Shown: positions 1 to 64,000 of the stretch, piece by piece
Layout of the letters: each line of letters begins with the position of its first letter
Position numbering within the stretch: the stretch's first letter is position 1
DNA from: Ignavibacteriales bacterium
GTDB lineage: Bacteria > Bacteroidota > Ignavibacteria > UBA10030
Reading direction: 5' to 3'
NCBI GenBank assembly: GCA_026390585.1
Contig: JAPLFP010000365.1
Location: 6,768-70,767 of the forward strand
DNA: 64,000 nt
Notes under the pieces: generated by a model
The model's input: the letters and a program-made list of their open reading frames with translations, nothing else
The model's database searches: none
Told to the model about the DNA's origin: nothing
Program-made: the position numbers and the translations under genes

Positions 1-1
1 C

Positions 2-1702
2 TATTACAATGACGCGGCACGACAGTTTCTCGGCATCTGCTCGCTCAATGAAAACGGCGAGTTCTTGACACTGGAAAAGACCGCAGACGTCGATAAATAC
101 ATTTCCCGCTCAGGAATTGACCTCTACAAGTTCTTCCGGATCGGTGACGAAGCGGGCCCGAGCCAGATCACTCAGCCCATGACTATAGCCGGCAGGCAAG
201 TTCTGATTACCCGCCCGCAATTCGTTTATGAGAACACCACAAACTCGGTTCACACGTTGAAGTTTGATATCACCAGCCAGGTTGATTTCAACAATCAGCT
301 CAAGGCGGGTCTCTCATTCCAGTTCAATGACATCAACAGGGTCCAGAGGAACTCCGGTCTCGGTGCTGATGCGGCAGACGTACGGCGCCGGCTGCTTGTT
401 GAAAAGTGGGAAATGTACCCGACGATGTTTGGCGGCTATATTCAGGATAAGATGGAGTATGCCGGCCTTGTCATCAACCTCGGTGCCCGTATCGATCGAT
501 GGGATCCGAAAGCAGCAGACTTCGCGAACTACTACAACCTGTTTACCCTCAAAAACAATTACCCGGTCGACGATAGCTTACGGTCAGAGTGGATTCCGAC
601 TCGAGCCAACACCAATGTGTCGCCGTATTGGTTCTTCTCACCGCGCATCGGCGTGTCTCACCCGATTTCGGATGAGGCGGCGATGTATTTCTCGTATTCG
701 CGCAACTCTATTCCGCCTCCGTTCTCACGCGTCTATGCGAGCTACAACGCGCTTCTGGGGAATGCTGGTTCATACCCTGGTTTTGCCAGCCTGCGGCAAG
801 AGCCGACCAAATCTTCAAATTACGAACTCGGTGCTCAGTGGGAATTCATCCCGAAGAAGTTTGGCTTGTCGTTCGCCGCATACATGCGAGACATTCAGAA
901 CTACACCCAAGTGCAGATTAATGAGCAACTTGCGAACGGAGCAAACATCATGTGGATCACAGCCCAGTATGCCGATGCCCGCGGTGTTGAGTTCGGCCTG
1001 CAGGCGCTGAGACAGACGTACTTCGATTTCGTCAAACTCTATGGACGCCTGAATTACACATACAGCTACATCAAGGCGACTGGCTGGACGAGCAACGATG
1101 GACTCCAGCAAACCACCTTCTCGCGTCCCGACACAATGAAGTACGGAAACCTGTTACCGTTCAATGATTTCTGGTCCTACAACAAGGTCGAGACGAATGT
1201 CACCGGAGGAACCAGCACACTGCCAGGATCCTATGGCACCGGCGGCAACGACCGCGCACATCGGATCTCGTACGTTCTGTTCCTCGAATTCCCGTACCAA
1301 ATCATGCTCTCGTCGGTCGGCACGTTCTCGAGCGGGTTCTACTACCCGTTGAGCTACACGGCAGATGCTCGTGTTGCCGGGCGTAATTTCGGGCAGGCGC
1401 CGTGGAACAAGCAGGTTGACGTACGGCTTGAAAAAGGGTTCACAGTCGAAAACATCCGCTTTGCGGTGTACTTCGATATGAAGAACGTATTTAACTGGGT
1501 CAACATCCTCAGCTATGACAACACAAGTTCAGGCGCGCCGCTTTGGGAATATTCCAACGCCGGTAGGAACGTGGCCGGGGTCGCCGACCCATCAGCTGCC
1601 CCTGATCCGACGGGCACCTACAAGCGCGCAGTAGGCTTAGACGGAACCCTCTTCTACGACATTCCGCGTGAGTACTACTTTGGCGTAAGAATTGATTTCT
1701 AA
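2..1702 (+). CDS. TonB-dependent outer-membrane receptor, 5'-truncated by the window edge (C-terminal barrel)
   Basis: Frame is open from base 2. Barrel motifs YIQDKMEY..LVINLGARID, FSPRIGVSHPIS and YADARGVEF are present, and the protein ends in an aromatic residue (GVRIDF). Confidence 0.9.
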   Translation, partial: YYNDAARQFLGICSLNENGEFLTLEKTADVDKYISRSGIDLYKFFRIGDEAGPSQITQPMTIAGRQVLITRPQFVYENTTNSVHTLKFDITSQVDFNNQLKAGLSFQFNDINRVQRNSGLGADAADVRRRLLVEKWEMYPTMFGGYIQDKMEYAGLVINLGARIDRWDPKAADFANYYNLFTLKNNYPVDDSLRSEWIPTRANTNVSPYWFFSPRIGVSHPISDEAAMYFSYSRNSIPPPFSRVYASYNALLGNAGSYPGFASLRQEPTKSSNYELGAQWEFIPKKFGLSFAAYMRDIQNYTQVQINEQLANGANIMWITAQYADARGVEFGLQALRQTYFDFVKLYGRLNYTYSYIKATGWTSNDGLQQTTFSRPDTMKYGNLLPFNDFWSYNKVETNVTGGTSTLPGSYGTGGNDRAHRISYVLFLEFPYQIMLSSVGTFSSGFYYPLSYTADARVAGRNFGQAPWNKQVDVRLEKGFTVENIRFAVYFDMKNVFNWVNILSYDNTSSGAPLWEYSNAGRNVAGVADPSAAPDPTGTYKRAVGLDGTLFYDIPREYYFGVRIDF

Positions 1703-1748
1703 GAGAACGACACAGACTGTGAACTATACTATGAATGGGAGTAACATT

Positions 1749-4319
1749 ATGAACATGACAAGACAAAGAGGGTTGCTCTTAGCGACCCTTGCTCTATTGC
1801 TCGTTGTCGTTCCGGCGTCATTGTTCGCCCAGACTGCACCCGCTACCTCGACAGTAAACTACCCGGGGGGCGGTGCGATTATTGCGGGCGATTTGTGGGA
1901 TTCATACCTGCCGATGAGCTTTACGCCGGCCGCACAAGGGGGCGATGCCGCAACGTACCTGACGCTGGGCTATCGCGTCTTTATCCGCTCGGGCAACTTC
2001 GATCGCGGTTGGTCAACCCCGATGTCACACTGGCCTGCTGCGTGGTGGTATACGAACTACTGGTACAAAAGCGCCTGGGTCGGAGCGTTTGATCCAGATA
2101 CAACGTTCAATCCGACAACAATTGGAGGTAAAGTAAATCCAAGCTACATCTCCCCCACCACCACCGGTAATAACTACGCGGAGGTGCAGTATATGCCCAC
2201 GCTGCTTGGTGGAACAGATCCCACCCGCCATTATACTGTCGAGCCATACTGGGTGGATGGTACACGGCGGCAACATGCGGTGTACGAGGCGGCAATGCCC
2301 ACAAACCTGGGAATCGACGTGAAGATACGCGCCCACGGTTTCCAGGGACCAAACTGGAATAACCTGAACGACTTCGTCACGCTGGAGATCGAGTTGAAGA
2401 ACACCGGAAACCTTGACATGAATATGGATGGTGTCCCGGAGAAGGTAAACAACACGATCAAGGCGCTTGCGTTTGAGTGGTCGTCAGAGAGATATATGTC
2501 GGTTGGTAGCTACAACGGTGGTGGCCGCAACAGGAATGATATTGCACCCGTCATACTCACCGATCAGGCGGCATGGGTCGATGATGCGGATGCCAACGGT
2601 GCACCGTGGGCATTTTCCACGATGTACCCCGATGTATGGGCATTGAACCCCACACCCGGGAATGTCAATATGGGCTTCCAAACCTCTACCCTGTATCAGT
2701 ATACAGACATCTGGTCCGGATATGTTATGATCGACGCAAAGCAGGGAGGCTTACCGACGGATCGATCGAAGACGGTCGTAAACAGCCCAACTAAAAAAAC
2801 GATCTTCGGAACAGATCCCATTGGTGTTGGCGCACAGCGCGGGTGGTATGTCTCCGCTGGAAGCCAGGCCCAGGTTGCCAGTTATGCCAACCCGAAGGCA
2901 CAGTTCGTGACAGCGGTCGGAACATGGTTCCTGGATGGCGGCAAGAGTCGACAGACAGACGTACAAAACTTCAATCTCAATCCGAATCCAAACTTCTTCG
3001 CCAGCGGCACGGCGGGCGACATTACGACGTTTGTTCCGAAAGCGAGCCCCGGACGCCCGGATGGAGACTTCAAAACCTCGAACGTTTTTGACAATCCATC
3101 GTACGAGGATGGCAAGGCAGATGCCACGACGAACTATCCAACCGGCTGGGGAAAATTCTCCAAAGGAGGCAGTAACACGGAGAACTTTAATGGCGATCAA
3201 TTCGTCGGTGTTGGCCCATTCAGCCTCGCCCCGGGCGAGTCCATGACAATCGTCATGGCGAACGTTGCGGGATTCCGCCTCGAAGGCATCCAGAAAGCTG
3301 TGCGGGCAGCACGGTGGGCATATCAACAGAACTATGTTCTTCCTGTGTTGCCGCCTCTGCCCGACATGAAGGTCACAAACACCCTGACAAAATCTGTCGC
3401 GGTGGAATGGGACAAGCGAGCGGAAACGGACGCTGAATTTGCCGGATACAAAATCTATAAATCCTCAGGGTACTTGAAGAAGTATTTCCTGGAAGAAGGT
3501 ATGCGTGTGGTCGACCGGTATCAGGAGAACATGACCCCCGGCCCGATTCCCGCAAGCCTGAAGAAACCCGTCAACCCGAAGTTTGACGCTTTTGGTCTCG
3601 TGAATTCTACAACACTCCAGGGATCATATAATCCTGATGTATGGGGCACATGGGATCTGATTGCAGTCATACCAAAAACTCAGCTCTCGAGCCTACCGGC
3701 TTCCACATATTTTACATCTGGATACAAATATGATGACAAGGACGTTGTCCTCGGGTTCTCGTACTGGTACTATGTTGCTGCGTACAAGGAAGGTACCTAC
3801 ACAGGTCCCGATGGCGAGACAATAAACCGCATCGAGACTCACAGTACGAATAGAAACGGCTCCTCGGGGCTATGGCAGCTCACATTCCCGTTTGCATACC
3901 AGAACGCCAACTACGGAAAGATCGCTACGACGGATGCAGCTGCAAGCGCGGCTGGCTTGAAGAACATTGGCGCTGTGCAGATCGTCTACTCGGCGCTCGC
4001 TCCGACAGGCGTTGTTTCCACCGTTGGAGTACGCCCGAATCCGTACAAGAAGGCTGCGCTCCACGACAACAGGACGAACGTCTATGATCATAAGCTGTTG
4101 TTCTATAATCTTCCCCCGCAGTGCAAGATTACGATCACCGACGTTGCGGGACAGATCATCGACGTCATTAATTTCAGCTCTGCCGACGCGAACAAAGGGA
4201 GCACATTCTGGGATATGTTCTCCAAGGATGGCCTTGAGTGCGCAAGCGGACTGTACCTCTATATCGTCGAGTCGCCAACCGGTGACAAGAAGATCGGTCA
4301 ATTCTCGATATTACGCTAA
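1749..4319 (+). CDS. Large secreted protein with an FN3-like domain and a C-terminal T9SS-CTD/FlgD-like Ig domain
   Basis: GGGAG lies 7 nt before ATG 1749. Sec signal ends ASLFA/QTA. FN3-like PPLPDMKV..VEWD..FAGYKIYKS..YWYYVAAY. C-tail VRPNPY..LFYNLP..ITITDVAGQII..WDMFSKDG..ASGLYLYIV. Confidence 0.8.
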   Translation: MNMTRQRGLLLATLALLLVVVPASLFAQTAPATSTVNYPGGGAIIAGDLWDSYLPMSFTPAAQGGDAATYLTLGYRVFIRSGNFDRGWSTPMSHWPAAWWYTNYWYKSAWVGAFDPDTTFNPTTIGGKVNPSYISPTTTGNNYAEVQYMPTLLGGTDPTRHYTVEPYWVDGTRRQHAVYEAAMPTNLGIDVKIRAHGFQGPNWNNLNDFVTLEIELKNTGNLDMNMDGVPEKVNNTIKALAFEWSSERYMSVGSYNGGGRNRNDIAPVILTDQAAWVDDADANGAPWAFSTMYPDVWALNPTPGNVNMGFQTSTLYQYTDIWSGYVMIDAKQGGLPTDRSKTVVNSPTKKTIFGTDPIGVGAQRGWYVSAGSQAQVASYANPKAQFVTAVGTWFLDGGKSRQTDVQNFNLNPNPNFFASGTAGDITTFVPKASPGRPDGDFKTSNVFDNPSYEDGKADATTNYPTGWGKFSKGGSNTENFNGDQFVGVGPFSLAPGESMTIVMANVAGFRLEGIQKAVRAARWAYQQNYVLPVLPPLPDMKVTNTLTKSVAVEWDKRAETDAEFAGYKIYKSSGYLKKYFLEEGMRVVDRYQENMTPGPIPASLKKPVNPKFDAFGLVNSTTLQGSYNPDVWGTWDLIAVIPKTQLSSLPASTYFTSGYKYDDKDVVLGFSYWYYVAAYKEGTYTGPDGETINRIETHSTNRNGSSGLWQLTFPFAYQNANYGKIATTDAAASAAGLKNIGAVQIVYSALAPTGVVSTVGVRPNPYKKAALHDNRTNVYDHKLLFYNLPPQCKITITDVAGQIIDVINFSSADANKGSTFWDMFSKDGLECASGLYLYIVESPTGDKKIGQFSILR

Positions 4320-4344
4320 TCAAATAACTATGAGGGCAAGATCT

Positions 4345-5385
4345 ATGAAAAAGATCTCTTCAATATCTATTGCGGCTTTGCTCCTCGTGGTTTTTGCCAC
4401 CGGGATCGTGACCGCTCAGACACGCAAGGCGGGTATTAACGCCGCTGCGTTTCTGAAGGTCGGCGTGGGAGCGCGACAAGTCGGAATGGGATCGGCTGTC
4501 ACATCCCTGAATGGGGACGTGACGAACATATTCTGGAATCCCGCCGGTGTTGCGCTCCGCGATGAGAAAGCCCAGGTATCATTTACGTACAACTCGTGGA
4601 TCGGCGGCCTCAAACAGAATGCCGTTGCTGCGAGCTATAACATGGAAGGAATCGGAACGATCGGCCTTGGTGTCATGACGTTAGGGATCAGTGGTATCAT
4701 AGCCGACCGTGATATCTATCCAGGGAACGCCGCGTTGACGGCACTCCAGATCGACCAGGCAACGGCCGACACATACGATTACATGGACATGGTCGCGCAG
4801 CTTACGTATTCGACCTATGTGATGGACCGCCTTACCCTTGGTGCGTCGTTCAAATTCATCAATGAGAAAATCGACGATCAAAATGCGACGGCCATTGGGT
4901 TCGACCTGGGTTCGGTCTACAATATCGGAATCTCCAACTGGAACATCGGAGCCCGCATCAGCAATCTGGGAGGCGATATGAAGTTCTACGATTACGCTTC
5001 CCCGATCCCGTTGACGTTCAGCGTAGGAACTTCGCTGGTTCCGGTCCGCATCGGATCGAATTCGGTACTGCTCGCGGTCGATCTTGTGAAACCCCAAGAC
5101 GGTCAGCAATATTATTACACCGGCTTTGAGTACAACTACAACAACACGGTGTTCCTCCGTGGCGGCTGGAAAATGAACTACAGCTACATGGGCCTTGCCG
5201 GCGACGGCATTGACGAAGGAACGACGCTGCGTCAGGGTGTCCAAACGAGCTTGGAAAAGGGGTCGTTGGGTGCCGGTGTACGCGTTCCCATGGCGGAGTA
5301 TACGATCGCCCTGGACTATTCGTACACGGTGTTCACATCTTTCTCCGATGTGCACCGCTTAACGCTTCACCTTTCCATGAAGTAA
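4345..5385 (+). CDS. PorV/PorQ-like (UPF0164) outer-membrane beta-barrel
   Basis: The signal peptide starts at ATG 4345 (the ORF-track start at 3967 overlaps the previous gene). Motif AAFLKVGVGARQVGMGSA..IFWNPAG is present, followed by amphipathic strands. Confidence 0.85.
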   Translation: MKKISSISIAALLLVVFATGIVTAQTRKAGINAAAFLKVGVGARQVGMGSAVTSLNGDVTNIFWNPAGVALRDEKAQVSFTYNSWIGGLKQNAVAASYNMEGIGTIGLGVMTLGISGIIADRDIYPGNAALTALQIDQATADTYDYMDMVAQLTYSTYVMDRLTLGASFKFINEKIDDQNATAIGFDLGSVYNIGISNWNIGARISNLGGDMKFYDYASPIPLTFSVGTSLVPVRIGSNSVLLAVDLVKPQDGQQYYYTGFEYNYNNTVFLRGGWKMNYSYMGLAGDGIDEGTTLRQGVQTSLEKGSLGAGVRVPMAEYTIALDYSYTVFTSFSDVHRLTLHLSMK

Positions 5386-5390
5386 GAGGA

Positions 5391-5436
5391 GTCTGCTTTG
5401 TCGCCCATCCCGCACCGCGGGATGGGCGGGGCAGGC
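5391..5436. terminator. Strong hairpin just after the PorV-like gene (terminator or mRNA-stabilising stem)
   Basis: Perfect 12-bp stem CGCCCATCCCGC (5402-5413) / GCGGGATGGGCG (5417-5428), extendable with G-U pairs to 5391-5436. There is no clear U-tract. Confidence 0.45.
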
Positions 5437-5507
5437 GAATCGAAAAGAGGGCACACCCTCACCGCGTTCTCCTTTGCGGTGCGAGCGTGAACCGAAACGG
5501 AAAGAAT

Positions 5508-5575
5508 TGGGGTAATCTCCTCTTCAGGGTCTCCCCCGATGGTCGGGGGCGGTCGCCCGAATAGCGATTACCCCA
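5508..5575. other. Long imperfect hairpin of unknown function
   Basis: TGGGGTAATC (5508-5517) pairs with GATTACCCCA (5566-5575). Inner TTC-A-GGG/CCC-GAA, apical CCCCCGA-TGG-TCGGGGG, followed by TCTTTATTT. Confidence 0.55.
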
Positions 5576-5584
5576 TCTTTATTT

Positions 5585-5756
5585 CTAGAAGCCATCTCAA
5601 AAATGCCTATTCTGTCCTACAATGACTTCAGGCAAAAGTGTCATTGCGAGCGCTGTTTGCGAAGCAATCTGTACATGCATAGATTGCTTCGTCGTCCCGA
5701 AGAGGAGAAGCGGGACTCCTCGCAATGACACTAAAGGTTTTTGAGATGAGTTCTAG
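5585..5756. mobile_element. MITE-like / REP-like nested palindromic element (172 bp)
   Basis: Terminal inverted repeats match at 17/19 nt (CTAGAAGCCATCTCAAAAA 5585-5603; TTTTTGAGATGAGTTCTAG 5738-5756), with CTAG at both ends. Inner perfect IRs are AGTGTCATTGCGAG/CTCGCAATGACACT (14 bp) and CGAAGCAATCT/AGATTGCTTCG (11 bp). Confidence 0.7.
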
Positions 5757-5836
5757 CTTGATTGAAATAGGATACGAGGGAAAATCCGATTTCGATATTG
5801 TCTAGAGTTTAGAATTTCGTGCTTTGAGTTTCTTAA

Positions 5837-5886
5837 TAGAAAATCATTCGGTTGTTGAACTGAACGAAATTCTGAAAGAGGGGTGA
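5837..5886 (+). pseudogene. Relic 3' end of a Gfo/Idh/MocA oxidoreductase gene
   Basis: Reads ENHSVVELNEILKEG*, versus ENHSVIELNDILKAE* at the end of the 27686-28702 gene. 46/52 nt are identical over 5837-5888 vs 28653-28704. Confidence 0.8.
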
Positions 5887-5990
5887 CCATGAGACCATCT
5901 CGGAGGAAGTTCCTCAACACGGCCGCCTTGACAATGGCGGGCGTTGCACTTGCCCCAAGGGAAACACTCGCGGAATATGTGCCTGATGAC
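5837..5990 (+). repeat. Copy 1 of a 154-nt dispersed direct repeat (oxidoreductase tail plus Tat leader)
   Basis: Manual ungapped alignment to 28653-28806 gives 129/154 identical nt. Confidence 0.9.
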
Positions 5991-7862
5991 GCGAGTATCT
6001 TAAAAGGTACACCAATGTCAACATTCCCGTGGTTACGAAACCTCAGTGATTTCTTCGTCGGAAGCCTTCGGAATGCAAGACATTTCGACCGGGAAGCATA
6101 CATCCGTCAACTTGCAGATCAGGGATTTACACACGTCAGCATCAACGGCCTTGGCGCTGATCGACCGTTTGAGTCCGGCCCGCCGGGGGATGTGTACTCG
6201 TGGTTCTATGATTACAGTCCGGATCTTGACCAATTCGTGACGAGTAAACTAATCGATGGCTTCTACCCTGAGGAATACCTCAGGAAGAATCTCGAATTTC
6301 TGAAATCCGGAGCAGCCCTCGCAATGAAATACGGAGTTGTGCCGGGTTTGCACGTCAATTCTCCACGATCGATGCCAGAGAAGTTCTGGGAGAAGTGTCC
6401 CTTTCTTCGCGGCGCACGCATCGACCATCCGCGGGAAAGCTTCCGACCGCGCTATACGCTTGCGATGGCTCACCCAGTCGTTCAGCAACACTATCGGGAG
6501 CTTGTTCATAACCTCATGAAGGAAGTGCCGCAACTGGGCTTCATTCACGTTTGGACGAATGACAGCGGATCGGGATTCGAGTTTGTGGCATCGCTGTACG
6601 CCGGCCGAAACGGAGGGCCATATCTGATTCGCGAGTGGAAAAGTGACGATGAGATTGCGCGCAGAGCGGCGGAAAACGTTCTGACCTACTATCACCTGCT
6701 GCGCGACCAATCAAAGAAGCTGAACCCAGCGTTTCGCGTAATTTGCGATCTCGGACCATTCTACGCAGAACGGAAGTACATCGCACCCGGTCTTGGCGAT
6801 GGCCTCGATGCAGGAGAATTTGCCTCATTCGAAAAACCGGAGAGCAGAGAAGAACGCGAAATGCTGAACCGCGTGGGCGCGGTTGTCCACCAGAAGCTCG
6901 ATCTTGGGGACAACAATGTTCTGGGGGTGCCGTGTCCAAAGCTGGTATACGAGCGCCTGCAAGGGGCGGCAAAAGCCGGTGCCACGCATGTGATGGTGGG
7001 TGTGACCCCACGCTCGCTGGCTCCCTTTGATATCAACGGAGATGTCCTCCAGGCATTTCAACAGAATTCCCAGACACCCCTGGAAGATGTAATCAACGCA
7101 AGTGCTGAACGATGGGTCGGGTCGGCGCACGCACAGAGCTTGCGAGAACTCTGGGCTCTGTCAGATACCGCTGTACGATCATATCCTTTCGGCATTCCGT
7201 ATAGCACCTTTGCATTTCCATGGTTTCGGCTGTGGATTCGACCGTTCGTGCCGAATATTGATACCATCCCGGAATCGGACCGTTTGTACTACGAGCGCTA
7301 TCTTCTCGCAACGTTCAACAATCCAGCGCGCATCGATCTGAACAACGACATGATGTGGAACTTCCTGACGGTGGAGGAGGCTGGAGAAAAGAAACGCTCC
7401 ATCGACCGATCGGTAATTCCACCCCTCAGTCAAGCCGTTGCGCGCTCGACGGAACTGCTTCAACACATCGAACACGCATCTCCAGCAGGCAAAGTGTTTC
7501 AGGATCTCCATGATCGTCTTTGCGCCGCACAGTGCTACTATCGAACAATGAGAAACACTGTCGCCTGGACAGAATCGGTTCATGGATACATGGAGGCGAA
7601 GTCGCAGACGGAGAAACAGAAATTCCGAGAACTGTGTCGAGAGATGGTTGTCAATGAACTGGACAACGCACGAAACCTTCTGAAGCTCTGGACGGAGAGC
7701 CACGTTGACTGGATGCCGGTGACGACCGGTGAAGAATCACTCCATATCTATGCGGATAACTTCGGGGATCATGTTCGACGAAAAATTGAGTTGATGAACC
7801 GGCACGCGACAGATGAACCGTACATTGATCCCAACTATATGTGGAGGATGCCGAAAGAGTAA
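5889..7862 (+). CDS. Tat-exported uncharacterised glycoside-hydrolase-like (probable TIM-barrel) protein, paralog of 61201-63534
   Basis: Tat motif SRRKFL. Shares blocks with the 61201 protein: LDQFV.S, GAR.DHP..S..PR..L..AHPV, W.NDSG.GFE...SLY.GRNGG.Y.IREWK. Confidence 0.65.
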   Translation: MRPSRRKFLNTAALTMAGVALAPRETLAEYVPDDASILKGTPMSTFPWLRNLSDFFVGSLRNARHFDREAYIRQLADQGFTHVSINGLGADRPFESGPPGDVYSWFYDYSPDLDQFVTSKLIDGFYPEEYLRKNLEFLKSGAALAMKYGVVPGLHVNSPRSMPEKFWEKCPFLRGARIDHPRESFRPRYTLAMAHPVVQQHYRELVHNLMKEVPQLGFIHVWTNDSGSGFEFVASLYAGRNGGPYLIREWKSDDEIARRAAENVLTYYHLLRDQSKKLNPAFRVICDLGPFYAERKYIAPGLGDGLDAGEFASFEKPESREEREMLNRVGAVVHQKLDLGDNNVLGVPCPKLVYERLQGAAKAGATHVMVGVTPRSLAPFDINGDVLQAFQQNSQTPLEDVINASAERWVGSAHAQSLRELWALSDTAVRSYPFGIPYSTFAFPWFRLWIRPFVPNIDTIPESDRLYYERYLLATFNNPARIDLNNDMMWNFLTVEEAGEKKRSIDRSVIPPLSQAVARSTELLQHIEHASPAGKVFQDLHDRLCAAQCYYRTMRNTVAWTESVHGYMEAKSQTEKQKFRELCREMVVNELDNARNLLKLWTESHVDWMPVTTGEESLHIYADNFGDHVRRKIELMNRHATDEPYIDPNYMWRMPKE

Positions 7863-7913
7863 GTTTCAAGTTCAAAGGTCTCGAGTTCAACGTCCATCAA
7901 TTGAGATATAGCG

Positions 7914-9065
7914 ATGCTACATGAGGTGAACATACGGTATCCGATTAACGAGATGGAGCTCAGCAGGAGGAGGTGGGAAGCGGCGTACAGATTTGGGTGG
8001 ATTGACAGAGCGCCAGTGTTTCTTGGCATTGAGGCCCGCTACCTGCTCCATGAACGCCGTGTGACGTTCGCCGAATATTTCAGCGGCCCAAAGACGCAGC
8101 TTATTCATCAACTTGAGAATCTCAAGTGGCGCATTGAGAATATTCCTGACGATTGGTTTCGTGAACCAATCCTCACGATTTCACCCGATTTTCAGAATGT
8201 CGCCAATGCCAGTGGGTGCGGCTGCGAGATTCTTTGGCAGGAGAATGAAACGCCTCAAGCGATCGACCGGATCTTTACGATCGATGAGATGATTCGTCAC
8301 GAGCTCCCTGATTGGCATGACACGCTGTGGGGAAAGCGGCTGGTGTGGTATCGGGAGATGAAGAGGCTCGCGGAGGAAGTCGACGTGCGGCTGAACGGTG
8401 AGAGAATCCCCGTCACCGTAACACTTGGGATCAATGCCGATAGTCCGTTCATGACAGCTGTAGACCTAGCTGGGGCGAATTTCTATAATTGGCTCCTTGA
8501 AGCTCCTGAGGAATGTAAAGCATTTCTACAGAAGATCACGAATCGCTATATTGAAGTCGAGACGGAATTTCGCCGGGTATCGGGAAGGTCGCTTGATAAT
8601 GGGCTGATGTACTCGGACGACTCGGCGCAGATTATTTCACCCGAACAATATCGGGAGTTTTGTGTCCCTGTTGGCCGCCAGCTCTATGGCTTGTTTGGCA
8701 ACAGCAGGCACGACGGCAGGATGATGCATCTCTGCGGAAGAAATGTCCATCTCCACGAATCTCTTCTCAATGATCTGCACATCACGATGCTGACGGGCTA
8801 TGGTTCCGAGAATGCGCCGGACGAAATGTATCTCCTGGCAGGCAAAATGCTCCTTCACGGAAATATCGGTCCCATGACGCTGTTGAGAGGGACGCCCAAC
8901 GATGTTGCAAAGGAAACCATGATCCTCCTGAACACCCTCGCGCCGTTTGGCGGTATCATTGTTGGAGATGGGTACAATGTTGCGCCGGGCTCGCCGCTCG
9001 GGAACCTGGAGAGCGTCCGGAAAACGTGCGAACAGTATGGAGTGCCGCCGACGGCCCCTCAATGA
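7914..9065 (+). CDS. Uroporphyrinogen decarboxylase (URO-D)/MtaA-like superfamily protein
   Basis: DRAPVF, DSPFMTAVDLAG, SDDSAQIISPEQYREF..P, MHLCG, LHGNIGP..L..GTP..V..E motifs. No signal peptide. Confidence 0.8.
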   Translation: MLHEVNIRYPINEMELSRRRWEAAYRFGWIDRAPVFLGIEARYLLHERRVTFAEYFSGPKTQLIHQLENLKWRIENIPDDWFREPILTISPDFQNVANASGCGCEILWQENETPQAIDRIFTIDEMIRHELPDWHDTLWGKRLVWYREMKRLAEEVDVRLNGERIPVTVTLGINADSPFMTAVDLAGANFYNWLLEAPEECKAFLQKITNRYIEVETEFRRVSGRSLDNGLMYSDDSAQIISPEQYREFCVPVGRQLYGLFGNSRHDGRMMHLCGRNVHLHESLLNDLHITMLTGYGSENAPDEMYLLAGKMLLHGNIGPMTLLRGTPNDVAKETMILLNTLAPFGGIIVGDGYNVAPGSPLGNLESVRKTCEQYGVPPTAPQ

Positions 9066-9092
9066 AAACTCGATGTTTGAAGAAATAATTTG

Positions 9093-10673
9093 ATGAAAGA
9101 AACCTTCATTCGCTCCGGTCACCCCCAACTCGATGCACTCTATCCCCGCATCAAGAACTTTCTCATGAGCGATGTCACCGAATATAACATGTTTGGCGCG
9201 AAAGTCCGCGGCTACCGCACACCGGACACACCGAGTCTGTGGATTCGCGATTACTCGGATATGATGCGGGGCTTCAGATATTGGGAAAGTGACATGAAGA
9301 GTCTCGTCGACCACTTTGCTGAAATGCAGTCAGCGAAAGGGTGGTTGTTTGACTATTTTACGATGACCCCGGAAAAAGTCCCCTGTGAAAAAGAAAACTG
9401 GGCGAAATATGTGAGGGTTCCAGTCGAAGCGGATGTCGAGTTTCGGTTCATCAAGGCGATCTACCTGGCGTGGCAGGCAACGGGAGACGACCGGTGGGTA
9501 AAGAAACTGCTACCGAGGATGGAAAAGGCACTCAACTATATTCTGACGGACGAGTGGAGATGGGATAAGAAAACGAAGCTCGTCAAGCGTGGCTATACCA
9601 TCGACACGTGGGACTTTGACTACACGGCCGGACGCCATTCGTGGCTCAACTTCCAGGTGAATGATGATACCTATTGGGGTATCATGCATGGAGACAACTC
9701 GGGGTACTATGAGGCGTTCAACCAGATGGCGACGTTGTATGCTCATCTCGGTCTGAGAGCTCGGGCCCGACATTGGGGTTCGTACGCGGAAGCATTTCGG
9801 ACCCGTGCGAACAAAATCTGTTTCAACGGAGCATTCTACACGCACCACGTTCATCTTGTGCCGGTTTCGATCGAAGGAGTCGATGAAGCTAAGCAACTAA
9901 GCCTCAGCAATCCGATGAATATCAACCGCGGTCTTGCAACGCATGCAATGGCCGTGAAGATTCTTCGAGAATATCAGCGGCGAGGCAAAGCAAAGGGGGC
10001 GTTTGCTGACTGGTTTAGCCTTGATCCCCCGATGCCGGATGGAATTTACGGGGATGAAAAGCTCGTTGCTGGAGCCTACTGTAACGGTGGCCTCTTGCCT
10101 CTCGTGGGCGGCGAATTGTCGCGAGCGGCGTTCGACCACGGATTCGAAGAATATGGAGTTGAGCAACTCCTGAAGTACGAACGGCTCACAAATAATAACG
10201 AAACGTACCTCTGGTATTTTCCCAACGGGAGAAAATCCACCGTTGAAACCAGCACGAGTCCTGATGCATCACCGACAGACGGTTGGGGCTCATCGGCAAT
10301 GCTCTATGCCCTGATCGAGGGGCTGGCGGGAATTGTCGATGAGGGCAAACTCTTTCAGCGCGTGCGTCTCTCTCCGCGATGGCTGGCTGCAGGAAGAAGC
10401 GAAGCATCCGTTTGTGCAGCGTATGGAGCGTCTGGAGCATCGTTTGAGTATTCCTTCGGGCACAACGTGTCTGCCAAAACTATTGAGATGAAGTTGACAG
10501 GAAAGGCCATGACGCGTCTTCACGTTCTTCTCCCCCGGGAAACGAAAGCGACAAAGGTGAGCATTGGCGCGAAGAAACTGAGTTTTCGTAACACAAAGGT
10601 CGAAGAAAGTTCTTATGTTGATGCAGATGTCGACGTGAAGAAGAACGCGGTTGTTCTCATTCGATACCAATAG
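9093..10673 (+). CDS. Six-hairpin (a/a)6 glycosidase-like protein, cytoplasmic
   Basis: LWIRD and EADVE...AIY.AWQATGD..W.K..LP.MEKALNY motifs, plus a C-terminal beta domain. No signal peptide. Confidence 0.65.
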   Translation: MKETFIRSGHPQLDALYPRIKNFLMSDVTEYNMFGAKVRGYRTPDTPSLWIRDYSDMMRGFRYWESDMKSLVDHFAEMQSAKGWLFDYFTMTPEKVPCEKENWAKYVRVPVEADVEFRFIKAIYLAWQATGDDRWVKKLLPRMEKALNYILTDEWRWDKKTKLVKRGYTIDTWDFDYTAGRHSWLNFQVNDDTYWGIMHGDNSGYYEAFNQMATLYAHLGLRARARHWGSYAEAFRTRANKICFNGAFYTHHVHLVPVSIEGVDEAKQLSLSNPMNINRGLATHAMAVKILREYQRRGKAKGAFADWFSLDPPMPDGIYGDEKLVAGAYCNGGLLPLVGGELSRAAFDHGFEEYGVEQLLKYERLTNNNETYLWYFPNGRKSTVETSTSPDASPTDGWGSSAMLYALIEGLAGIVDEGKLFQRVRLSPRWLAAGRSEASVCAAYGASGASFEYSFGHNVSAKTIEMKLTGKAMTRLHVLLPRETKATKVSIGAKKLSFRNTKVEESSYVDADVDVKKNAVVLIRYQ

Positions 10674-10683
10674 GAAATCAACA

Positions 10684-12960
10684 ATGAAACGAAGAGATTT
10701 TCTGAAAGCACCGGCTGCCGGACTCCTCCTCGCGCCGGGATTCAGTGTTGCGGATGGATCTCCCCGAGAGAACGAACCGGGCGGCCAGCCAGATGTTGTG
10801 CGGCAAGATATTCAACAGCGAATGCATCCGGATTTCATTACTTGTCTGCCCGGAGTAGAGTATTTCTTCTTCGGGAACGGCGACATCGCGGGCGTGGTGC
10901 AGCATTGCCCGAAGGATACAAGCGGAACGTTCCTCGGCTTCACCTTCATGAATCCGGGACTCTTCAGTAGAAAGTGGAGCACCTATCTCTATCATCCTGA
11001 ACGGGGATTCACCAATACGCGTCTTGGCGTCACACTTGAAGAGGACAACCCTGGATTGACCAAGGAAAGCGGGATGTATCATGGGGTAAAAGGGTATGCG
11101 GTCACGCCAGAGAACTTCGTGTCCATTCAATGGAAATACATGGATACCGTTCCAGTCGTCTCGCTTCTGTGGAAAGCTGGAGAGTGTGAGGTCGAGGAGG
11201 AATTCTTCGCTCCCAGCGAAGGATCAGTCCTCTTCAGGCGGGCAACGGTAAAGAACTCCTCCGGCAGGCCGCTTCATGTTCGTCTTGGCCTGTCCCTGTA
11301 TGCGAATTTTGGTCTCTTCGACCAAATCTACGTAGATGAGAAAGAGAAAGCGGCCTTCGCGCGCGGTCTGGCGAAGATGAAACTGTTCACACTGGAAAAA
11401 GAGGCGACGGTGGCGGGGCGCTATGACGTTCGTGTCGACGTCGGGACAATTCCACCGGGCGAGTCACGTCAGTCAACGTACGTGTACTGCTTGAACGATG
11501 GAGAGAAGATCTTTAAGAGAAAAAGCTTTGCGGTTCTTTGGAAAAATACGGTGCAGTATTGGAATGGGAAAGGAATTCTTGAAACCGGCAACAAAGAGTT
11601 TGACGATCTCTGGAAGGTATCCAAGACGAGTCTCCGGGCGGTGATGGGCAATAATGCTCGGATGGACGCCGGTGTCTGGGAATACAACATGGAGTGGGTG
11701 ATCGACCACCTGTGGGCGGCGATCGGATTTCTGAGGTCCGGATTTGTGGACGAAGCGCGCCTGCTTGTTGAAAACAATCTCAAGCACGCAATTGGTTTCG
11801 ACGGACGCACGATTGAATCCAGCCGCTGGTTTGGCTATGACTATACCGAGCTGAACCAAAATGGCAGTCTCGTTCACAGCATATGGGAATACCTTTGCTG
11901 GACGGGAGATTTCGCCCTGGTGAAGAAATACTGGGACAAAATTAAACTCTGTGCTGAGTTTCCGCTGCAGGAGGTCTTTTTCGACAAGCGGGCACACATG
12001 GTGCATAACAAAAGAGAGTTCTGGGAGCGGAGCGATTCCCATGGCATCGAGGATGGATTTGAGATGGCGTACCAGTTCTGGATCATCATGGGGCTCGAGA
12101 AGGGGGCGGAAATTGCCCAGGCACTCGATGATCGTACCACCGCCCGCAAATGGCGACAAACCGCACGTGAGATGAGAGAATCATTTCTCTCTGATCCTAC
12201 CTTCAAGATGATTGAGAACGGACGCATCATTAAGCGAAGAAAAAGGAATGGGGAATGGCAGAAGTTGAGCGTTCCTCCCAATCGGAGCGCAATGCCTCCC
12301 GGTTCGCCGCTTGCAACGGACGAGAATCCCGCATTGGATCCGGACACCGTTGTGGCGTTCCCGATCATTTTCGGATTGATCGACCCGAAAAGCGACCTCT
12401 CACTCAAGACGCTCGAGTGGGTTGATACGTTATGGGGTCAACAGTGGGAAGGAGGAGGGTATTCACGCTATAACACACACAGCGAACCCGATCCCCCTGC
12501 ACCCTGGCCATTCAACTCCGTTATGGTTGCCCGCGCACACGCCGACGCAGGCAATGACGACAAGGTTTGGCGTGTGCTGGATTGGCTCACGAACCTGCCG
12601 ACCGGAAAATCGGGTTCCTGGTTCGAACATTTGGGTCCCAGCATAACGCCGCCCGCTCCGCCGGTTGGAATTGTCGGATGGATCTGGTACGAGATCATGG
12701 CGCTGTATGTTCATCATATTGTGGGACTCAGGCCGGAGCTGGACAGATTGGTTGTTCGTCCACGACTGATCAAAGGGCTTGACAACATCCGCTCGACGCA
12801 CATCATACGAAAGAAGCAGGTGTCGATACACATCCAACGATCAGCGGACAAAAGCGTTGCCACCGTCAATGGAAAAAAGGTAGCAGTCAACAATGGGGCC
12901 ATTTCGATCCCGTATCCCACCAAGGGAATAACAACGATTGAGTTCACTATTGCAGGATAA
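10684..12960 (+). CDS. Tat-exported GH15-like (a/a)6 glycoside hydrolase
   Basis: Tat motif MKRRDFLK. GH15-like motifs YNMEWVID, ELNQNG, EFWER, GGYSRY..PWP, WFEH. Paralog of 24615-26598. Confidence 0.7.
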   Translation: MKRRDFLKAPAAGLLLAPGFSVADGSPRENEPGGQPDVVRQDIQQRMHPDFITCLPGVEYFFFGNGDIAGVVQHCPKDTSGTFLGFTFMNPGLFSRKWSTYLYHPERGFTNTRLGVTLEEDNPGLTKESGMYHGVKGYAVTPENFVSIQWKYMDTVPVVSLLWKAGECEVEEEFFAPSEGSVLFRRATVKNSSGRPLHVRLGLSLYANFGLFDQIYVDEKEKAAFARGLAKMKLFTLEKEATVAGRYDVRVDVGTIPPGESRQSTYVYCLNDGEKIFKRKSFAVLWKNTVQYWNGKGILETGNKEFDDLWKVSKTSLRAVMGNNARMDAGVWEYNMEWVIDHLWAAIGFLRSGFVDEARLLVENNLKHAIGFDGRTIESSRWFGYDYTELNQNGSLVHSIWEYLCWTGDFALVKKYWDKIKLCAEFPLQEVFFDKRAHMVHNKREFWERSDSHGIEDGFEMAYQFWIIMGLEKGAEIAQALDDRTTARKWRQTAREMRESFLSDPTFKMIENGRIIKRRKRNGEWQKLSVPPNRSAMPPGSPLATDENPALDPDTVVAFPIIFGLIDPKSDLSLKTLEWVDTLWGQQWEGGGYSRYNTHSEPDPPAPWPFNSVMVARAHADAGNDDKVWRVLDWLTNLPTGKSGSWFEHLGPSITPPAPPVGIVGWIWYEIMALYVHHIVGLRPELDRLVVRPRLIKGLDNIRSTHIIRKKQVSIHIQRSADKSVATVNGKKVAVNNGAISIPYPTKGITTIEFTIAG

Positions 12961-12963
12961 CCG

Positions 12964-14238
12964 ATGAGAAGAAGCGATTTCTTCAAGACAGCGTTTGGCG
13001 CTGCCGCCGTCGCGGGCCTTTCGGGGTTTAGGTGGAAGGGCGATAAAGCAATTCGCCCGACGGAAGCCTGGCCGGCAATCGATCCAGAGGACGAGCAGTT
13101 CTGGAGATTTGTACGGACGCAATTTCCGCTCACCGATGAGCGCGCCTACCTGAACACTGGCGGACTTGGCGCGTCTCCCTACGCCGTCATTGACGCGGTG
13201 AAAGCGAAGATGGACGAGTTGGAAAAAATCGCAGAAACTGGCCATTCAGATGAGCTCTGGAAAGAGGTCAAGACTGCCGCTGCGCAGCTGCTTGGATGTG
13301 ATGCAACGGAGTTGGCGTTCACCCGAAACGCCACCGAGGGTATCAATATCGTTTGTAATGGGTTGCCGCTCAAACGCGGCGATGAGATGATCACAACAAC
13401 GCATGAGCATGTCGGAAATACGGTTCCATGGTTGGGGTTGCTGAAGCGGGAAGGGATTGTCGTTAAGCTGTTTGAGCCGTCGACGGTGTCGGCACAGGAA
13501 AATGTGGATCGGATTGAACAGTTACTCACGAAAAAAACCCGCCTCATCAGTGTTCCCCATGCAACGACAACGACGGGGCAGATTCTCCCGATCAAAGTCC
13601 TCTCTGCGCTCGCGAAGCCAAAGGGAATCTGGTTGTTCGTTGACGGGGCCCAGACGGCAGGAATGTTCCCGTTCAATCTTCATGAACTCGGATGTGATGC
13701 CTACGCGACGAGTGGACACAAGTGGATGCTTGGACCAAAAGAAACTGGCCTGCTGTATGTTCGCAAGGAGATGCTGGATGTCATTCAGCCCAAAATTGTC
13801 GGTGCATACTCGGCCGCCGAGTTTGACCTGGCGAAAGGAACGCTGGATTTTGTTCCGAGTGCACAACGCTATGAGTACGGGACAGTGAGCATTCCGCTTC
13901 GGTTTGGTCTTGGCGCTGCAATAAGCTTCCTGCAGAAGATTGGAATGGAGAATATCTGGAAGCGGGATCAGTCACTCTCCACGAGATTGTTTATGGGCCT
14001 GAAGTCGATTCCATACGTGAGCGTCCTTTCTCCAGAAAGCAGTACGGAGAGAAGCGCGCTTGTGACGTTCAAGCACGAAAAGATCCCATTTGGCGATCTC
14101 CAGCGTCATCTTGACACATACAAGCTCCGAACGCGTGGTGTTGGCGAAGGCGGAGTGAACGCTCTTCGAATCTCGACGCATCTCTATAATAGTCACGATG
14201 AGGTTGACCGCGCGTTAGAAGCAGTGAAGACTGCCTAG
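12964..14238 (+). CDS. Tat-exported class V PLP-dependent enzyme (aminotransferase V fold)
   Basis: Leader MRRSDFFK. YLNTGGLG, FTRNATEG, DGAQTAG, SGHKW (PLP Lys), RYEYGT, LRISTHLYN. No catalytic Cys loop. Confidence 0.85.
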   Translation: MRRSDFFKTAFGAAAVAGLSGFRWKGDKAIRPTEAWPAIDPEDEQFWRFVRTQFPLTDERAYLNTGGLGASPYAVIDAVKAKMDELEKIAETGHSDELWKEVKTAAAQLLGCDATELAFTRNATEGINIVCNGLPLKRGDEMITTTHEHVGNTVPWLGLLKREGIVVKLFEPSTVSAQENVDRIEQLLTKKTRLISVPHATTTTGQILPIKVLSALAKPKGIWLFVDGAQTAGMFPFNLHELGCDAYATSGHKWMLGPKETGLLYVRKEMLDVIQPKIVGAYSAAEFDLAKGTLDFVPSAQRYEYGTVSIPLRFGLGAAISFLQKIGMENIWKRDQSLSTRLFMGLKSIPYVSVLSPESSTERSALVTFKHEKIPFGDLQRHLDTYKLRTRGVGEGGVNALRISTHLYNSHDEVDRALEAVKTA

Positions 14239-14251
14239 AAAGGACAAGATT

Positions 14252-15739
14252 ATGTATACGATAGGTTATGATGTGGGAAGCTCTTTTGTGAAAGCCGCGC
14301 TCGTGGATGTTGAACGTGGTACCGTGGTTGCCAAGGCAAGCTACCCGGACAAAGAAATGCTCATCAACGCTCCTGTGCCCGGTTGGGCAGAACAGGATCC
14401 CGCAACATGGTGGAAAGCCGTGAAAGGTGTGACCGGCATTCTGGCCGCCCAGGCGTCGGTGTCGCTGAAAGATGTGAAAGCGATTGGTATCTCATATCAG
14501 ATGCACGGTCTTGTGCTCGTCGGCAAAGATGGCACACCCTTGCGGCCGTCCATTATCTGGTGTGATAGCCGTGCGACAGAAATTGGCAGAGCAGCGTTTT
14601 CGGCGATCGGTGAAACTGTGTGCCTCAATGAAATGCTCAACTCTCCAGGCAACTTCACGGCATCAAAACTTTGCTGGGTCAGGCAGAACGAGCCTTCAGT
14701 CTATGAAAAGGCTTACAAGATGCTTCTCCCAGGCGACTACATAGCGCTCCGTTTGACGGGGGAATGCAGAACTACGATCTCCGGGTTGTCGGAAGGTATC
14801 CTCTGGGACTTTCCCGGATCACGGGTAGCAGAAAGGCTGCTGAGCCACTACCAACTGCGGAAAGACTTGCTGGCTGATTTGGTTCCATCCATTGGGCTTC
14901 AAGGGTACGTCTCTGCTGCGGCCGCACTTGAGCTTGGCCTGAAAGCCGGGATCCCCGTTTCGTACCGTGCCGGTGACCAACCGAACAATGCACTCTCCTT
15001 GAATGTGCTGGAGCCGGGGGAAATTGCTGCCACCGCAGGAACATCGGGAGTTGTCTATACTGTCAGCGGCAACCTGAACTGTGACCCACAATCACGCATC
15101 AACGCATTTGCTCATGTGAATCATCGGCCTGAGGCCCCACGCGTTGGAATTCTTCTGTGTATCAACGGAACGGGAATCTCGAACAGCTGGACACGAAAGC
15201 TGATTGGCGAATCAGACCTCACGTACGATCAGATGAATCAGACAGCAGCCCTGTCTCCGGTTGGTTCCAAGGGACTTTCCATCCTTCCATTCGGCAACGG
15301 AGCAGAGCGGATGCTGGGTGACAGGGACATCGGAGCGCAGCTGCATCACCTGAACTTCAATATCCATGGAAAACCAGAGGTTCTGCGGGCTGTTCAAGAA
15401 GGGGTGGTATTCTCCTTCAAGTATGGTATCGACATCATGCGATCTTTGAAGATTCAACCAACCGTTCTGAAAGCTGGAGCGGCAAACATGTTTCTGAGTC
15501 CCGTCTTCTGCAAGACACTGGCATCTGTGGCAGGAGTGACGATTGAACTGTATAACACCGACGGAGCTCAGGGTGCCGCGCGCGCCGCTGCCGTCGGAGC
15601 GGGAATCGTCCCGCATCTGCACGATGCATTCAAAGGACTTGCGGCCTTGCGAAGTATTGAACCTGAGACGAATAAAGACGATTATCTCGAAGCGTACAGC
15701 CGCTGGCTTGCGCCGCTGAAACGCAGCCTTCAGTCTTGA
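14252..15739 (+). CDS. xylB: Xylulokinase (FGGY family)
   Basis: GYDVGSS, GWAEQDP, GISYQMHG, LNSPGNFTASKL, AGDQPNNA, AGTSGV. Closely resembles Bacteroides-type xylulokinase. Confidence 0.85.
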   Translation: MYTIGYDVGSSFVKAALVDVERGTVVAKASYPDKEMLINAPVPGWAEQDPATWWKAVKGVTGILAAQASVSLKDVKAIGISYQMHGLVLVGKDGTPLRPSIIWCDSRATEIGRAAFSAIGETVCLNEMLNSPGNFTASKLCWVRQNEPSVYEKAYKMLLPGDYIALRLTGECRTTISGLSEGILWDFPGSRVAERLLSHYQLRKDLLADLVPSIGLQGYVSAAAALELGLKAGIPVSYRAGDQPNNALSLNVLEPGEIAATAGTSGVVYTVSGNLNCDPQSRINAFAHVNHRPEAPRVGILLCINGTGISNSWTRKLIGESDLTYDQMNQTAALSPVGSKGLSILPFGNGAERMLGDRDIGAQLHHLNFNIHGKPEVLRAVQEGVVFSFKYGIDIMRSLKIQPTVLKAGAANMFLSPVFCKTLASVAGVTIELYNTDGAQGAARAAAVGAGIVPHLHDAFKGLAALRSIEPETNKDDYLEAYSRWLAPLKRSLQS

Positions 15740-15762
15740 GAAACCTCTTCTGTGAGGGGCAT

Positions 15763-16860
15763 ATGAACAGACTCTTTCTCCTGTCGATCTCTGCTGTAGT
15801 ACTTCTGTCGGTCTTTGGATGTCGCGGAAAGGACCAGAAAGAAGCATCGTCAACAAATGGCGCTGCGTATACCGCCGGCTTCCTCATGGAGACATACGAT
15901 CTTGATCGCTGGAAACGCGACGAAGAATTCTTCAGAGAAAAAGCCAATTCCCTCGGTGTGACGGTACTGCGGGCTGTCGCAGACGGTGACCAGGATCGTC
16001 AGAACAAACAGGCTGAAACATTCCTGACGCAGGGCGTCAATGTTCTCGTCGTTGTGCCAAAGAACCTCAACACCGCTGCCCGCATTGTCAAGAGCGCACA
16101 CGAGAAAGACGTTCCCGTGCTTGCCTACGACAGGCTGATGCTCGATTGCGATCTGGATATCTACATCACCTTTGATAATGAAAAGGTCGGCTATCTCCAG
16201 GCGTATGGCATCCTCCAGAAGGTGCCCGAAGGGAACTTCATTCTTCTCGGAGGGGCTGCATCAGATAATAACGCAAAACTGCTGCGCACCGGCCAGCTTC
16301 GGGCGATCAAGGAGCACGAGCTGCAGACAAAAAAGAAGGTCACGGTTCTTGCAGATCCCTTTCTCGACGATTGGGATCGTGAGGAAGCACGAAGGCGAAT
16401 TGGAAATCTCATCACCAAATTCAACGCAGAAGGAAAGAAGATCGACGCGATCATTGCTTCGAATGATGCAACTGCTGGCGGTGTCATCGCCGCGCTGCAA
16501 GCGGAAAAGATGGCGGGGAAAATCGCCGTCTCAGGCCAGGACGCGGAATTGCAGGCATGCCAGCGTATCGTTGAAGGAACTCAGGCAATCACTATCTACA
16601 AACCAGTTCGGCTTCTAGCCGAGGTGTCGGCACAAGTCGCTCAGCGTCTTGCGAAAAAGGAAAAACCAGAAGAGATCATCAAGGCGCTTGGATTCACCGT
16701 CAACTATCTCGACAATGGTTTCAAGAAGGTACCGTCGATTTTCCTCGAACCGCTCTTTGTTACAAAAGAAAACATGGCGAAAACGGTCATTGCAGACAAT
16801 TGGCATCCTCTGGAAAAAGTCTTCGCCAACGTACCAAGAGAATTCTGGCCAAAACAATAA
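15763..16860 (+). CDS. xylF: D-xylose-type ABC transporter substrate-binding lipoprotein
   Basis: Lipobox VFG/C. DRWKRD, VLAYDRL, YITFDNEKVG.LQA, ASND.TAGG, VSGQDA, IYKP. Confidence 0.85.
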   Translation: MNRLFLLSISAVVLLSVFGCRGKDQKEASSTNGAAYTAGFLMETYDLDRWKRDEEFFREKANSLGVTVLRAVADGDQDRQNKQAETFLTQGVNVLVVVPKNLNTAARIVKSAHEKDVPVLAYDRLMLDCDLDIYITFDNEKVGYLQAYGILQKVPEGNFILLGGAASDNNAKLLRTGQLRAIKEHELQTKKKVTVLADPFLDDWDREEARRRIGNLITKFNAEGKKIDAIIASNDATAGGVIAALQAEKMAGKIAVSGQDAELQACQRIVEGTQAITIYKPVRLLAEVSAQVAQRLAKKEKPEEIIKALGFTVNYLDNGFKKVPSIFLEPLFVTKENMAKTVIADNWHPLEKVFANVPREFWPKQ

Positions 16861-16902
16861 TCTTCGAACACCTGTAGGACCACTTCGCTTGTTGAATATC
16901 CG

Positions 16903-18102
16903 ATGAACGAACCCAGATTTGGCATACGAGTGAACTTCCGTGTCATGTCGATGATTCTCATCCTCGTCGTGATGTGGATCTTCTTTCGTCTTCAGGTGGG
17001 AGACTTCTACTTCAGCGGAGAGAGCATAGCGAAGTTGAGCCGGGACATGGTCAGCTGGACGATCCTTGCTGCGGGGATGACGCTTGTGATCATCTCGGGT
17101 AACATCGATCTTTCAGTCGGTTCGCTTCTCTCTGTCGTTGCGGCATCCGCTGCGTTGATGATGAATCCGGAATATGGCCCCGGATGGTCCGCAAATGTCG
17201 CGGTTCCTATAGCGCTGGCAATCGGCACCTCTCTTGGTCTCCTTCAGGGGACGCTTGTTGCGTACTTTCGAATCCCCTCATTCATCGTTACCCTTGGCGG
17301 TCTCTTCGTTTTCCGTGGAATCACGCAAAAGATCAGCGAATTTGATCCAAGGGTTCCCGCGGATAATTGGGTTGTGTCGTTGGGATTTGACTACGTCCCG
17401 CACGAAACGGGTTATGCCATGATTGCAGCGTTTGTGCTCCTTCTGGCCGGTGTTCTGATCGTCAGCCGAAGAAATCGCCTCCACATGAATCTGCCTTCAT
17501 GGAATATTCCGGCACTCGCCGGCATACTCTTTATCGTCGCCGCTCTGCTCGCGTTACTCGTGATGAAGATGAATGAGTACAAGGGCATCCCCAACCAGAC
17601 GGTGGTGATGGCAATTGTTCTCATTATGCTTCATGTGATCTCGAAGCAGACAACCTTTGGCAGACACCTGTACGCGATCGGAGGGAACACCGAAGCGGCG
17701 CGGATTTCAGGTATCAAAGTTGAACGCAAGATTGTCGCCGTCTTCGCTCTGATGGGGTTCCTCGCCGGCGTCGCTGGCATCGTTTGGATGGCGCAGAATC
17801 AGGGATCAACAAAGAACGGCGGTCAATACTATGAATTGTATGCCATCGCAGCGGCCATCATCGGCGGTACAAGCCTGATGGGGGGGCGCGGAACGATCTT
17901 TGGAACATTCCTCGGAGGACTCGTGATGGCGACTGTGATCCAAGGAATGGACTACACAAATCTAGAAAACTGGCTACAGCTTGTTGTGCGCGGCAGCGTT
18001 CTCGTGTTGGCTGTTGGGCTGGATATCATGGCGAAGAATCCCCCACTCTGGGCACGCCGTCTCCAAAGCAAAGTGTGGAAGCGATCGCGCTCAGCGTCAT
18101 GA
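16903..18102 (+). CDS. xylH: Sugar ABC transporter permease (XylH-like)
   Basis: VIISGNIDLSVGS, IPSFIVTL.G, FGRHLYAIGGN.EAA.ISG, YELYAIAAAIIGGTSL.GGRG. Confidence 0.88.
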   Translation: MNEPRFGIRVNFRVMSMILILVVMWIFFRLQVGDFYFSGESIAKLSRDMVSWTILAAGMTLVIISGNIDLSVGSLLSVVAASAALMMNPEYGPGWSANVAVPIALAIGTSLGLLQGTLVAYFRIPSFIVTLGGLFVFRGITQKISEFDPRVPADNWVVSLGFDYVPHETGYAMIAAFVLLLAGVLIVSRRNRLHMNLPSWNIPALAGILFIVAALLALLVMKMNEYKGIPNQTVVMAIVLIMLHVISKQTTFGRHLYAIGGNTEAARISGIKVERKIVAVFALMGFLAGVAGIVWMAQNQGSTKNGGQYYELYAIAAAIIGGTSLMGGRGTIFGTFLGGLVMATVIQGMDYTNLENWLQLVVRGSVLVLAVGLDIMAKNPPLWARRLQSKVWKRSRSAS

Positions 18103-18122
18103 GCGTCTGAGAGACATCTATC

Positions 18123-19640
18123 ATGGCTGAAATCGTACAATTTGAGAGTGTTACAAAGCGGTTTGGCGGGACCGTTGCCCTGGACGGCGTCAGTTTCTCC
18201 ATTCGGGAAGGAGAAGTGCATGCCCTGATAGGAGAGAATGGCGCCGGCAAATCGACACTGATGAGAATTCTCTCGGGAGTTTTGCCGAAAGATTCCGGGA
18301 GGGTGTTCGTCGGTGGCTCGGAGAAAGTGTTTCGCTCGGCAGTTGATGCACAGCGAGAAGGGATCAGTACGGTGTATCAGGAACCCCACCTCGTCCCGCA
18401 CATGACGGTCGCGGAAAACGTTTTTCTGGGACGTGAACCTCTCAAGAGATTTGGATGGGTGGACTTCAACACTCTGAACGCCCGAACCCAAGGAATTCTG
18501 GCCCAACTGGAGCTGACGATATCGCCAACAACAACGCTTGCAGACCTGAGCTCCGCCGAGGTGCAACTCGTTCAAATCGCGAGAGCGATTGCGTTCTCGA
18601 CGAAGATTCTCATTCTGGATGAGCCAACCGCATCGATCACCGGCCGTGAAACGGAAATCCTCTTTAGCCTCCTCAAGAAGCTGAACGCCAAAGGATTGAC
18701 GATCGTCTATGTCTCCCACCGTCTCAAGGAGATTTTCGAACTCTGCCATCGGGCGACAGTTCTCCGAGATGGCAAGCATGTTGCGACAGTCGACGTTGAA
18801 AAGACAAACGAGCGAGAGATCATCAGTATGATGGTAGGACGGGCAGTTGAAGAAACACCCTCTGTTCGCAACGAGAGAGGAACAGGCGAGGTGAGCCTTG
18901 AACTCCGTGATGTGAGTGTCTCAGAGTCGCCTGTTCCCGTGCGCAATGTCTCTCTGAATGTCCGAAAGGGCGAAATCGTCGCTCTTGCAGGGTTGGTTGG
19001 TTCTGGTCGTAGCGATGTAGCGAAAGCGGTGTTCGGCCTGAACCGAATCAGTGCAGGTAGCATCCATGTTCACGGCAAGCGTGTTGACATCAAGAGTCCG
19101 GGAGATGCAATCCAGCGGGGAATCTCTTTCGTACCAGAGGACCGAAAAAGCGAGGGTCTGATCCCCATTCAATCGATCAAGCACAATATCTCGCTCACAG
19201 GATTGAAGCTGCTGGCGCGGTTGGGATTCATCAGGGGGTCTTCGGAAACCAGCCTCGCTCGGACAAGTTCCGCACAACTCTCCATCAAGTCATCATCTGA
19301 AGAGGCAGAGGTCTCGACGCTGAGCGGCGGTAACCAACAGAAAGTCGTCCTGGCGAAATGGTTGTGGTTGAAGCCGACGATCTTGATTCTGGATGAGCCG
19401 ACACGGGGAATTGATGTCGGGGCAAAAGCCGAAATCCACAGTTTGATTACGAACCTTGCGAAAAACGATGTTGCTGTTCTTCTCATTTCCTCTGAATTGC
19501 CGGAAGTTCTCCGGCTCGCGGACCGAATCTATGTTATGCGCGATGGAACAATCACCGGAGAGCTTCAGCGATCCGAAGCAAGCCAGGAATCCATTATGCA
19601 CCTGGCAGCACTTGGTAAACAAGAAACGGGAGGTCTATGA
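18123..19640 (+). CDS. xylG: Sugar ABC transporter ATP-binding protein (tandem NBD, XylG/RbsA-like)
   Basis: Walker A GENGAGKST, ILILDEPT, LSGGNQQKV, DEPTRGIDVGAK. Confidence 0.9.
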   Translation: MAEIVQFESVTKRFGGTVALDGVSFSIREGEVHALIGENGAGKSTLMRILSGVLPKDSGRVFVGGSEKVFRSAVDAQREGISTVYQEPHLVPHMTVAENVFLGREPLKRFGWVDFNTLNARTQGILAQLELTISPTTTLADLSSAEVQLVQIARAIAFSTKILILDEPTASITGRETEILFSLLKKLNAKGLTIVYVSHRLKEIFELCHRATVLRDGKHVATVDVEKTNEREIISMMVGRAVEETPSVRNERGTGEVSLELRDVSVSESPVPVRNVSLNVRKGEIVALAGLVGSGRSDVAKAVFGLNRISAGSIHVHGKRVDIKSPGDAIQRGISFVPEDRKSEGLIPIQSIKHNISLTGLKLLARLGFIRGSSETSLARTSSAQLSIKSSSEEAEVSTLSGGNQQKVVLAKWLWLKPTILILDEPTRGIDVGAKAEIHSLITNLAKNDVAVLLISSELPEVLRLADRIYVMRDGTITGELQRSEASQESIMHLAALGKQETGGL

Positions 19641-21467
19641 AATCGGTTAATACGTTTGATCTCGTTGTCGTCTTCACCTATTTCCTTATTATTATGGGCA
19701 TTGGCCTCTTCTTCATGCGCGTCAACAAGGGGGGTAAGGAATTCTTTACCGGGGGCAGCATGATTCCGTGGTGGATGTCCGGCATCTCTCTCTACATGGG
19801 AAACTTCAGCGCATGGTTATTCACCGGTGCTGCCGGCTTCGCCTATACCACCGGTTGGTTTACAACGCTTTATTTCGCGTCCAGCCCGATAGCGTATCTT
19901 ATCGGCTCCAGTCTTACAGCGGCGAAATGGCGCAGAACGCGGTCAATCTCTCCACTCGAATACACTGTGACGCGTTTCAATATTACGACGCAACAATTCA
20001 TGAGCTGGGTAATCGCCACAAACTTCACGCTCTCTGCCGGAGTACAACTGGCGTCGACCTGTAAATTGTTTGCGCCCATTATCGGCATCGACCTGACGGC
20101 CATCGTGCTCCTGATCGGCTTCATTGTGATGCTTCATAATTTTCTGGGCGGACTCTGGGGTGACATGGCGATGGATGTTGTTCAGGGAGTGATCCTCGTG
20201 GCAATTACCTTTATCGTAATGCCCCTGAGCCTGAATCTTATCGGCGGTGTCGGGAATCTTGTCGACAAGTTGCCCGCACTGTCGTTCGATCACACCTACA
20301 ACAACGTGCACTACACAGAACACTGGCTCCTGTCGATCCTTGTTATTTCGTCGATAGGATTTGCTGCCGGTGGGGCGCAGAGATTCTACTCGGTCAAGGA
20401 CGAAAAGAGCGCCAAACGTGTCGGTAAGATGGCGGCAGCGCTTGCCCTCTGTACGCCGCTGGTCTTTGGAATTCCCCCGTTGGTCGCTAAAATCTATTGG
20501 CCAGATCTGAGTCAGGTTGAGTTTTTCAAGCCGTATCTTGCCACGAACCCGCAAGACCTCGTCATGGTCGGTCTTGTGATGAAGCTTCTTCCTCACGGAT
20601 TGATCGGCATTTTCATTGCGGCAATGCTGGCGGCGACAATGACGACTCTGAGCACGGTCTACAATATGGTCTCCTCCATCGTTTCGCACGACATCTACAA
20701 AGGCGTGTTCCGACCAAACCTTACAGATAAGCAGTTGCTAAAGGCCGGTCGAATCACCGCAATGACCATCGGTATCATTGTGATGATGCTGGCGGTCTTC
20801 TTCGTCAAGAGCAAATTTGGAATTTTCAATCTCATGCAGGTATTTTTCACGCTGTTCTATATTCCGGTAACGGTACCGCTTGCGTTCGGGGGATATCGGT
20901 CCGCAGGTGTATTTGGCATTCGCTATGACATTCGGGATCTTCAGCACGTCGCATTGGACAGGAAGATTGTATCGTGAGAACAAAACCGCCCTTGCGTCCA
21001 TCGCGGCATTCATTTCGATCGCAACGGCAGTTCTCTTCTACTATACGCCCGTTGGGCAGATTGAGGACTGGCAGATGGTTCTTTCGTTCGTGAGCGCTGT
21101 TGCTTTGGGTGCGAGCCTCTATGGCTTTGCGAGATTGTTCGCAATGGAGAAAGAAGAGGAGAGGACAGTCATTGGGAATTTCTTTAAGAAGATTGATACG
21201 CCGATCGACGTGGCGAAAGAGGTCTATGCTGGCGGGCGACGGCAAGTGTCAACAATGCCTCTCGTCGGCCGGACGGTTATCTTCCTTGGCATTCTTGTTT
21301 CGATGTCGTACTTCACCAAACTTGAGGATCTTGAGGTCGTCGCAGTGACCGCCATGGTGGCGATCTTGTTGACTTTTGGTGGGACACTCTGGATTCTCGG
21401 AAAGCGCGCAGACCGAAAAGAAGAACAAGAACTAGCAAGGCTTGCTCAGTCCACAGAAGGCACCTGA
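19637..21467 (+). pseudogene. Sodium:solute symporter (SSS) split by a frameshift near 20888-20892
   Basis: SSS motifs EFFTGG..IPWW..GISLY, AQRFYS, AAMLAATM.T.S. Membrane-protein sequence continues in another frame (GPQVYLAF...) after a G5 run. Confidence 0.8.
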
Positions 21468-21514
21468 TACAACGGCGGAAACGGCAACCGTGGAGAATTC
21501 ATGACAGAGGTCAT

Positions 21515-22795
21515 ATGAAGATTCATCTGGCATATGGAAAAGAAGGACTTGAGGTGGAGGTGCCGGAGAAGAATCTGGCCAAGATCCTGACGATGAAATC
21601 AACACCACCGCTTCCTGCTCCGCCGGTTGCGGTCAAAGACTCGCTGCTTCATCCGATAGGCTGCCCACCGCTTGGGGAGATTGCCCGTGGAAGGAAAAGG
21701 GTCTGCATTGTTGTGTGCGACTTCACTCGGCCCGTGCCGAACAAAATACTCTTGCCGCCAATGCTCGATCTCCTTGAGATGAGCGGTGTCGAGAAGCAGA
21801 ACATCACGATACTTGTCGCAACGGGGCTTCATCGACCGAGCACGCCGGTTGAGCTGGACATGATGTTCGGTGCGGACATTCAGCACCGCTACACTATTGT
21901 TGATCATCGAGCATCGGTTCTTGAGGAACAGCGATTTGTTGGTCGGACCAGAAGAAACACGCCGGTCTTTATTGACGAGCGGTATTGTTCGGCAGATCTT
22001 AAGATCACCGTCGGGTTCATTGAACCCCACCTGATGGCAGGATTCTCTGGCGCGCGCAAAATTGTCGCAATTGGATGTGCTGGAGAAAAAACCATCAAAA
22101 CATTACACAGCCCTGCGTTTCTGGATGAGCCATTGTGTTGCGAGGGATCGGTTGACAAGAATCCGCTGCACCACGAATTGCTGGAAATCGCCCACATGGC
22201 AGGACACGATTTCACCATCGACGTCGCTCTTGATGCGAACAAAGCAATCACGGGAGTGTTCGCGGGCCATCCGCAACTCGCTCATGCGGCGGGAATTGAG
22301 GCCGTGCGAAGGTCTGTGGGGGCGACACTGCCAGAACCTGCCGACATTGTACTTACGACGTGTGCCGGGTTTCCGTTGGATTTGACGTATTATCAGGCGA
22401 TCAAGGGAATGACCGCAGCGCTTCCTGTTTTGAAAAAGGGGGGTGTGCTCATTCTCGCAGCAGAATGTGCAGAAGGATTGGGGAGCGAGCGGTTTGTTTC
22501 AATGGCGACCCGTTTTCGTACGGCGGAAGAATTTGAACAATGGATTCACACCCATCCTGTCGAGGTCGATCAATGGCAACTTCAGGAGTGTGCGAAGGCT
22601 ACGCAGCGCGGGGAGGTGGTGGTGGTGTCCAGCGGTATTCGGCCCGAGCAACAAAAGAAGCTGTTCGTCCAGACGGCGGCCAGTGTTGAAGAAGCTTTGC
22701 AGCGCGCGCTGCACATCATCGGTCCAAACGCATCCATTGCTGTTATTCCCAAAGGCCCATATACACTCGTTGACGTTGATACCGGTGCCCTGTAG
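21515..22795 (+). CDS. larA: Nickel-pincer-dependent lactate racemase family protein
   Basis: CDFTRP, ATGLHR, EPHLMAGFSGARK, TLH and YQAIKG match the LarA catalytic residues. Confidence 0.88.
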   Translation: MKIHLAYGKEGLEVEVPEKNLAKILTMKSTPPLPAPPVAVKDSLLHPIGCPPLGEIARGRKRVCIVVCDFTRPVPNKILLPPMLDLLEMSGVEKQNITILVATGLHRPSTPVELDMMFGADIQHRYTIVDHRASVLEEQRFVGRTRRNTPVFIDERYCSADLKITVGFIEPHLMAGFSGARKIVAIGCAGEKTIKTLHSPAFLDEPLCCEGSVDKNPLHHELLEIAHMAGHDFTIDVALDANKAITGVFAGHPQLAHAAGIEAVRRSVGATLPEPADIVLTTCAGFPLDLTYYQAIKGMTAALPVLKKGGVLILAAECAEGLGSERFVSMATRFRTAEEFEQWIHTHPVEVDQWQLQECAKATQRGEVVVVSSGIRPEQQKKLFVQTAASVEEALQRALHIIGPNASIAVIPKGPYTLVDVDTGAL

Positions 22796-22826
22796 CATGT
22801 ACCGGCGGGGCTTTCAAAAATAAGAA

Positions 22827-22860
22827 ACCAGCAACACCCTTCCAACTCACCAGCAACACC
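22827..22860. repeat. 12-bp direct repeat with 22-bp period (possible regulator site)
   Basis: ACCAGCAACACC at 22827-22838 and 22849-22860. Confidence 0.6.
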
Positions 22861-22888
22861 GAACAGAGCGGTGAGAGAGCCGCAATTC

Positions 22889-22917
22889 TTGACATCCGAT
22901 TCATTAACCGTTATACT
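22889..22917 (+). promoter_or_regulatory. Sigma70-type promoter upstream of the IclR gene
   Basis: TTGACA (22889-22894), 17-nt spacer, TATACT (22912-22917), in an AT-rich intergenic region. Confidence 0.8.
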
Positions 22918-22964
22918 CAGTTATACCTTAATTAAACGTCATTCAATTAGCAAAACAATACCCT

Positions 22965-23753
22965 ATGGCACTCAACTATACGGTACCCGCTGTCGATCGT
23001 GCGATCAGGGTCCTCGAACTTCTTTCCGTCGCACCGCACGGTATGTCACTCGCACAACTGGCTTCACAAACAAAAGTCCCCAAGAGCACCATGTTCCGCA
23101 TTCTCCACACGCTTCATCAGCATCAGATCATTCTGGAAGATAACGAACGCAAGCTATTTACCCTTGGCATGAAGGTTCTTGGGTGGGGAAACGCAGCGCT
23201 GGAGCGGATCGACTACAAAGCGATCGCGCATCCGCATCTCGTAAAACTCGCGGAGGAAACCCGTGAGAGCTTCTACCTAGCTCTGCTGGATCACGACGAA
23301 GTTATCCTGGTTGACCGCGTAGACACGCCGGAAGTGTGGAAGATGGTAACGCGGCTCGGTCAGCGTTCGCCATTTCACTGCACGGCGACCGGCCTGGTCA
23401 TTGCCGCCGCTATGAGCGACGACGCAATTGATGAAATGATCGTTCGTCACGGACTCAGGAAGTTCACGCCGAAAACCATCACGAACATTGTGCGACTCAA
23501 GCGTCGGTTAAAAGAGGTCGTTCAACTCGGCTACGCTGTGGCCGATGGAGAATACAAGCCCGACCTTTGCGCGGTGGCCGTCCCGATCTGGGACCATTCC
23601 GGCGCTGTCGTGGCATCGCTGATGACCGCCATTCCGTCTGCTCGCAGCCACAAGGACAAAAAGCTTGTTGGCAATCTCATTTCGGTTCTGAAACGTGAGG
23701 CAGCCCAGATTTCAAAGCGAGTCGGATATGAGAAAGTGTCGTTCGGCAACTGA
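22965..23753 (+). CDS. IclR-family transcriptional regulator
   Basis: VPAVDRAIRVLE HTH start, PKSTMFRIL, HCTATG, GYAV.DGEY...L.AVAVPI. Confidence 0.92.
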   Translation: MALNYTVPAVDRAIRVLELLSVAPHGMSLAQLASQTKVPKSTMFRILHTLHQHQIILEDNERKLFTLGMKVLGWGNAALERIDYKAIAHPHLVKLAEETRESFYLALLDHDEVILVDRVDTPEVWKMVTRLGQRSPFHCTATGLVIAAAMSDDAIDEMIVRHGLRKFTPKTITNIVRLKRRLKEVVQLGYAVADGEYKPDLCAVAVPIWDHSGAVVASLMTAIPSARSHKDKKLVGNLISVLKREAAQISKRVGYEKVSFGN

Positions 23754-23790
23754 GATACCTCCCCGGCCACGAAAACAGTAAGGAAATCCT

Positions 23791-24618
23791 ATGCATCGTC
23801 TTGAATTTGGTATGGTGAGCGATGAAGTCTCGCCCGATTTCAATGAAGCTGCGCGATACTGCGCCGAGTGGGGCATCTCGATCTTCGAGCTGCGTGTTCT
23901 CAAAACCGGACGCATCCCAGCGGTTGAGCTGAGTGAACTGCGGGAAGTCCAGGCGATAGTGAAGAACAATGGGCTGAGGGTCACGGCGTTGTCGCCCGGA
24001 ATCTTCAAGTTGCCCCTATCGCAGACAGCGAAACTCGAAGAGGAACTTACAACCACGTTGCCCAAGACACTCGCTTTGGCACGCGAGTTTGGAGCATCAC
24101 TTGTCATAGTGTTCGGGTTTCAAAGAGAACAGAACGAAAAGCCTGAGATGTTCTCGCGGGCAGTGGATTTCATGTGTCGTGCCGCTGAGAAAGCGGGGAA
24201 GGAAGGAATAAGAATCATCATCGAAAATGAGCCTGGCTTCTGGTGTGATTCTGGCGTCAACACAGCGAAATTGATTCAGAAAGTGGACTCTCCGTACCTG
24301 AGAGCCAATTGGGATCCGTGCAACGGCTACGGCACGGCGGAGCGCCCCTTTCCGGAAGGGTATGAAGCGGTCAAGCAATACATTGCCAACGTGCACGTGA
24401 AAGACACAAAAGAAGGATCGTTGATTCGCTGCGTTCCCGTCGGTGAAGGTGCGGTGGACTGGAAGGGACAGCTCGCGGCTTTAGTGCGGGATCAACTGGT
24501 ACGACACGTAACAATCGAAACGCACTGCCTGCCGTTGGTGGAGAAATCGAAACAGAACGTGGAGACACTGAAAAACTATCTCGCTGAAATCTATCGCCAA
24601 CAGGAGACTGTAGTATGA
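23791..24618 (+). CDS. Sugar phosphate isomerase/epimerase (AP_endonuc_2, xylose-isomerase-like TIM barrel)
   Basis: IENE, WDPCN, HVKD, VPVGEGAVDW, TIETH metal-binding motifs. Confidence 0.85.
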   Translation: MHRLEFGMVSDEVSPDFNEAARYCAEWGISIFELRVLKTGRIPAVELSELREVQAIVKNNGLRVTALSPGIFKLPLSQTAKLEEELTTTLPKTLALAREFGASLVIVFGFQREQNEKPEMFSRAVDFMCRAAEKAGKEGIRIIIENEPGFWCDSGVNTAKLIQKVDSPYLRANWDPCNGYGTAERPFPEGYEAVKQYIANVHVKDTKEGSLIRCVPVGEGAVDWKGQLAALVRDQLVRHVTIETHCLPLVEKSKQNVETLKNYLAEIYRQQETVV

Positions 24619-26598
24619 GCCTTGAACGACGAGACTTCTTGAAATATGTCGGCGTAGGAGCCATTGCGACAACCATCCGTCCTCACCTCGATTCCCCGCA
24701 GGATGCCCCTCTTGTGAACGAACAGAATATCCATCCGGATTTTCGTTCGAACAACCCAGGGTTAGAATATTACATACTTGGTAACGGCCTGATCCTCACG
24801 GCCCTTCAGGTTTCGCCGAAGCCCGAGTCCGGCACGCATTGTGGACTGCTCGTAAGTTCCTCGGAACACTTTTGTCGAAAACTCAGCACGTACCTTTTTC
24901 ATCCCGAGCGTGGACTTCAGAACACGCGATTCACTGTCAATATCGATGGAAAAGGATACAGTCCGGAGTATGACAAGACCAGCATCCGGTGGGAATATCC
25001 CGACAACGTACCGACTATTGTCGTAGAGTGGACTGCGGGGGAATGCGCTATTCGAGAAGAACTGTTGTGTCCCATCAATGACTCTGCTCTCGTTCGGACA
25101 GTGACGGTACAAAACAAGTCATCCGTTGCCGTGAAAGTGACCGGCACAATCCTTCTTTATCCTAACCTCATGTTCTTCGACGAATATCATGTCGATCGTG
25201 AGAGAGGAACCCTGGCAGCAACAGGATATGCTGCGATGGAGTTGTTCTGCCTCAACGAAGCGACGCCGGGTGACAGGCACTTGAATGTTCTGTTCGGAGA
25301 AATCCCCGCCGGAGGCAAGAAAACCTCAACTGTCGTTCTGACAGTCAACCATCCGCGGGCGAAATTCGAAAAGAAGGGTCTGCCCGCGATGCTGAAGGAA
25401 AGCCAAAAGTACTGGAGCCAGCGTGCAACGTGTGAGACGAACCACGGCGGACTCAATCACCTTTTCCACAGTGCGGTGGCAGGGATCCGCTCGGCCGTGG
25501 CACATTCAGGGAAGATGGACGCGGGAATCTGGCAGTACAATTTCGAATGGGTGCGCGACCAGAGCATGATGGCGGCCGCAAGTTCTGTGTGCGGGCATTC
25601 CGACATCGCCGAGGCATCGCTGCTTCGAATGCTCGATCGTTCCATCGATGATGAGGGGCGGGCCCGGGACGCAAGCCGCCACAGGCCGCCGGAGACAATT
25701 GAGCTCGATCAAAACGGGGAATTTCTCTATGCAGTCTGGACGCACTGGGTGTGGACCGGCAACGATGCAATCATCAAACGGTATTGGCCGAAGATCAAAG
25801 CTGCTGCAAATTTTGTACTCCGACCTGAGTTTCTGAATCCTGCAACCGGGCTCGTAAAAAACTCCCGTGAATTCTGGGAGCGCGATACGGGGTTTGGGGT
25901 CAAAGAAGGATATGAGCACACCTATCAGGTATGGAACATCGTCGGCCTCGAACTTGCGGCGGATCTGGCGCATCATATGAAGGAACCAGCCAGTGCGCAA
26001 AAATGGGTGGAGGCTTCGAGGAAGATGAAGAACTCCTTTCTCAATCGCAATCAAAACACTCGAGTCGATGGAATTGTTGTGGAATCAACGATGGACAACA
26101 GGTGGATATGCCCGCTACAACGTGACATCGGAGCCTGATTCACCGGGATCGTGGCCATTTGCGACGATGTTCCTGGCCCGAGCATACTTCGAAGCGGGCA
26201 ATGACGAAAAGGTCTGGCGCGCGCTCAATTGGCTCTTGAACTGCCCCGGAGGCAAGGCTGGAGCGTGGTTCGAATGTCACGCTGACAGGCCTGTGCCGCC
26301 GTTGCCGCCACTGGGGATTGTGCCGTGGACATGGGCAGAATTGGCCGTTTTCTTTGTTCATCACCTCCTCGGCGTGCGCCCGAACAAGAACGAACTTGTG
26401 ATTCGGCCGAGGCTATTAAGTGGGCTCGACAAAGCAAGAGCATCATTGACTCTTCGCGGTCAGCGAATCGACCTGACTGTTACCCGCGCTGAGAAGGAAG
26501 CGCTGGCTATGGTGAACGGAAAACGGGTCCCACTGGTGAACGGTGAACTCAAGCTGGCGATTCCGGCGAAGGGGCAAACCATCGAAATGAAAATCTAG
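24615..26598 (+). pseudogene. Tat-exported GH15-like hydrolase disrupted by a frameshifting internal deletion at about 26046
   Basis: Leader ERRDFLK; YNFEWVRD, ELDQNG, EFWER. After SFLN the homology to the 10684 paralog resumes in another frame at AIKTLESM (26047), skipping about 69 residues. Confidence 0.85.
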
Positions 26599-26618
26599 AA
26601 GCACTGTCTGGGCGAACC

Positions 26619-27689
26619 ATGGCAATACTGTTTGGTAAGAACTATAGCCGCGGTGAATTGGAGCGACACATTGGTCACCTTTCGCAGATTGCAGGCGTGA
26701 GGTTGATGGAGTTGCAGGATGGACAGGAATCCTGTGTCCGCATCGCGGATGTCCGGAGTGGATCGGGATTGCGATTTCAGATTTCGCTCAATCGTGGAAT
26801 GGACATTTCTCTTGCTGAATACAAAGGGATGTCGCTGGCATGGCGCTCCCCGCAGGGGGATGTCCACCCAAGTTACTTTGATCCCAAAGGAATGGGGTGG
26901 TTGAAATCGTTCCCTGGAGGATTGATGACCGGATGCGGGTTGACGACTGCAGGGGCTCCCAGCATAGATGCCGGAGAAGAATTGGGGATCCACGGCCGCT
27001 TGTCGAATCTCCCGGCCTCCAACACTAAGGCAGAAACAGAATGGGCTGGAGATCGATGCGTGTTCAAGGTCAGTGGTGTCATCAGAGAAAATGTCATCTT
27101 CAAAGAGAACCTGGCCCTCTACAGGACAATCGAAGTTGAGCTCGGGAAATCAACTATTACTCTGCGTGATAAGGTTGTGAATGAAGGATTCCGCCGATCG
27201 CCACTGATGATGCTTTATCACATCAATTTAGGATGGCCGCTGCTTGATGAAGGATCTGATGTGCACTTGAATGCGCGATCAATGAAGCCAAGAGATGACG
27301 AGGCTGACAAAGGCGCCGCTTCAGCGATGAGGATACCGGCTCCAATTTCCGGGTACAAGGAACAGGTCTTCTACCATGACTTGATCGCAGACAGCGGCGG
27401 ATTCGCTTCGGCGGTACTCGCAAACAGGAAGCTCGGGCTGGGTCTGTTTGCCCGCTACAGGCAGAAGGAGCTGTTGAGGTTCATTCAGTGGAAAATGGTG
27501 GCGGAAGGAGAGTATGTCCTCGGGTTCGAGCCTGCGAATTGCCTGGTTGAGGGACGAGCCAAAGAACGCGGGCGAGAAACGCTGCAGTTTCTTGAGCCCG
27601 GAGAAACGCGTGAGTTTCTCGTTCACATCGGCGTTCTTGATGGCAACGCTGCGATTGATCAATTCGAAAGTGAGAACAACCTATCATGA
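26619..27689 (+). CDS. Aldose 1-epimerase-like protein (DUF4432-type)
   Basis: RGMDISLA.YKG..LAW, GL.TGCGL...G.P, HGRLSN, YHINLG.PLL, VLGFEP. Confidence 0.8.
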   Translation: MAILFGKNYSRGELERHIGHLSQIAGVRLMELQDGQESCVRIADVRSGSGLRFQISLNRGMDISLAEYKGMSLAWRSPQGDVHPSYFDPKGMGWLKSFPGGLMTGCGLTTAGAPSIDAGEELGIHGRLSNLPASNTKAETEWAGDRCVFKVSGVIRENVIFKENLALYRTIEVELGKSTITLRDKVVNEGFRRSPLMMLYHINLGWPLLDEGSDVHLNARSMKPRDDEADKGAASAMRIPAPISGYKEQVFYHDLIADSGGFASAVLANRKLGLGLFARYRQKELLRFIQWKMVAEGEYVLGFEPANCLVEGRAKERGRETLQFLEPGETREFLVHIGVLDGNAAIDQFESENNLS

Positions 27690-28702
27690 CAGAAAAGAAA
27701 GTGCGAATTGCACAAGCCGGCATTGCAAATCATGGCCGGACGATTGTGAACGCAACGCGTGATTCCGGAAATCTTCAGCTCGTCTCGTGCTTTGACATCA
27801 ACACGGCAGCGAACGAGCAAGTGGCGAAGGAGTTCGGAGCGACGGCGGCCGCGGGGTATGATCAACTCGTCAACGACCCGAACGTCGACGCAGTTTCGCT
27901 GGTGACCCCTAATCATCTTCACCTTTATCAAATCCAAAAAGCCGTCGAAGCGAAGAAGCATATCTTCGTGGATAAGCCGATCACGAACACCGTTAGAGAG
28001 GCGCGTGAGGCCATCGGGATGGCAGAACAAGCAGGCCTGATTCTGATGGTGGGCCACAACACTCGAAGACGCCAGGTGTTCCGTCGCGCGAAAGCGCTTC
28101 TGGCCGAGCAACGAATCGGCGAAATCGTGGCGGTTGAGGCAAATCTCTCCCGTCCTGCCGGCTTGCAGGCGGGACTCCCGGCGTGGAAAGCAGATCGGCG
28201 CACATGCGCCCTCCTGCCGATGATGCAGCTTGGAATCCATTTCGTCGATACCGTGGAATACCTGATCGGCCCCATCGAACGTATAAGCTGTTTTGCCGGC
28301 AACATCGCAATGCCCAACCGGGTCCTTGACTCGACAGCGGCAATTCTCCAGCTGAAATCGGGCATTCCCGTCTCCCTCACATCGTACTACGTCTCCGCTG
28401 ATGCGTATTTTCTCCGCATCTATGGTACACAAGGGACAATTCATTGCTTTCCACTGAAACTTCGTCTGGACCTTCTGCAGAATGGAGAACCGAAAGAGAC
28501 GATCGAGGAAGATTTCAGTTCAGAAGGAGCGGGTAGCTATATCCTGCAGATGCGGGAATTCGGGGACTGCGTTTTACGAGGAGTACAGCCAGAAACAGGA
28601 GGCGGCCAGGGCCTGAGAGCATTGGCGGTCATTGAGGCGATGGTGAAGTCTGTAGAGAATCATTCGGTTATTGAACTAAACGACATTCTGAAAGCGGAGT
28701 GA
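27686..28702 (+). CDS. Gfo/Idh/MocA-family oxidoreductase
   Basis: DAV.LVTPNHLH, HIFVDKP, VGHNTRR, GIHFVD. Confidence 0.9.
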   Translation: MTEKKVRIAQAGIANHGRTIVNATRDSGNLQLVSCFDINTAANEQVAKEFGATAAAGYDQLVNDPNVDAVSLVTPNHLHLYQIQKAVEAKKHIFVDKPITNTVREAREAIGMAEQAGLILMVGHNTRRRQVFRRAKALLAEQRIGEIVAVEANLSRPAGLQAGLPAWKADRRTCALLPMMQLGIHFVDTVEYLIGPIERISCFAGNIAMPNRVLDSTAAILQLKSGIPVSLTSYYVSADAYFLRIYGTQGTIHCFPLKLRLDLLQNGEPKETIEEDFSSEGAGSYILQMREFGDCVLRGVQPETGGGQGLRALAVIEAMVKSVENHSVIELNDILKAE

Positions 28703-28806
28703 CCATGAGACCATCTCGAAGGAAATTTCTCAATACGGCTGCGCTGACAATGGCGGGCGTTGCACTTGCCCCACGAAAGACATTTGCGGCGTACGTTCCA
28801 GACGAC
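28653..28806 (+). repeat. Copy 2 of the 154-nt repeat (oxidoreductase tail plus Tat leader)
   Basis: 129/154 identical to 5837-5990 by manual alignment. Confidence 0.9.
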
Positions 28807-30729
28807 CCAATACAGAAGAAATCACATACACTCCTCTTCGATCAGAGCGACCTCGCGCGCATACAAGCGACACAAAGGCTTCCGCGTTTTGCCTCGTACT
28901 GGAAAACGATGACTGAGGCAGATCTAGCAGCTGACACAAAGTTCCTCCGCACCGAGCTGAGACTGAACAATCACGTTGCTGATTTGCTCAGGGCACGGCA
29001 GATCCTTGAGAGGTCTTCATTTGTCCATGCGATCAGTGGCGACAAGAATCATCTTGAAATCTCAAAGCTTGCCATTGACCGCATCCTGGAATACAAGAAG
29101 TGGGATTACTTTTTGGAAGGGGGAGAATATACGTTTGGTCTTCAACGCGCTCCGGAGACGACCATTGCCATGTGCTTTGCGCTGGAGTGGCTTGGCGATG
29201 CGTTGAGCGACGGTACGAAAAAGGAGATCGAGAAGCAGATCGGAGAAAAGGGAGCACCGGCGTGTTATCGCTCACTGTACGGAATGAAATATCCGGACCG
29301 CGTTCGAGGATGGGGATTTGACCCAGAGAGCGACTATGCGTTTAAGGTCGTCGATATGAGCCGTTGGCCGTTGATCCTGAACTCGACAAATCTCAAGGTC
29401 ATACCCATCGCCGGACTTGGCGTTGCCGCTTGTCTGCTGTACAACAAGCATCCGCAAGCGGAACAATGGCTCAACCTTGCGCGACAGAGCGCCCGAGCCT
29501 TTGCGCCGATGTTCGGTTCTGACGGCTGCTATGACGAAGGGGTCAGCTATTGGGGATACACAGCGCTCTATTATACGCTGTTCCTGGAGGTGATGTATCG
29601 CACCCTGGGAATTGATGAGCGAAACCTCATCAACTACCCTGGGACCGTGCGCTATGGACTTCAAATGTCGATGCCAACCGAAGGCAAGCCGGATGACTGT
29701 GTAAATTTCGGTGATGCGAGCACAGTGGGCGATGTCTCGGTCGCCGCTTGGGTGGCTCGACGGCACCGCGATCCAATAGCTCAATATGTTGCGACGTCAA
29801 TCAGTGAAGTAAAGACCCATTACGGAATGGTGTGGTACGATCCGACGGTGGAGGCGAAGAAACCTGGCCCAGAGTTGTACGATGTGCGTTTCGACAACGA
29901 TGTAGTTGTGTCTAGAACGGGATGGGACGAAAAGGACTCGGTGGTTGGTCTGCGCAGTGGGGGGCCAGCCAACCACGAGCATGCAGATCGGAACAGCATA
30001 GTTTTCAAGGCGTATGGTGAGCGATTGCTTCACGATCCTTTGCACGCCGCCTATCTGTATACGCTTCCGCACTGGATATTGCGACTGACGGCGGCACACA
30101 CATCTGTCCTGATTAATGGCAAAGGTCATCAATATCATGATGGTCATGAAGGGACCAACGCTTCGTGGGCGGAGGCAAAAGTTGTTCGTTATCAGCCGTC
30201 GGAGAAACAGCTCCTTGTCACGAGCGACGCAACGGAAGCATATCGATTGGTGAATCCTGACGTCAAGTCGGTGAGGCGCACATTGGTTTTCCTGAAACCT
30301 GACATCCTACTTGTTTTCGATAGGGTGACGCTGAAGTCAGTGAAGTCAAAAGTCCAGCTCCGCTTTCAGGTCTACAACGGCGACGGAAAGGGAGGGTCGG
30401 ATTTGAAAAAGGATGGATTTCTGATCAAGCGCCCATTGGCTTCTCTCCATGGAACGATTGTGACTCCAGCACCGGTTGAGGTCAAATCAGGTGAACATGC
30501 TGTACCGAAGGATATCGGTGTCTATCCGTTCGTTGAAGTGGAAGCAGGCGAGTCTCTTGATCACCATATCCTGAGCGTGTTTACAGCACAGCAAGCTGGC
30601 AAGGAGCATGGAAAAGTGACCTCGACATCCAAAGGTTCTCTGTGGACTGCGAGAATTGAGCACAACGGCCAGTCAAAGAACGTGAGCATCAACGTTGACG
30701 AAGATGTTCCGACGATCAGCATCACATAG
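28705..30729 (+). CDS. Tat-exported heparinase II/III-like polysaccharide lyase
   Basis: Tat motif SRRKFL. DG.Y.EGVSYWGY, VNFGD, HEHADRNS..F.AYGE.L..D, AHTSVLING. Confidence 0.8.
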   Translation: MRPSRRKFLNTAALTMAGVALAPRKTFAAYVPDDPIQKKSHTLLFDQSDLARIQATQRLPRFASYWKTMTEADLAADTKFLRTELRLNNHVADLLRARQILERSSFVHAISGDKNHLEISKLAIDRILEYKKWDYFLEGGEYTFGLQRAPETTIAMCFALEWLGDALSDGTKKEIEKQIGEKGAPACYRSLYGMKYPDRVRGWGFDPESDYAFKVVDMSRWPLILNSTNLKVIPIAGLGVAACLLYNKHPQAEQWLNLARQSARAFAPMFGSDGCYDEGVSYWGYTALYYTLFLEVMYRTLGIDERNLINYPGTVRYGLQMSMPTEGKPDDCVNFGDASTVGDVSVAAWVARRHRDPIAQYVATSISEVKTHYGMVWYDPTVEAKKPGPELYDVRFDNDVVVSRTGWDEKDSVVGLRSGGPANHEHADRNSIVFKAYGERLLHDPLHAAYLYTLPHWILRLTAAHTSVLINGKGHQYHDGHEGTNASWAEAKVVRYQPSEKQLLVTSDATEAYRLVNPDVKSVRRTLVFLKPDILLVFDRVTLKSVKSKVQLRFQVYNGDGKGGSDLKKDGFLIKRPLASLHGTIVTPAPVEVKSGEHAVPKDIGVYPFVEVEAGESLDHHILSVFTAQQAGKEHGKVTSTSKGSLWTARIEHNGQSKNVSINVDEDVPTISIT

Positions 30730-30749
30730 TTGAAAAGAGAAGTGATATT

Positions 30750-31997
30750 ATGAGAACTTCTGACAGACATTTTCAGGAAGCCCTGAAGCTGATTCCATGG
30801 GGGACGCAAACGAACGCCAAGCGTCCGTTTCCTCAGTTTGAAGGCATTATGCCGAAATTCATCGAACGCGGAAAGGGATGTCGCATCTGGGACATGGAGG
30901 GAAAAGAGTATATCGATTTCCGGTTGGCGCTCGGGCCCATCACACTAGGGTATTGTTATGATGAGGTGGATGACGCTGTCCGCGCGCAGATGAAGAAGGG
31001 CGTGCTCTTTAGTATGGCGAGTCCGTTGGAGCTCGAGTTGGCGCAATTGCTGCATGAGATTGTCCCAAATGCAGAAATGGTCCGGTTCATGAAAACCGGG
31101 GAAGACGCCAATCTCTGTAATGTACGCTTGGCAAGGGCATACACGCAGCGTGATATGGTTCTCACGAGTGGTTACCATGGCTATCCGGATTGGTTTGCTG
31201 TCGACGACAGTCCAAAGAACGGCGTGCCGGCGATTTTGAAAGACTATGTCAAAATCATCCCGTGGGGAGATTGTGAGGCCGCAGAAAAACTCATTCGCCA
31301 GTACAATGAACGCATCGCGTGCGTTGTATCGATCCCGTACGACATGAATGAAGATGTCAATGGAACGTACATCAAGTACCTGCGGAAGTTAACAAAGGAG
31401 TACGGAATCCTTCTTGTGCTTGATGAGGTGTGGACCGGATTCCGCCTGGCGCTTGGTGGAGCACAGGAGTTATTCAGTGTCGACGCCGATCTGGCAAGCT
31501 ACGCAAAGGCAATGGCGAATGGATATCCGATTTCAACATATTTGGGAAAACAACAGTATTTGGAAACACTCAACACGTTTCGGATGACAACAACCTATGC
31601 CGGTGAGACTCTTTCGATTGCGGCAGCAATTGCGACGTTGAAAATCATGAAGCGTGAAAAAGTCCACGACCACCTCTACACTATGGGCCGCAGGTTGATG
31701 GAAGGATTCAATCGGATTGCATCCGAGTGCGGCGTTGATGCGTATGCAGCCGGTTTGCCGCCGTCGTCATACCTCAAATTCAACACTCGGGACAAAGCAT
31801 ACAACGAGCGACTGGAGTATCTCTGGTTTAGAGAACTTTTCCGGGAAGGAATCTTCGTTGTTCTTCGCTGGTTCATCTGTTATTCCCACAAGGCAGCGGA
31901 TATTGATGAAACATTGGAGAAAGCAAAAACTGCTTTGAAAAGAGCTCTGGAGGTGGAGCCAAAAGAGCGATCGAGCATCAAACCATTCTACTGGTGA
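30750..31997 (+). CDS. Class III aminotransferase (GSA-aminomutase-like, not HemL proper)
   Basis: IWDMEGKEYID, VRF.KTG.DA, GYHG, DEV.TGFR, AKAMANG.P. Confidence 0.85.
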   Translation: MRTSDRHFQEALKLIPWGTQTNAKRPFPQFEGIMPKFIERGKGCRIWDMEGKEYIDFRLALGPITLGYCYDEVDDAVRAQMKKGVLFSMASPLELELAQLLHEIVPNAEMVRFMKTGEDANLCNVRLARAYTQRDMVLTSGYHGYPDWFAVDDSPKNGVPAILKDYVKIIPWGDCEAAEKLIRQYNERIACVVSIPYDMNEDVNGTYIKYLRKLTKEYGILLVLDEVWTGFRLALGGAQELFSVDADLASYAKAMANGYPISTYLGKQQYLETLNTFRMTTTYAGETLSIAAAIATLKIMKREKVHDHLYTMGRRLMEGFNRIASECGVDAYAAGLPPSSYLKFNTRDKAYNERLEYLWFRELFREGIFVVLRWFICYSHKAADIDETLEKAKTALKRALEVEPKERSSIKPFYW

Positions 31998-32031
31998 TAT
32001 GCGCACACCCACCCCTAAGGAAAGTAACGCT

Positions 32032-33654
32032 ATGAACAATCGCCTTTACATTGATTCTTACGCGATGATTGGACGGCGCGGCGCAAAGGACATCGAAACG
32101 CGCTACGAGACAGAAGATTTGCTTGAGGAAATGGAGTGGTGTGGCATCCATGGGGCGTTTGTTGCGCACTCGACAGCCAAAGAGTACGATCCGGCGTTTG
32201 GAAACAAACTTCTCCTACGAGAGTTGAAGAAAAGCCCGCGCCTGTACGGTGTCTGGACTGTCATGCCGCATCACACGGGAGAAATGGCAGAGCCGAAAGA
32301 GGTGGTGAAGGAGATGCGCGACCACGGCATACGCGTCGCAAAAATGCATCCGCGCATTCACCGATACCCGTTTACCATGGATTTTTGTGGCGCCCTCCTA
32401 AAGGAGTTGGAGCGAAACGAAATTCTCCTCATGGTTGAAGGCGGACACTTCTACAATCTTGATGTCTTCGAGCCAAGTAATCAAGTTCTACTCTCAGAAC
32501 TTGACACTATTCTCTCGAACTTTCCAAATCTGAAAGTCCTTCTGCAGGGATCGCGCTGGGAATCCACCCGATATACACAGCCGTTGATGAGAAAGCACAA
32601 GAATCTCCATCTCGAGTTGTCGAGCCACCAGGGGAACCGGGCCATGGAGGTTTTTGCTGAATGGTACGGCGCGGACCGCATCCTCTTTGGCACGGGAGCG
32701 TTGGATAAATCACCGGGGGCGGCGAAAGCATTTGTCGATTACTGCACGCTCAACGATGTGGACAAGCAATTAATTGCGGCCGGGAATGTTTCGCGGCTTG
32801 CGAAGCTCGAAACACCGCCGTTTCCTTACAGGGGGCAGAAAAATACCGATTGGATCGTCGAGCGTGCAAAGGAGGGGAAGCCGCTGAAAGAGATCCTCGT
32901 GATCGATTCGCATGCTCACATTGCGCACGACGGTGCTGCCGGTGTTGGATTTATCCATATGCCCTACGGGGACGCAAAAAGCATGGTTGAGCGCGCGAAA
33001 TTGATGGGCATCCGACAAATGTGCGTCAGCAGTTTTCTGGCGATCTGGGCGGATTACGAAGAAGGGAACGAAATTGTCCGGGAAGCCATGAAACGCTACC
33101 CGCAATTCTATCACGGCTACGCGTCCTTTCAGCCGCAGTACGTGAAGAACTGGAAAAAAGATCTGCAGAAAGTGCACGGCAAATGGAAAATGGGGGGATT
33201 GAAACCGTATCATCCTCGCACGAACATTCCTTATAACGACAAACTTTGGGATCCGTGGTACGAATATGGCAATCGTATCAACGCCTATGCGCTCATTCAT
33301 CCCTCACCCAATGTTGTTGAAGAAGTTAATGATATCGCTGCCCGGTATCCAAACATCGCTTTCATCATAGCGCACTGCGGCGGCTCATACCCCGATGCTC
33401 GCAAAGGCATCGAAATCGCCAAGAAGAATCCGAACGTTTATCTGGAAATAACGCTCACCGCAGTGACGTACCGCATTATCGAGTTTATGGTACAGCATGT
33501 CGGTGCCGATCGCGTTTTGTTCGGAACGGATCAGCCGATGCGAGACCCCATACCGCAGTTTGGCTGGATGGCGTATTCCCACTGCACGCCGGAGGAAAAA
33601 GCGAAGATGTTCGGAGCTAATATGCAGAAAATCCTGAAGAGGGTGAAACTCTAG
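32032..33654 (+). CDS. Amidohydrolase with two tandem Amidohydro_2 domains
   Basis: Two repeats ending DRILFGT and DRVLFGTD. IDSHAH in the second domain, IDSYAM in the first. AAGGAAAG lies upstream of ATG 32032. Confidence 0.82.
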   Translation: MNNRLYIDSYAMIGRRGAKDIETRYETEDLLEEMEWCGIHGAFVAHSTAKEYDPAFGNKLLLRELKKSPRLYGVWTVMPHHTGEMAEPKEVVKEMRDHGIRVAKMHPRIHRYPFTMDFCGALLKELERNEILLMVEGGHFYNLDVFEPSNQVLLSELDTILSNFPNLKVLLQGSRWESTRYTQPLMRKHKNLHLELSSHQGNRAMEVFAEWYGADRILFGTGALDKSPGAAKAFVDYCTLNDVDKQLIAAGNVSRLAKLETPPFPYRGQKNTDWIVERAKEGKPLKEILVIDSHAHIAHDGAAGVGFIHMPYGDAKSMVERAKLMGIRQMCVSSFLAIWADYEEGNEIVREAMKRYPQFYHGYASFQPQYVKNWKKDLQKVHGKWKMGGLKPYHPRTNIPYNDKLWDPWYEYGNRINAYALIHPSPNVVEEVNDIAARYPNIAFIIAHCGGSYPDARKGIEIAKKNPNVYLEITLTAVTYRIIEFMVQHVGADRVLFGTDQPMRDPIPQFGWMAYSHCTPEEKAKMFGANMQKILKRVKL

Positions 33655-33663
33655 TTTCTTCGA

Positions 33664-36054
33664 ATGAAATCATCTATTCTGCTCATATTGTTCGCGACGT
33701 TCGGTGTGCCAACACTCTCTATGGGCACCGGGCAAGATCCCAATCGGGTTGAAATCCAGAACGAGTCAATCAAGATCGTGATCGAGAAACTGAACGACGC
33801 CTATCGGGAGACGTACTACGCGCTGAAGGACGCTTCCTGGCGCACAATACTCGAAAGTGGCAGCGATCAGAGGCCAGAACCAGCTGTGAGGCAGAATGGG
33901 TCAAGCATTCCTTTCGTGTATCGGAGCGTGGTGATAGAACGGAAAACTGATGGCGTTCAGAGAGTAATACTCAGTGGATCGCACGAGGATGCCACGCTGG
34001 TGAAATCCATCAGTCTTGTCCCGGGCAAACCGTACGCTAGGGTTGATGTGACGTATCGAATCCCGACAAAAGTTCAGCTGCAGGCGCTCTGGTCAACATA
34101 TTCATTTGCCCCTGACAACAGACTCTATCGAGAGTATAAACCAATCGATTTTGTATTCACTCCGCAGCTTCGGCCAGAAAAAGAACAGGTGATCGCCGAT
34201 CACGTGTTTCGCTCGCCGGCGCTGATGTTGCAGAAAGGTCAGGACTTCGCAGCCCTGGTTCCACTTTTGGCGAATGTCGACGGCAAAAACCGAGCGGTCA
34301 GAACAGTTGCAGATTTGCAGGTTGAGACAGCCGACAAGCCGTTTTTCTCCATCGGACTTCAGAATTGGATGCCTGAACCGTACGCGCTTCGCAACACACA
34401 CGTTTTCTACACGGCGCCCGATTCTTTGGCTGCGACTCTGAAAGACACAACAGTGTCGCTCGGGTACCTTCTGTTCTTGCGTGCCGACGCTCCTGCAAAA
34501 GAAGGTTTTCGAGACGTGGTAAGGTATCATTGGGCGACATCGGGCACGGAGTATATGCAACGGACAGTCGGACCGCAAGCTGAACCATTTTCAGGATATA
34601 TACAAAAAGCATGGTATCAATTTCTTCCGCAGGTTGCGCTAGATACGCAGTACGAGAGACACCCGGTGACGCTTCTCCGTCAGGAGCGACTGGCCTGGAG
34701 CAACAAGTTGCACAAAGCTGCAGATAACGACAGCTGGTTCAATGTATGGTTCAATGCTCTTCGGACCGCATACGGAATGTATCTCTACGGAAACAAGATT
34801 GGTGACACAAAACTCATGCGTGAGGCCGAGAATGTTCTGAACCTCGCGCTTCTTGCACCTCAGAAAGAGGGAATCGCCCCCACGATTTTCTATATAGACA
34901 GTGTCAGCGGTCATTGGGTGGCTGACCACGCATGGGGGGGCATCGACGGGGGCAAAGATCTTCCGATGTTCCATAATTCATGGACCTGCTACTGGCTCCT
35001 GCAGTGGATCGACCTTGTGCCGGAACGAAAAGCAGAGATTCTCCGCTTCACGGGGGCGTTCGCGGGCTTTCTTCTTTCGCACCAGCAAGCGAGCGGCGTG
35101 ATTCCCTCATGGTATGATCCGACGACTCTTGCGCCCGTTGAAGTTTTCCGCGATGAGAATGCAGAAACCTCCGGGGCGGCGCTGTTTCTGGCAGAATTCT
35201 ATGCCCGGACAAAAAAAGAAAGATATTTGGCGGCGGCTGAGCAGGCTATGCAATATGTTTTTACATCCATTGTACCACAGCGAAAATGGTACGATTTTGA
35301 AACATATTTCTCGTGCTCCCGCAAGCCGATAGGTTTTTACGATACGTACACCCAGCAAAATCCACAAAACACATTATCCATGCACCAGGCTGCTGAGGCG
35401 TGTTACGAATTGTACAGGCTGACGGGGAACGAACAATACAAGGGTCGTGGGCTTGAGATCATGGACTACCTCTGTTTGTACCAGCAGGTGTGGAGCCCGC
35501 GCTGGTTGTCTTGCGAACTCTTCGGCGGCTTCGGGGTCCAGAACACTGACGCGGAGTGGAGTGATTCAAGGCAAGGATACTTTGCTGTGACATTGATGAA
35601 CTACTACGAGTTGACGGGAGAAAAAGAGTATTTCGAACGAGGTGTGGCTGCACTTCGCGCAATGTTTTCGCTGTTTGAGTCTCCGACATCTCCCCGAACG
35701 GCTGAGAACTATGGTCACTCGGGCATGGACAGGCCAGCAGGCGTAACGGGTCTGCATTGGGGAACCGGCAGCTCCGTCGTGTCCATACACCTCATTACAA
35801 ACAGATATGGAGATGCCTTTGTCGATGCAACGGGAGGTTGGGGCGTTGGGATCGATGGTTGCAGAATTCCTGCAGTGAAAATTTCGGCTACGGCGATCAG
35901 CGTTGATGTTGTAGACAACCTGTCAACCCCCCGAACAATCAATCTGAGATTTGGCAGATTGGCTGGGAGAGAGTATGAAATCACGGTCAACAAGAAATGG
36001 TTGGGTCGATTTCTATCGGCACAGTTGACGAAGGGAATCGAAGTTGCGATATAG
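33664..36054 (+). CDS. Uncharacterised secreted protein with a probable C-terminal (a/a)-barrel
   Basis: Sec signal. Helical repeats YL.AAE.A..Y, YELY.LTG..QY, GGFGVQNTD.EW, YY.LTG..EYFERG. Confidence 0.6.
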   Translation: MKSSILLILFATFGVPTLSMGTGQDPNRVEIQNESIKIVIEKLNDAYRETYYALKDASWRTILESGSDQRPEPAVRQNGSSIPFVYRSVVIERKTDGVQRVILSGSHEDATLVKSISLVPGKPYARVDVTYRIPTKVQLQALWSTYSFAPDNRLYREYKPIDFVFTPQLRPEKEQVIADHVFRSPALMLQKGQDFAALVPLLANVDGKNRAVRTVADLQVETADKPFFSIGLQNWMPEPYALRNTHVFYTAPDSLAATLKDTTVSLGYLLFLRADAPAKEGFRDVVRYHWATSGTEYMQRTVGPQAEPFSGYIQKAWYQFLPQVALDTQYERHPVTLLRQERLAWSNKLHKAADNDSWFNVWFNALRTAYGMYLYGNKIGDTKLMREAENVLNLALLAPQKEGIAPTIFYIDSVSGHWVADHAWGGIDGGKDLPMFHNSWTCYWLLQWIDLVPERKAEILRFTGAFAGFLLSHQQASGVIPSWYDPTTLAPVEVFRDENAETSGAALFLAEFYARTKKERYLAAAEQAMQYVFTSIVPQRKWYDFETYFSCSRKPIGFYDTYTQQNPQNTLSMHQAAEACYELYRLTGNEQYKGRGLEIMDYLCLYQQVWSPRWLSCELFGGFGVQNTDAEWSDSRQGYFAVTLMNYYELTGEKEYFERGVAALRAMFSLFESPTSPRTAENYGHSGMDRPAGVTGLHWGTGSSVVSIHLITNRYGDAFVDATGGWGVGIDGCRIPAVKISATAISVDVVDNLSTPRTINLRFGRLAGREYEITVNKKWLGRFLSAQLTKGIEVAI

Positions 36055-37036
36055 AGCGCTCGTGATGTGTCTACTGGTGGCATCTGCCGGCGTCGAGCTC
36101 TTGCAGGCCCGACAGGATACCATCTACATGTCTGTGCTGAACTCCCACAAGCATCGGCTGGGTGCCTTGGACAACCCAACCGTTGGATTGTTCGTGACTA
36201 CGGACGCTGGAGCAACATGGAACCATAAAGGTTGGCGGGGCTATATCCGGACGTTCTATACGGAAGCGGGCTCAGACGGAACTCTCTGGTCGGCGTGCGG
36301 TAATGGAGTCCTGCGTTCGACAGACAGAGGAAACTCATGGAGAGTCACGACGGGCTGGCAAATCACCGAAGCGTTGAAGATTAAGATCGAGGCGCTGAAG
36401 CCGGCCGTTGCATATGCTGCCACCGCATACGGAGTGTTCAAGACAGAGAATGGCGGGGAGACATGGAAAGAGGAGAACAAAGGATTTCTGAAACCGTTTG
36501 TATCGGACATCGTGATTGACAGGTTACATCCCAACAGACTTTTCGCGGCCAGCGAGGATGGTGTGTATCTGAGCACAAATGGGGGCACGGGCTGGCTCCG
36601 AGTGGGCATCGATGGCAAGGGAGTGCGGACGATCGCCCAGCATCCGGTCATCAAGGATCTGTTCTTTGCCGGTACGGAGGACGAGGGAATCTTCGTCTCT
36701 CGAGACGGAGGAAAGAGCTGGAATGCAACGAACAGCGGTCTTATCCATCTCACCGTTTATTGTATCGCGTGTGATCGATCGAATCCTGATATTCTGTATG
36801 TGGGAACACACGGCGGCGGGGTGTATCGTTCCTCCGACGGAGGAAAAAGCTGGAGTCCGAGGGTAAAGGGCCTGAGCAATCTGGTTGTCCATTCTCTTGT
36901 GGTGCTTCCCTCGAATTCCTCTGTCCTTTTTGCCGGCACCCTGAACGGGGGGCTATTCAAGAGTTCTGATGGCGGTGAACACTGGAGTTTCAACAGTCAG
37001 GAAGAAGCACAAGTGTGGGGCTTATGGGCGAAGTGA
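36044..37036 (+). CDS. Secreted BNR/Asp-box beta-propeller (paralog A)
   Basis: TTG start with AAGGGA RBS, Sec signal, repeated S.D.G.[ST]W boxes. Confidence 0.8.
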   Translation: MRYRALVMCLLVASAGVELLQARQDTIYMSVLNSHKHRLGALDNPTVGLFVTTDAGATWNHKGWRGYIRTFYTEAGSDGTLWSACGNGVLRSTDRGNSWRVTTGWQITEALKIKIEALKPAVAYAATAYGVFKTENGGETWKEENKGFLKPFVSDIVIDRLHPNRLFAASEDGVYLSTNGGTGWLRVGIDGKGVRTIAQHPVIKDLFFAGTEDEGIFVSRDGGKSWNATNSGLIHLTVYCIACDRSNPDILYVGTHGGGVYRSSDGGKSWSPRVKGLSNLVVHSLVVLPSNSSVLFAGTLNGGLFKSSDGGEHWSFNSQEEAQVWGLWAK

Positions 37037-38859
37037 AAACATCGATGGTGGGAAGAGCTTTCTTGTTGCTGATCGTGATGGCGGGCTCAGTCTCTGACCA
37101 TTCGATGGCGCAAACATCTTTAACCACCGAAAGCCGGTTCGAACAACGCCGCCAGCGCCTCATCGATGTCGTCAGTCAGGAACGCGACAGAGGATTCTTC
37201 ACGGTCGCTGCAAAGCTGTCGGCTGGCAGGGATAAAGATTTTGCTCTCGCGATGCTCGATTCCCTGACGACCGATGAAAGTATCGGAGGCATGTTCTACG
37301 CGTACTCGGCGATTGGGACATATCTCAGGTTGTGGAATCAATTGCCGGACTCGCTTGTGCGCAAGCTCCGGCAGGCGTATCGCGAACGTACGATGTACCG
37401 TGGGGACACTGAAAATCATTGGGTGGCGTACTATACGGGCCTCTATCTCGCCGCTCAAACGTGGCCCAACGAGGATCGCTCACAATGGTTCAATGGCAAG
37501 AGTTCCATGGAGAATTTCAAAGAGTCGGAGGAGTGGCTCAATCGCTGGATGAGCACGACGGCAACAATCGGACAGGGAGAGTTTGATTCGCCGACGTACT
37601 TCATTGTGTTCATGACCCCGATGCTTACGCTCTTTGACTTCGCCAAGGATCCTGTCATGAAGAGAAAGGCTCAGATGACGGCGGACCTGTTGTTCGCGGA
37701 CTTTGCGGCGGAACACCTCAATGGGAACTACTGCGGCGGACACAGCAGGGACTATCCGGACGATATCGTCAATCCGCTCTCTGCGCCAGCGGCTTTGTGG
37801 GCTTGGCTGTACTTTGGCGAGCCAAACATGGAACTCTGGCAAGAGAGCCGGTACCGCCCACGATATCGCGGCGGATGGGAAACGGTGTTTGGAGCAATGA
37901 GCTCTTATCGCTTGCCTGATGTTATCCATACCATGGCAACCGACCGCTCGAAGGCATATGTCCACACCGAGACAAAGCGTACCCGAAACGTTATCCGCTT
38001 CGGGCAGGAAAAGAATCCGCCAGTGTACAAGTACACGTATATGACTCACGACTATGCTCTTGGCTCACTTCAAGGAGGCATTCTTCAACCGATACAGCAA
38101 CACACGTGGGATGTGACGTATCGATCCGACAAACCGAACAATACGATTTTTACACTTCATCCGTTCTATTCAGGCAGAGAACTGGCGATGTTCTTTCCCG
38201 AAGAGCAGAAGTTTCTTGCCGATGAGGTGGATCGATATCACCTGGTATACACCGATCCCAACAAATGGAACTCCAGCTCTCCGTACGAGCAAACGTTTCA
38301 GCACAAGAATGCGATTATCGTTCTCTATAGTATAGACAAGAATGCGAATCACCAGCACATCGACGGATTCTTCCCGAAAAACCTCGATGAACGCATCGAA
38401 CACTCGTCAGGTTGGATCTTTTGCCGTGCTGGATCGGTGTATGTTGCATTTTTCCCCTTGCGGCCGTACCAATGGATTGAGGAAAAGGTGGACTGGCGCT
38501 GGCGGAGCACAGCTTTGAAGAACGGAATCGTGCTTGAGGTTGGCTCCTCTGATGAAGACGGTACATTCGAGGCGTTCAGAAACCATGTGATGCAATCGAA
38601 ACCGGCGATGAACAGTTCAGGGAACGACCTCATCGTGAACTATGAAACCCGGAGAGGTGATGTGATGAAGTTTACCTTCGATGGAAAAAGGCGGTTGAAT
38701 GGAAAGGCGATCGACTTCAAAACCTATAAGTTTTTCAATGGACCATTCATTCAGAGTGAACGCGGAAGCGGAATCATCAGAATGACAGATGGGAAAAAAG
38801 TCCGGGAGCTCAACTTCAAGAAAGCGACTATTAAAGAATGGCAGCGATCACAAAACTAG
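37033..38859 (+). CDS. Uncharacterised secreted lyase-like (helical toroid plus beta-sandwich) protein, paralog of 40941-42761
   Basis: GTGA overlap with the previous stop. YRGDTENHW, TIGQGEFDSP.YF, GSLQGGILQPIQQHTW, IDGFFP. Confidence 0.6.
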   Translation: MKTSMVGRAFLLLIVMAGSVSDHSMAQTSLTTESRFEQRRQRLIDVVSQERDRGFFTVAAKLSAGRDKDFALAMLDSLTTDESIGGMFYAYSAIGTYLRLWNQLPDSLVRKLRQAYRERTMYRGDTENHWVAYYTGLYLAAQTWPNEDRSQWFNGKSSMENFKESEEWLNRWMSTTATIGQGEFDSPTYFIVFMTPMLTLFDFAKDPVMKRKAQMTADLLFADFAAEHLNGNYCGGHSRDYPDDIVNPLSAPAALWAWLYFGEPNMELWQESRYRPRYRGGWETVFGAMSSYRLPDVIHTMATDRSKAYVHTETKRTRNVIRFGQEKNPPVYKYTYMTHDYALGSLQGGILQPIQQHTWDVTYRSDKPNNTIFTLHPFYSGRELAMFFPEEQKFLADEVDRYHLVYTDPNKWNSSSPYEQTFQHKNAIIVLYSIDKNANHQHIDGFFPKNLDERIEHSSGWIFCRAGSVYVAFFPLRPYQWIEEKVDWRWRSTALKNGIVLEVGSSDEDGTFEAFRNHVMQSKPAMNSSGNDLIVNYETRRGDVMKFTFDGKRRLNGKAIDFKTYKFFNGPFIQSERGSGIIRMTDGKKVRELNFKKATIKEWQRSQN

Positions 38860-39860
38860 TACTTGTTGCCGCGTTAGTTCTTCTCGCGGGTATGCCTTCG
38901 GCAGCTTTTCAGCAGGAACATCAGGAGAAAGATCAAGGGAAGAACTACTATGCCGTTGTGTTTCTCAATCGGGGGAGCCTTACAGGGGGAACTCAAAGAA
39001 ACGTTGGGCTCTTCAAACGTCCCTTGGGAGACACGATTTGGACGAATATCTATGGCCGAAACCTTCTCAGCTTTGGCCTTGGCATCTGGGAGGGAAAATC
39101 CAGCAGGCGGCACTACATGGCGGTGGGAAATGGTCTTCACCAATCCGTTGATGGAACGAAGTCGTGGCGTATTCTCACAGATTGGCATACCGAAGAGATC
39201 CTCTCTGTAGCGCCGGATCCAATCGATTCTGCGGTGATCTACGTCTCGACGCCGTTCGGCGTCTTCAAATCTATTGATGAGGGACGCCACTGGGAAAAGA
39301 AAATGAGCGGGATGAAGAAGTGGTTTGTGAAGAAGGTTGTCATCGATGTGAACAATCGACAAAAGCTCTTTGCGGTTGCAGAAGAAGATGTGTATCGATC
39401 GACCGATTCCGGTGAACACTGGGAACCGTTGCACGCGGGACTCACGGATGTTCAGTCTTTTGCTCAGGATCCCGCGTTTCCGCAACACCTGCTGACTGGC
39501 GGTGAAGACAATGGCATTCGTTTGAGTCTCGATGGAGGCGGCACATGGCAGGCTGCCCGGGGTGTCCCGAAAGCATCGTTCTACGCGATAGCCATTTCGC
39601 CCGATGGGCATACAGCCTACGCGGGCGGCTTCAAGACCGGGCTATGGACGAGCACAGACGACGGGGTGTCGTGGAAGCTATTGTGGCAAAACCCCGATAT
39701 TGAAGCTATTTCAACGATTTATGTACACAAAAACGACTCAAGCCACCTGATGATAGGAACAAGCGGCCAGGGGATCTACGAATCGCTGGATGCCGGCAAG
39801 ACATGGCGCTCTGCAGGATTGCAGGGCTGTCAGGTGAGACAAATCGAACTCTATCCTTAG
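38838..39860 (+). CDS. Secreted BNR/Asp-box beta-propeller (paralog B)
   Basis: Sec signal; SIDEGRHW, STDSGEHW, SLDGGGTW, STDDGVSW, SLDAGKTW. Confidence 0.8.
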   Translation: MAAITKLVLVAALVLLAGMPSAAFQQEHQEKDQGKNYYAVVFLNRGSLTGGTQRNVGLFKRPLGDTIWTNIYGRNLLSFGLGIWEGKSSRRHYMAVGNGLHQSVDGTKSWRILTDWHTEEILSVAPDPIDSAVIYVSTPFGVFKSIDEGRHWEKKMSGMKKWFVKKVVIDVNNRQKLFAVAEEDVYRSTDSGEHWEPLHAGLTDVQSFAQDPAFPQHLLTGGEDNGIRLSLDGGGTWQAARGVPKASFYAIAISPDGHTAYAGGFKTGLWTSTDDGVSWKLLWQNPDIEAISTIYVHKNDSSHLMIGTSGQGIYESLDAGKTWRSAGLQGCQVRQIELYP

Positions 39861-39874
39861 AGAAGGTATCTCCT

Positions 39875-40924
39875 ATGATTGAAGAATACAAAAAGGTGAG
39901 GCATCGCTGGAATGCTGCATGGTCTTCGTTGATTCCAATTTCGGTCTTTGTCCTGGTCGTGATGCTTCCGGCAAATCTCCTGTCGCAAGAGTCAACGGTC
40001 TACGCCTCAGTTCTGTCGACGAAACTGTTTGTCGTAGGGGCTGCAAATCCCGAGACCGGAGTCTTCTATAAAAAGACCACAGATGACACCGTATGGCAAC
40101 ACACAGGGCCGAAAAACATCCGTGATTTCGGACTTGCGGTCCATGCGCCATCACGAGGTCAGCTGATTTGCATTGCCGCCGGCAATGGAGTTCACAAGAC
40201 AACCGATGGTGGCAAAACATGGAAGACGACAACGGGATGGCAGGTTACCGAAGTTCTGAGCGCGGCAATTGACAAGGCGAATCCCGACTTCATTCTCTGC
40301 ACAACCCCCTACGGTGTTTTCAGGACAATGGACGGCGGAGCAACGTGGGCGGAGTGCAACAACGGAATCAAACATGTCTTCGCGTCATCCGTTCTTATCG
40401 ATCACTCAGACTCAAACACGCTGTATTGTTCCACAGAGGACGGCGTGTATAGAAGCGGAGATCAGGGAAATTCCTGGAAGCGCACCGGGTTGAGCGTAGA
40501 TGGCGTCAGAGTGGTTGTGCAGCATCCAAAGGATCCGAATACTCTGTTTGCCGGGACCGACAATTACGGTATCTACATGACCCGAAATGGCGGTAGGTAC
40601 TGGGAGAAATGTGCGGCTGGCCTGGATCATCAAACGTTCTACGCGATCGCATTTGACCCCAACAATCCGCAGGTACTCTATGCCGGCGGGTATGTCACCG
40701 GAGTGTATAAATCAATCGATGGCGGACAAAGCTGGAGGCGAATGAATGAGGGGTTGACGAATCTGAACATTCATTCTCTGGCTGTCGATCCGACGAATAG
40801 CAATCGTGTCTACGCAGGAACGCTCTGGAGCGGTGTGTTTTGTTCGCTCGATGGCGGTGCCAGTTGGCGCTCTGCGGGATTAACCGGTTCACAGGTATGG
40901 ACAATTACGGTACAACCATTCTAA
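39875..40924 (+). CDS. Secreted BNR/Asp-box beta-propeller (paralog C)
   Basis: AGAAGG RBS before ATG 39875; TTDGGKTW, TMDGGATW, SIDGGQSW, SLDGGASW. Confidence 0.8.
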   Translation: MIEEYKKVRHRWNAAWSSLIPISVFVLVVMLPANLLSQESTVYASVLSTKLFVVGAANPETGVFYKKTTDDTVWQHTGPKNIRDFGLAVHAPSRGQLICIAAGNGVHKTTDGGKTWKTTTGWQVTEVLSAAIDKANPDFILCTTPYGVFRTMDGGATWAECNNGIKHVFASSVLIDHSDSNTLYCSTEDGVYRSGDQGNSWKRTGLSVDGVRVVVQHPKDPNTLFAGTDNYGIYMTRNGGRYWEKCAAGLDHQTFYAIAFDPNNPQVLYAGGYVTGVYKSIDGGQSWRRMNEGLTNLNIHSLAVDPTNSNRVYAGTLWSGVFCSLDGGASWRSAGLTGSQVWTITVQPF

Positions 40925-40940
40925 CGAGGAAGTGCTGACC

Positions 40941-42761
40941 ATGAACGTCAAGAAGTTCTTTCTGATTCTGACTCTGTTTGCTCTTCAGAGCGCGAACGCA
41001 CAATTGGTCTCCCGGGAGACATACCTCAAGGAGTTTGAGAAACGTGCTTCGTTTGTCACCTCCATCTACGACACCGCTCAGTCGTCGGGTTATTACCAGG
41101 CTGCGGTGCGGTATGCGCACGGAAAAGACATTGCTACCGCGGACAAAATGGTAATCGAGCTGCTTCGCGATCCCCGCGGTGACATGTTCTGGATGATCCC
41201 GGCGATCGGAACGTATCTTCAGGGTAAAGACAGGATGTCACCCGAAGCGCGTGCAGCGATGCGCAATGCGTGGAAAACCTACGCTCCGTACCGCGGTGAC
41301 ACGGAAAATCATTGGTGCATGTACCACGCGTCCCTCTTTCTCGCAGCTGAGCAATGGCCAAACCTTCCCGGTTCAGAGTGGTATAACGGAAAGAGTTCAG
41401 AGGAAAATCTCCGAGACGCGAAAGAATATCTCATTCACTGGATGAATATCACCACCACGATTGGCCAGGGCGAGTTCGATTCCCCGGACTATTTCCCCGA
41501 GTACGCAATGCCGATGATCCTGCTGAGTCAGTTCGCCAAGGATCCGGAGATGAAAACCCGAGGCGCGATGATGGCGGATTACATTTTTGCGGATTTCGCG
41601 GTCGAGCACCTGGAGGGCCAATACATCGGTGGATACAGCAGAATCTATCAACCGGCGGTGTACAAGCCGCTGCTCTCGGGAGCCTCAGCGTTTGCCTACC
41701 TGTATTTTGGCACTGGTGAACCGACGAACTCGGGCTGGATTGTCCTTCCCGCCCTTTCGAACTACCGTCTTCCTGAAATTATCTACTCCATTGCTCTGGA
41801 CCGAAGCAAGACCTATGTCCATCAGGAACGAAAGCGTGTCCGCAATGTCATTCGTTTCGGTGCAGAAAAAAATCCCCCCGTCTACAAGTATTCCTATATC
41901 ACAAAAAACTATGGTATTGGCTCTCTTCAGGGGGGTATCCTTCAGCCTATTCAACAGCACACCTGGGGAGTTCGCTATACATATGGCCGTCCCTACACGA
42001 CGATTTTCGGGCTTCATCCCTATTGGTCGGCATTAGAAGTGGGCATGTTTTTCCCCGAAGAGGTGAAAACGCTTATCGCCGATGTCGTGGCATCCAAAGG
42101 GACCTACAACAATCCCGACAAATGGACTGGCGGCTCGCCATATGAGAGGACCTTTCAGCATAAAAACGCGCTGATTGTTCTCTATGATATTACCCCAGGC
42201 ACGACGACGGAGCACATTGACGGTTTCTTCCCGCGAAACCTCGAAGAGAGGATCGTTGAACCCTCTGGCTGGATTGCCTGCAAAGCCGGCGATGTGTATA
42301 TAGGGTGGTATCCGCTGCAGGAATATGAATGGAAAGAAGAATCAGATGCGAGCATCAACACGCTGAATGATATCGGAAGGCCGCAACTGGAACGGGTAAA
42401 GGAAACCGGGAACTGGCGCCTGAGAAGCTACAAGCCTCAGAATGGATATGTCATTGAAGTGAGGTCGAAGGATGAAATCGGATCGTTCGCGCAATTCCAA
42501 TCAGCATTGAACACGCATACTCCAACCGCCAAACTTCAGCCGGGAGCAGTTTCACTGCAATATGTCACTTTGAGCGGTGACAAAATGGAATTCGCGTTCC
42601 CTGAGAAGCGAACGCTCAATGGAAGCGCGATCGATCTCTCCAAGACGAAACTCTTTGAAGGACCGTTTATCAACGCTGAAGTTGGCAGCGAGAAGATGAC
42701 GATGACCTACAAGAACAAGAAGCTTGTGCTCGACTTCAAAGCAGTCAAGATCAGCGAATAG
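40941..42761 (+). CDS. Uncharacterised secreted lyase-like protein, paralog of 37033-38859
   Basis: Signal peptide ends SANA/Q. Carries the same YRGDTENHW, GQGEFDSP, RNVIRFG.EKNPPVYKY and QPIQQHTW blocks. Confidence 0.6.
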   Translation: MNVKKFFLILTLFALQSANAQLVSRETYLKEFEKRASFVTSIYDTAQSSGYYQAAVRYAHGKDIATADKMVIELLRDPRGDMFWMIPAIGTYLQGKDRMSPEARAAMRNAWKTYAPYRGDTENHWCMYHASLFLAAEQWPNLPGSEWYNGKSSEENLRDAKEYLIHWMNITTTIGQGEFDSPDYFPEYAMPMILLSQFAKDPEMKTRGAMMADYIFADFAVEHLEGQYIGGYSRIYQPAVYKPLLSGASAFAYLYFGTGEPTNSGWIVLPALSNYRLPEIIYSIALDRSKTYVHQERKRVRNVIRFGAEKNPPVYKYSYITKNYGIGSLQGGILQPIQQHTWGVRYTYGRPYTTIFGLHPYWSALEVGMFFPEEVKTLIADVVASKGTYNNPDKWTGGSPYERTFQHKNALIVLYDITPGTTTEHIDGFFPRNLEERIVEPSGWIACKAGDVYIGWYPLQEYEWKEESDASINTLNDIGRPQLERVKETGNWRLRSYKPQNGYVIEVRSKDEIGSFAQFQSALNTHTPTAKLQPGAVSLQYVTLSGDKMEFAFPEKRTLNGSAIDLSKTKLFEGPFINAEVGSEKMTMTYKNKKLVLDFKAVKISE

Positions 42762-42779
42762 AGAAGTAAAGAGAAAGTC

Positions 42780-43721
42780 ATGAGTCGCCACAAACATCTT
42801 GACGTGATTGTAGCAGGTCTTGCGTTGACAGATATCATCGGTCGTCCGGTGGACCTCAACAATCCTCCAAAACGAGGCGCACTGAAGCTTATCGACTCGA
42901 TCACGCTGACCACTGGCGGAAATGTTTCGAACGTTGGAATTGACCTCGCAAAGCTGGGCTTCAGCGTTGGAGCGATCACGCGCGTCGGCCACGATTCGCT
43001 TGGGAGATATGTGACGCAGCATTATCGGACGTTTGGCATCGACACAGAAGGAGTGATTATTGACGCAAGAGCCCAGACATCTGCCACAATGGTGAGTGTC
43101 GATAAGACGGGGGAGCGTACATTTCTCCACACGCGTGGATGCATGAAGAATTTCCGCGCAGCTGATGTGCTCTCGCGCCTTGCGCTTCTTCAGAAGGCGC
43201 GCATCCTCGCTGTCGGGTATTTAGGGCTCCTGCCAGAAACCGAAAAAGAATTTGAGCGATTGTTTCGAACGGTGAAAGAGAAAACATCCCTCAAGATTCT
43301 TCTGGATAGTGCAGCCTCTCCGCGGGTTACACCGCGGGCGTTGCGCGGCTTCTTGCCATACGTCGACTACTTCATCCCAAGCTACGAAGAAGCAATGCTC
43401 ATCACGAGCTGCACAACACCAGAATCGATTGTCAAATTCCTCAGACAGGCGGGGGCACCCCACGTTGTCGGAGTAAAGCTGGGAGCACAGGGCTGCTACC
43501 TGTCTGATGGTGACCGTGCGGACTATGTGAAGGGGCGGAAGGTGAGAAGGGTCGTCGATGCAACAGGCGCGGGTGATGCATTTGTTGCTGGTTTCATCGC
43601 GGGGATGCTCAAAGGAATGGATGCATTCGAATCAGCTCGTGTGGCGAATGCTGTTGCGGCAAGCTGTGTCTCGGCGGTCGGGGCGTCGACGGCTATTAAG
43701 GCATTGCGGCACTATCTCTAG
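42780..43721 (+). CDS. PfkB-family carbohydrate kinase
   Basis: GGNVSNVGIDLAKLG, VGHDSLG, VDATGAGDAF.AGF. Confidence 0.9.
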   Translation: MSRHKHLDVIVAGLALTDIIGRPVDLNNPPKRGALKLIDSITLTTGGNVSNVGIDLAKLGFSVGAITRVGHDSLGRYVTQHYRTFGIDTEGVIIDARAQTSATMVSVDKTGERTFLHTRGCMKNFRAADVLSRLALLQKARILAVGYLGLLPETEKEFERLFRTVKEKTSLKILLDSAASPRVTPRALRGFLPYVDYFIPSYEEAMLITSCTTPESIVKFLRQAGAPHVVGVKLGAQGCYLSDGDRADYVKGRKVRRVVDATGAGDAFVAGFIAGMLKGMDAFESARVANAVAASCVSAVGASTAIKALRHYL

Positions 43722-43756
43722 CGGCACAATGAAAGATTGTTTTCTGTCGCCATCCG

Positions 43757-43855
43757 ATAAATCACCAGCCCGCCCGCCGACGTCCGAAGGACTTAGGCGG
43801 ACCCGCCGAGCGGTCCGGCGGGGACGGCTCAGTTTATGCAAAACCCGAAGGGTTT
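43757..43855. other. Cluster of GC-rich hairpins (REP-like or leader structure) upstream of GH38
   Basis: CCGCC..GTCC-GAA-GGAC..GGCGG (43774-43800), CCCGCCG-N7-CGGCGGG (43802-43822), AAACCC-GAA-GGGTTT (43841-43855). Confidence 0.5.
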
Positions 43856-43923
43856 CGCCTTTTCATAGTTGTTGACTTGAGTCGATGACTTCTTCTGCGA
43901 TCTAGGAGAAAATTGTCGCGAGC

Positions 43924-46608
43924 ATGACAAAGTTAACCTATCATATTGTTTCACATTCACACTGGGATCGGGAATGGTATTTCCCGTTTGATCGCTTTCG
44001 GGCGATGCTTGTCGATATGGTTGAAGATCTCATCGAACTCTTCTCGAGAGACCCGGAATTCAAATCGTATACACTCGATGGCCAAATGGCCGCGGTGATG
44101 GACTATCTGGAGACTCGGCCGGATCGCGTGGGGACAATTCGAGATCTCGTGAACGAAGGAAAGCTCTTCATCGGACCGTGGTACATTCTCAACGACGAAT
44201 TTCTCTCGAGTGGGGAATCGCATATCCGTAATCTGTCATTCGGATTGCGACTGGGAAAAACACTTGGCGGTGTCATGCCGGTGGGCTATATCCCCGATCA
44301 ATTCGGACACATTGCTCAAATGCCCCAGATACTCAGGGGATTTGGCATTGACACTGCCCTCATTTACCGGGGTTTCGGTGGCGAGGCTGGACAAGAAAAA
44401 TCCGAGTACTGGTGGGTCAGTCCCAACGGCACACGGGTTCTGATGCACCATCTGCCGAAAGATGGTTACAGCGCCGGCTATTTTGGAACGACGGACAAAG
44501 AGATCATCGTTCAGAAATTTGAACGACTGAAAAAGGAACTTGATGCACGGGCAACAACCTCCCAGCGATTGTTCTTCAACGGAGGCGATCATCACTGGCC
44601 CGACAGAGAGGTGACGACAGCTATTGCTGTGCTGCGGGAGCGTTATGACGCTAACATCAAGCACAGCAATTTTCCCGACTTTCTTGCAGCGGTGAAGAAG
44701 GAAATTGGGACCGGCGACGCCCTTCGACGACTGGAGGGAGAAACGCGCTTCGGTTACCGACATGCATTTGCCGTCCTCGGCGGCGTCTTTTCGAGCCGGA
44801 TGTACACAAAGCAACTCAACGCGGAGTGTGAAGCGCTCCTGGAACGTTACCTTGAACCGTTGAATGTGCTTGCGACACATGAAGGGATGAGAAGCAGGAC
44901 ACCCCAGATCGAGCAAGCATGGAAATATGTTCTGCAAAATCAGGATCACGATGCCATCTGCGGCACCAGTGTGGACGAAGTGCATCGCGAGATGGTTGTT
45001 CGCTATGGCAAAACGAGGCAGATCGGTGAACATGTCAAAGCTGAGTGTTTTGCCCGCCTGCTTCCGTACGATGAACGAGAGCACAAAGATGAGCGGTACG
45101 CTTTTGTCTTCAACCCGTCACCATGGCGGCGGAGTGAAATCATCGAAACGGACTTCGAATTCTTTCTTCAGGATGTCGTCGTGGGCTTGAACCCCGAGGT
45201 GAAAGTCGATGAGAAAAAGCCACCGACGAAAGGATTCAAGTTCCTTGACCCGCATGGTAGGGAAGTGCCGTACCAAATTGTGCATCGGGAAGAGGCTTTT
45301 GGCGTCACGTATTCGAAGCGGGACTATCCTCATCAAACACTGGTTGATCGACTTTCAATTCTGCTTTCAGCGAATGACATTCCTGCAATGGGGTGGAAAG
45401 GGCTCACGGTTTCGAAGGTCGACGACATGCCACTCTATCCGTCTGAAATAACAATGGGAAACCGCTCAATCGAAAACGAGTCTCTGAAAGTTGAAGCAAA
45501 CGACCGCGGCAAAGTCACGCTGACCGACAAACGCACCGGCCTCGTCTACGAAGACATCAACTCTTTTGAAGATTCGGGCGATGTCGGTGATGAATACAAT
45601 TACTCCTATCCCGATCGTGATAGTTGGTACACGTCGAATCAGTTTGTCCCGCGCATCACCATTGAGGAGAAAGGTCCGTTGCGAGCTTCCCTCAAGCTTG
45701 AGCATCGGATGGTGGTGCCGAAGGAAGCATCGAAAGACGCCAAATCACGATCAGCGGAAATGGTGGAATTGCTCATCGTGACAACATTCTCGTTGACGCG
45801 CCTGTCAAAGCGAGTTGACATCAAAACGACTGTGAACAATGTGTGCAAAGACCATCGGCTGCGAGCTTTGTTCTCAACCGGCATTGATACCGTCGATTCG
45901 TACGCAGAGACGCCGTTTGCGGTTGTGAAACGCGAGCATCGGACATATGACACTTCCCAATTTCCTTTTGAGCATCCGGCCATGGTTGCCCCGATGCAGC
46001 GATTCGTCACGATATGTGATAAGATCAAAGGCCTTACACTGATCAGCAAAGGACTCCCGGAATATGAACTCAAGGTCGATAAGCGAGGCGAGCTTGCACT
46101 GACGCTTCTGCGATGTGTTGGAAAGCTCTCAGGGAGGGACCTGACGACGCGTCCCGGCGGTGCCGCCGGCTGGTGGAACGAAACTCCGGAGGCGCAATGT
46201 CTTGGCAGCCACACGCTTGAATACTCTGTGTATCCGCACAAGGCGATTGGCGACGGGGTCTGGACTTCAATATTGGAACAAGTTGAGGCTTTTACTGTGC
46301 CATTGCTCGCTGTGAAGCGAAAGAACGAACAAACAGTGTTCGAGAAATCATTTCTGTCGGTTCAGCCCACGTCTCTTCTTCTAACAGCGCTGAAGAAAGC
46401 TGATGATGAATCAGGCATCATTATCCGATTGAATAGTCCGGTTGATGCAGAGGTGCGGGGCACCGTTCACGTGGAAGCGAAGATAAGGGAAGCCTACCGT
46501 GCAACGATGAATGAAGTGATTGTCGAACCCGTGGAAATCATCAATGGACACGATATTCCGGTTACGGTGAAAGCGTATGAAGTGATGACGCTCGTTGTGA
46601 GATTCTGA
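43924..46608 (+). CDS. GH38 alpha-mannosidase family protein (MngB-like, cytoplasmic)
   Basis: HSHWDREWY, TLDGQ, IGPWY.L.DEFL.SGES, YIPDQFGH, NQDHDAICGTSVD. No signal peptide. Confidence 0.9.
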   Translation: MTKLTYHIVSHSHWDREWYFPFDRFRAMLVDMVEDLIELFSRDPEFKSYTLDGQMAAVMDYLETRPDRVGTIRDLVNEGKLFIGPWYILNDEFLSSGESHIRNLSFGLRLGKTLGGVMPVGYIPDQFGHIAQMPQILRGFGIDTALIYRGFGGEAGQEKSEYWWVSPNGTRVLMHHLPKDGYSAGYFGTTDKEIIVQKFERLKKELDARATTSQRLFFNGGDHHWPDREVTTAIAVLRERYDANIKHSNFPDFLAAVKKEIGTGDALRRLEGETRFGYRHAFAVLGGVFSSRMYTKQLNAECEALLERYLEPLNVLATHEGMRSRTPQIEQAWKYVLQNQDHDAICGTSVDEVHREMVVRYGKTRQIGEHVKAECFARLLPYDEREHKDERYAFVFNPSPWRRSEIIETDFEFFLQDVVVGLNPEVKVDEKKPPTKGFKFLDPHGREVPYQIVHREEAFGVTYSKRDYPHQTLVDRLSILLSANDIPAMGWKGLTVSKVDDMPLYPSEITMGNRSIENESLKVEANDRGKVTLTDKRTGLVYEDINSFEDSGDVGDEYNYSYPDRDSWYTSNQFVPRITIEEKGPLRASLKLEHRMVVPKEASKDAKSRSAEMVELLIVTTFSLTRLSKRVDIKTTVNNVCKDHRLRALFSTGIDTVDSYAETPFAVVKREHRTYDTSQFPFEHPAMVAPMQRFVTICDKIKGLTLISKGLPEYELKVDKRGELALTLLRCVGKLSGRDLTTRPGGAAGWWNETPEAQCLGSHTLEYSVYPHKAIGDGVWTSILEQVEAFTVPLLAVKRKNEQTVFEKSFLSVQPTSLLLTALKKADDESGIIIRLNSPVDAEVRGTVHVEAKIREAYRATMNEVIVEPVEIINGHDIPVTVKAYEVMTLVVRF

Positions 46609-46612
46609 GTAA

Positions 46613-46877
46613 CGGCCGGATCCACTGGAGCGGCTGGCGCTGTCCGACATGACATTTGAGAGCGAAAGCAAAAAAGACCGGCGACACTCGTTCGCTGCAA
46701 CTTGTCGAGTTCCTTCTCGCTGATGAGATCAATCACGTGTTGTACGGAGTGCACTGGATTGACGAGCTGACAAAGGAAGATCCTGAACGGCGAAAACGAG
46801 TTCTGGCGTATCCCGATCAGATGCCTGCGGGTCAGCATCCGGTTGGAGTCTATTTCAAAGGAACAAAAAATGCGTAA
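46613..46877 (+). pseudogene. C-terminal remnant of a DUF455-like ferritin-fold protein, internally frameshifted
   Basis: DPLERLALSDMTFE in one frame, then LRAKAKKTGD..L..ADEINHV.YG.HW in another. The 5' part is absent. Confidence 0.6.
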
Positions 46878-46904
46878 GGTCAACACACCACAAGGAGTAC
46901 TTCA

Positions 46905-47801
46905 ATGAAGGTTGCTCAGTTTGAAGACTCGCAGGGGTATTGCATCGGCCTCTCAACAAACAGCGGATGGATCAACTATTCTGACGCAGAAGCTGCGTAT
47001 ACTGCCATCACACAGAATGTTATCGTTGAGCCAACAACCACAATTCTCCGGTTGATTGAAGACGGAAGGTTTGATCCTGCCGAGTTCAAAGTTGTTCTGG
47101 GGTTCCTGAAGCAACACAAACTTGAGGCGCACTACTCCATCAGCAAGGAAGCGATTCTCAAGGCCCCCATTCTCCGCCCGCCAAAGATCGTTGCGCTGGG
47201 CCTTAATTACGCGCTTCACGCTAAAGAAGGAAACGCTGCAGTGCCGGCGGAACCAATCATTTTCATGAAAGCGGGTTCATCGGTCATTGGTCCCGGCGAG
47301 GCGATTCTGCTCCCCGGAGGCCTGGGACGCATGGATCACGAAGTGGAATTGGCGGTCATTTTTGGGCGTCGCGCAACAGCGGTGAAGAAAAAAGAGGCGA
47401 TGAAATTTGTCGCCGGCTTCACCATCCTCAACGACGTCACAGCCCGCGAGCTACAGACAAAGGATCTGGAACAAAAGCATCCCTGGTTCAGGTCGAAGAG
47501 TTTTGACACGTTCACTCCCATGGGGCCGTGGATTGTCACTGTGGACGAGATCACTTCACCCATTCGTCTAAGTCTCGAATGCCGCGTCAATGGCAACGTA
47601 CGCCAGAAAGCAAATACGAGTTCGATGGTGTTCGACGTTCCAACGCAGATCGAGTTTATTTCAAAAAACATAACGTTGGAACCCGGCGATGTTCTTTCAA
47701 CCGGTACGCCACAGGGCATTGGACCGATTAAAGATGGAGACGAAGTGCTGTGTCGCATTGAAAAAATCGGTGAATTGAAGAACCCCGTTCGAGATCGATG
47801 A
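46905..47801 (+). CDS. Fumarylacetoacetate hydrolase family protein
   Basis: KIVALGLNY, EPIIFMK, DHEVEL, NDVTAR, KSFDTF.P.GPW, GD.L.TGTP.GIG. Confidence 0.9.
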   Translation: MKVAQFEDSQGYCIGLSTNSGWINYSDAEAAYTAITQNVIVEPTTTILRLIEDGRFDPAEFKVVLGFLKQHKLEAHYSISKEAILKAPILRPPKIVALGLNYALHAKEGNAAVPAEPIIFMKAGSSVIGPGEAILLPGGLGRMDHEVELAVIFGRRATAVKKKEAMKFVAGFTILNDVTARELQTKDLEQKHPWFRSKSFDTFTPMGPWIVTVDEITSPIRLSLECRVNGNVRQKANTSSMVFDVPTQIEFISKNITLEPGDVLSTGTPQGIGPIKDGDEVLCRIEKIGELKNPVRDR

Positions 47802-48901
47802 AGATTGACCAGATTATACTGACGCATGTCCGCATTCCGCTGACCGAGCCGTTCAAAATCAGCAACGGCGAAATCACGGAAAAGGATGCAATTCTCGTGG
47901 GGGTGCACAGCGAAGGCCTCATTGGGTACGGAGAATCCTCGCCAATGTCGGGGTCATTCTATTCTGAAGAGACGCCGGAAAGCGCGTGGGATTGTCTTGT
48001 CGGTGAACTGATCCCCAGATTTCTCCAGTCCCATCCTGCGGGTATCGTGGACGTGAACAATCTCATGAGTCCCATCCCTGGCAATGCATTCGCGAAAGCG
48101 GGGATCGAAACGGCCTTCTGGGATCTTGCCGCACAACAAGAAAACGTTCCGCTAAGCAAGTATCTCGGAGGCAAGCGTAGCCAGGTGGAATCCGGATTGG
48201 CTGTGGGAATCTTTCCTTCGATCAAGGAACTTCTGCTGTCAATCGAAAAGCATCTCATTGAAGGATACAAACGAGTCAAGATCAAGATCCAGCCGGGTTG
48301 GGATGTCAAACCACTTGCGGAGGTCAGATGCATGTTCGGATCGATCCAACTTATGGTGGACGCGAACTGTGCCTACACGCGAGAGGATCTTCCTCATCTC
48401 AGATCATTGGACGATTTTGATTTGATGATGATCGAACAACCGCTTCCGAAGGATGATCTCGAGGGCCATGCACGACTACGGGCCATGAGCCGGACGCCGA
48501 TTTGTCTTGATGAAAGCGCCAAAGATATCCCGACGGTCCAAAGAGCTATCGAACTCAAGAGCTGTGACATTATCAACATCAAGATCCAACGTGTAGGCGG
48601 GCTGCTGAATGCAAAGCGAATGAACGATGTTTGTGCGCAGGCGAGAGTTTCGGTGTGGGGAGGAACAATGCCAGAACTGGGCATTGGCGGTGTGCAGACC
48701 CTTCACCTTTCTACATTGGCCAATTTCAGTTACCCAACGGATGTTGAATCATCGAAACGATGGTTTGTCGATGATATCATCGACCCGTTCATCGAAGTTC
48801 ACGACGGAGTTATTACTCTGCCTGAAGGAAAAGGCAACGGGTATTCGCTGAACACCCGTGCGATCGAGCGGTATAAGGTCCGTGAGCAACAATTCCGGTA
48901 G
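47798..48901 (+). CDS. OSBS/N-acylamino acid racemase-like enolase-superfamily enzyme
   Basis: KIKI, VDAN, IEQP, LDES, NIK..RVGG, G.M.E.GIG (Firmicute-type OSBS/NAAAR pattern). Confidence 0.8.
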   Translation: MKIDQIILTHVRIPLTEPFKISNGEITEKDAILVGVHSEGLIGYGESSPMSGSFYSEETPESAWDCLVGELIPRFLQSHPAGIVDVNNLMSPIPGNAFAKAGIETAFWDLAAQQENVPLSKYLGGKRSQVESGLAVGIFPSIKELLLSIEKHLIEGYKRVKIKIQPGWDVKPLAEVRCMFGSIQLMVDANCAYTREDLPHLRSLDDFDLMMIEQPLPKDDLEGHARLRAMSRTPICLDESAKDIPTVQRAIELKSCDIINIKIQRVGGLLNAKRMNDVCAQARVSVWGGTMPELGIGGVQTLHLSTLANFSYPTDVESSKRWFVDDIIDPFIEVHDGVITLPEGKGNGYSLNTRAIERYKVREQQFR

Positions 48902-48940
48902 CATGCTCTGATCGTGTCAGAGGAGCGGAGAAACGGAAAC

Positions 48941-50725
48941 ATGAAATTAGTGAAATTCAGAAGAATCGTAACGCTCACATGTGCATTGGTGCTGGTGGGA
49001 ATCATGAATACACGCGGACAACAAAGTACATGGGTTGACTCGACACTTGCCTCCATGACGCTCGAAGAGAAGGTCGGGCAACTCTTCGTTGCGGACCTCG
49101 TTGCAGTCTTTTCAAACAGGGAAAGTCCAAACTTCCAGCTGGCGCTTGAGTGGGTTCGCAAGTACCACGTAGGAGGTTTTGTTCTCGCCGGCGGAATTGT
49201 GACAGATATTGCTTTGATGACAAACGCTCTTCAGCGTGAATCCAAAATACCACTTCTCATCAACGGCGACTTGGAGGGAGGACTTTGGTTCAATCACCCG
49301 TACCGCTGGCAGAGGGGGAGAGCCCCGGAGTTGCCGAAGTTCATAGGCGGTGGAGGCACATCGCTACCATCCCTGATGGCCATCGGTGCGACTGGAAATC
49401 CCCGATATGCCTACGAATTTGGCAGAATAACGGGCGAAGAAGCTCGTGCGGTTGGCATTCATTGGACGAACTCCCCGGTTGCCGACGTAAACATCAATCC
49501 CAACAATCCCATTATCAACACAAGATCATTTGGCGAGGATCCGACTGAAGTCGCGAGAATGGTCGAGGCATACGTACGGGGGGTGCAGTCAGCCGGACTG
49601 ATGGCGACGGTGAAACACTTCCCGGGACATGGGGACACGCAAGAAGACACCCACATGAAGTTGCCGTTGCTGCCGTTCGACCGCGCGAGGCTTGATTCGG
49701 TAGAATTTGTTCCGTTCGAAGCCGGCATCAAAGCGGGAGTAAAATCAGTGATGACAGCCCACATAGCGCTGCCGAAGGTTGATCCGGTGAAACGCCCTTC
49801 CACGCTCTCACCTGTGATAATAACGGAGATTCTCCGCGGATCATTGGGCTTCAATGGTATTGTTGTCACCGATGGAATGACCATGCAGGGGGTGACGGAC
49901 AACAATACACCCGATGAAGCGGCGGTCAAAGCGATTGAGGCAGGTGTCGATGTGGTTCTGGTTCCGGAAGATTTTGCCAAAGCGTACGATGGTGTGCTTC
50001 GCGCAGTGAAGTCGGGTCGCATTTCGTCGCAACGTCTGGATCAATCGGTGCGTCATCTCCTTGAGGCAAAGATGTGGGTCGGACTCGGACAGCAACGGTT
50101 GGTAAATATTGAGGAAATATCGAACATCGTTGCCTCACCAAAGGCAGAAGTGATCGCGGACTCCATGTTCAGAGATGCTGTTACCCTTTTGAGAAACGAG
50201 GGGCACGTCGTGCCTCTCAAGAAAAAAGCACGAGTACACATCGTGTCAATCACGGATGAACCCGATTTCATTGTCGGTGAGGCGTTGGGCGAGGTGGTAC
50301 AAAGTGGTATACAGTCTGCAACGATTTCGCGACTTTGGAACGGCTCGAGCAAAGAAACGATTGATCAGATCACAACGCAGCTTCGGAATGCGGATATGGT
50401 TGTGTTGGGAGTGTACGTCTCCATTGGTGCCTGGAAAGGTGAAAACAAGTTCTCCGCGGATTTGCAGGCTTTCTTCAAAAAACTCTCCCGCAGCAAGAAA
50501 CCTGTCATCACGATCGCGTTTGGCGATCCCTATGTATTGGGCAGGATGCCTTTGGGCGATGGCATGATCGCAGCCTACGCAGGCTTGCGCAAATCTGAAG
50601 AAGCTGTCGGCAGAGCACTTATTGGTACGGCGGAGGTGCTTGGGAGACTGCCGGTGACGATTCCCGGAAAGTTCAAACGCGGCGATGGAATTCATCTGAT
50701 GCCGGCACAGAGATCAGGGAAATAA
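48941..50725 (+). CDS. GH3 beta-N-acetylhexosaminidase (NagZ-like), secreted
   Basis: Signal peptide; NTRSFG.DP, KHFPGHGDTQEDTH, VVTDGM.M. Confidence 0.87.
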   Translation: MKLVKFRRIVTLTCALVLVGIMNTRGQQSTWVDSTLASMTLEEKVGQLFVADLVAVFSNRESPNFQLALEWVRKYHVGGFVLAGGIVTDIALMTNALQRESKIPLLINGDLEGGLWFNHPYRWQRGRAPELPKFIGGGGTSLPSLMAIGATGNPRYAYEFGRITGEEARAVGIHWTNSPVADVNINPNNPIINTRSFGEDPTEVARMVEAYVRGVQSAGLMATVKHFPGHGDTQEDTHMKLPLLPFDRARLDSVEFVPFEAGIKAGVKSVMTAHIALPKVDPVKRPSTLSPVIITEILRGSLGFNGIVVTDGMTMQGVTDNNTPDEAAVKAIEAGVDVVLVPEDFAKAYDGVLRAVKSGRISSQRLDQSVRHLLEAKMWVGLGQQRLVNIEEISNIVASPKAEVIADSMFRDAVTLLRNEGHVVPLKKKARVHIVSITDEPDFIVGEALGEVVQSGIQSATISRLWNGSSKETIDQITTQLRNADMVVLGVYVSIGAWKGENKFSADLQAFFKKLSRSKKPVITIAFGDPYVLGRMPLGDGMIAAYAGLRKSEEAVGRALIGTAEVLGRLPVTIPGKFKRGDGIHLMPAQRSGK

Positions 50726-50727
50726 TC

Positions 50728-51750
50728 ATGTCGCTAACAACCACATTTGTTGGTTTGACGTTGCAGAGCCCTGTGATTGTTGCCTCCGGCCCGGCGAGCC
50801 ACGACGTGAACCAGATTCGACTCGCCCAGGAGCAGAAAGCAGGAGCTGTCGTACTCAAGACGGCGTGTTCGGACAAGTACATCCACATGCGCTCCTGGCC
50901 GCGGCCCCGGTACAAACTGCTCGATTGGGATAAACAAATCGCTGGTCGCTCCAAGGCATTCAGCCTGTATGCATACGAGCAAGGATACAGTGGAACGCTT
51001 GAAGATTATTGGCAATTCATCAAGGTCTGCAAAAAGCACGCTTCAGTCCCGATCATCGGAAGTATTTTCGCGGACGAAGCTCACGAGTGGAAAGAAATGG
51101 CGGTGAAGGTTGAACAAAGCGGCGCAGATGCGATCGAACTCGACATTTCTTCACCGCATCGCCCGGGGAGTCTGGGATTTGAGAAAACGTTTGTTGCGGC
51201 GATCAAGGCAGTCGTTTCTGCGGTGAAGTTTCCAGTGCTCGTCAAACTCTCTCCCGGACCGGACGTCGTCCAGCAGTCCATCAGTGCGCAGGAATGCGGG
51301 GCAAAGGCTGTAACGCTTTGTAATCGACTTCGCGGCGTCGATGTGGATATTGAAAACCAACGACCAATTCTCCATGGCTACTTTGGAGGTATTGGTGGAC
51401 CCTGGGCGAAGTACTACACATTTCGACACGTGGCTGAAGCGGCACAGGCTGTCTCGATCCCCATTAGTGGGACAGGGGGAACGATGAGCGGGGAGGATGT
51501 CATAAAGTATATCATGCTTGGGGCAACAACAGTGCAGATCCTCTCCGTCATCATGATCAACGGGTGGGAATCGATCGGGCGAATCAACGGGGAGATCGAG
51601 CAGCACATGAAACAGAAGGGGATTTCTTCGCTCGATCAGATTCGGGGCAAAGCGCTTGAGTCTATGACCTACCCCGATGAAATTATCCGCTGGTCAGGGG
51701 AGTCGAAAAAAGGCCCCAGGAACACATGGAACGAGGAAAAGAGCGAGTAG
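50728..51750 (+). CDS. Dihydroorotate/dihydropyrimidine dehydrogenase-like FMN protein with an atypical active site
   Basis: PVIVASGP, GAVVLKT, IIGSI, ELDISSPH, LVKLSP, ISGTGG, GATTVQI. Confidence 0.8.
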   Translation: MSLTTTFVGLTLQSPVIVASGPASHDVNQIRLAQEQKAGAVVLKTACSDKYIHMRSWPRPRYKLLDWDKQIAGRSKAFSLYAYEQGYSGTLEDYWQFIKVCKKHASVPIIGSIFADEAHEWKEMAVKVEQSGADAIELDISSPHRPGSLGFEKTFVAAIKAVVSAVKFPVLVKLSPGPDVVQQSISAQECGAKAVTLCNRLRGVDVDIENQRPILHGYFGGIGGPWAKYYTFRHVAEAAQAVSIPISGTGGTMSGEDVIKYIMLGATTVQILSVIMINGWESIGRINGEIEQHMKQKGISSLDQIRGKALESMTYPDEIIRWSGESKKGPRNTWNEEKSE

Positions 51751-51767
51751 TGCGTAGGCTGAGAGCA

Positions 51768-52097
51768 ATGGACAACGAACAAGCAAAATACCCGGGACTG
51801 CCTCCGCTTCCACCTCCATTTGTCAAGGATTTCCCGCCGGTTGCGGTGGTCGTAGAGGAGAAGTGTATCGCCTGTGACCGATGTCCGCCTCTCTGCTTCT
51901 TCGATGCAATCGTGATGGAACTCCGTCCCGCGCACAAATACAAGAGGACAGCAGTTGTCATCACCGAAAATTGCACCGGTTGCGGGTTGTGTTTTGAAGC
52001 TTGTCCTGTTGACGCATTTGTATGGGTTCCCGATAAGAAGCCGGGCGCCAGGCCCTCGAAGGCAACAGGCGAATCTGAAAGAGACCTGAGTGCATGA
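51768..52097 (+). CDS. 2x[4Fe-4S] dicluster ferredoxin-like protein
   Basis: CIACDRCPPLC and CTGCGLCFEACP. Confidence 0.88.
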   Translation: MDNEQAKYPGLPPLPPPFVKDFPPVAVVVEEKCIACDRCPPLCFFDAIVMELRPAHKYKRTAVVITENCTGCGLCFEACPVDAFVWVPDKKPGARPSKATGESERDLSA

Positions 52098-52711
52098 GAG
52101 TCGTTGATCTGACACATCCGATTACATCTGAAATCCCGGTTTATTTTCCATGGCATCCACCGACTGTGCTGGAACGTACGGCGACCTATAAGGAAAATCG
52201 GTGCGAAGTACGCAGGCTGAGTATCGGCACACACAGTGGGACGCACATCGACGCTCCGAGTCATGTCCTCGAGGGGAAACCAACACTCGACGAATATGAT
52301 CCGGGGCTTTGGTACATCGATGCGCAGGTTCTTGATTTCACTCCGCGGGATCCGGGGAAAGAAATTTTGCGGGAGGAGGTGGCGGCGAAGCTCAAAACGA
52401 AAGGCGTTGGAGTGGTCATAAAAACAGGCTGGGATGCGGAGTTCGGAAAGAAAGACTACTACAAGAGCTATCCTCCGCTGAGCACATATGCCGCAGAATT
52501 TCTTGTCGAGATGAATGTCCCCGTCGTTGCCGCCGATACACCGTACACACTTGATGTGCACTATGTGCTTCTGAACCACGGTATTCCCCTGGTGACGAAC
52601 CTGAACAATACCGGGCAACTGAAAGAAGGAATGATCAAACTCATCGCGGCGCCATTGCTCATTAAAGGTAGCGACGGAGCTCCGGCACGCGTCTTGGCGG
52701 TCATCGAATAG
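52094..52711 (+). CDS. Cyclase-family (KynB-like) metal hydrolase
   Basis: VDLTHP, HSGTHIDAPSH, GSDGAPARV.A. Confidence 0.85.
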   Translation: MRVVDLTHPITSEIPVYFPWHPPTVLERTATYKENRCEVRRLSIGTHSGTHIDAPSHVLEGKPTLDEYDPGLWYIDAQVLDFTPRDPGKEILREEVAAKLKTKGVGVVIKTGWDAEFGKKDYYKSYPPLSTYAAEFLVEMNVPVVAADTPYTLDVHYVLLNHGIPLVTNLNNTGQLKEGMIKLIAAPLLIKGSDGAPARVLAVIE

Positions 52712-52719
52712 AAGATCCA

Positions 52720-53847
52720 ATGGAAGCGGCCACAAAACTCCTTTCTGATCTTGTAGCGATTCCCAGCATGAACCCCATGGGGCGCGGCCGCATGGGGAAG
52801 GAATATTGTGAGCAGTCGATTGCAGAGTTTGTCGCAGAGTTCTTGAGGAAAGCATCGATCGATGCTGAGTTACAGCAAGTCTCTCCCGGCAGGCCGAACG
52901 TCATTGGCTCTGTTTCCGTTGGTGCTCAGGAAACGCTCATGCTGGAGGCACACCTTGATACCGTCTTTGCGGATTCAATGTTGATTGATCCCTTTGACCC
53001 CATCATTCGCGATGGGAAACTCTACGGACGAGGAGCGTGCGACACGAAAGGCTCAATTGCAGCTTTCCTGCAAGCTGTGGTCAATTCGCTAAAGGCTGTA
53101 AAGAACATGCGCTATAACGTTCTTTTGCTCTTTGTCTCTGATGAAGAGTACCGTTTTGCGGGTGCCCAATATGCTGTTCGCCATGGTCTGAAAACCGACT
53201 TTGGTATTGCTGGCGAACCTACACAGCTCAGAATTGTGCGAGCCCACAAGGGAGTGACGCGTTGGAAGATCCTCACGCAAGGAGTCGCTGCTCACTCTGC
53301 CTATCCGGAGAGAGGAAAAAATGCAATTTATGCCATGGCGAAAGTCATTGAAAAGCTGCAACAGTATGCAGAAGAACTAAGCACTGGACCCCTTCATCAG
53401 TTGTTGGGAACCCCATCGCTGAGTGTTGGCGTCATCGAAGGTGGGCAGGCGGTAAATGTCGTTCCCGATCATTGCTGGATTGAAATCGACCGACGCACAC
53501 TTCCCGGTGAAACAACACAAAGTGTTCTTGAGCCGATCCATTCCCTTCTCAATGATCTTGAAGGATGCGAAATACGAGAACCGCATCTCTCTGTGGCAGG
53601 AATGGAAGTTGCCGACTACGCTCCCATTGTTCAAGACTTGGCTCAAGCGGTACGATCGGTATGCGGAGATGCTATCGTGGAAGCGGCACACTATGCGACG
53701 GATGCCGGCATCTACAATTCAGTTGGCGTGCCGACGGTGGTATTTGGGCCTGGGAACATCGCCCAGGCACACACAGAGTCTGAGTATATCGAGCTTCAGC
53801 AACTTCACCAGGCAACTACAATTATCGAAAGGTTCCTAACATCGTGA
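52720..53847 (+). CDS. M20 (ArgE/DapE-like) N-acyl amino acid hydrolase
   Basis: HLDTV, YGRGACDTKG, DEE, GEPT, HKG, AHS, GPG.I.QAH...E. Confidence 0.88.
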   Translation: MEAATKLLSDLVAIPSMNPMGRGRMGKEYCEQSIAEFVAEFLRKASIDAELQQVSPGRPNVIGSVSVGAQETLMLEAHLDTVFADSMLIDPFDPIIRDGKLYGRGACDTKGSIAAFLQAVVNSLKAVKNMRYNVLLLFVSDEEYRFAGAQYAVRHGLKTDFGIAGEPTQLRIVRAHKGVTRWKILTQGVAAHSAYPERGKNAIYAMAKVIEKLQQYAEELSTGPLHQLLGTPSLSVGVIEGGQAVNVVPDHCWIEIDRRTLPGETTQSVLEPIHSLLNDLEGCEIREPHLSVAGMEVADYAPIVQDLAQAVRSVCGDAIVEAAHYATDAGIYNSVGVPTVVFGPGNIAQAHTESEYIELQQLHQATTIIERFLTS

Positions 53848-54755
53848 TTCTCGGCCTGGACATCGGCGGTACAAAAACAGCGGTTGTTGTCGGAACAACG
53901 CGCGGGCAGATTCGCTGGCGAAAGCAATTTCCCACAATGCCTGAGCGTGGATTTCCACCAGTCTTTGCAGAGTTATCTGCATCGATACGGGAAGCTCTTT
54001 CTGGTTCACCCGAGCGAGTCGAAGCTATAAGCGTCTCGATTGGCGGTCCGCTAAACGTGCTGGAGGGGATTGTTCAATCCCCCCCGAATCTGCCTGGATG
54101 GGACAACATTCCGTTGAAGCGTCTCCTCAAAGAACAATTCGCCCTTCCCGTGTACGTGGAGCACGATGGAAATGCAGGTGCGCTTGCGGAGTTCTATTTT
54201 GGGGCTGGGAAAGGACATCGAAATATCGTTTTCCTCACGATGGGAACGGGATTTGGGGCGGGTCTGATACTCGATGGAAAACTCTATCGCGGGACAAGTG
54301 ATACGGCAGGAGAGATCGGCCACATCCGCATTGCAGAGGATGGACCGCTTTGCTATGGAAAGGCAGGATCATTGGAGGGATTTGGCAGCGGAACCGGAAT
54401 GGCAAAGCTCGCCCATACGATGTTCCCGAGGGTTTGGGGAGAAGCGACCACCATCTTGGAAGTGTACACATCGTTCACCCAGGGCTCATCAGAAGCACGT
54501 CAGGTATTCGAGCGCGTGGGATTCTCGTTGGGGCGTGCGTTTGCGATGCTTGCCGACCTGCTAAATCCGGAGCAGATTATTCTTGGAGGACTTGGAATGA
54601 GGATTGGCGACGCATTCCTTCCAAAGGCCGAAGAGATCTTTCAATTGGAAGCTCTTCCGCAGACGAGGCACGCATGCAAGATTGTCCCGGCACAACTGGG
54701 CGAGCACATCGGAGATGTCGCTGCTCTCTGTGCTGCCCTCAATCAGGGAGCATGA
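53844..54755 (+). CDS. ROK-family sugar kinase
   Basis: GLDIGGTK, EHDGNAGALAE, TMGTGFGAG, AGEIGH, GSLE. Confidence 0.9.
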   Translation: MILGLDIGGTKTAVVVGTTRGQIRWRKQFPTMPERGFPPVFAELSASIREALSGSPERVEAISVSIGGPLNVLEGIVQSPPNLPGWDNIPLKRLLKEQFALPVYVEHDGNAGALAEFYFGAGKGHRNIVFLTMGTGFGAGLILDGKLYRGTSDTAGEIGHIRIAEDGPLCYGKAGSLEGFGSGTGMAKLAHTMFPRVWGEATTILEVYTSFTQGSSEARQVFERVGFSLGRAFAMLADLLNPEQIILGGLGMRIGDAFLPKAEEIFQLEALPQTRHACKIVPAQLGEHIGDVAALCAALNQGA

Positions 54756-54826
54756 GAAGAAGGCTAGTATCAGAAAATGGATCTGCGGGCTAAGAGACTT
54801 GAACAACAAATGAAGGAGTTGATGGT

Positions 54827-57070
54827 ATGACCAAAATCAGCAGAGTGATCTTCCTCAGTCTTGTTTGCATTGGTTCGGCGTTGTCCCAGAAGGCTCTCTA
54901 TCTGGAACAAATAAAGAACGCAGCAGAACAAGGATGGCGTGACAATCCCCGCATCATTGAACAATGGAAACGCGACTACAAACCAAGCATTCTCTGGGGA
55001 TACAACTCTCCAGGCTATCCGGTCTATCTTGCTGGAACCCTGGGATTTCTGTATGAAGTAACAAAGGATGAAGCATACGCACGGCGAACGGCGGAATTGC
55101 TGTTGTCGTATGGTGAGCTCCGAAACTCGTATCCGAAAGATTACTGGAAAACACGCGCGGAGTATGTCAATGGTATTCCCGCGATTTCAAATTTCTTCTT
55201 CATGCCGCCGTACATTCGGGCATATCTCAGAATCCGGACTAGCAATGTTTTGAATGAGCAGTCGCGTCGAACAATCGAAGAAGACATTGCAGGAAGCGCG
55301 GACTTCGTCTTCTTCTTTCCGGAATGGGGGACGCACAACAGAGCCATGCTTCGAGCCGAGGCCTTGATCTACGCAGCGCAAGCTCTTCCTCATCATCCGC
55401 ACGCCACAAAGTGGAAACAGATGGCCAAGGTTTTGGCGGACGACAGCATGAAGCAGTGGGAAATTGAAGATGCGACGGTGTACCATCCGGTGTGGCTTAC
55501 AGCCCTCTATTCATATGCTGATGCATCCGCTCAACCCGAATTGTTCGATTCACCGTTGACGAAATATTATCAGCAATACTTTCTAAAACTCATTGGTCCT
55601 CATGGCATCGTGCCGGAATTTGGTGATGCACGGTGGACCTCAGCCCTTGAAGGCTTGCGGTTTGTGGCAATCTTCGAAAAGGGAGCCGCAGTCTACAAAG
55701 ATCCGGAACTCAAGTGGGCAGCCAAGAGCACATTCGAAGCCGCGAGAAAAAATAATTCCCCGCTCGGTGTCGGTGAGGCGTACTATCTCTCTGACGCATA
55801 TCGTTGGGCGGACGAATCTGTTCAACCGAAACAACCAAAGAGCTTGTCGCAGGAAGTTCTGGAAGATGTTGTCGGCAAGAAAATCGTCTTCCGCAACGGA
55901 TGGGAACCTTCGAGTACCTATATGCTCCTCAACTACCGGGATGAAGGGGATGGAGGGTGGACGCACCGTGAGTTTCTTCGACAGACGATCTCTGTCGAGG
56001 AGGAGAAAATGACCCACGGGCATGCGGACGAGAACAGTATCCCCCTGCTCATGAGCGAGGGTTCCGTCCTTCTGCATGACGCTGACTACCGGAGCGATTT
56101 GCCGAGCGGCCCCTACGGTGCCTGGCGGCAGGACTACTTCCACAACCGGCTTGTTGCGCGATCAGGCAAGCGGGATAGCCATCAGGGACTTCTGGAGTTC
56201 GTTCAAAACTCCGGTGCATATCGTGCGGTCAGAACCCAGAAGATCGATTTCCTGAACCTCAAGGAAGTCGACATGAGCCGGACGAGGGTCATCGACGAAG
56301 ATCTCGGGTATCAATCCGATCGGGTTATCACCTATGTCAAGGAAGAGAACTGGTTTGTGGTTGTCGATGCCGTGAAGATCCTTCGGTCTGGCTACTACAC
56401 ATTCTCGACTATGTGGCATGCGCTGAATCTGCTGGCAAAAGGGAAAGACTACTTCGATGTTGCAACAGACTCCATCCCGGGATCTAAATTCCCCACAAAC
56501 TGTTCGCTTCTCATGGTTTTTCCGGAAACGTATGCGAAAACCATCGGTGTCGAACCGATATCGCGAAGCAACCAGAAAGAAAACGCAATCTATCAAACGA
56601 TTTCGAGTCAATACAAAGCAGGTGATACAGAATTGTTTGTGACCGTGCTCATTCCCCATCGACGTGGAGTGAAGATCGAGAATTTGAAATCCAGAATCAA
56701 ACTCGTGGACGTTACCGCTCCGTATCGGGCTCTTGGGCTTCAACTCGACCGCGGAGACCGCACATCCTCTCTCTGTGTAAAAATCGATCAGACCATGGAT
56801 ATTGCGAGGGAGAACATACGTCCTCGGTATCTTTATGCTCTCGGCAAGGTCGGTTACGGTGACTTTGAAACAGACGCGCATTACATGTTCGCGACTGTCA
56901 GTAAGAATAGTGTCACGTACTCTGCCTCCAATGTTCTTAAGGTTCTTTACAAAGGAAAGCCTCTGATGGAGGCGTTGGCGAACGCGCACGGTTTACAGCT
57001 TGATGGATCACCAGATCGGGTCGGTTATGTTAAGTGGAGATATTGGGAAGACACTGTTGAACAGAAATAG
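54827..57070 (+). CDS. Secreted heparinase II/III-like (lyase-fold) protein
   Basis: Signal peptide ends SALS/Q; PEFGD, IVFRNGW, HGHADENS..L...G..LL.D. Confidence 0.6.
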   Translation: MTKISRVIFLSLVCIGSALSQKALYLEQIKNAAEQGWRDNPRIIEQWKRDYKPSILWGYNSPGYPVYLAGTLGFLYEVTKDEAYARRTAELLLSYGELRNSYPKDYWKTRAEYVNGIPAISNFFFMPPYIRAYLRIRTSNVLNEQSRRTIEEDIAGSADFVFFFPEWGTHNRAMLRAEALIYAAQALPHHPHATKWKQMAKVLADDSMKQWEIEDATVYHPVWLTALYSYADASAQPELFDSPLTKYYQQYFLKLIGPHGIVPEFGDARWTSALEGLRFVAIFEKGAAVYKDPELKWAAKSTFEAARKNNSPLGVGEAYYLSDAYRWADESVQPKQPKSLSQEVLEDVVGKKIVFRNGWEPSSTYMLLNYRDEGDGGWTHREFLRQTISVEEEKMTHGHADENSIPLLMSEGSVLLHDADYRSDLPSGPYGAWRQDYFHNRLVARSGKRDSHQGLLEFVQNSGAYRAVRTQKIDFLNLKEVDMSRTRVIDEDLGYQSDRVITYVKEENWFVVVDAVKILRSGYYTFSTMWHALNLLAKGKDYFDVATDSIPGSKFPTNCSLLMVFPETYAKTIGVEPISRSNQKENAIYQTISSQYKAGDTELFVTVLIPHRRGVKIENLKSRIKLVDVTAPYRALGLQLDRGDRTSSLCVKIDQTMDIARENIRPRYLYALGKVGYGDFETDAHYMFATVSKNSVTYSASNVLKVLYKGKPLMEALANAHGLQLDGSPDRVGYVKWRYWEDTVEQK

Positions 57071-57091
57071 GCGTACGGTCGAGGGCTGGAA

Positions 57092-58030
57092 ATGGTAACG
57101 ACGATAACATTGAATCCCATGCTTGACAAAACGATCTACGTTGATCGGTTGGAGCGCGGGACGATTCATCGTGCGTTGAAAATGGAAATGGTCGCCGGAG
57201 GGAAGGGGATCAATGTGTCGCGCCAGCTCAAGCGCCTGGGAATCAATACCATAGCAACGGGGTTCCTGGGAGGAGAAGTTGGCTCCATCGTGTTACGATT
57301 GTTGACGGAGGAATCGATGGAACACGACTTCGTTCGCACACAAGCGGCGACACGCGAAGGGCTCACCTATCTCGAGCCTGATGGGGCATGGACGGCAATG
57401 TTTGAGCCTCCGCTCCGCGTTGAGCAGTCGTCTGCTCACGAACTAAGCAGAAAGATTGGTGAACTTGCCTCGAAGAGCACCTGGATTGTGTGTGGTGGAA
57501 GCTCACCGGGCGATGAGGCCGATGAAATTTTTTATGAGGCCATTGTTCTTGCCCATCGTAACGGAATTTCGAGTGTGCTCGATTCTTACGGTCGTGCGTT
57601 TGAGCTTGGACTGAAAGCAAAACCTACGATGGTCAAGCCAAACAAGCGCGAATTCGAAATGACGTTTCACCAATCTCTGACAACAGAATCGGACCATGTC
57701 CGCGCGGTCCAATTCCTACTGGAACAAGGCGCCCAGTACAGTATCCTCACCAATGGCGGTCATATGTTCTACGCCGGAATCCAGGGACACTTCTGGAAAG
57801 TAACGCCGCCCCCGACGAAAGCGGTGAACCCCACCGGCTCGGGAGATGCTCTCGTGGCCGGGATTCTGTATGGATTTCATCAGGGTTGGAAGTTCGAACG
57901 GTGTCTTGCATTCGGCGCAGCGGCGGGAGCGGCAAACGCCCGCGTATGGGAAGTCGCGAACACAAATCTTCAGGAAATCTTGTCACTTGAATCGAGTGTC
58001 AAAATTCAACGAGTGAGTGTTAAGAAATGA
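57092..58030 (+). CDS. 1-phosphofructokinase-type (FruK/LacC) PfkB hexose kinase
   Basis: TITLNP.LD, GGKGINVS, VKPNKRE, NPTGSGDA. Confidence 0.88.
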   Translation: MVTTITLNPMLDKTIYVDRLERGTIHRALKMEMVAGGKGINVSRQLKRLGINTIATGFLGGEVGSIVLRLLTEESMEHDFVRTQAATREGLTYLEPDGAWTAMFEPPLRVEQSSAHELSRKIGELASKSTWIVCGGSSPGDEADEIFYEAIVLAHRNGISSVLDSYGRAFELGLKAKPTMVKPNKREFEMTFHQSLTTESDHVRAVQFLLEQGAQYSILTNGGHMFYAGIQGHFWKVTPPPTKAVNPTGSGDALVAGILYGFHQGWKFERCLAFGAAAGAANARVWEVANTNLQEILSLESSVKIQRVSVKK

Positions 58031-59058
58031 ACAGAAGATTTGAGCAGGCCTTGAATTGCGAAGCTCCGGATCGGATACCATTCCTGCCGGCGATCTATGA
58101 ACACAAGGCATGGTTTGTCGGAGAAACTCCATCGAAAGTATGCCAAGACTCTCAGCTCTTCACAACCGCACTTCTGGCCGAGTATGAGCGCGTGCATCCG
58201 GACGCGCTGACAATCGGAATTGATGTCTACAATGTGGAGGCGGAGGCGATCGGATGCAAGGTGATCTACTATGAGGGGAACGATACGTCGGTTCCCGCGA
58301 TAGCACCTGAGGGCGTGGTTTTTCGAGGCTCGAAAGAGGTTGCATCGCTCAAAATGCCTGATCCCCGAAAAGACGGCAGAATGCCCCTGAACCTCGAGGT
58401 CGCCGGCAACATCATGAAAGTTCTCGGCAAAGAAGTGCCGATTCGAGCGGCCCTTTCAGGACCACTCTCACTTGCGGCACACTTGGCCGGACTGGAGAAT
58501 CTCTTCATGCTTATGTTTACCCAGCCCGATCTTGCACGCGAGCTTCTCGGTTTTGCCTGCGAAGTGATCAAGCGATATGGTCAAGCCTTTATTGAACTCG
58601 GCTGCGGTGTTGTGCTTTTTGATTCTCAAGCTTCCCCCGATTTACTCTCGCCACTTTTGTACCGTGAGTTTGTTCTCCCGAGGACGCGCGCTCTGATTGA
58701 ACACTTCCACCAGCAGGGAGTCAGGAACGTCCCTCTGATTATCGGGGGGAATACGACGAAAATGCTGGATGAATACCTCGAAACCGGTGCGAATAACGTG
58801 TTGTGTGACAAGAAAGCAGATGTAAAGGAGTTTTTGCACAAGTGTTCCGCTGCCCGTAGAGCATTCAGGCGCAATATGGATTCCACTGACTTTGCGACGA
58901 TCTCTTCTGAAGATGTTTATCGCCGCACAGTAGATTGTCTGAAGGAATCAAACGGCTATCCTGGATTCATCCTTGGCACGATCATACTACCGTACGGAAC
59001 ACCGCTCTCGGCTCTCGCTGCAATCCGGAGCGCACTTCAGGAATACAAACATTCGTAA
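58027..59058 (+). CDS. URO-D/MtaA-CmuA-like methyltransferase-superfamily protein
   Basis: DRIPFLP, EAEAIG, DGRMP..LE, GP.SLAA.L.G.E, DS.AS..LLSP..YREF..P. ATGA overlap with the kinase gene. Confidence 0.8.
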   Translation: MNRRFEQALNCEAPDRIPFLPAIYEHKAWFVGETPSKVCQDSQLFTTALLAEYERVHPDALTIGIDVYNVEAEAIGCKVIYYEGNDTSVPAIAPEGVVFRGSKEVASLKMPDPRKDGRMPLNLEVAGNIMKVLGKEVPIRAALSGPLSLAAHLAGLENLFMLMFTQPDLARELLGFACEVIKRYGQAFIELGCGVVLFDSQASPDLLSPLLYREFVLPRTRALIEHFHQQGVRNVPLIIGGNTTKMLDEYLETGANNVLCDKKADVKEFLHKCSAARRAFRRNMDSTDFATISSEDVYRRTVDCLKESNGYPGFILGTIILPYGTPLSALAAIRSALQEYKHS

Positions 59059-59074
59059 GTCGGACTAGGGCCCT

Positions 59075-59719
59075 ATGAAAGAATTGCTTGATCTTGCGCA
59101 GCTTCTGGAGCAAGGACAGTCACAGAAGGTGTTGACGTTGACGCAGCAGCTCGTAGACTCAGGGCTCTCTCCGCAGACCATTCTCAATGAAGGATTGATT
59201 GCCGGGATGGCAGTGGTCGGGGAAAAGATGCGGAACGGAGAAATGTACTTGCCTGAAGTTCTGCAATCTGCCGGTGCGATGAAGGCTTCATTGGCGATAC
59301 TGAAGCCGCATCTTGCCCGGGAAGGGACGGCATCGCGTGGGAAAATTCTGATCGGAACAGTGAAAGGTGACATGCACGATATTGGAAAGAACCTGGTCAC
59401 CATCATGCTGCAGGGAGCGGGCTTCGAGGTCATCGATATCGGTCTCAACGTGGAGCCGCAGAGATTTGTTACGGCGATCACCGAACACACACCGGCAGTC
59501 CTCGGCTTATCGGCGATGTTGACAACGACAATGTTGAACATGAAAACCACGATCGAGGCCATTGCGAGCGCGGGGCTTCGGTCTCAGGTAAAGATCATCA
59601 TTGGAGGTGCGCCTGTCAGTCAGAAATTTGCAGATGAGATCGGTGCCGACGGTTATTCACGTGATGCAGTCCTTGCTGTTAACAAAGTAAGACAATTGAT
59701 GGGCCATACCTCTTATTAG
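59075..59719 (+). CDS. mtaC: Corrinoid (B12-binding) protein, MtaC-like
   Basis: GEMYLPEVL cap domain, GTVKGDMHDIGKNLV (DxHxxG), SAMLTTT, IIGGAP. Confidence 0.85.
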   Translation: MKELLDLAQLLEQGQSQKVLTLTQQLVDSGLSPQTILNEGLIAGMAVVGEKMRNGEMYLPEVLQSAGAMKASLAILKPHLAREGTASRGKILIGTVKGDMHDIGKNLVTIMLQGAGFEVIDIGLNVEPQRFVTAITEHTPAVLGLSAMLTTTMLNMKTTIEAIASAGLRSQVKIIIGGAPVSQKFADEIGADGYSRDAVLAVNKVRQLMGHTSY

Positions 59720-59738
59720 CGCGGATAGAACACTTCAA

Positions 59739-61112
59739 ATGCAAAAGACGTTCAAGACGCTCGCGATTCCTGATCCACAACAACTCATGTTTGGTCGTAC
59801 GCCGAAACCGCTGATCTGCGGCTTCGGGCTCAAACTAGGGAACGGCCAGGTCTATCCAGAACTCAATTTCACACTTCCCACCATGGCGTTGGAAGAAACA
59901 AACTGGGCAGCCGTTGTCGCTCAATATGAAGAAATTGGATCGATCATTGAACGGGCAGCGGCGAGACTGAAACCACCAGGGCTGATGGCAGAGTTCGAGC
60001 TCTTGCCTCCGATGACCGAACATCCATCGTGGGGAGCCGAACTGACTTCGGTGCTGCTGCGGCACCTCGACCAGCTGCATAAGGATACTGGTATTCCGTG
60101 TGCCTTGCGCGTTACTCCAACGGATATCAGGGATGTGACGAAACCTCCCGAGCTCAGGTCTGGAAAACCGCTCGAGTTGCTGCTGCAGTCGTTTGAACAG
60201 TGTGCAGCAGCGGGTGCCCATGTGCTCTCGATAGAATCGGTCGGCGGCAAGGAAGTCCATGATGAAGCGCTGCTCTACGGAGACATTGAAGGGGTGATCT
60301 TTGCGCTCGGCGTCCTTGCGTCGAGGGATATGGAATTCCTCTGGGAAAGAATCGTCGCCACATGTTCAAAATACAACGTTGTGCCGGGTGGCGATTCAGC
60401 GTGTGGCTTTGCTAACACGGCAATGCAACTGGCGGGACAGGGAATGCTCCCGGAAGTACTCGCGTCTGTCGTGCGGGCTGCAAGTTCTGTTCGCAGCCTT
60501 GTGGCGTATGAATGTGGGGCATATGGACCGTCGAAAGACTGTGCCTATGAAGGTCCGGTGATCAAGGCAATTACGGGGGCACCGATTGCCATGGAGGGAA
60601 AATCAGCAAGCTGTGCGCATTTTAGTCCCGTGGGGAACGTCGCAGCGGCAATGTGCGATCTGTGGAGTAATGAATCGGTACAGAATGTGAGATTGCTTTC
60701 GGGTCCCGCCCCCGAGGCCTATTTTGAACTACTCGTCTATGACTGCCGACTCTTCAATCAGGCCCTTGAGACAAAAACAGAAAACGTGTATCAGAATCTT
60801 CTTGTCTCGTCCGATATCCATTTGAGCCCTCAAGCATATGTGTTGTCGCCCGAATCGACGATACGAATTGCATCGACCGTTGTGCGTGAGACGGGCCACT
60901 ATGCACAAACGCTTGCGGCAGCCAGAGAGGCTGCGTCTCTCTTGCGTGAAGGAGTGCAACAGGAAGAGCTTCAGTTAAACTCACGCGAAACCGAATGGTT
61001 GGAAAGAATCACGCGGGAATTGAATGCCCTTCCTGCGGACGAGCATCAAATGATTATTACCATGCAGGAGCGATATGGACATCTTTTCACAGCCAACAGT
61101 TACGGTTTGTGA
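59739..61112 (+). CDS. mtaB: Methanol:corrinoid methyltransferase MtaB family
   Basis: SIESVGGKEVHD, GVLASRDM.FLW, GDSACGFANTA, GPSKDCAYEG, EGKSA.CAH.S, DLWSNESV. Confidence 0.9.
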   Translation: MQKTFKTLAIPDPQQLMFGRTPKPLICGFGLKLGNGQVYPELNFTLPTMALEETNWAAVVAQYEEIGSIIERAAARLKPPGLMAEFELLPPMTEHPSWGAELTSVLLRHLDQLHKDTGIPCALRVTPTDIRDVTKPPELRSGKPLELLLQSFEQCAAAGAHVLSIESVGGKEVHDEALLYGDIEGVIFALGVLASRDMEFLWERIVATCSKYNVVPGGDSACGFANTAMQLAGQGMLPEVLASVVRAASSVRSLVAYECGAYGPSKDCAYEGPVIKAITGAPIAMEGKSASCAHFSPVGNVAAAMCDLWSNESVQNVRLLSGPAPEAYFELLVYDCRLFNQALETKTENVYQNLLVSSDIHLSPQAYVLSPESTIRIASTVVRETGHYAQTLAAAREAASLLREGVQQEELQLNSRETEWLERITRELNALPADEHQMIITMQERYGHLFTANSYGL

Positions 61113-61200
61113 AGAGAAATCCGTTGGGCCGTAAACGGCTGTTTCCACACGCATCGAAGCGAATTCTTCTACCTCTGAACTCATAGCACAAAGGAGTACC

Positions 61201-63534
61201 ATGCCAACGATTCTTGATCATCTGACGCAAACAAAGGCCATCCACACCACCTCCTCGTCCGTCAAGGTGGAGCAAACCGTCGCTCATGAACTGAAGATCC
61301 TGATCGGAGGCCGGGTGGAGATCAAACAAGCTCCTGGATTAAATGCACCCGCCGGCACAGTGCGACTTGGTGTAGTCCAGGAAAAGTCCAGGTGGCGATC
61401 AATCCATCCCTCTCTGGATGGAACCCAGGATTGGATGATAGCGAGAGTGAAAAACGGAGGGGGAGTAGAGCTCCTGTCCTCTCGCCCGCATCTCCTCTAC
61501 TATCTGTTCGCGCAATTGACCGAGAATTGGAAGGGAGAAGATGTCCTGCAATTTGCGGACGGCAGGATTCTTCATCCATCGTTCCGTAATCTTCGTCCGG
61601 TCTATGATCTTTTCCTTACGCAACATGCGCGCACGGTGCGTAATTTCGATCGCGAAGAACACGTCCGAAATCTTGCCCGTATGGGATTCTCGCATGCAGA
61701 AGTCAATGGGTTGGCATTCGCTGTTCCGTTTGAGCGTGGTCCCCAGGGAGAACTGCTTCACCGATTTTATACGTACTGCCCCTCTCTCGATCAATTCGTC
61801 TCCAGCCGTCTGAACAAAGGCACCTATGACGACGACTATTTGCAGGCAAATCTAAATCTTCTGAAAACAAATGCCGCCCTTGCAGAGAGATATGGCCTCG
61901 AGCCCGGAATGGTATGCTTTGAGCCGCGGTCCGTGCCCGATAACCTGCTCCAGAAGTATCCGATGCTCCGCGGCGCGCGGGTTGATCATCCGATTCGAAG
62001 CTGGCATCCGCGATTCAATCTCTCGATTGCACATCCGGTCGTACGGGAGCACTATGCGGAAATGATGGAGAAGATTCTCCGGGAGGTACCAAGCCTCGGT
62101 TACATCTCTGTTTGGTCAAATGACAGCGGTGCCGGATTTGAGTACACAAGTTCGTTATATGTGGGGCGCAACGGCGGTGGCTACGTCATCCGCGAATGGA
62201 AAGGCGATACCGAAATTGCCGAATCGGCTGCCAACAACCTGATGCGATTCCAACGACTCCTTCGGGACGCTGGCCGAAAGGTCAATCCGAAATTCCGCAG
62301 CCTGATTCGTTTGGAACCCTTCTGGGCAGAACACGAGTACATTTGGAAGCAGCTCGGCGACGGACTCGATGTTGAAGTCTCATCATTGTTGACCAAGGGG
62401 TGGGGACTGGCGTACAAACACCCCAAATACAAAGAAGCTCGTGAAATTCATGGGACGGCGCTTCATAACAAGTTTGTCGATGCGGAGAAGCCGGTGATCG
62501 AAGAGCTTCGGCAGAAGAAATCAGATGCCGATGTGTACTTCAACCCCGGCATCATCTGGAACCATGAGCCACTCATTGGAATTCCATTCCCGCATCTTGT
62601 ATGCGACAAGTTGACGGATATGCACAAACAGGGGGTTACAACGCCCTGCTACAATGGAAGCGCGACGCCTCCATCGTTCGCACCGTACAATATTAACCAG
62701 GAAGTGGTGCGAGCGTATCAGGGCGATAGCGCTCTGGACCTCGAGGCCTTCCTGCAGAAAAAGGCAGGAGAATGGATTGGCGAACACCTTGCTGCAGACC
62801 TGGTGAAAGTCTGGAACCACTCGGATGAGGCATACCGGTCATTTCCCATTCCCATCTGGATCTATTCGTCCTGGGGAAACTGGTACAGGCTTTCGACGCG
62901 ACCCATCATTCCGAATGTCGAGGCTATTTCGGAAGCGGACCGCGAATACTATGAACAGTTCCTGCTGGCAACATCCCACAACAGGTGTCGTGTGGACTTT
63001 AGGTATGATGTAGGATTCGACCTTGTTGACCCGGCTCACGCACTGCACTGTGTGCAACTGATCGATCGGGATCTTTTCCCGCATATGGAAGCAGCATTGA
63101 AACTGCTTCGTCACATGAAAGACCGCGCCACGACAGATGCAGCACACGCTTGCATTACAGACGTGACAGACAGAATGCGAGGATTGTACTGCTGGTACCG
63201 AACGCAACGCAACGTGGCGGCCTGGGTGGCAGGAGTGCACGGCTATCTTGAATCGAAAGAGAAGAAGGTCAGAAAAGAATGCCGCAAGCTTCTGAAAGAC
63301 ATGGTGCTGGATGAAATTGAAAACACGAAACGATTGCTCGAACTCTGGGAAACCTCCAAAACCAACTGGATGATTCTTTCCGCGGTCGGGGAGACGACAT
63401 TCATTTACTATGACAACTTTGGCGAGCAGTTGAAGCGAAAGATCGCACTGATGAAGGGGCATGAGAACGATGAACCATATGTGGATCCGAACTTCCAGTG
63501 GCGTGTACCAGGATTCACTGATGTGAAACGATAG
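61201..63534 (+). CDS. Uncharacterised cytoplasmic GH-like protein with an extra N-terminal domain, paralog of 5889-7862
   Basis: AAGGAG RBS, no signal peptide. Shared blocks begin at about residue 125 and run to the C-terminal EPY.DPN..WR.P. Confidence 0.65.
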   Translation: MPTILDHLTQTKAIHTTSSSVKVEQTVAHELKILIGGRVEIKQAPGLNAPAGTVRLGVVQEKSRWRSIHPSLDGTQDWMIARVKNGGGVELLSSRPHLLYYLFAQLTENWKGEDVLQFADGRILHPSFRNLRPVYDLFLTQHARTVRNFDREEHVRNLARMGFSHAEVNGLAFAVPFERGPQGELLHRFYTYCPSLDQFVSSRLNKGTYDDDYLQANLNLLKTNAALAERYGLEPGMVCFEPRSVPDNLLQKYPMLRGARVDHPIRSWHPRFNLSIAHPVVREHYAEMMEKILREVPSLGYISVWSNDSGAGFEYTSSLYVGRNGGGYVIREWKGDTEIAESAANNLMRFQRLLRDAGRKVNPKFRSLIRLEPFWAEHEYIWKQLGDGLDVEVSSLLTKGWGLAYKHPKYKEAREIHGTALHNKFVDAEKPVIEELRQKKSDADVYFNPGIIWNHEPLIGIPFPHLVCDKLTDMHKQGVTTPCYNGSATPPSFAPYNINQEVVRAYQGDSALDLEAFLQKKAGEWIGEHLAADLVKVWNHSDEAYRSFPIPIWIYSSWGNWYRLSTRPIIPNVEAISEADREYYEQFLLATSHNRCRVDFRYDVGFDLVDPAHALHCVQLIDRDLFPHMEAALKLLRHMKDRATTDAAHACITDVTDRMRGLYCWYRTQRNVAAWVAGVHGYLESKEKKVRKECRKLLKDMVLDEIENTKRLLELWETSKTNWMILSAVGETTFIYYDNFGEQLKRKIALMKGHENDEPYVDPNFQWRVPGFTDVKR

Positions 63535-64000
63535 TGCCGACGAAGATTGTTATAGCGCCAGATTCATTCAAGGGTTCACTGACCGCTCACGAGGCAGCCT
63601 CTGCGATGGAGCAGGGGGTGTTGCAGTTACTCCCGGATGCTCATATCCTCAAGCATCCTGTCTCCGACGGTGGTGAGGGCCTGGTTGGTGTTGTCACTTC
63701 GGCACTGGGGGGATGTATTGTGACAACGAACGTCAGCGGACCGCTACCGGGCCAGCGTGTCGATGCCCGGTGGGGTCTCTCCTCAGATGGCTCGTTCGCA
63801 ATTATCGAGATGGCAGAGGCAGCAGGGTTGACTCTTGTTCCCGCTGATCGACGAGATCCAAAAATCACGACGACGTACGGAGTCGGAGAACTCATCCGGG
63901 CTGCCCTCGATGCCGGCGTTTCTTCCATTGTGATTGGAATCGGTGGAAGTGCCACCAATGATGGCGGCGCTGGGATGGCGGAGGCGCTTGGGGTCAGATT
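63534..64000 (+). CDS. glxK: Glycerate kinase (GlxK/GarK family), 3'-truncated by the window edge; not in the ORF track
   Basis: GTG overlaps the previous TAG. Translates KIVIAPDSFKGSL..SDGGEG..IIEMAEAAGL..TTYGVGE..GIGGSATNDGGAGM. Confidence 0.9.
   Translation, partial: MPTKIVIAPDSFKGSLTAHEAASAMEQGVLQLLPDAHILKHPVSDGGEGLVGVVTSALGGCIVTTNVSGPLPGQRVDARWGLSSDGSFAIIEMAEAAGLTLVPADRRDPKITTTYGVGELIRAALDAGVSSIVIGIGGSATNDGGAGMAEALGVR

Follow-up and report, generated by a model that had tools for sequence, protein, structure and literature searches.

What might a homologue of the methanol methyltransferase MtaB do in the breakdown of sugars? The question is raised by a fen bacterium in which three adjacent open reading frames on the plus strand, encoding a URO-D-like protein, a corrinoid protein and an MtaB homologue in this 5' to 3' order, lie inside a sugar-polymer-degrading operon (Table 1; the window is the whole stretch of 64,000 nucleotides that was analysed). 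An earlier note on this DNA, whose title gives the genes in another order, had described them as adjacent, the first overlapping a hexose kinase gene by ATGA. The open reading frames and the profile matches bear this out, with the TGA of the PfkB kinase gene overlapping the ATG of the URO-D-like gene at 58027-58030. The motifs cited there, namely SIES, ACG and KDC in MtaB, DxHxxG in the corrinoid protein, and LIIGG and GFILGT in the URO-D-like protein, are all present in the translations. To have a corrinoid gene with a methyltransferase gene on either side is canonical for complete donor-carrier-acceptor systems. We propose that the three genes form a corrinoid methyl-transfer module that is complete in itself and serves the operon's sugar pathway.

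The trio and its operon

Downstream of the trio, where a GH-like gene and then a glycerate kinase gene had been claimed, stand the gene of a 777-aa protein and that of glycerate kinase. The 777-aa protein has no sequence match in Pfam, NCBIfam or the PDB, and no signal peptide was found in it; its AF2 model is poor (pLDDT 61), and at this low confidence the best Foldseek matches, GH138 (6hzg, E 4e-10) and GH67 alpha-glucuronidases (E ~1e-6), suggest a uronidase-like fold. Upstream of the hexose kinase gene, a 747-aa protein with an N-terminal signal-like sequence, encoded by a gene that is syntenic in relatives, has no Pfam or PDB sequence match. Its model, also of low confidence (pLDDT 53), is placed by Foldseek near alginate lyase 6jpn (E 6e-9), heparinase III, PL17 and PL15, pointing to a putative lyase fold. 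The block further upstream has the same gene order in L012, L013, L016, L020 and L024-L031. Past the window, the operon continues on the contig with genes identified by tblastn of relatives' genes (EamA transporter, Gfo/Idh/MocA-like, NTP transferase, galactokinase-like, SSS symporter). The window also holds a second GH/URO-D pair, in which the GH-like paralogue is Tat-exported and 42% identical to the 777-aa protein, and the URO-D-like gene keeps H-x-C (HLCG).

Table 1. Coordinates of the trio and of surrounding features in the window
Feature	Position	Strand	Evidence or remark
Second GH/URO-D pair	5883..9065	+	GH-like paralogue (5883-7862), then H-x-C-keeping URO-D-like gene (7914-9065)
DHOD-like	50728..51750	+	Pfam/NCBIfam; conserved upstream block (50728..54755)
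Cyclase-like	52094..52711	+	Pfam/NCBIfam; conserved upstream block
M20 ArgE/DapE-type deacylase	52720..53847	+	Pfam/NCBIfam; conserved upstream block
ROK kinase	53844..54755	+	Pfam/NCBIfam; conserved upstream block
Secreted polysaccharide-lyase-like protein	54827..57070	+	747 aa; predicted (alpha/alpha) toroid and beta-sandwich
PfkB-family hexose kinase	57092..58030	+	PF00294 137 bits; TIGR03168 'hexose kinase' 257 bits, above cut-off 216
URO-D/MtaA-superfamily protein P0001	58027..59058	+	343 aa; PF01208 157 bits
Corrinoid (B12) carrier protein P0002	59075..59719	+	214 aa; PF02310 98 bits, PF02607 70 bits
MtaB-family methanol:corrinoid methyltransferase homologue P0003	59739..61112	+	457 aa; PF12176 520 bits, full length
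Cytoplasmic GH-like protein	61201..63534	+	777 aa; predicted GH138/GH67/GH115-type fold (Foldseek)
Glycerate kinase	63534..63998	+	PF02595 206 bits; cut by window end

The MtaB homologue has the zinc ligands E166 (SIES), C222 (ACG) and C268 (KDC), at positions that are invariant in nine relatives, and aligns nearly without gaps to Methanosarcina barkeri MtaB (2I2X, 311 bits), whose active-site blocks it matches; with the NCBIfam MtaB equivalog model it reaches 427 bits (cut-off 720). With so few gaps and every active-site block retained, the alignment gives no sign of a pocket enlarged for a sugar. Judging from these residues, the blocks fit methanol as the ligand and are neutral as to the direction of the reaction; to our knowledge, methanol capture is the only physiological direction of MtaB. 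Among 156 clade-invariant positions, 57 are unlike M. barkeri, with ligand-adjacent changes (clade/M. barkeri) at A221/D, F224/Q, A269/G and F295-S296-P297/S-D-V. The majority of the differing residues are common to distant bacterial MtaB genes, and they thus look like differences of lineage rather than of substrate.

The URO-D-like protein carries the motifs PLIIGGNT and GFILGT, and its LIIGGN aligns with LHICGN of MtaA (4AY7); the His-x-Cys zinc ligands of MtaA are absent, as the earlier note held, and no Lewis-acid site for the activation of an alkyl methyl ether is recognisable in the protein. MtaA/MtbA models are its best named matches. MtaA-type models give about 110 bits (108 for MtaA/CmuA TIGR01463, cut-off 235), and the hemE model gives 44 bits (cut-off 303). 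In the URO-D tree, it belongs to a monophyletic zinc-less clade of 32 tips (support 1.0), located in the half that holds proteins as short as MtaA, whose analogy makes them acceptor-side (MT II) enzymes. The best 150 of 2247 library representatives (E up to 0.001) include 110 of full length, of which 53 are IIGG-like and 32 have H-x-C at the MtaA ligand position. The corrinoid protein has DxHxxG in the form GDMHDIG, and its best NCBIfam match is MtgC-like (222 bits, under its cut-off), MtaC giving just 125 bits. The scores of the trio fall far short of every NCBIfam equivalog cut-off.

Neighbourhoods and genome-wide partners

Across the family, the trio cluster is syntenic within the same sugar array. 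In a metagenome survey of 80 loci, seeded with the GH family and not with MtaB, URO-D/corrinoid/MtaB genes stand immediately upstream of the 777-type GH in 27 of the 44 loci that offer room there, and downstream in none of 40. Where at least 4.2 kb upstream and any trio gene are present (19 loci), URO-D is found in all 19, the corrinoid protein in 12 and MtaB in eight, while six have a zinc-less URO-D gene beside the GH and neither of the other two. The URO-D gene is hence the constant element beside the 777-type GH, nearly always of the zinc-less type, and the corrinoid protein and MtaB are optional. The 659-type GH, that of the second pair in the window, has the H-x-C subtype directly downstream in 8/12 metagenome loci with room. 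The URO-D subtype co-varies with the GH subtype, the paralogous GH being accompanied by another URO-D subtype than the 777-type. Trios of different lineages keep MtaB and swap the URO-D subfamily, which suggests that specificity lies with URO-D, MtaB being the partner that they have in common. MtaB relatives of other phyla, Acidobacteriota among them, adjoin sugar porters, RhaT, PGM/PMM, galactokinase and rhamnosidase-like genes, with no C1 genes beside them. In genome G039, MtaB lies between ROK kinase and deacylase genes, with a URO-D gene after the kinase and no adjoining corrinoid gene.

A link between MtaB and URO-D is also present at the level of genomes. Within the order, MtaB occurs in 17 of 17 genomes with at least four URO-D hits; in the class (301 genomes), such numbers are reached in 15 of 20 genomes with MtaB versus 15 of 281 without (odds ratio ~50). 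Some genomes (G236, G051) have about 30 URO-D candidates and no MtaB. MtaB tracks URO-D expansion, yet is not obligatory.

The genome of the fen bacterium has 19 URO-D paralogues, in rhamnose and other sugar operons. In particular, contig C139 has the order RACo-GH78-URO-D-RhaA-rhamnulokinase-like-URO-D and carries the one RACo activase of the genome, contig C295 has two URO-D genes that come after a sugar ABC importer, and contig C338 encodes a URO-D::GH3::PA14 fusion adjoining the gene of a stand-alone homocysteine methyltransferase. On contig C131, a MeTr-like pterin-binding protein (48 bits, cut-off 25.5) is encoded near an MTHFR gene, which is directly upstream of a corrinoid protein gene, and MetH is also present in the genome. 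Acetyl-CoA synthase and MtrH were not found in the genome, nor RACo, pterin-binding MeTr or acetyl-CoA synthase on the contig of the trio. The lack of a MeTr and a reactivase that the earlier note saw in the window holds for the contig, but the genome has one RACo and one MeTr-like gene on other contigs. The assumed absence of a THF or other methyl sink was wrong at the level of the genome, given the C131 cluster, RACo and homocysteine methyltransferase. Elsewhere, the MeTr-like gene is missing from the MtaB-positive genomes G014, G023, G032, G035 and G039, and G014 and G023 are additionally without RACo and stand-alone homocysteine methyltransferase, while related genomes have complete clusters of URO-D, corrinoid protein, homocysteine methyltransferase, MeTr and RACo without MtaB (e.g., G012, contig C23).

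Possible fates of the methyl group

The reading that we favour, with a probability of about 40%, is that the hydrolase frees a sugar from which the URO-D-like protein takes a methyl group, with the corrinoid protein as carrier and MtaB on the methanol side, probably releasing methanol. A methylated sugar or small oligosaccharide would be taken up and then set free in the cytoplasm through the GH138/GH67-like hydrolase; the URO-D-like protein would transfer the sugar methyl to Co(I) of the corrinoid protein, and the MtaB homologue, its zinc site intact, would pass it from methyl-Co(III) to water with regeneration of Co(I). The net reaction would be sugar-O-CH3 + H2O -> sugar-OH + CH3OH, independent of oxygen. 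The demethylated sugar would then enter the kinase-led catabolism encoded around the trio, and RACo would repair oxidised Co(II). In known O-demethylases, the substrate-facing MT I is a member of the URO-D superfamily (PMC8630106; PMC9768040). The literature searched yielded no description of oxygen-independent methyl removal from sugars by such a system and, if the reading is true, the O2-free stripping of sugar methyl groups is a reaction so far undescribed. The broader claim of the earlier note, that the trio handles glycan-linked methyl groups and is not ordinary methylotrophy, holds up in view of the family synteny, the sugar-gene setting in other phyla and the lack of acetyl-CoA synthase. 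Its second option, with URO-D on the sugar side and MtaB on the methanol side, is independently supported by the constancy of the zinc-less URO-D beside the GH, the paralogues in sugar operons and the GH3 fusion. Some URO-D-rich genomes dispense with MtaB, which speaks against it. Many GH-URO-D loci without MtaB also count against the favoured reading, as do the want of a Lewis-acid site in the URO-D-like protein, its place among MtaA-sized proteins and the low confidence of the GH and lyase models, and methanol release is not needed, since alternative sinks exist (MeTr-like, MTHFR and corrinoid proteins of C131, homocysteine methyltransferase, MetH).

Such sinks are at the core of an alternative that is possible, if unlikely: the URO-D-like protein would demethylate the sugar, MtaB would run forward and capture methanol, for example from methyl-esterified uronic acids, and both would load corrinoid proteins in a methyl-harvesting network, with exit either through the MeTr-like protein to THF and then MTHFR-led oxidation, or through homocysteine methyltransferase/MetH to methionine. 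MtaB would keep its known direction, and the MeTr-like gene near the MTHFR-corrinoid pair, the homocysteine methyltransferase beside the URO-D::GH3 fusion, MetH, RACo, the MtaB-free clusters and the URO-D-rich genomes without MtaB would all find a place. However, the THF-side genes are on another contig and have their own corrinoid protein, the five MtaB-positive genomes named above are without the MeTr-like gene and two of them also without RACo and stand-alone homocysteine methyltransferase, and a methanol-capturing enzyme inserted between the URO-D/corrinoid pair and the hydrolase is left unexplained. It is unlikely, too, that the trio is an ordinary bacterial methanol system (MtaB as MT I, the corrinoid protein as MtaC, the URO-D-like protein as an MtaA-type MT II to THF or another acceptor), found in a glycan locus only because the breakdown of a pectin-like polymer yields methanol. 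A generic MT II would not be expected to co-vary with the GH subtype or to stand beside the GH where MtaB and corrinoid genes are missing (6/19); the 19 paralogues, set in sugar operons, point to roles on the side of the substrate, the equivalog cut-offs are widely missed, and the trios of other lineages have quite different URO-D subfamilies. What speaks for such a system is the MtaB homology with intact zinc ligands, the classic three-gene layout, and the MtaA/MtbA matches and MtaA-like size of P0001. Moreover, the missing thiol-activating ligands would agree with an acceptor that is not a thiol, for instance THF, and the lyase-like and uronidase-like folds predicted for the flanking enzymes suggest a uronic-acid polymer that could be methyl-esterified.

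We regard it as improbable that the roles are reversed, with the MtaB homologue demethylating an O-methyl sugar and the URO-D-like protein passing the methyl to an acceptor. Alkoxide leaves poorly, and an alkyl methyl ether, in chemical terms a substituted methanol, needs a zinc Lewis acid, for which MtaB has the site and P0001 has none at the MtaA positions; the clade-invariant residues unlike M. barkeri, some of them ligand-adjacent, and the corrinoid-free setting of MtaB in G039 could be taken in the same sense. This sits poorly with an alignment to methanol MtaB in which no larger sugar pocket is evident, with the sharing of most differing residues among distant bacterial MtaB, and with MtaB being optional beside the GH where URO-D is constant. 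Very doubtful, finally, is a URO-D-like protein that is not a methyltransferase at all, such as a decarboxylase or isomerase that works on a sugar acid without a cofactor, with incidental corrinoid and MtaB adjacency. The URO-D fold was originally a decarboxylase fold, and the missing metal ligands, the loci with URO-D but no corrinoid gene beside the GH, and the uronate-type folds predicted for the flanking enzymes would suit this; but the corrinoid gene directly follows URO-D in 12 of the 19 informative loci, hemE scores far below the MtaA-type models, the URO-D expansion is linked with MtaB genome-wide, and URO-D paralogues adjoin RACo and the stand-alone homocysteine methyltransferase.

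Relation to known corrinoid and demethylase systems

The methanol:coenzyme M methyltransferase MtaB-MtaC-MtaA of Methanosarcina (2I2X, 4AY7) and the Mta methanol systems of acetogens share with the trio an MtaB-family TIM barrel with Glu/Cys/Cys zinc ligands, a DxHxxG B12 carrier, a URO-D-fold third component and three adjacent genes. The trio differs in its MtaB (~38% identity to that of M. barkeri, under every NCBIfam equivalog cut-off, and with a direction proposed here as reversed), in a carrier nearer to MtgC/MtbC-type models than to MtaC, in a URO-D-fold partner without His-x-Cys, in a host without acetyl-CoA synthase and MtrH, and in genes that are embedded in, and overlap, a sugar-catabolic operon.

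Anaerobes demethylate aryl methyl ethers with four-component O-demethylases (Odm/Vdm of Acetobacterium dehalogenans, Mtv of Moorella thermoacetica, Mto of Methermicoccus shengliensis and the Desulfitobacterium hafniense systems). Points of likeness are an MT I of the URO-D superfamily that faces the methoxylated substrate and has many paralogues per genome, a small corrinoid protein, an activase of the RACo/RamA type and independence from oxygen, and all four component types are present in this genome. Here, however, the setting is carbohydrate and not aromatic, MtaB replaces the pterin-binding MT II beside the carrier, the genes of the activase and of the MeTr-like protein lie elsewhere, the URO-D protein belongs to a separate, zinc-less clade, and the alkyl ether or ester leaving group is chemically unlike phenolate.

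Removal of a sugar O-methyl group within a polysaccharide-utilisation locus, opening central catabolism to the sugar, is the task of the cytochrome P450 6-O-methyl-D-galactose demethylase of marine Bacteroidota (Reisky et al. 2018, cited in PMC13425298), which needs oxygen and a redox partner, yields formaldehyde and belongs to an unrelated protein family. The CmuA/CmuB chloromethane dehalogenase of aerobic methylotrophs, with MetF/FolD/PurU, differs from the trio in its methyl halide substrate, in the fusion of MT I to the carrier and in having neither MtaB nor a sugar setting. It is alike in that corrinoid-dependent methyl transfer takes place in organisms that are neither methanogens nor acetogens and involves a URO-D-type methyltransferase domain, and its THF route through a dedicated MTHFR can be compared with the MeTr-like/MTHFR/corrinoid cluster of contig C131.

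The gene trio and its surroundings

The window is part of an 85-kb contig in a metagenome-assembled genome (MAG) of 4.7 Mb that is 95% complete and whose closest public relatives are MAGs from fens and sediments, labelled Ignavibacteriae or Bacteroidota. All the genes called in the window lie on the + strand and form a single huge glycan-catabolic array, which includes a TonB-dependent receptor, a sugar ABC importer and SSS symporters for transport, several sugar kinases, GH38, GH3, rhamnosidase-like and heparinase-like proteins among its enzymes, and BNR proteins, an FAH/enolase-superfamily pair and more besides. A 390-aa ORF on the minus strand (51683-52855), which runs antisense across conserved cyclase-like and deacylase genes, is almost certainly spurious. 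Elsewhere in the array (36044-42761), three BNR/Sortilin-type genes stand in tandem, alternating with two paralogous ORFs of about 610 aa (37015-38859 and 40932-42761) that have no Pfam match. A LarA-type gene (lactate-racemase-like, nickel-pincer; 21515-22795) and a DUF4432 gene (26619-27689) are found beside an IclR regulator; to our knowledge, LarA homologues of sugar loci are mostly uncharacterised racemases or epimerases.

The earlier note had placed in this array three adjacent genes for a URO-D-like protein (P0001), a corrinoid protein (P0002) and an MtaB-like protein (P0003), and domain matches bear this out. The spacers are only 16 nt (URO-D/corrinoid) and 19 nt (corrinoid/MtaB), and the first gene and the PfkB "hexose kinase" gene before it overlap, as described, by ATGA at the latter's stop codon.

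Features of the window discussed in the text
Feature	Position	Strand	Basis or remark
Tat-exported paralogue of the 777-aa protein	5883-7862	+	42% identical
Second URO-D-like gene	7914-9065	+	H-x-C kept; directly 3' of 5883-7862
Secreted 747-aa lyase-like protein	54827-57070	+	upstream of the trio; Foldseek
URO-D-fold protein P0001	58027-59058	+	PF01208, 157 bits
Corrinoid protein P0002	59075-59719	+	B12-binding and cap domain, DxHxxG
MtaB-family protein P0003	59739-61112	+	PF12176, 520 bits, full length
Cytoplasmic 777-aa GH-like protein	61201-63534	+	just 3' of MtaB; Foldseek

P0003 covers positions 2-459 of 460 of the PF12176 profile and aligns nearly without gaps to Methanosarcina barkeri MtaB (2I2X chain A, 311 bits), the one characterised reference in this comparison. 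The zinc-ligand residues that had been read from the sequence are indeed present: E166, C222 and C268, all three unchanged across 9 relatives, align with the SVES, DC and KDC motifs of 2I2X and correspond to the ligands reportedly numbered Glu164, Cys220 and Cys269 in M. barkeri MtaB (Hagemeier et al. 2006). The active-site blocks are conserved with the M. barkeri enzyme, and a role in methanol chemistry is predicted. P0002 combines a B12-binding Rossmann domain (PF02310, 98 bits), in which the expected DxHxxG motif occurs as GDMHDIG, with a helical cap (PF02607, 70 bits). Curated cut-offs are not reached by P0003 (NF040651, 427 vs 720 bits), by P0002 (TIGR02370, 194 vs 215; MtgC_2, 222 vs 370; MtaC, 125 vs 420) or by P0001 under the MT2 subfamily models, MT2 being the acceptor-side methyltransferase (TIGR01463, 108 vs 235; NF004889, 110 vs 244). 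As the three proteins score well under the NCBI equivalog cut-offs for MtaB, MtaC and MtaA, they are classed by sequence as family members and not as orthologues of the methanogen proteins.

The trio sits in a conserved family block with protein identities of 60% to 94%, in the order DHOD-like, cyclase-like, M20 deacylase, ROK kinase, lyase-like, PfkB, URO-D, corrinoid, MtaB, GH-like, glycerate kinase, EamA, Gfo/Idh, NTP transferase, galactokinase-like and SSS. In one relative (G024; L012/L041, JAZDJN010000087) the corrinoid gene alone has been lost, with only about 325 bp now separating the URO-D-like gene from MtaB, and two other stand-alone corrinoid proteins are still encoded in that genome; in another (G039), MtaB is placed between the ROK kinase and deacylase genes.

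The zinc-less URO-D-like protein and its hydrolase-like partner

P0001 matches PF01208 over positions 3-346 of 346 and the MtaA structure 4AY7 with 57 bits. The zinc ligands that define MtaA, namely a His-x-Cys and a distal Cys for thiol activation, are lacking in this protein: as first reported from the sequence, LIIGGN stands in place of the LHICGN of 4AY7 and the region of the distal Cys reads GFILGT. Among the 19 URO-D paralogues of the genome, H-x-C is found in 14, H-x-D in 3 and H-N-D-A in 1 (contig C125), so that P0001 alone has also lost the His. Zn-less URO-D proteins group as a monophyletic clade (support 1.0, 32 tips), within that half of the tree which consists of short, MtaA-sized proteins. 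They belong to a large, uncharacterised subfamily: in the 150 best of 2247 library representatives, taken at E up to 0.001, an IIGG-like site occurs in 53 of the 110 full-length proteins and H-x-C in 32. C260, C273 and a Tyr-Glu-His-Lys block (H26, E25) are invariant in the 32 close Zn-less relatives; C260 and C273 were considered as a possible alternative metal site and set aside, C260 being variable and C273 mostly lost in the wider representatives.

Identity of P0001 with HemE, the uroporphyrinogen decarboxylase, was ruled out (TIGR01464, 44.5 bits vs a cut-off of 303), and relatives of the window's genome have a separate hemE-grade match at E ~1e-140. The window's genome as a whole has no such match, its best URO-D reaching E 1e-63 where nearly all relatives reach ~1e-140; its genuine hemE has probably been left out of the assembly.

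Two large proteins flank the trio, the 777-aa GH-like protein and the 747-aa lyase-like protein, and neither has a sequence match in Pfam, NCBIfam or the PDB. AlphaFold models from shallow alignments (pLDDT 61 and 53, respectively) were compared with known structures by Foldseek, the fold sought for the 777-aa protein being an N-terminal alpha/beta domain, a TIM barrel and a helical bundle. Its top match is GH138 (6hzg, E 4e-10), an RG-II alpha-galacturonidase, followed by GH67 alpha-glucuronidases (E ~1e-6), including a complex with 4-O-methyl-glucuronic acid; TM-scores are only 0.25-0.35. GH115, GH20 and GH84 come next. The 747-aa model retrieves alginate lyase, heparinase III and PL15/PL17 lyases. 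These matches of low-confidence models are leads that are consistent with each other, and since they are of uronidase and lyase type, the local substrate probably contains uronic acids, which is itself a lead.

The partnership between hydrolase and methyltransferase genes was evaluated in a metagenome scan seeded with the GH-like family instead of MtaB. An MtaB, corrinoid or URO-D gene lies immediately upstream of the 777-type GH, the family of the 777-aa protein, in 27 of the 44 loci with room for one, and downstream in none of 40. Where at least 4.2 kb of upstream sequence is available (29 loci), the full trio is found in 7, URO-D plus corrinoid in 5, URO-D only in 6, URO-D plus MtaB in 1 and none of these genes in 10. 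The adjoining URO-D gene is nearly always of the Zn-less P0001 type, while the 659-type GH, the family of the Tat-exported paralogue, is followed by a URO-D subtype with an "HLCG" motif in 8 of 12 loci. The window itself holds a pair of a Tat-signal GH-like protein and an H-x-C URO-D-like protein, and this pair recurs in metagenome loci L186-L193. By the counts around the two GH types, it is URO-D that stays with the hydrolase and changes along with the hydrolase subtype, the corrinoid protein and MtaB being inserts that may be absent.

The trios of other lineages retain MtaB together with quite different URO-D subfamilies, whose motifs are HxHVCG (G014, G023), CCG (G027, G035) and HICGNT (Acidobacteriota). 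What varies among the corrinoid systems characterised so far is the substrate-specific methyltransferase on the donor side (MT I). As URO-D is what is swapped between trios, P0001 may by analogy be the sugar-facing methyltransferase and MtaB the common partner. In aryl O-demethylases, MT I indeed belongs to the URO-D superfamily (PMC8630106, PMC9768040).

Corrinoid and URO-D genes in the genome and its relatives

An inventory with HMMs built from the compared loci gives, for the window's genome, one MtaB, 19 URO-D-like ORFs, one corrinoid activase (RACo) and three stand-alone corrinoid proteins plus MetH; an HMM search found no DUF1638. The only RACo stands at the head of an L-rhamnose operon on contig C139 (L106:172-13347, minus strand), where it is followed by a permease, a GH78 rhamnosidase, a URO-D, RhaA, an FGGY kinase, an Fe-S protein and a second URO-D, which suggests that methyl-rhamnose is handled there. 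Contig C338 encodes a 1112-aa URO-D::GH3::PA14 fusion (L115:3-3338, minus strand) with a complete GH3, a PA14 insert and the H-x-D variant of URO-D, that is, a putative methyltransferase physically fused to a glycosidase, and directly 5' of it a stand-alone homocysteine S-methyltransferase (L115:3385-4260). On C295 a sugar ABC importer is followed by two URO-D genes, and C206 carries a corrinoid protein, a PfkB kinase, a lyxose-isomerase-like protein and a URO-D, then a GH78-like protein and another URO-D. Lastly, on C131 (L117:3102-6496) a weak pterin-binding methyltransferase (MeTr)-like gene is followed, after a few other genes, by an MTHFR gene, whose end overlaps a corrinoid protein gene; the cluster is reminiscent of cmuB/metF and looks like a THF-side outlet for methyl-corrinoid.

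The earlier note had seen no MeTr, corrinoid reactivase or Wood-Ljungdahl gene in the window. The genome search amends this in part, as a MeTr-like gene (C131) and RACo (C139) are both present outside the trio's cluster and contig, while the absence of the Wood-Ljungdahl carbonyl branch extends to the genome. Indeed, neither acetyl-CoA synthase (CdhC/ACS) nor MtrH is found in the 95%-complete genome, which rules out Wood-Ljungdahl methylotrophy.

A scan of one genome per species returned at least 584 MtaB relatives. The best 80 of these (53-94% identity) come from Ignavibacteria, many Acidobacteriota (Terriglobia, Bryobacteraceae, Solibacter), Planctomycetota, Roseiarcus, Calditrichia and others, with no methanogen or acetogen source among them. 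The typical order in Acidobacteriota is DUF6580, corrinoid, (URO-D), MtaB, DUF1638, RACo (2Fe-2S and ASKHA) and a long URO-D, the corrinoid counts there being lower bounds because antisense ORFs are called over corrinoid genes in this high-GC DNA. The trio had been expected to keep its sugar context in relatives, and the neighbourhood survey agrees: the main same-strand neighbours of MtaB outside Ignavibacteria are PGM/PMM, sugar porters, RhaT, SSS symporters, sugar-binding proteins, galactokinase, Gfo/Idh/MocA and rhamnosidase-like proteins, together with oxygenases, which also dominate (FA_desaturase-Rieske fusions, PhyH). The 25 most frequent neighbour families include none of a C1 pathway. 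A 760-aa FA_desaturase-Rieske-FNR fusion and PhyH dioxygenases are repeatedly found next to the MtaB/corrinoid/RACo cluster and a sugar porter in Acidobacteriota (e.g. L084:3638-5920, L051, L071), where they might provide an oxygen-dependent alternative for demethylating the same substrate.

Candidate mechanism, alternatives and known systems

The trio is a well supported genomic pattern, and the reading that we favour, with a probability of about 0.4, is sugar demethylation by P0001, P0002 and MtaB in sequence, with release of methanol. P0001 would transfer the methyl group of a sugar freed by the GH138/GH67-like hydrolase to Co(I) of P0002, and MtaB would pass it from methyl-Co(III) to water to form methanol. 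The net reaction would be an oxygen-free cleavage of a methyl ether, or possibly of a methyl ester, and the demethylated sugar would enter the kinases encoded around the trio. By our estimate from tabulated free energies, alkyl ether hydrolysis is close to thermoneutral in the standard state and becomes favourable once concentrations are millimolar or lower, so that the reversed MtaB half-reaction would be feasible if methanol stays low. A weak point of this mechanism is the absence from P0001 of any evident Lewis acid that could activate an alkyl ether. To speculate, the methyl ester of a uronate would be a chemically easier donor because its leaving group is a carboxylate, and would suit the uronidase- and lyase-like neighbours.

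In one alternative, MtaB would capture methanol in parallel with sugar demethylation, the methyl group leaving via the MeTr-like protein and MTHFR or via a homocysteine methyltransferase. The C131 cluster would provide such an exit. Possible methyl sinks differ from genome to genome: stand-alone homocysteine methyltransferases are common, and the MeTr-like gene is present in 13 of 41 genomes of the order and missing in five MtaB-carrying ones (G014, G023, G032, G035, G039), two of which (G014, G023) have the URO-D-corrinoid-MtaB trio only, with no RACo, MeTr-like gene or stand-alone homocysteine methyltransferase; we consider parallel capture unlikely. A plain methanol:THF system that happens to share a pectin-like locus, for which the intact zinc ligands of MtaB speak, is slightly less probable again.

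The distribution of MtaB bears on its relationship with URO-D. In the order, MtaB is found in 17 of 17 genomes with at least 4 URO-D hits, and the 23 MtaB-free genomes have 0-3; in the class (301 genomes, with at most 6 URO-D candidates scored in each, which caps the counts), at least 4 hits occur in 15 of 20 genomes with MtaB vs 15 of 281 without (odds ratio ~50). Two MtaB-free genomes have about 30 URO-D candidates. MtaB is thus strongly associated with URO-D systems yet not essential to them, and the idea, prompted by the result for the order, that MtaB is an obligatory sink for all URO-D systems is weakened by the 15 MtaB-free genomes of the class with at least 4 hits. That MtaB is itself the sugar demethylase would accord with the zinc site that it keeps and P0001 lacks, and is at odds with the hydrolase loci that have URO-D and no MtaB; we regard it as improbable. 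Least credible is that P0001 is no methyltransferase at all, for which its missing zinc ligands speak, and against which stands the corrinoid gene that follows it in many of the hydrolase loci.

O-methylated sugars, such as 4-O-methyl-glucuronate, 2-O-methyl-fucose, 2-O-methyl-xylose, methyl-rhamnose and methyl-mannose, are common in plant, algal and microbial glycans. If demethylation by the corrinoid route is true, it would explain how anaerobes clear blocking methyl groups and would assign a role to the very many unannotated "MtaA/URO-D-like" and "MtaB" genes that heterotrophs carry. It would also imply a hidden B12 requirement in anaerobic glycan degradation, tying B12 availability to polysaccharide turnover, and an unrecognised methanol source for methylotrophic methanogens of peat and sediments, and a new source, or sink, of methanol in methane-emitting wetlands. 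Finally, the route would offer oxygen-free biocatalysts for the cleavage of alkyl methyl ethers. At present these genes of heterotrophs are assigned to methanol or methylamine metabolism (PMC4842900, PMC11264602), and heterotroph MAGs have their MtaB genes entered under "methanol pathway" with nothing further.

In the literature searched in full text, no description of corrinoid-dependent or oxygen-free sugar demethylation was found, and the only sugar O-demethylase found there is an oxygen-dependent P450 (Reisky 2018, as cited in PMC13425298). The trio and its URO-D relatives in sugar operons of Ignavibacteria, Acidobacteriota, Planctomycetota and other phyla could then represent, somewhat more tentatively than the favoured reading itself, the first oxygen-independent, cobalamin-dependent demethylase of carbohydrate methyl groups, with a corrinoid shuttle, a reversed MtaB and methanol as the product. 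Its parts are shared with known superfamilies, namely MtaB, methyltransferase-type corrinoid proteins and URO-D/MtaA. As in the four-component corrinoid O-demethylases, the gene for a URO-D-superfamily MT I candidate lies next to the corrinoid gene. In its working, the trio would most resemble the O-demethylases that anaerobes use on aryl ethers, MtaB taking the place of the pterin-binding acceptor-side methyltransferase (MT II).
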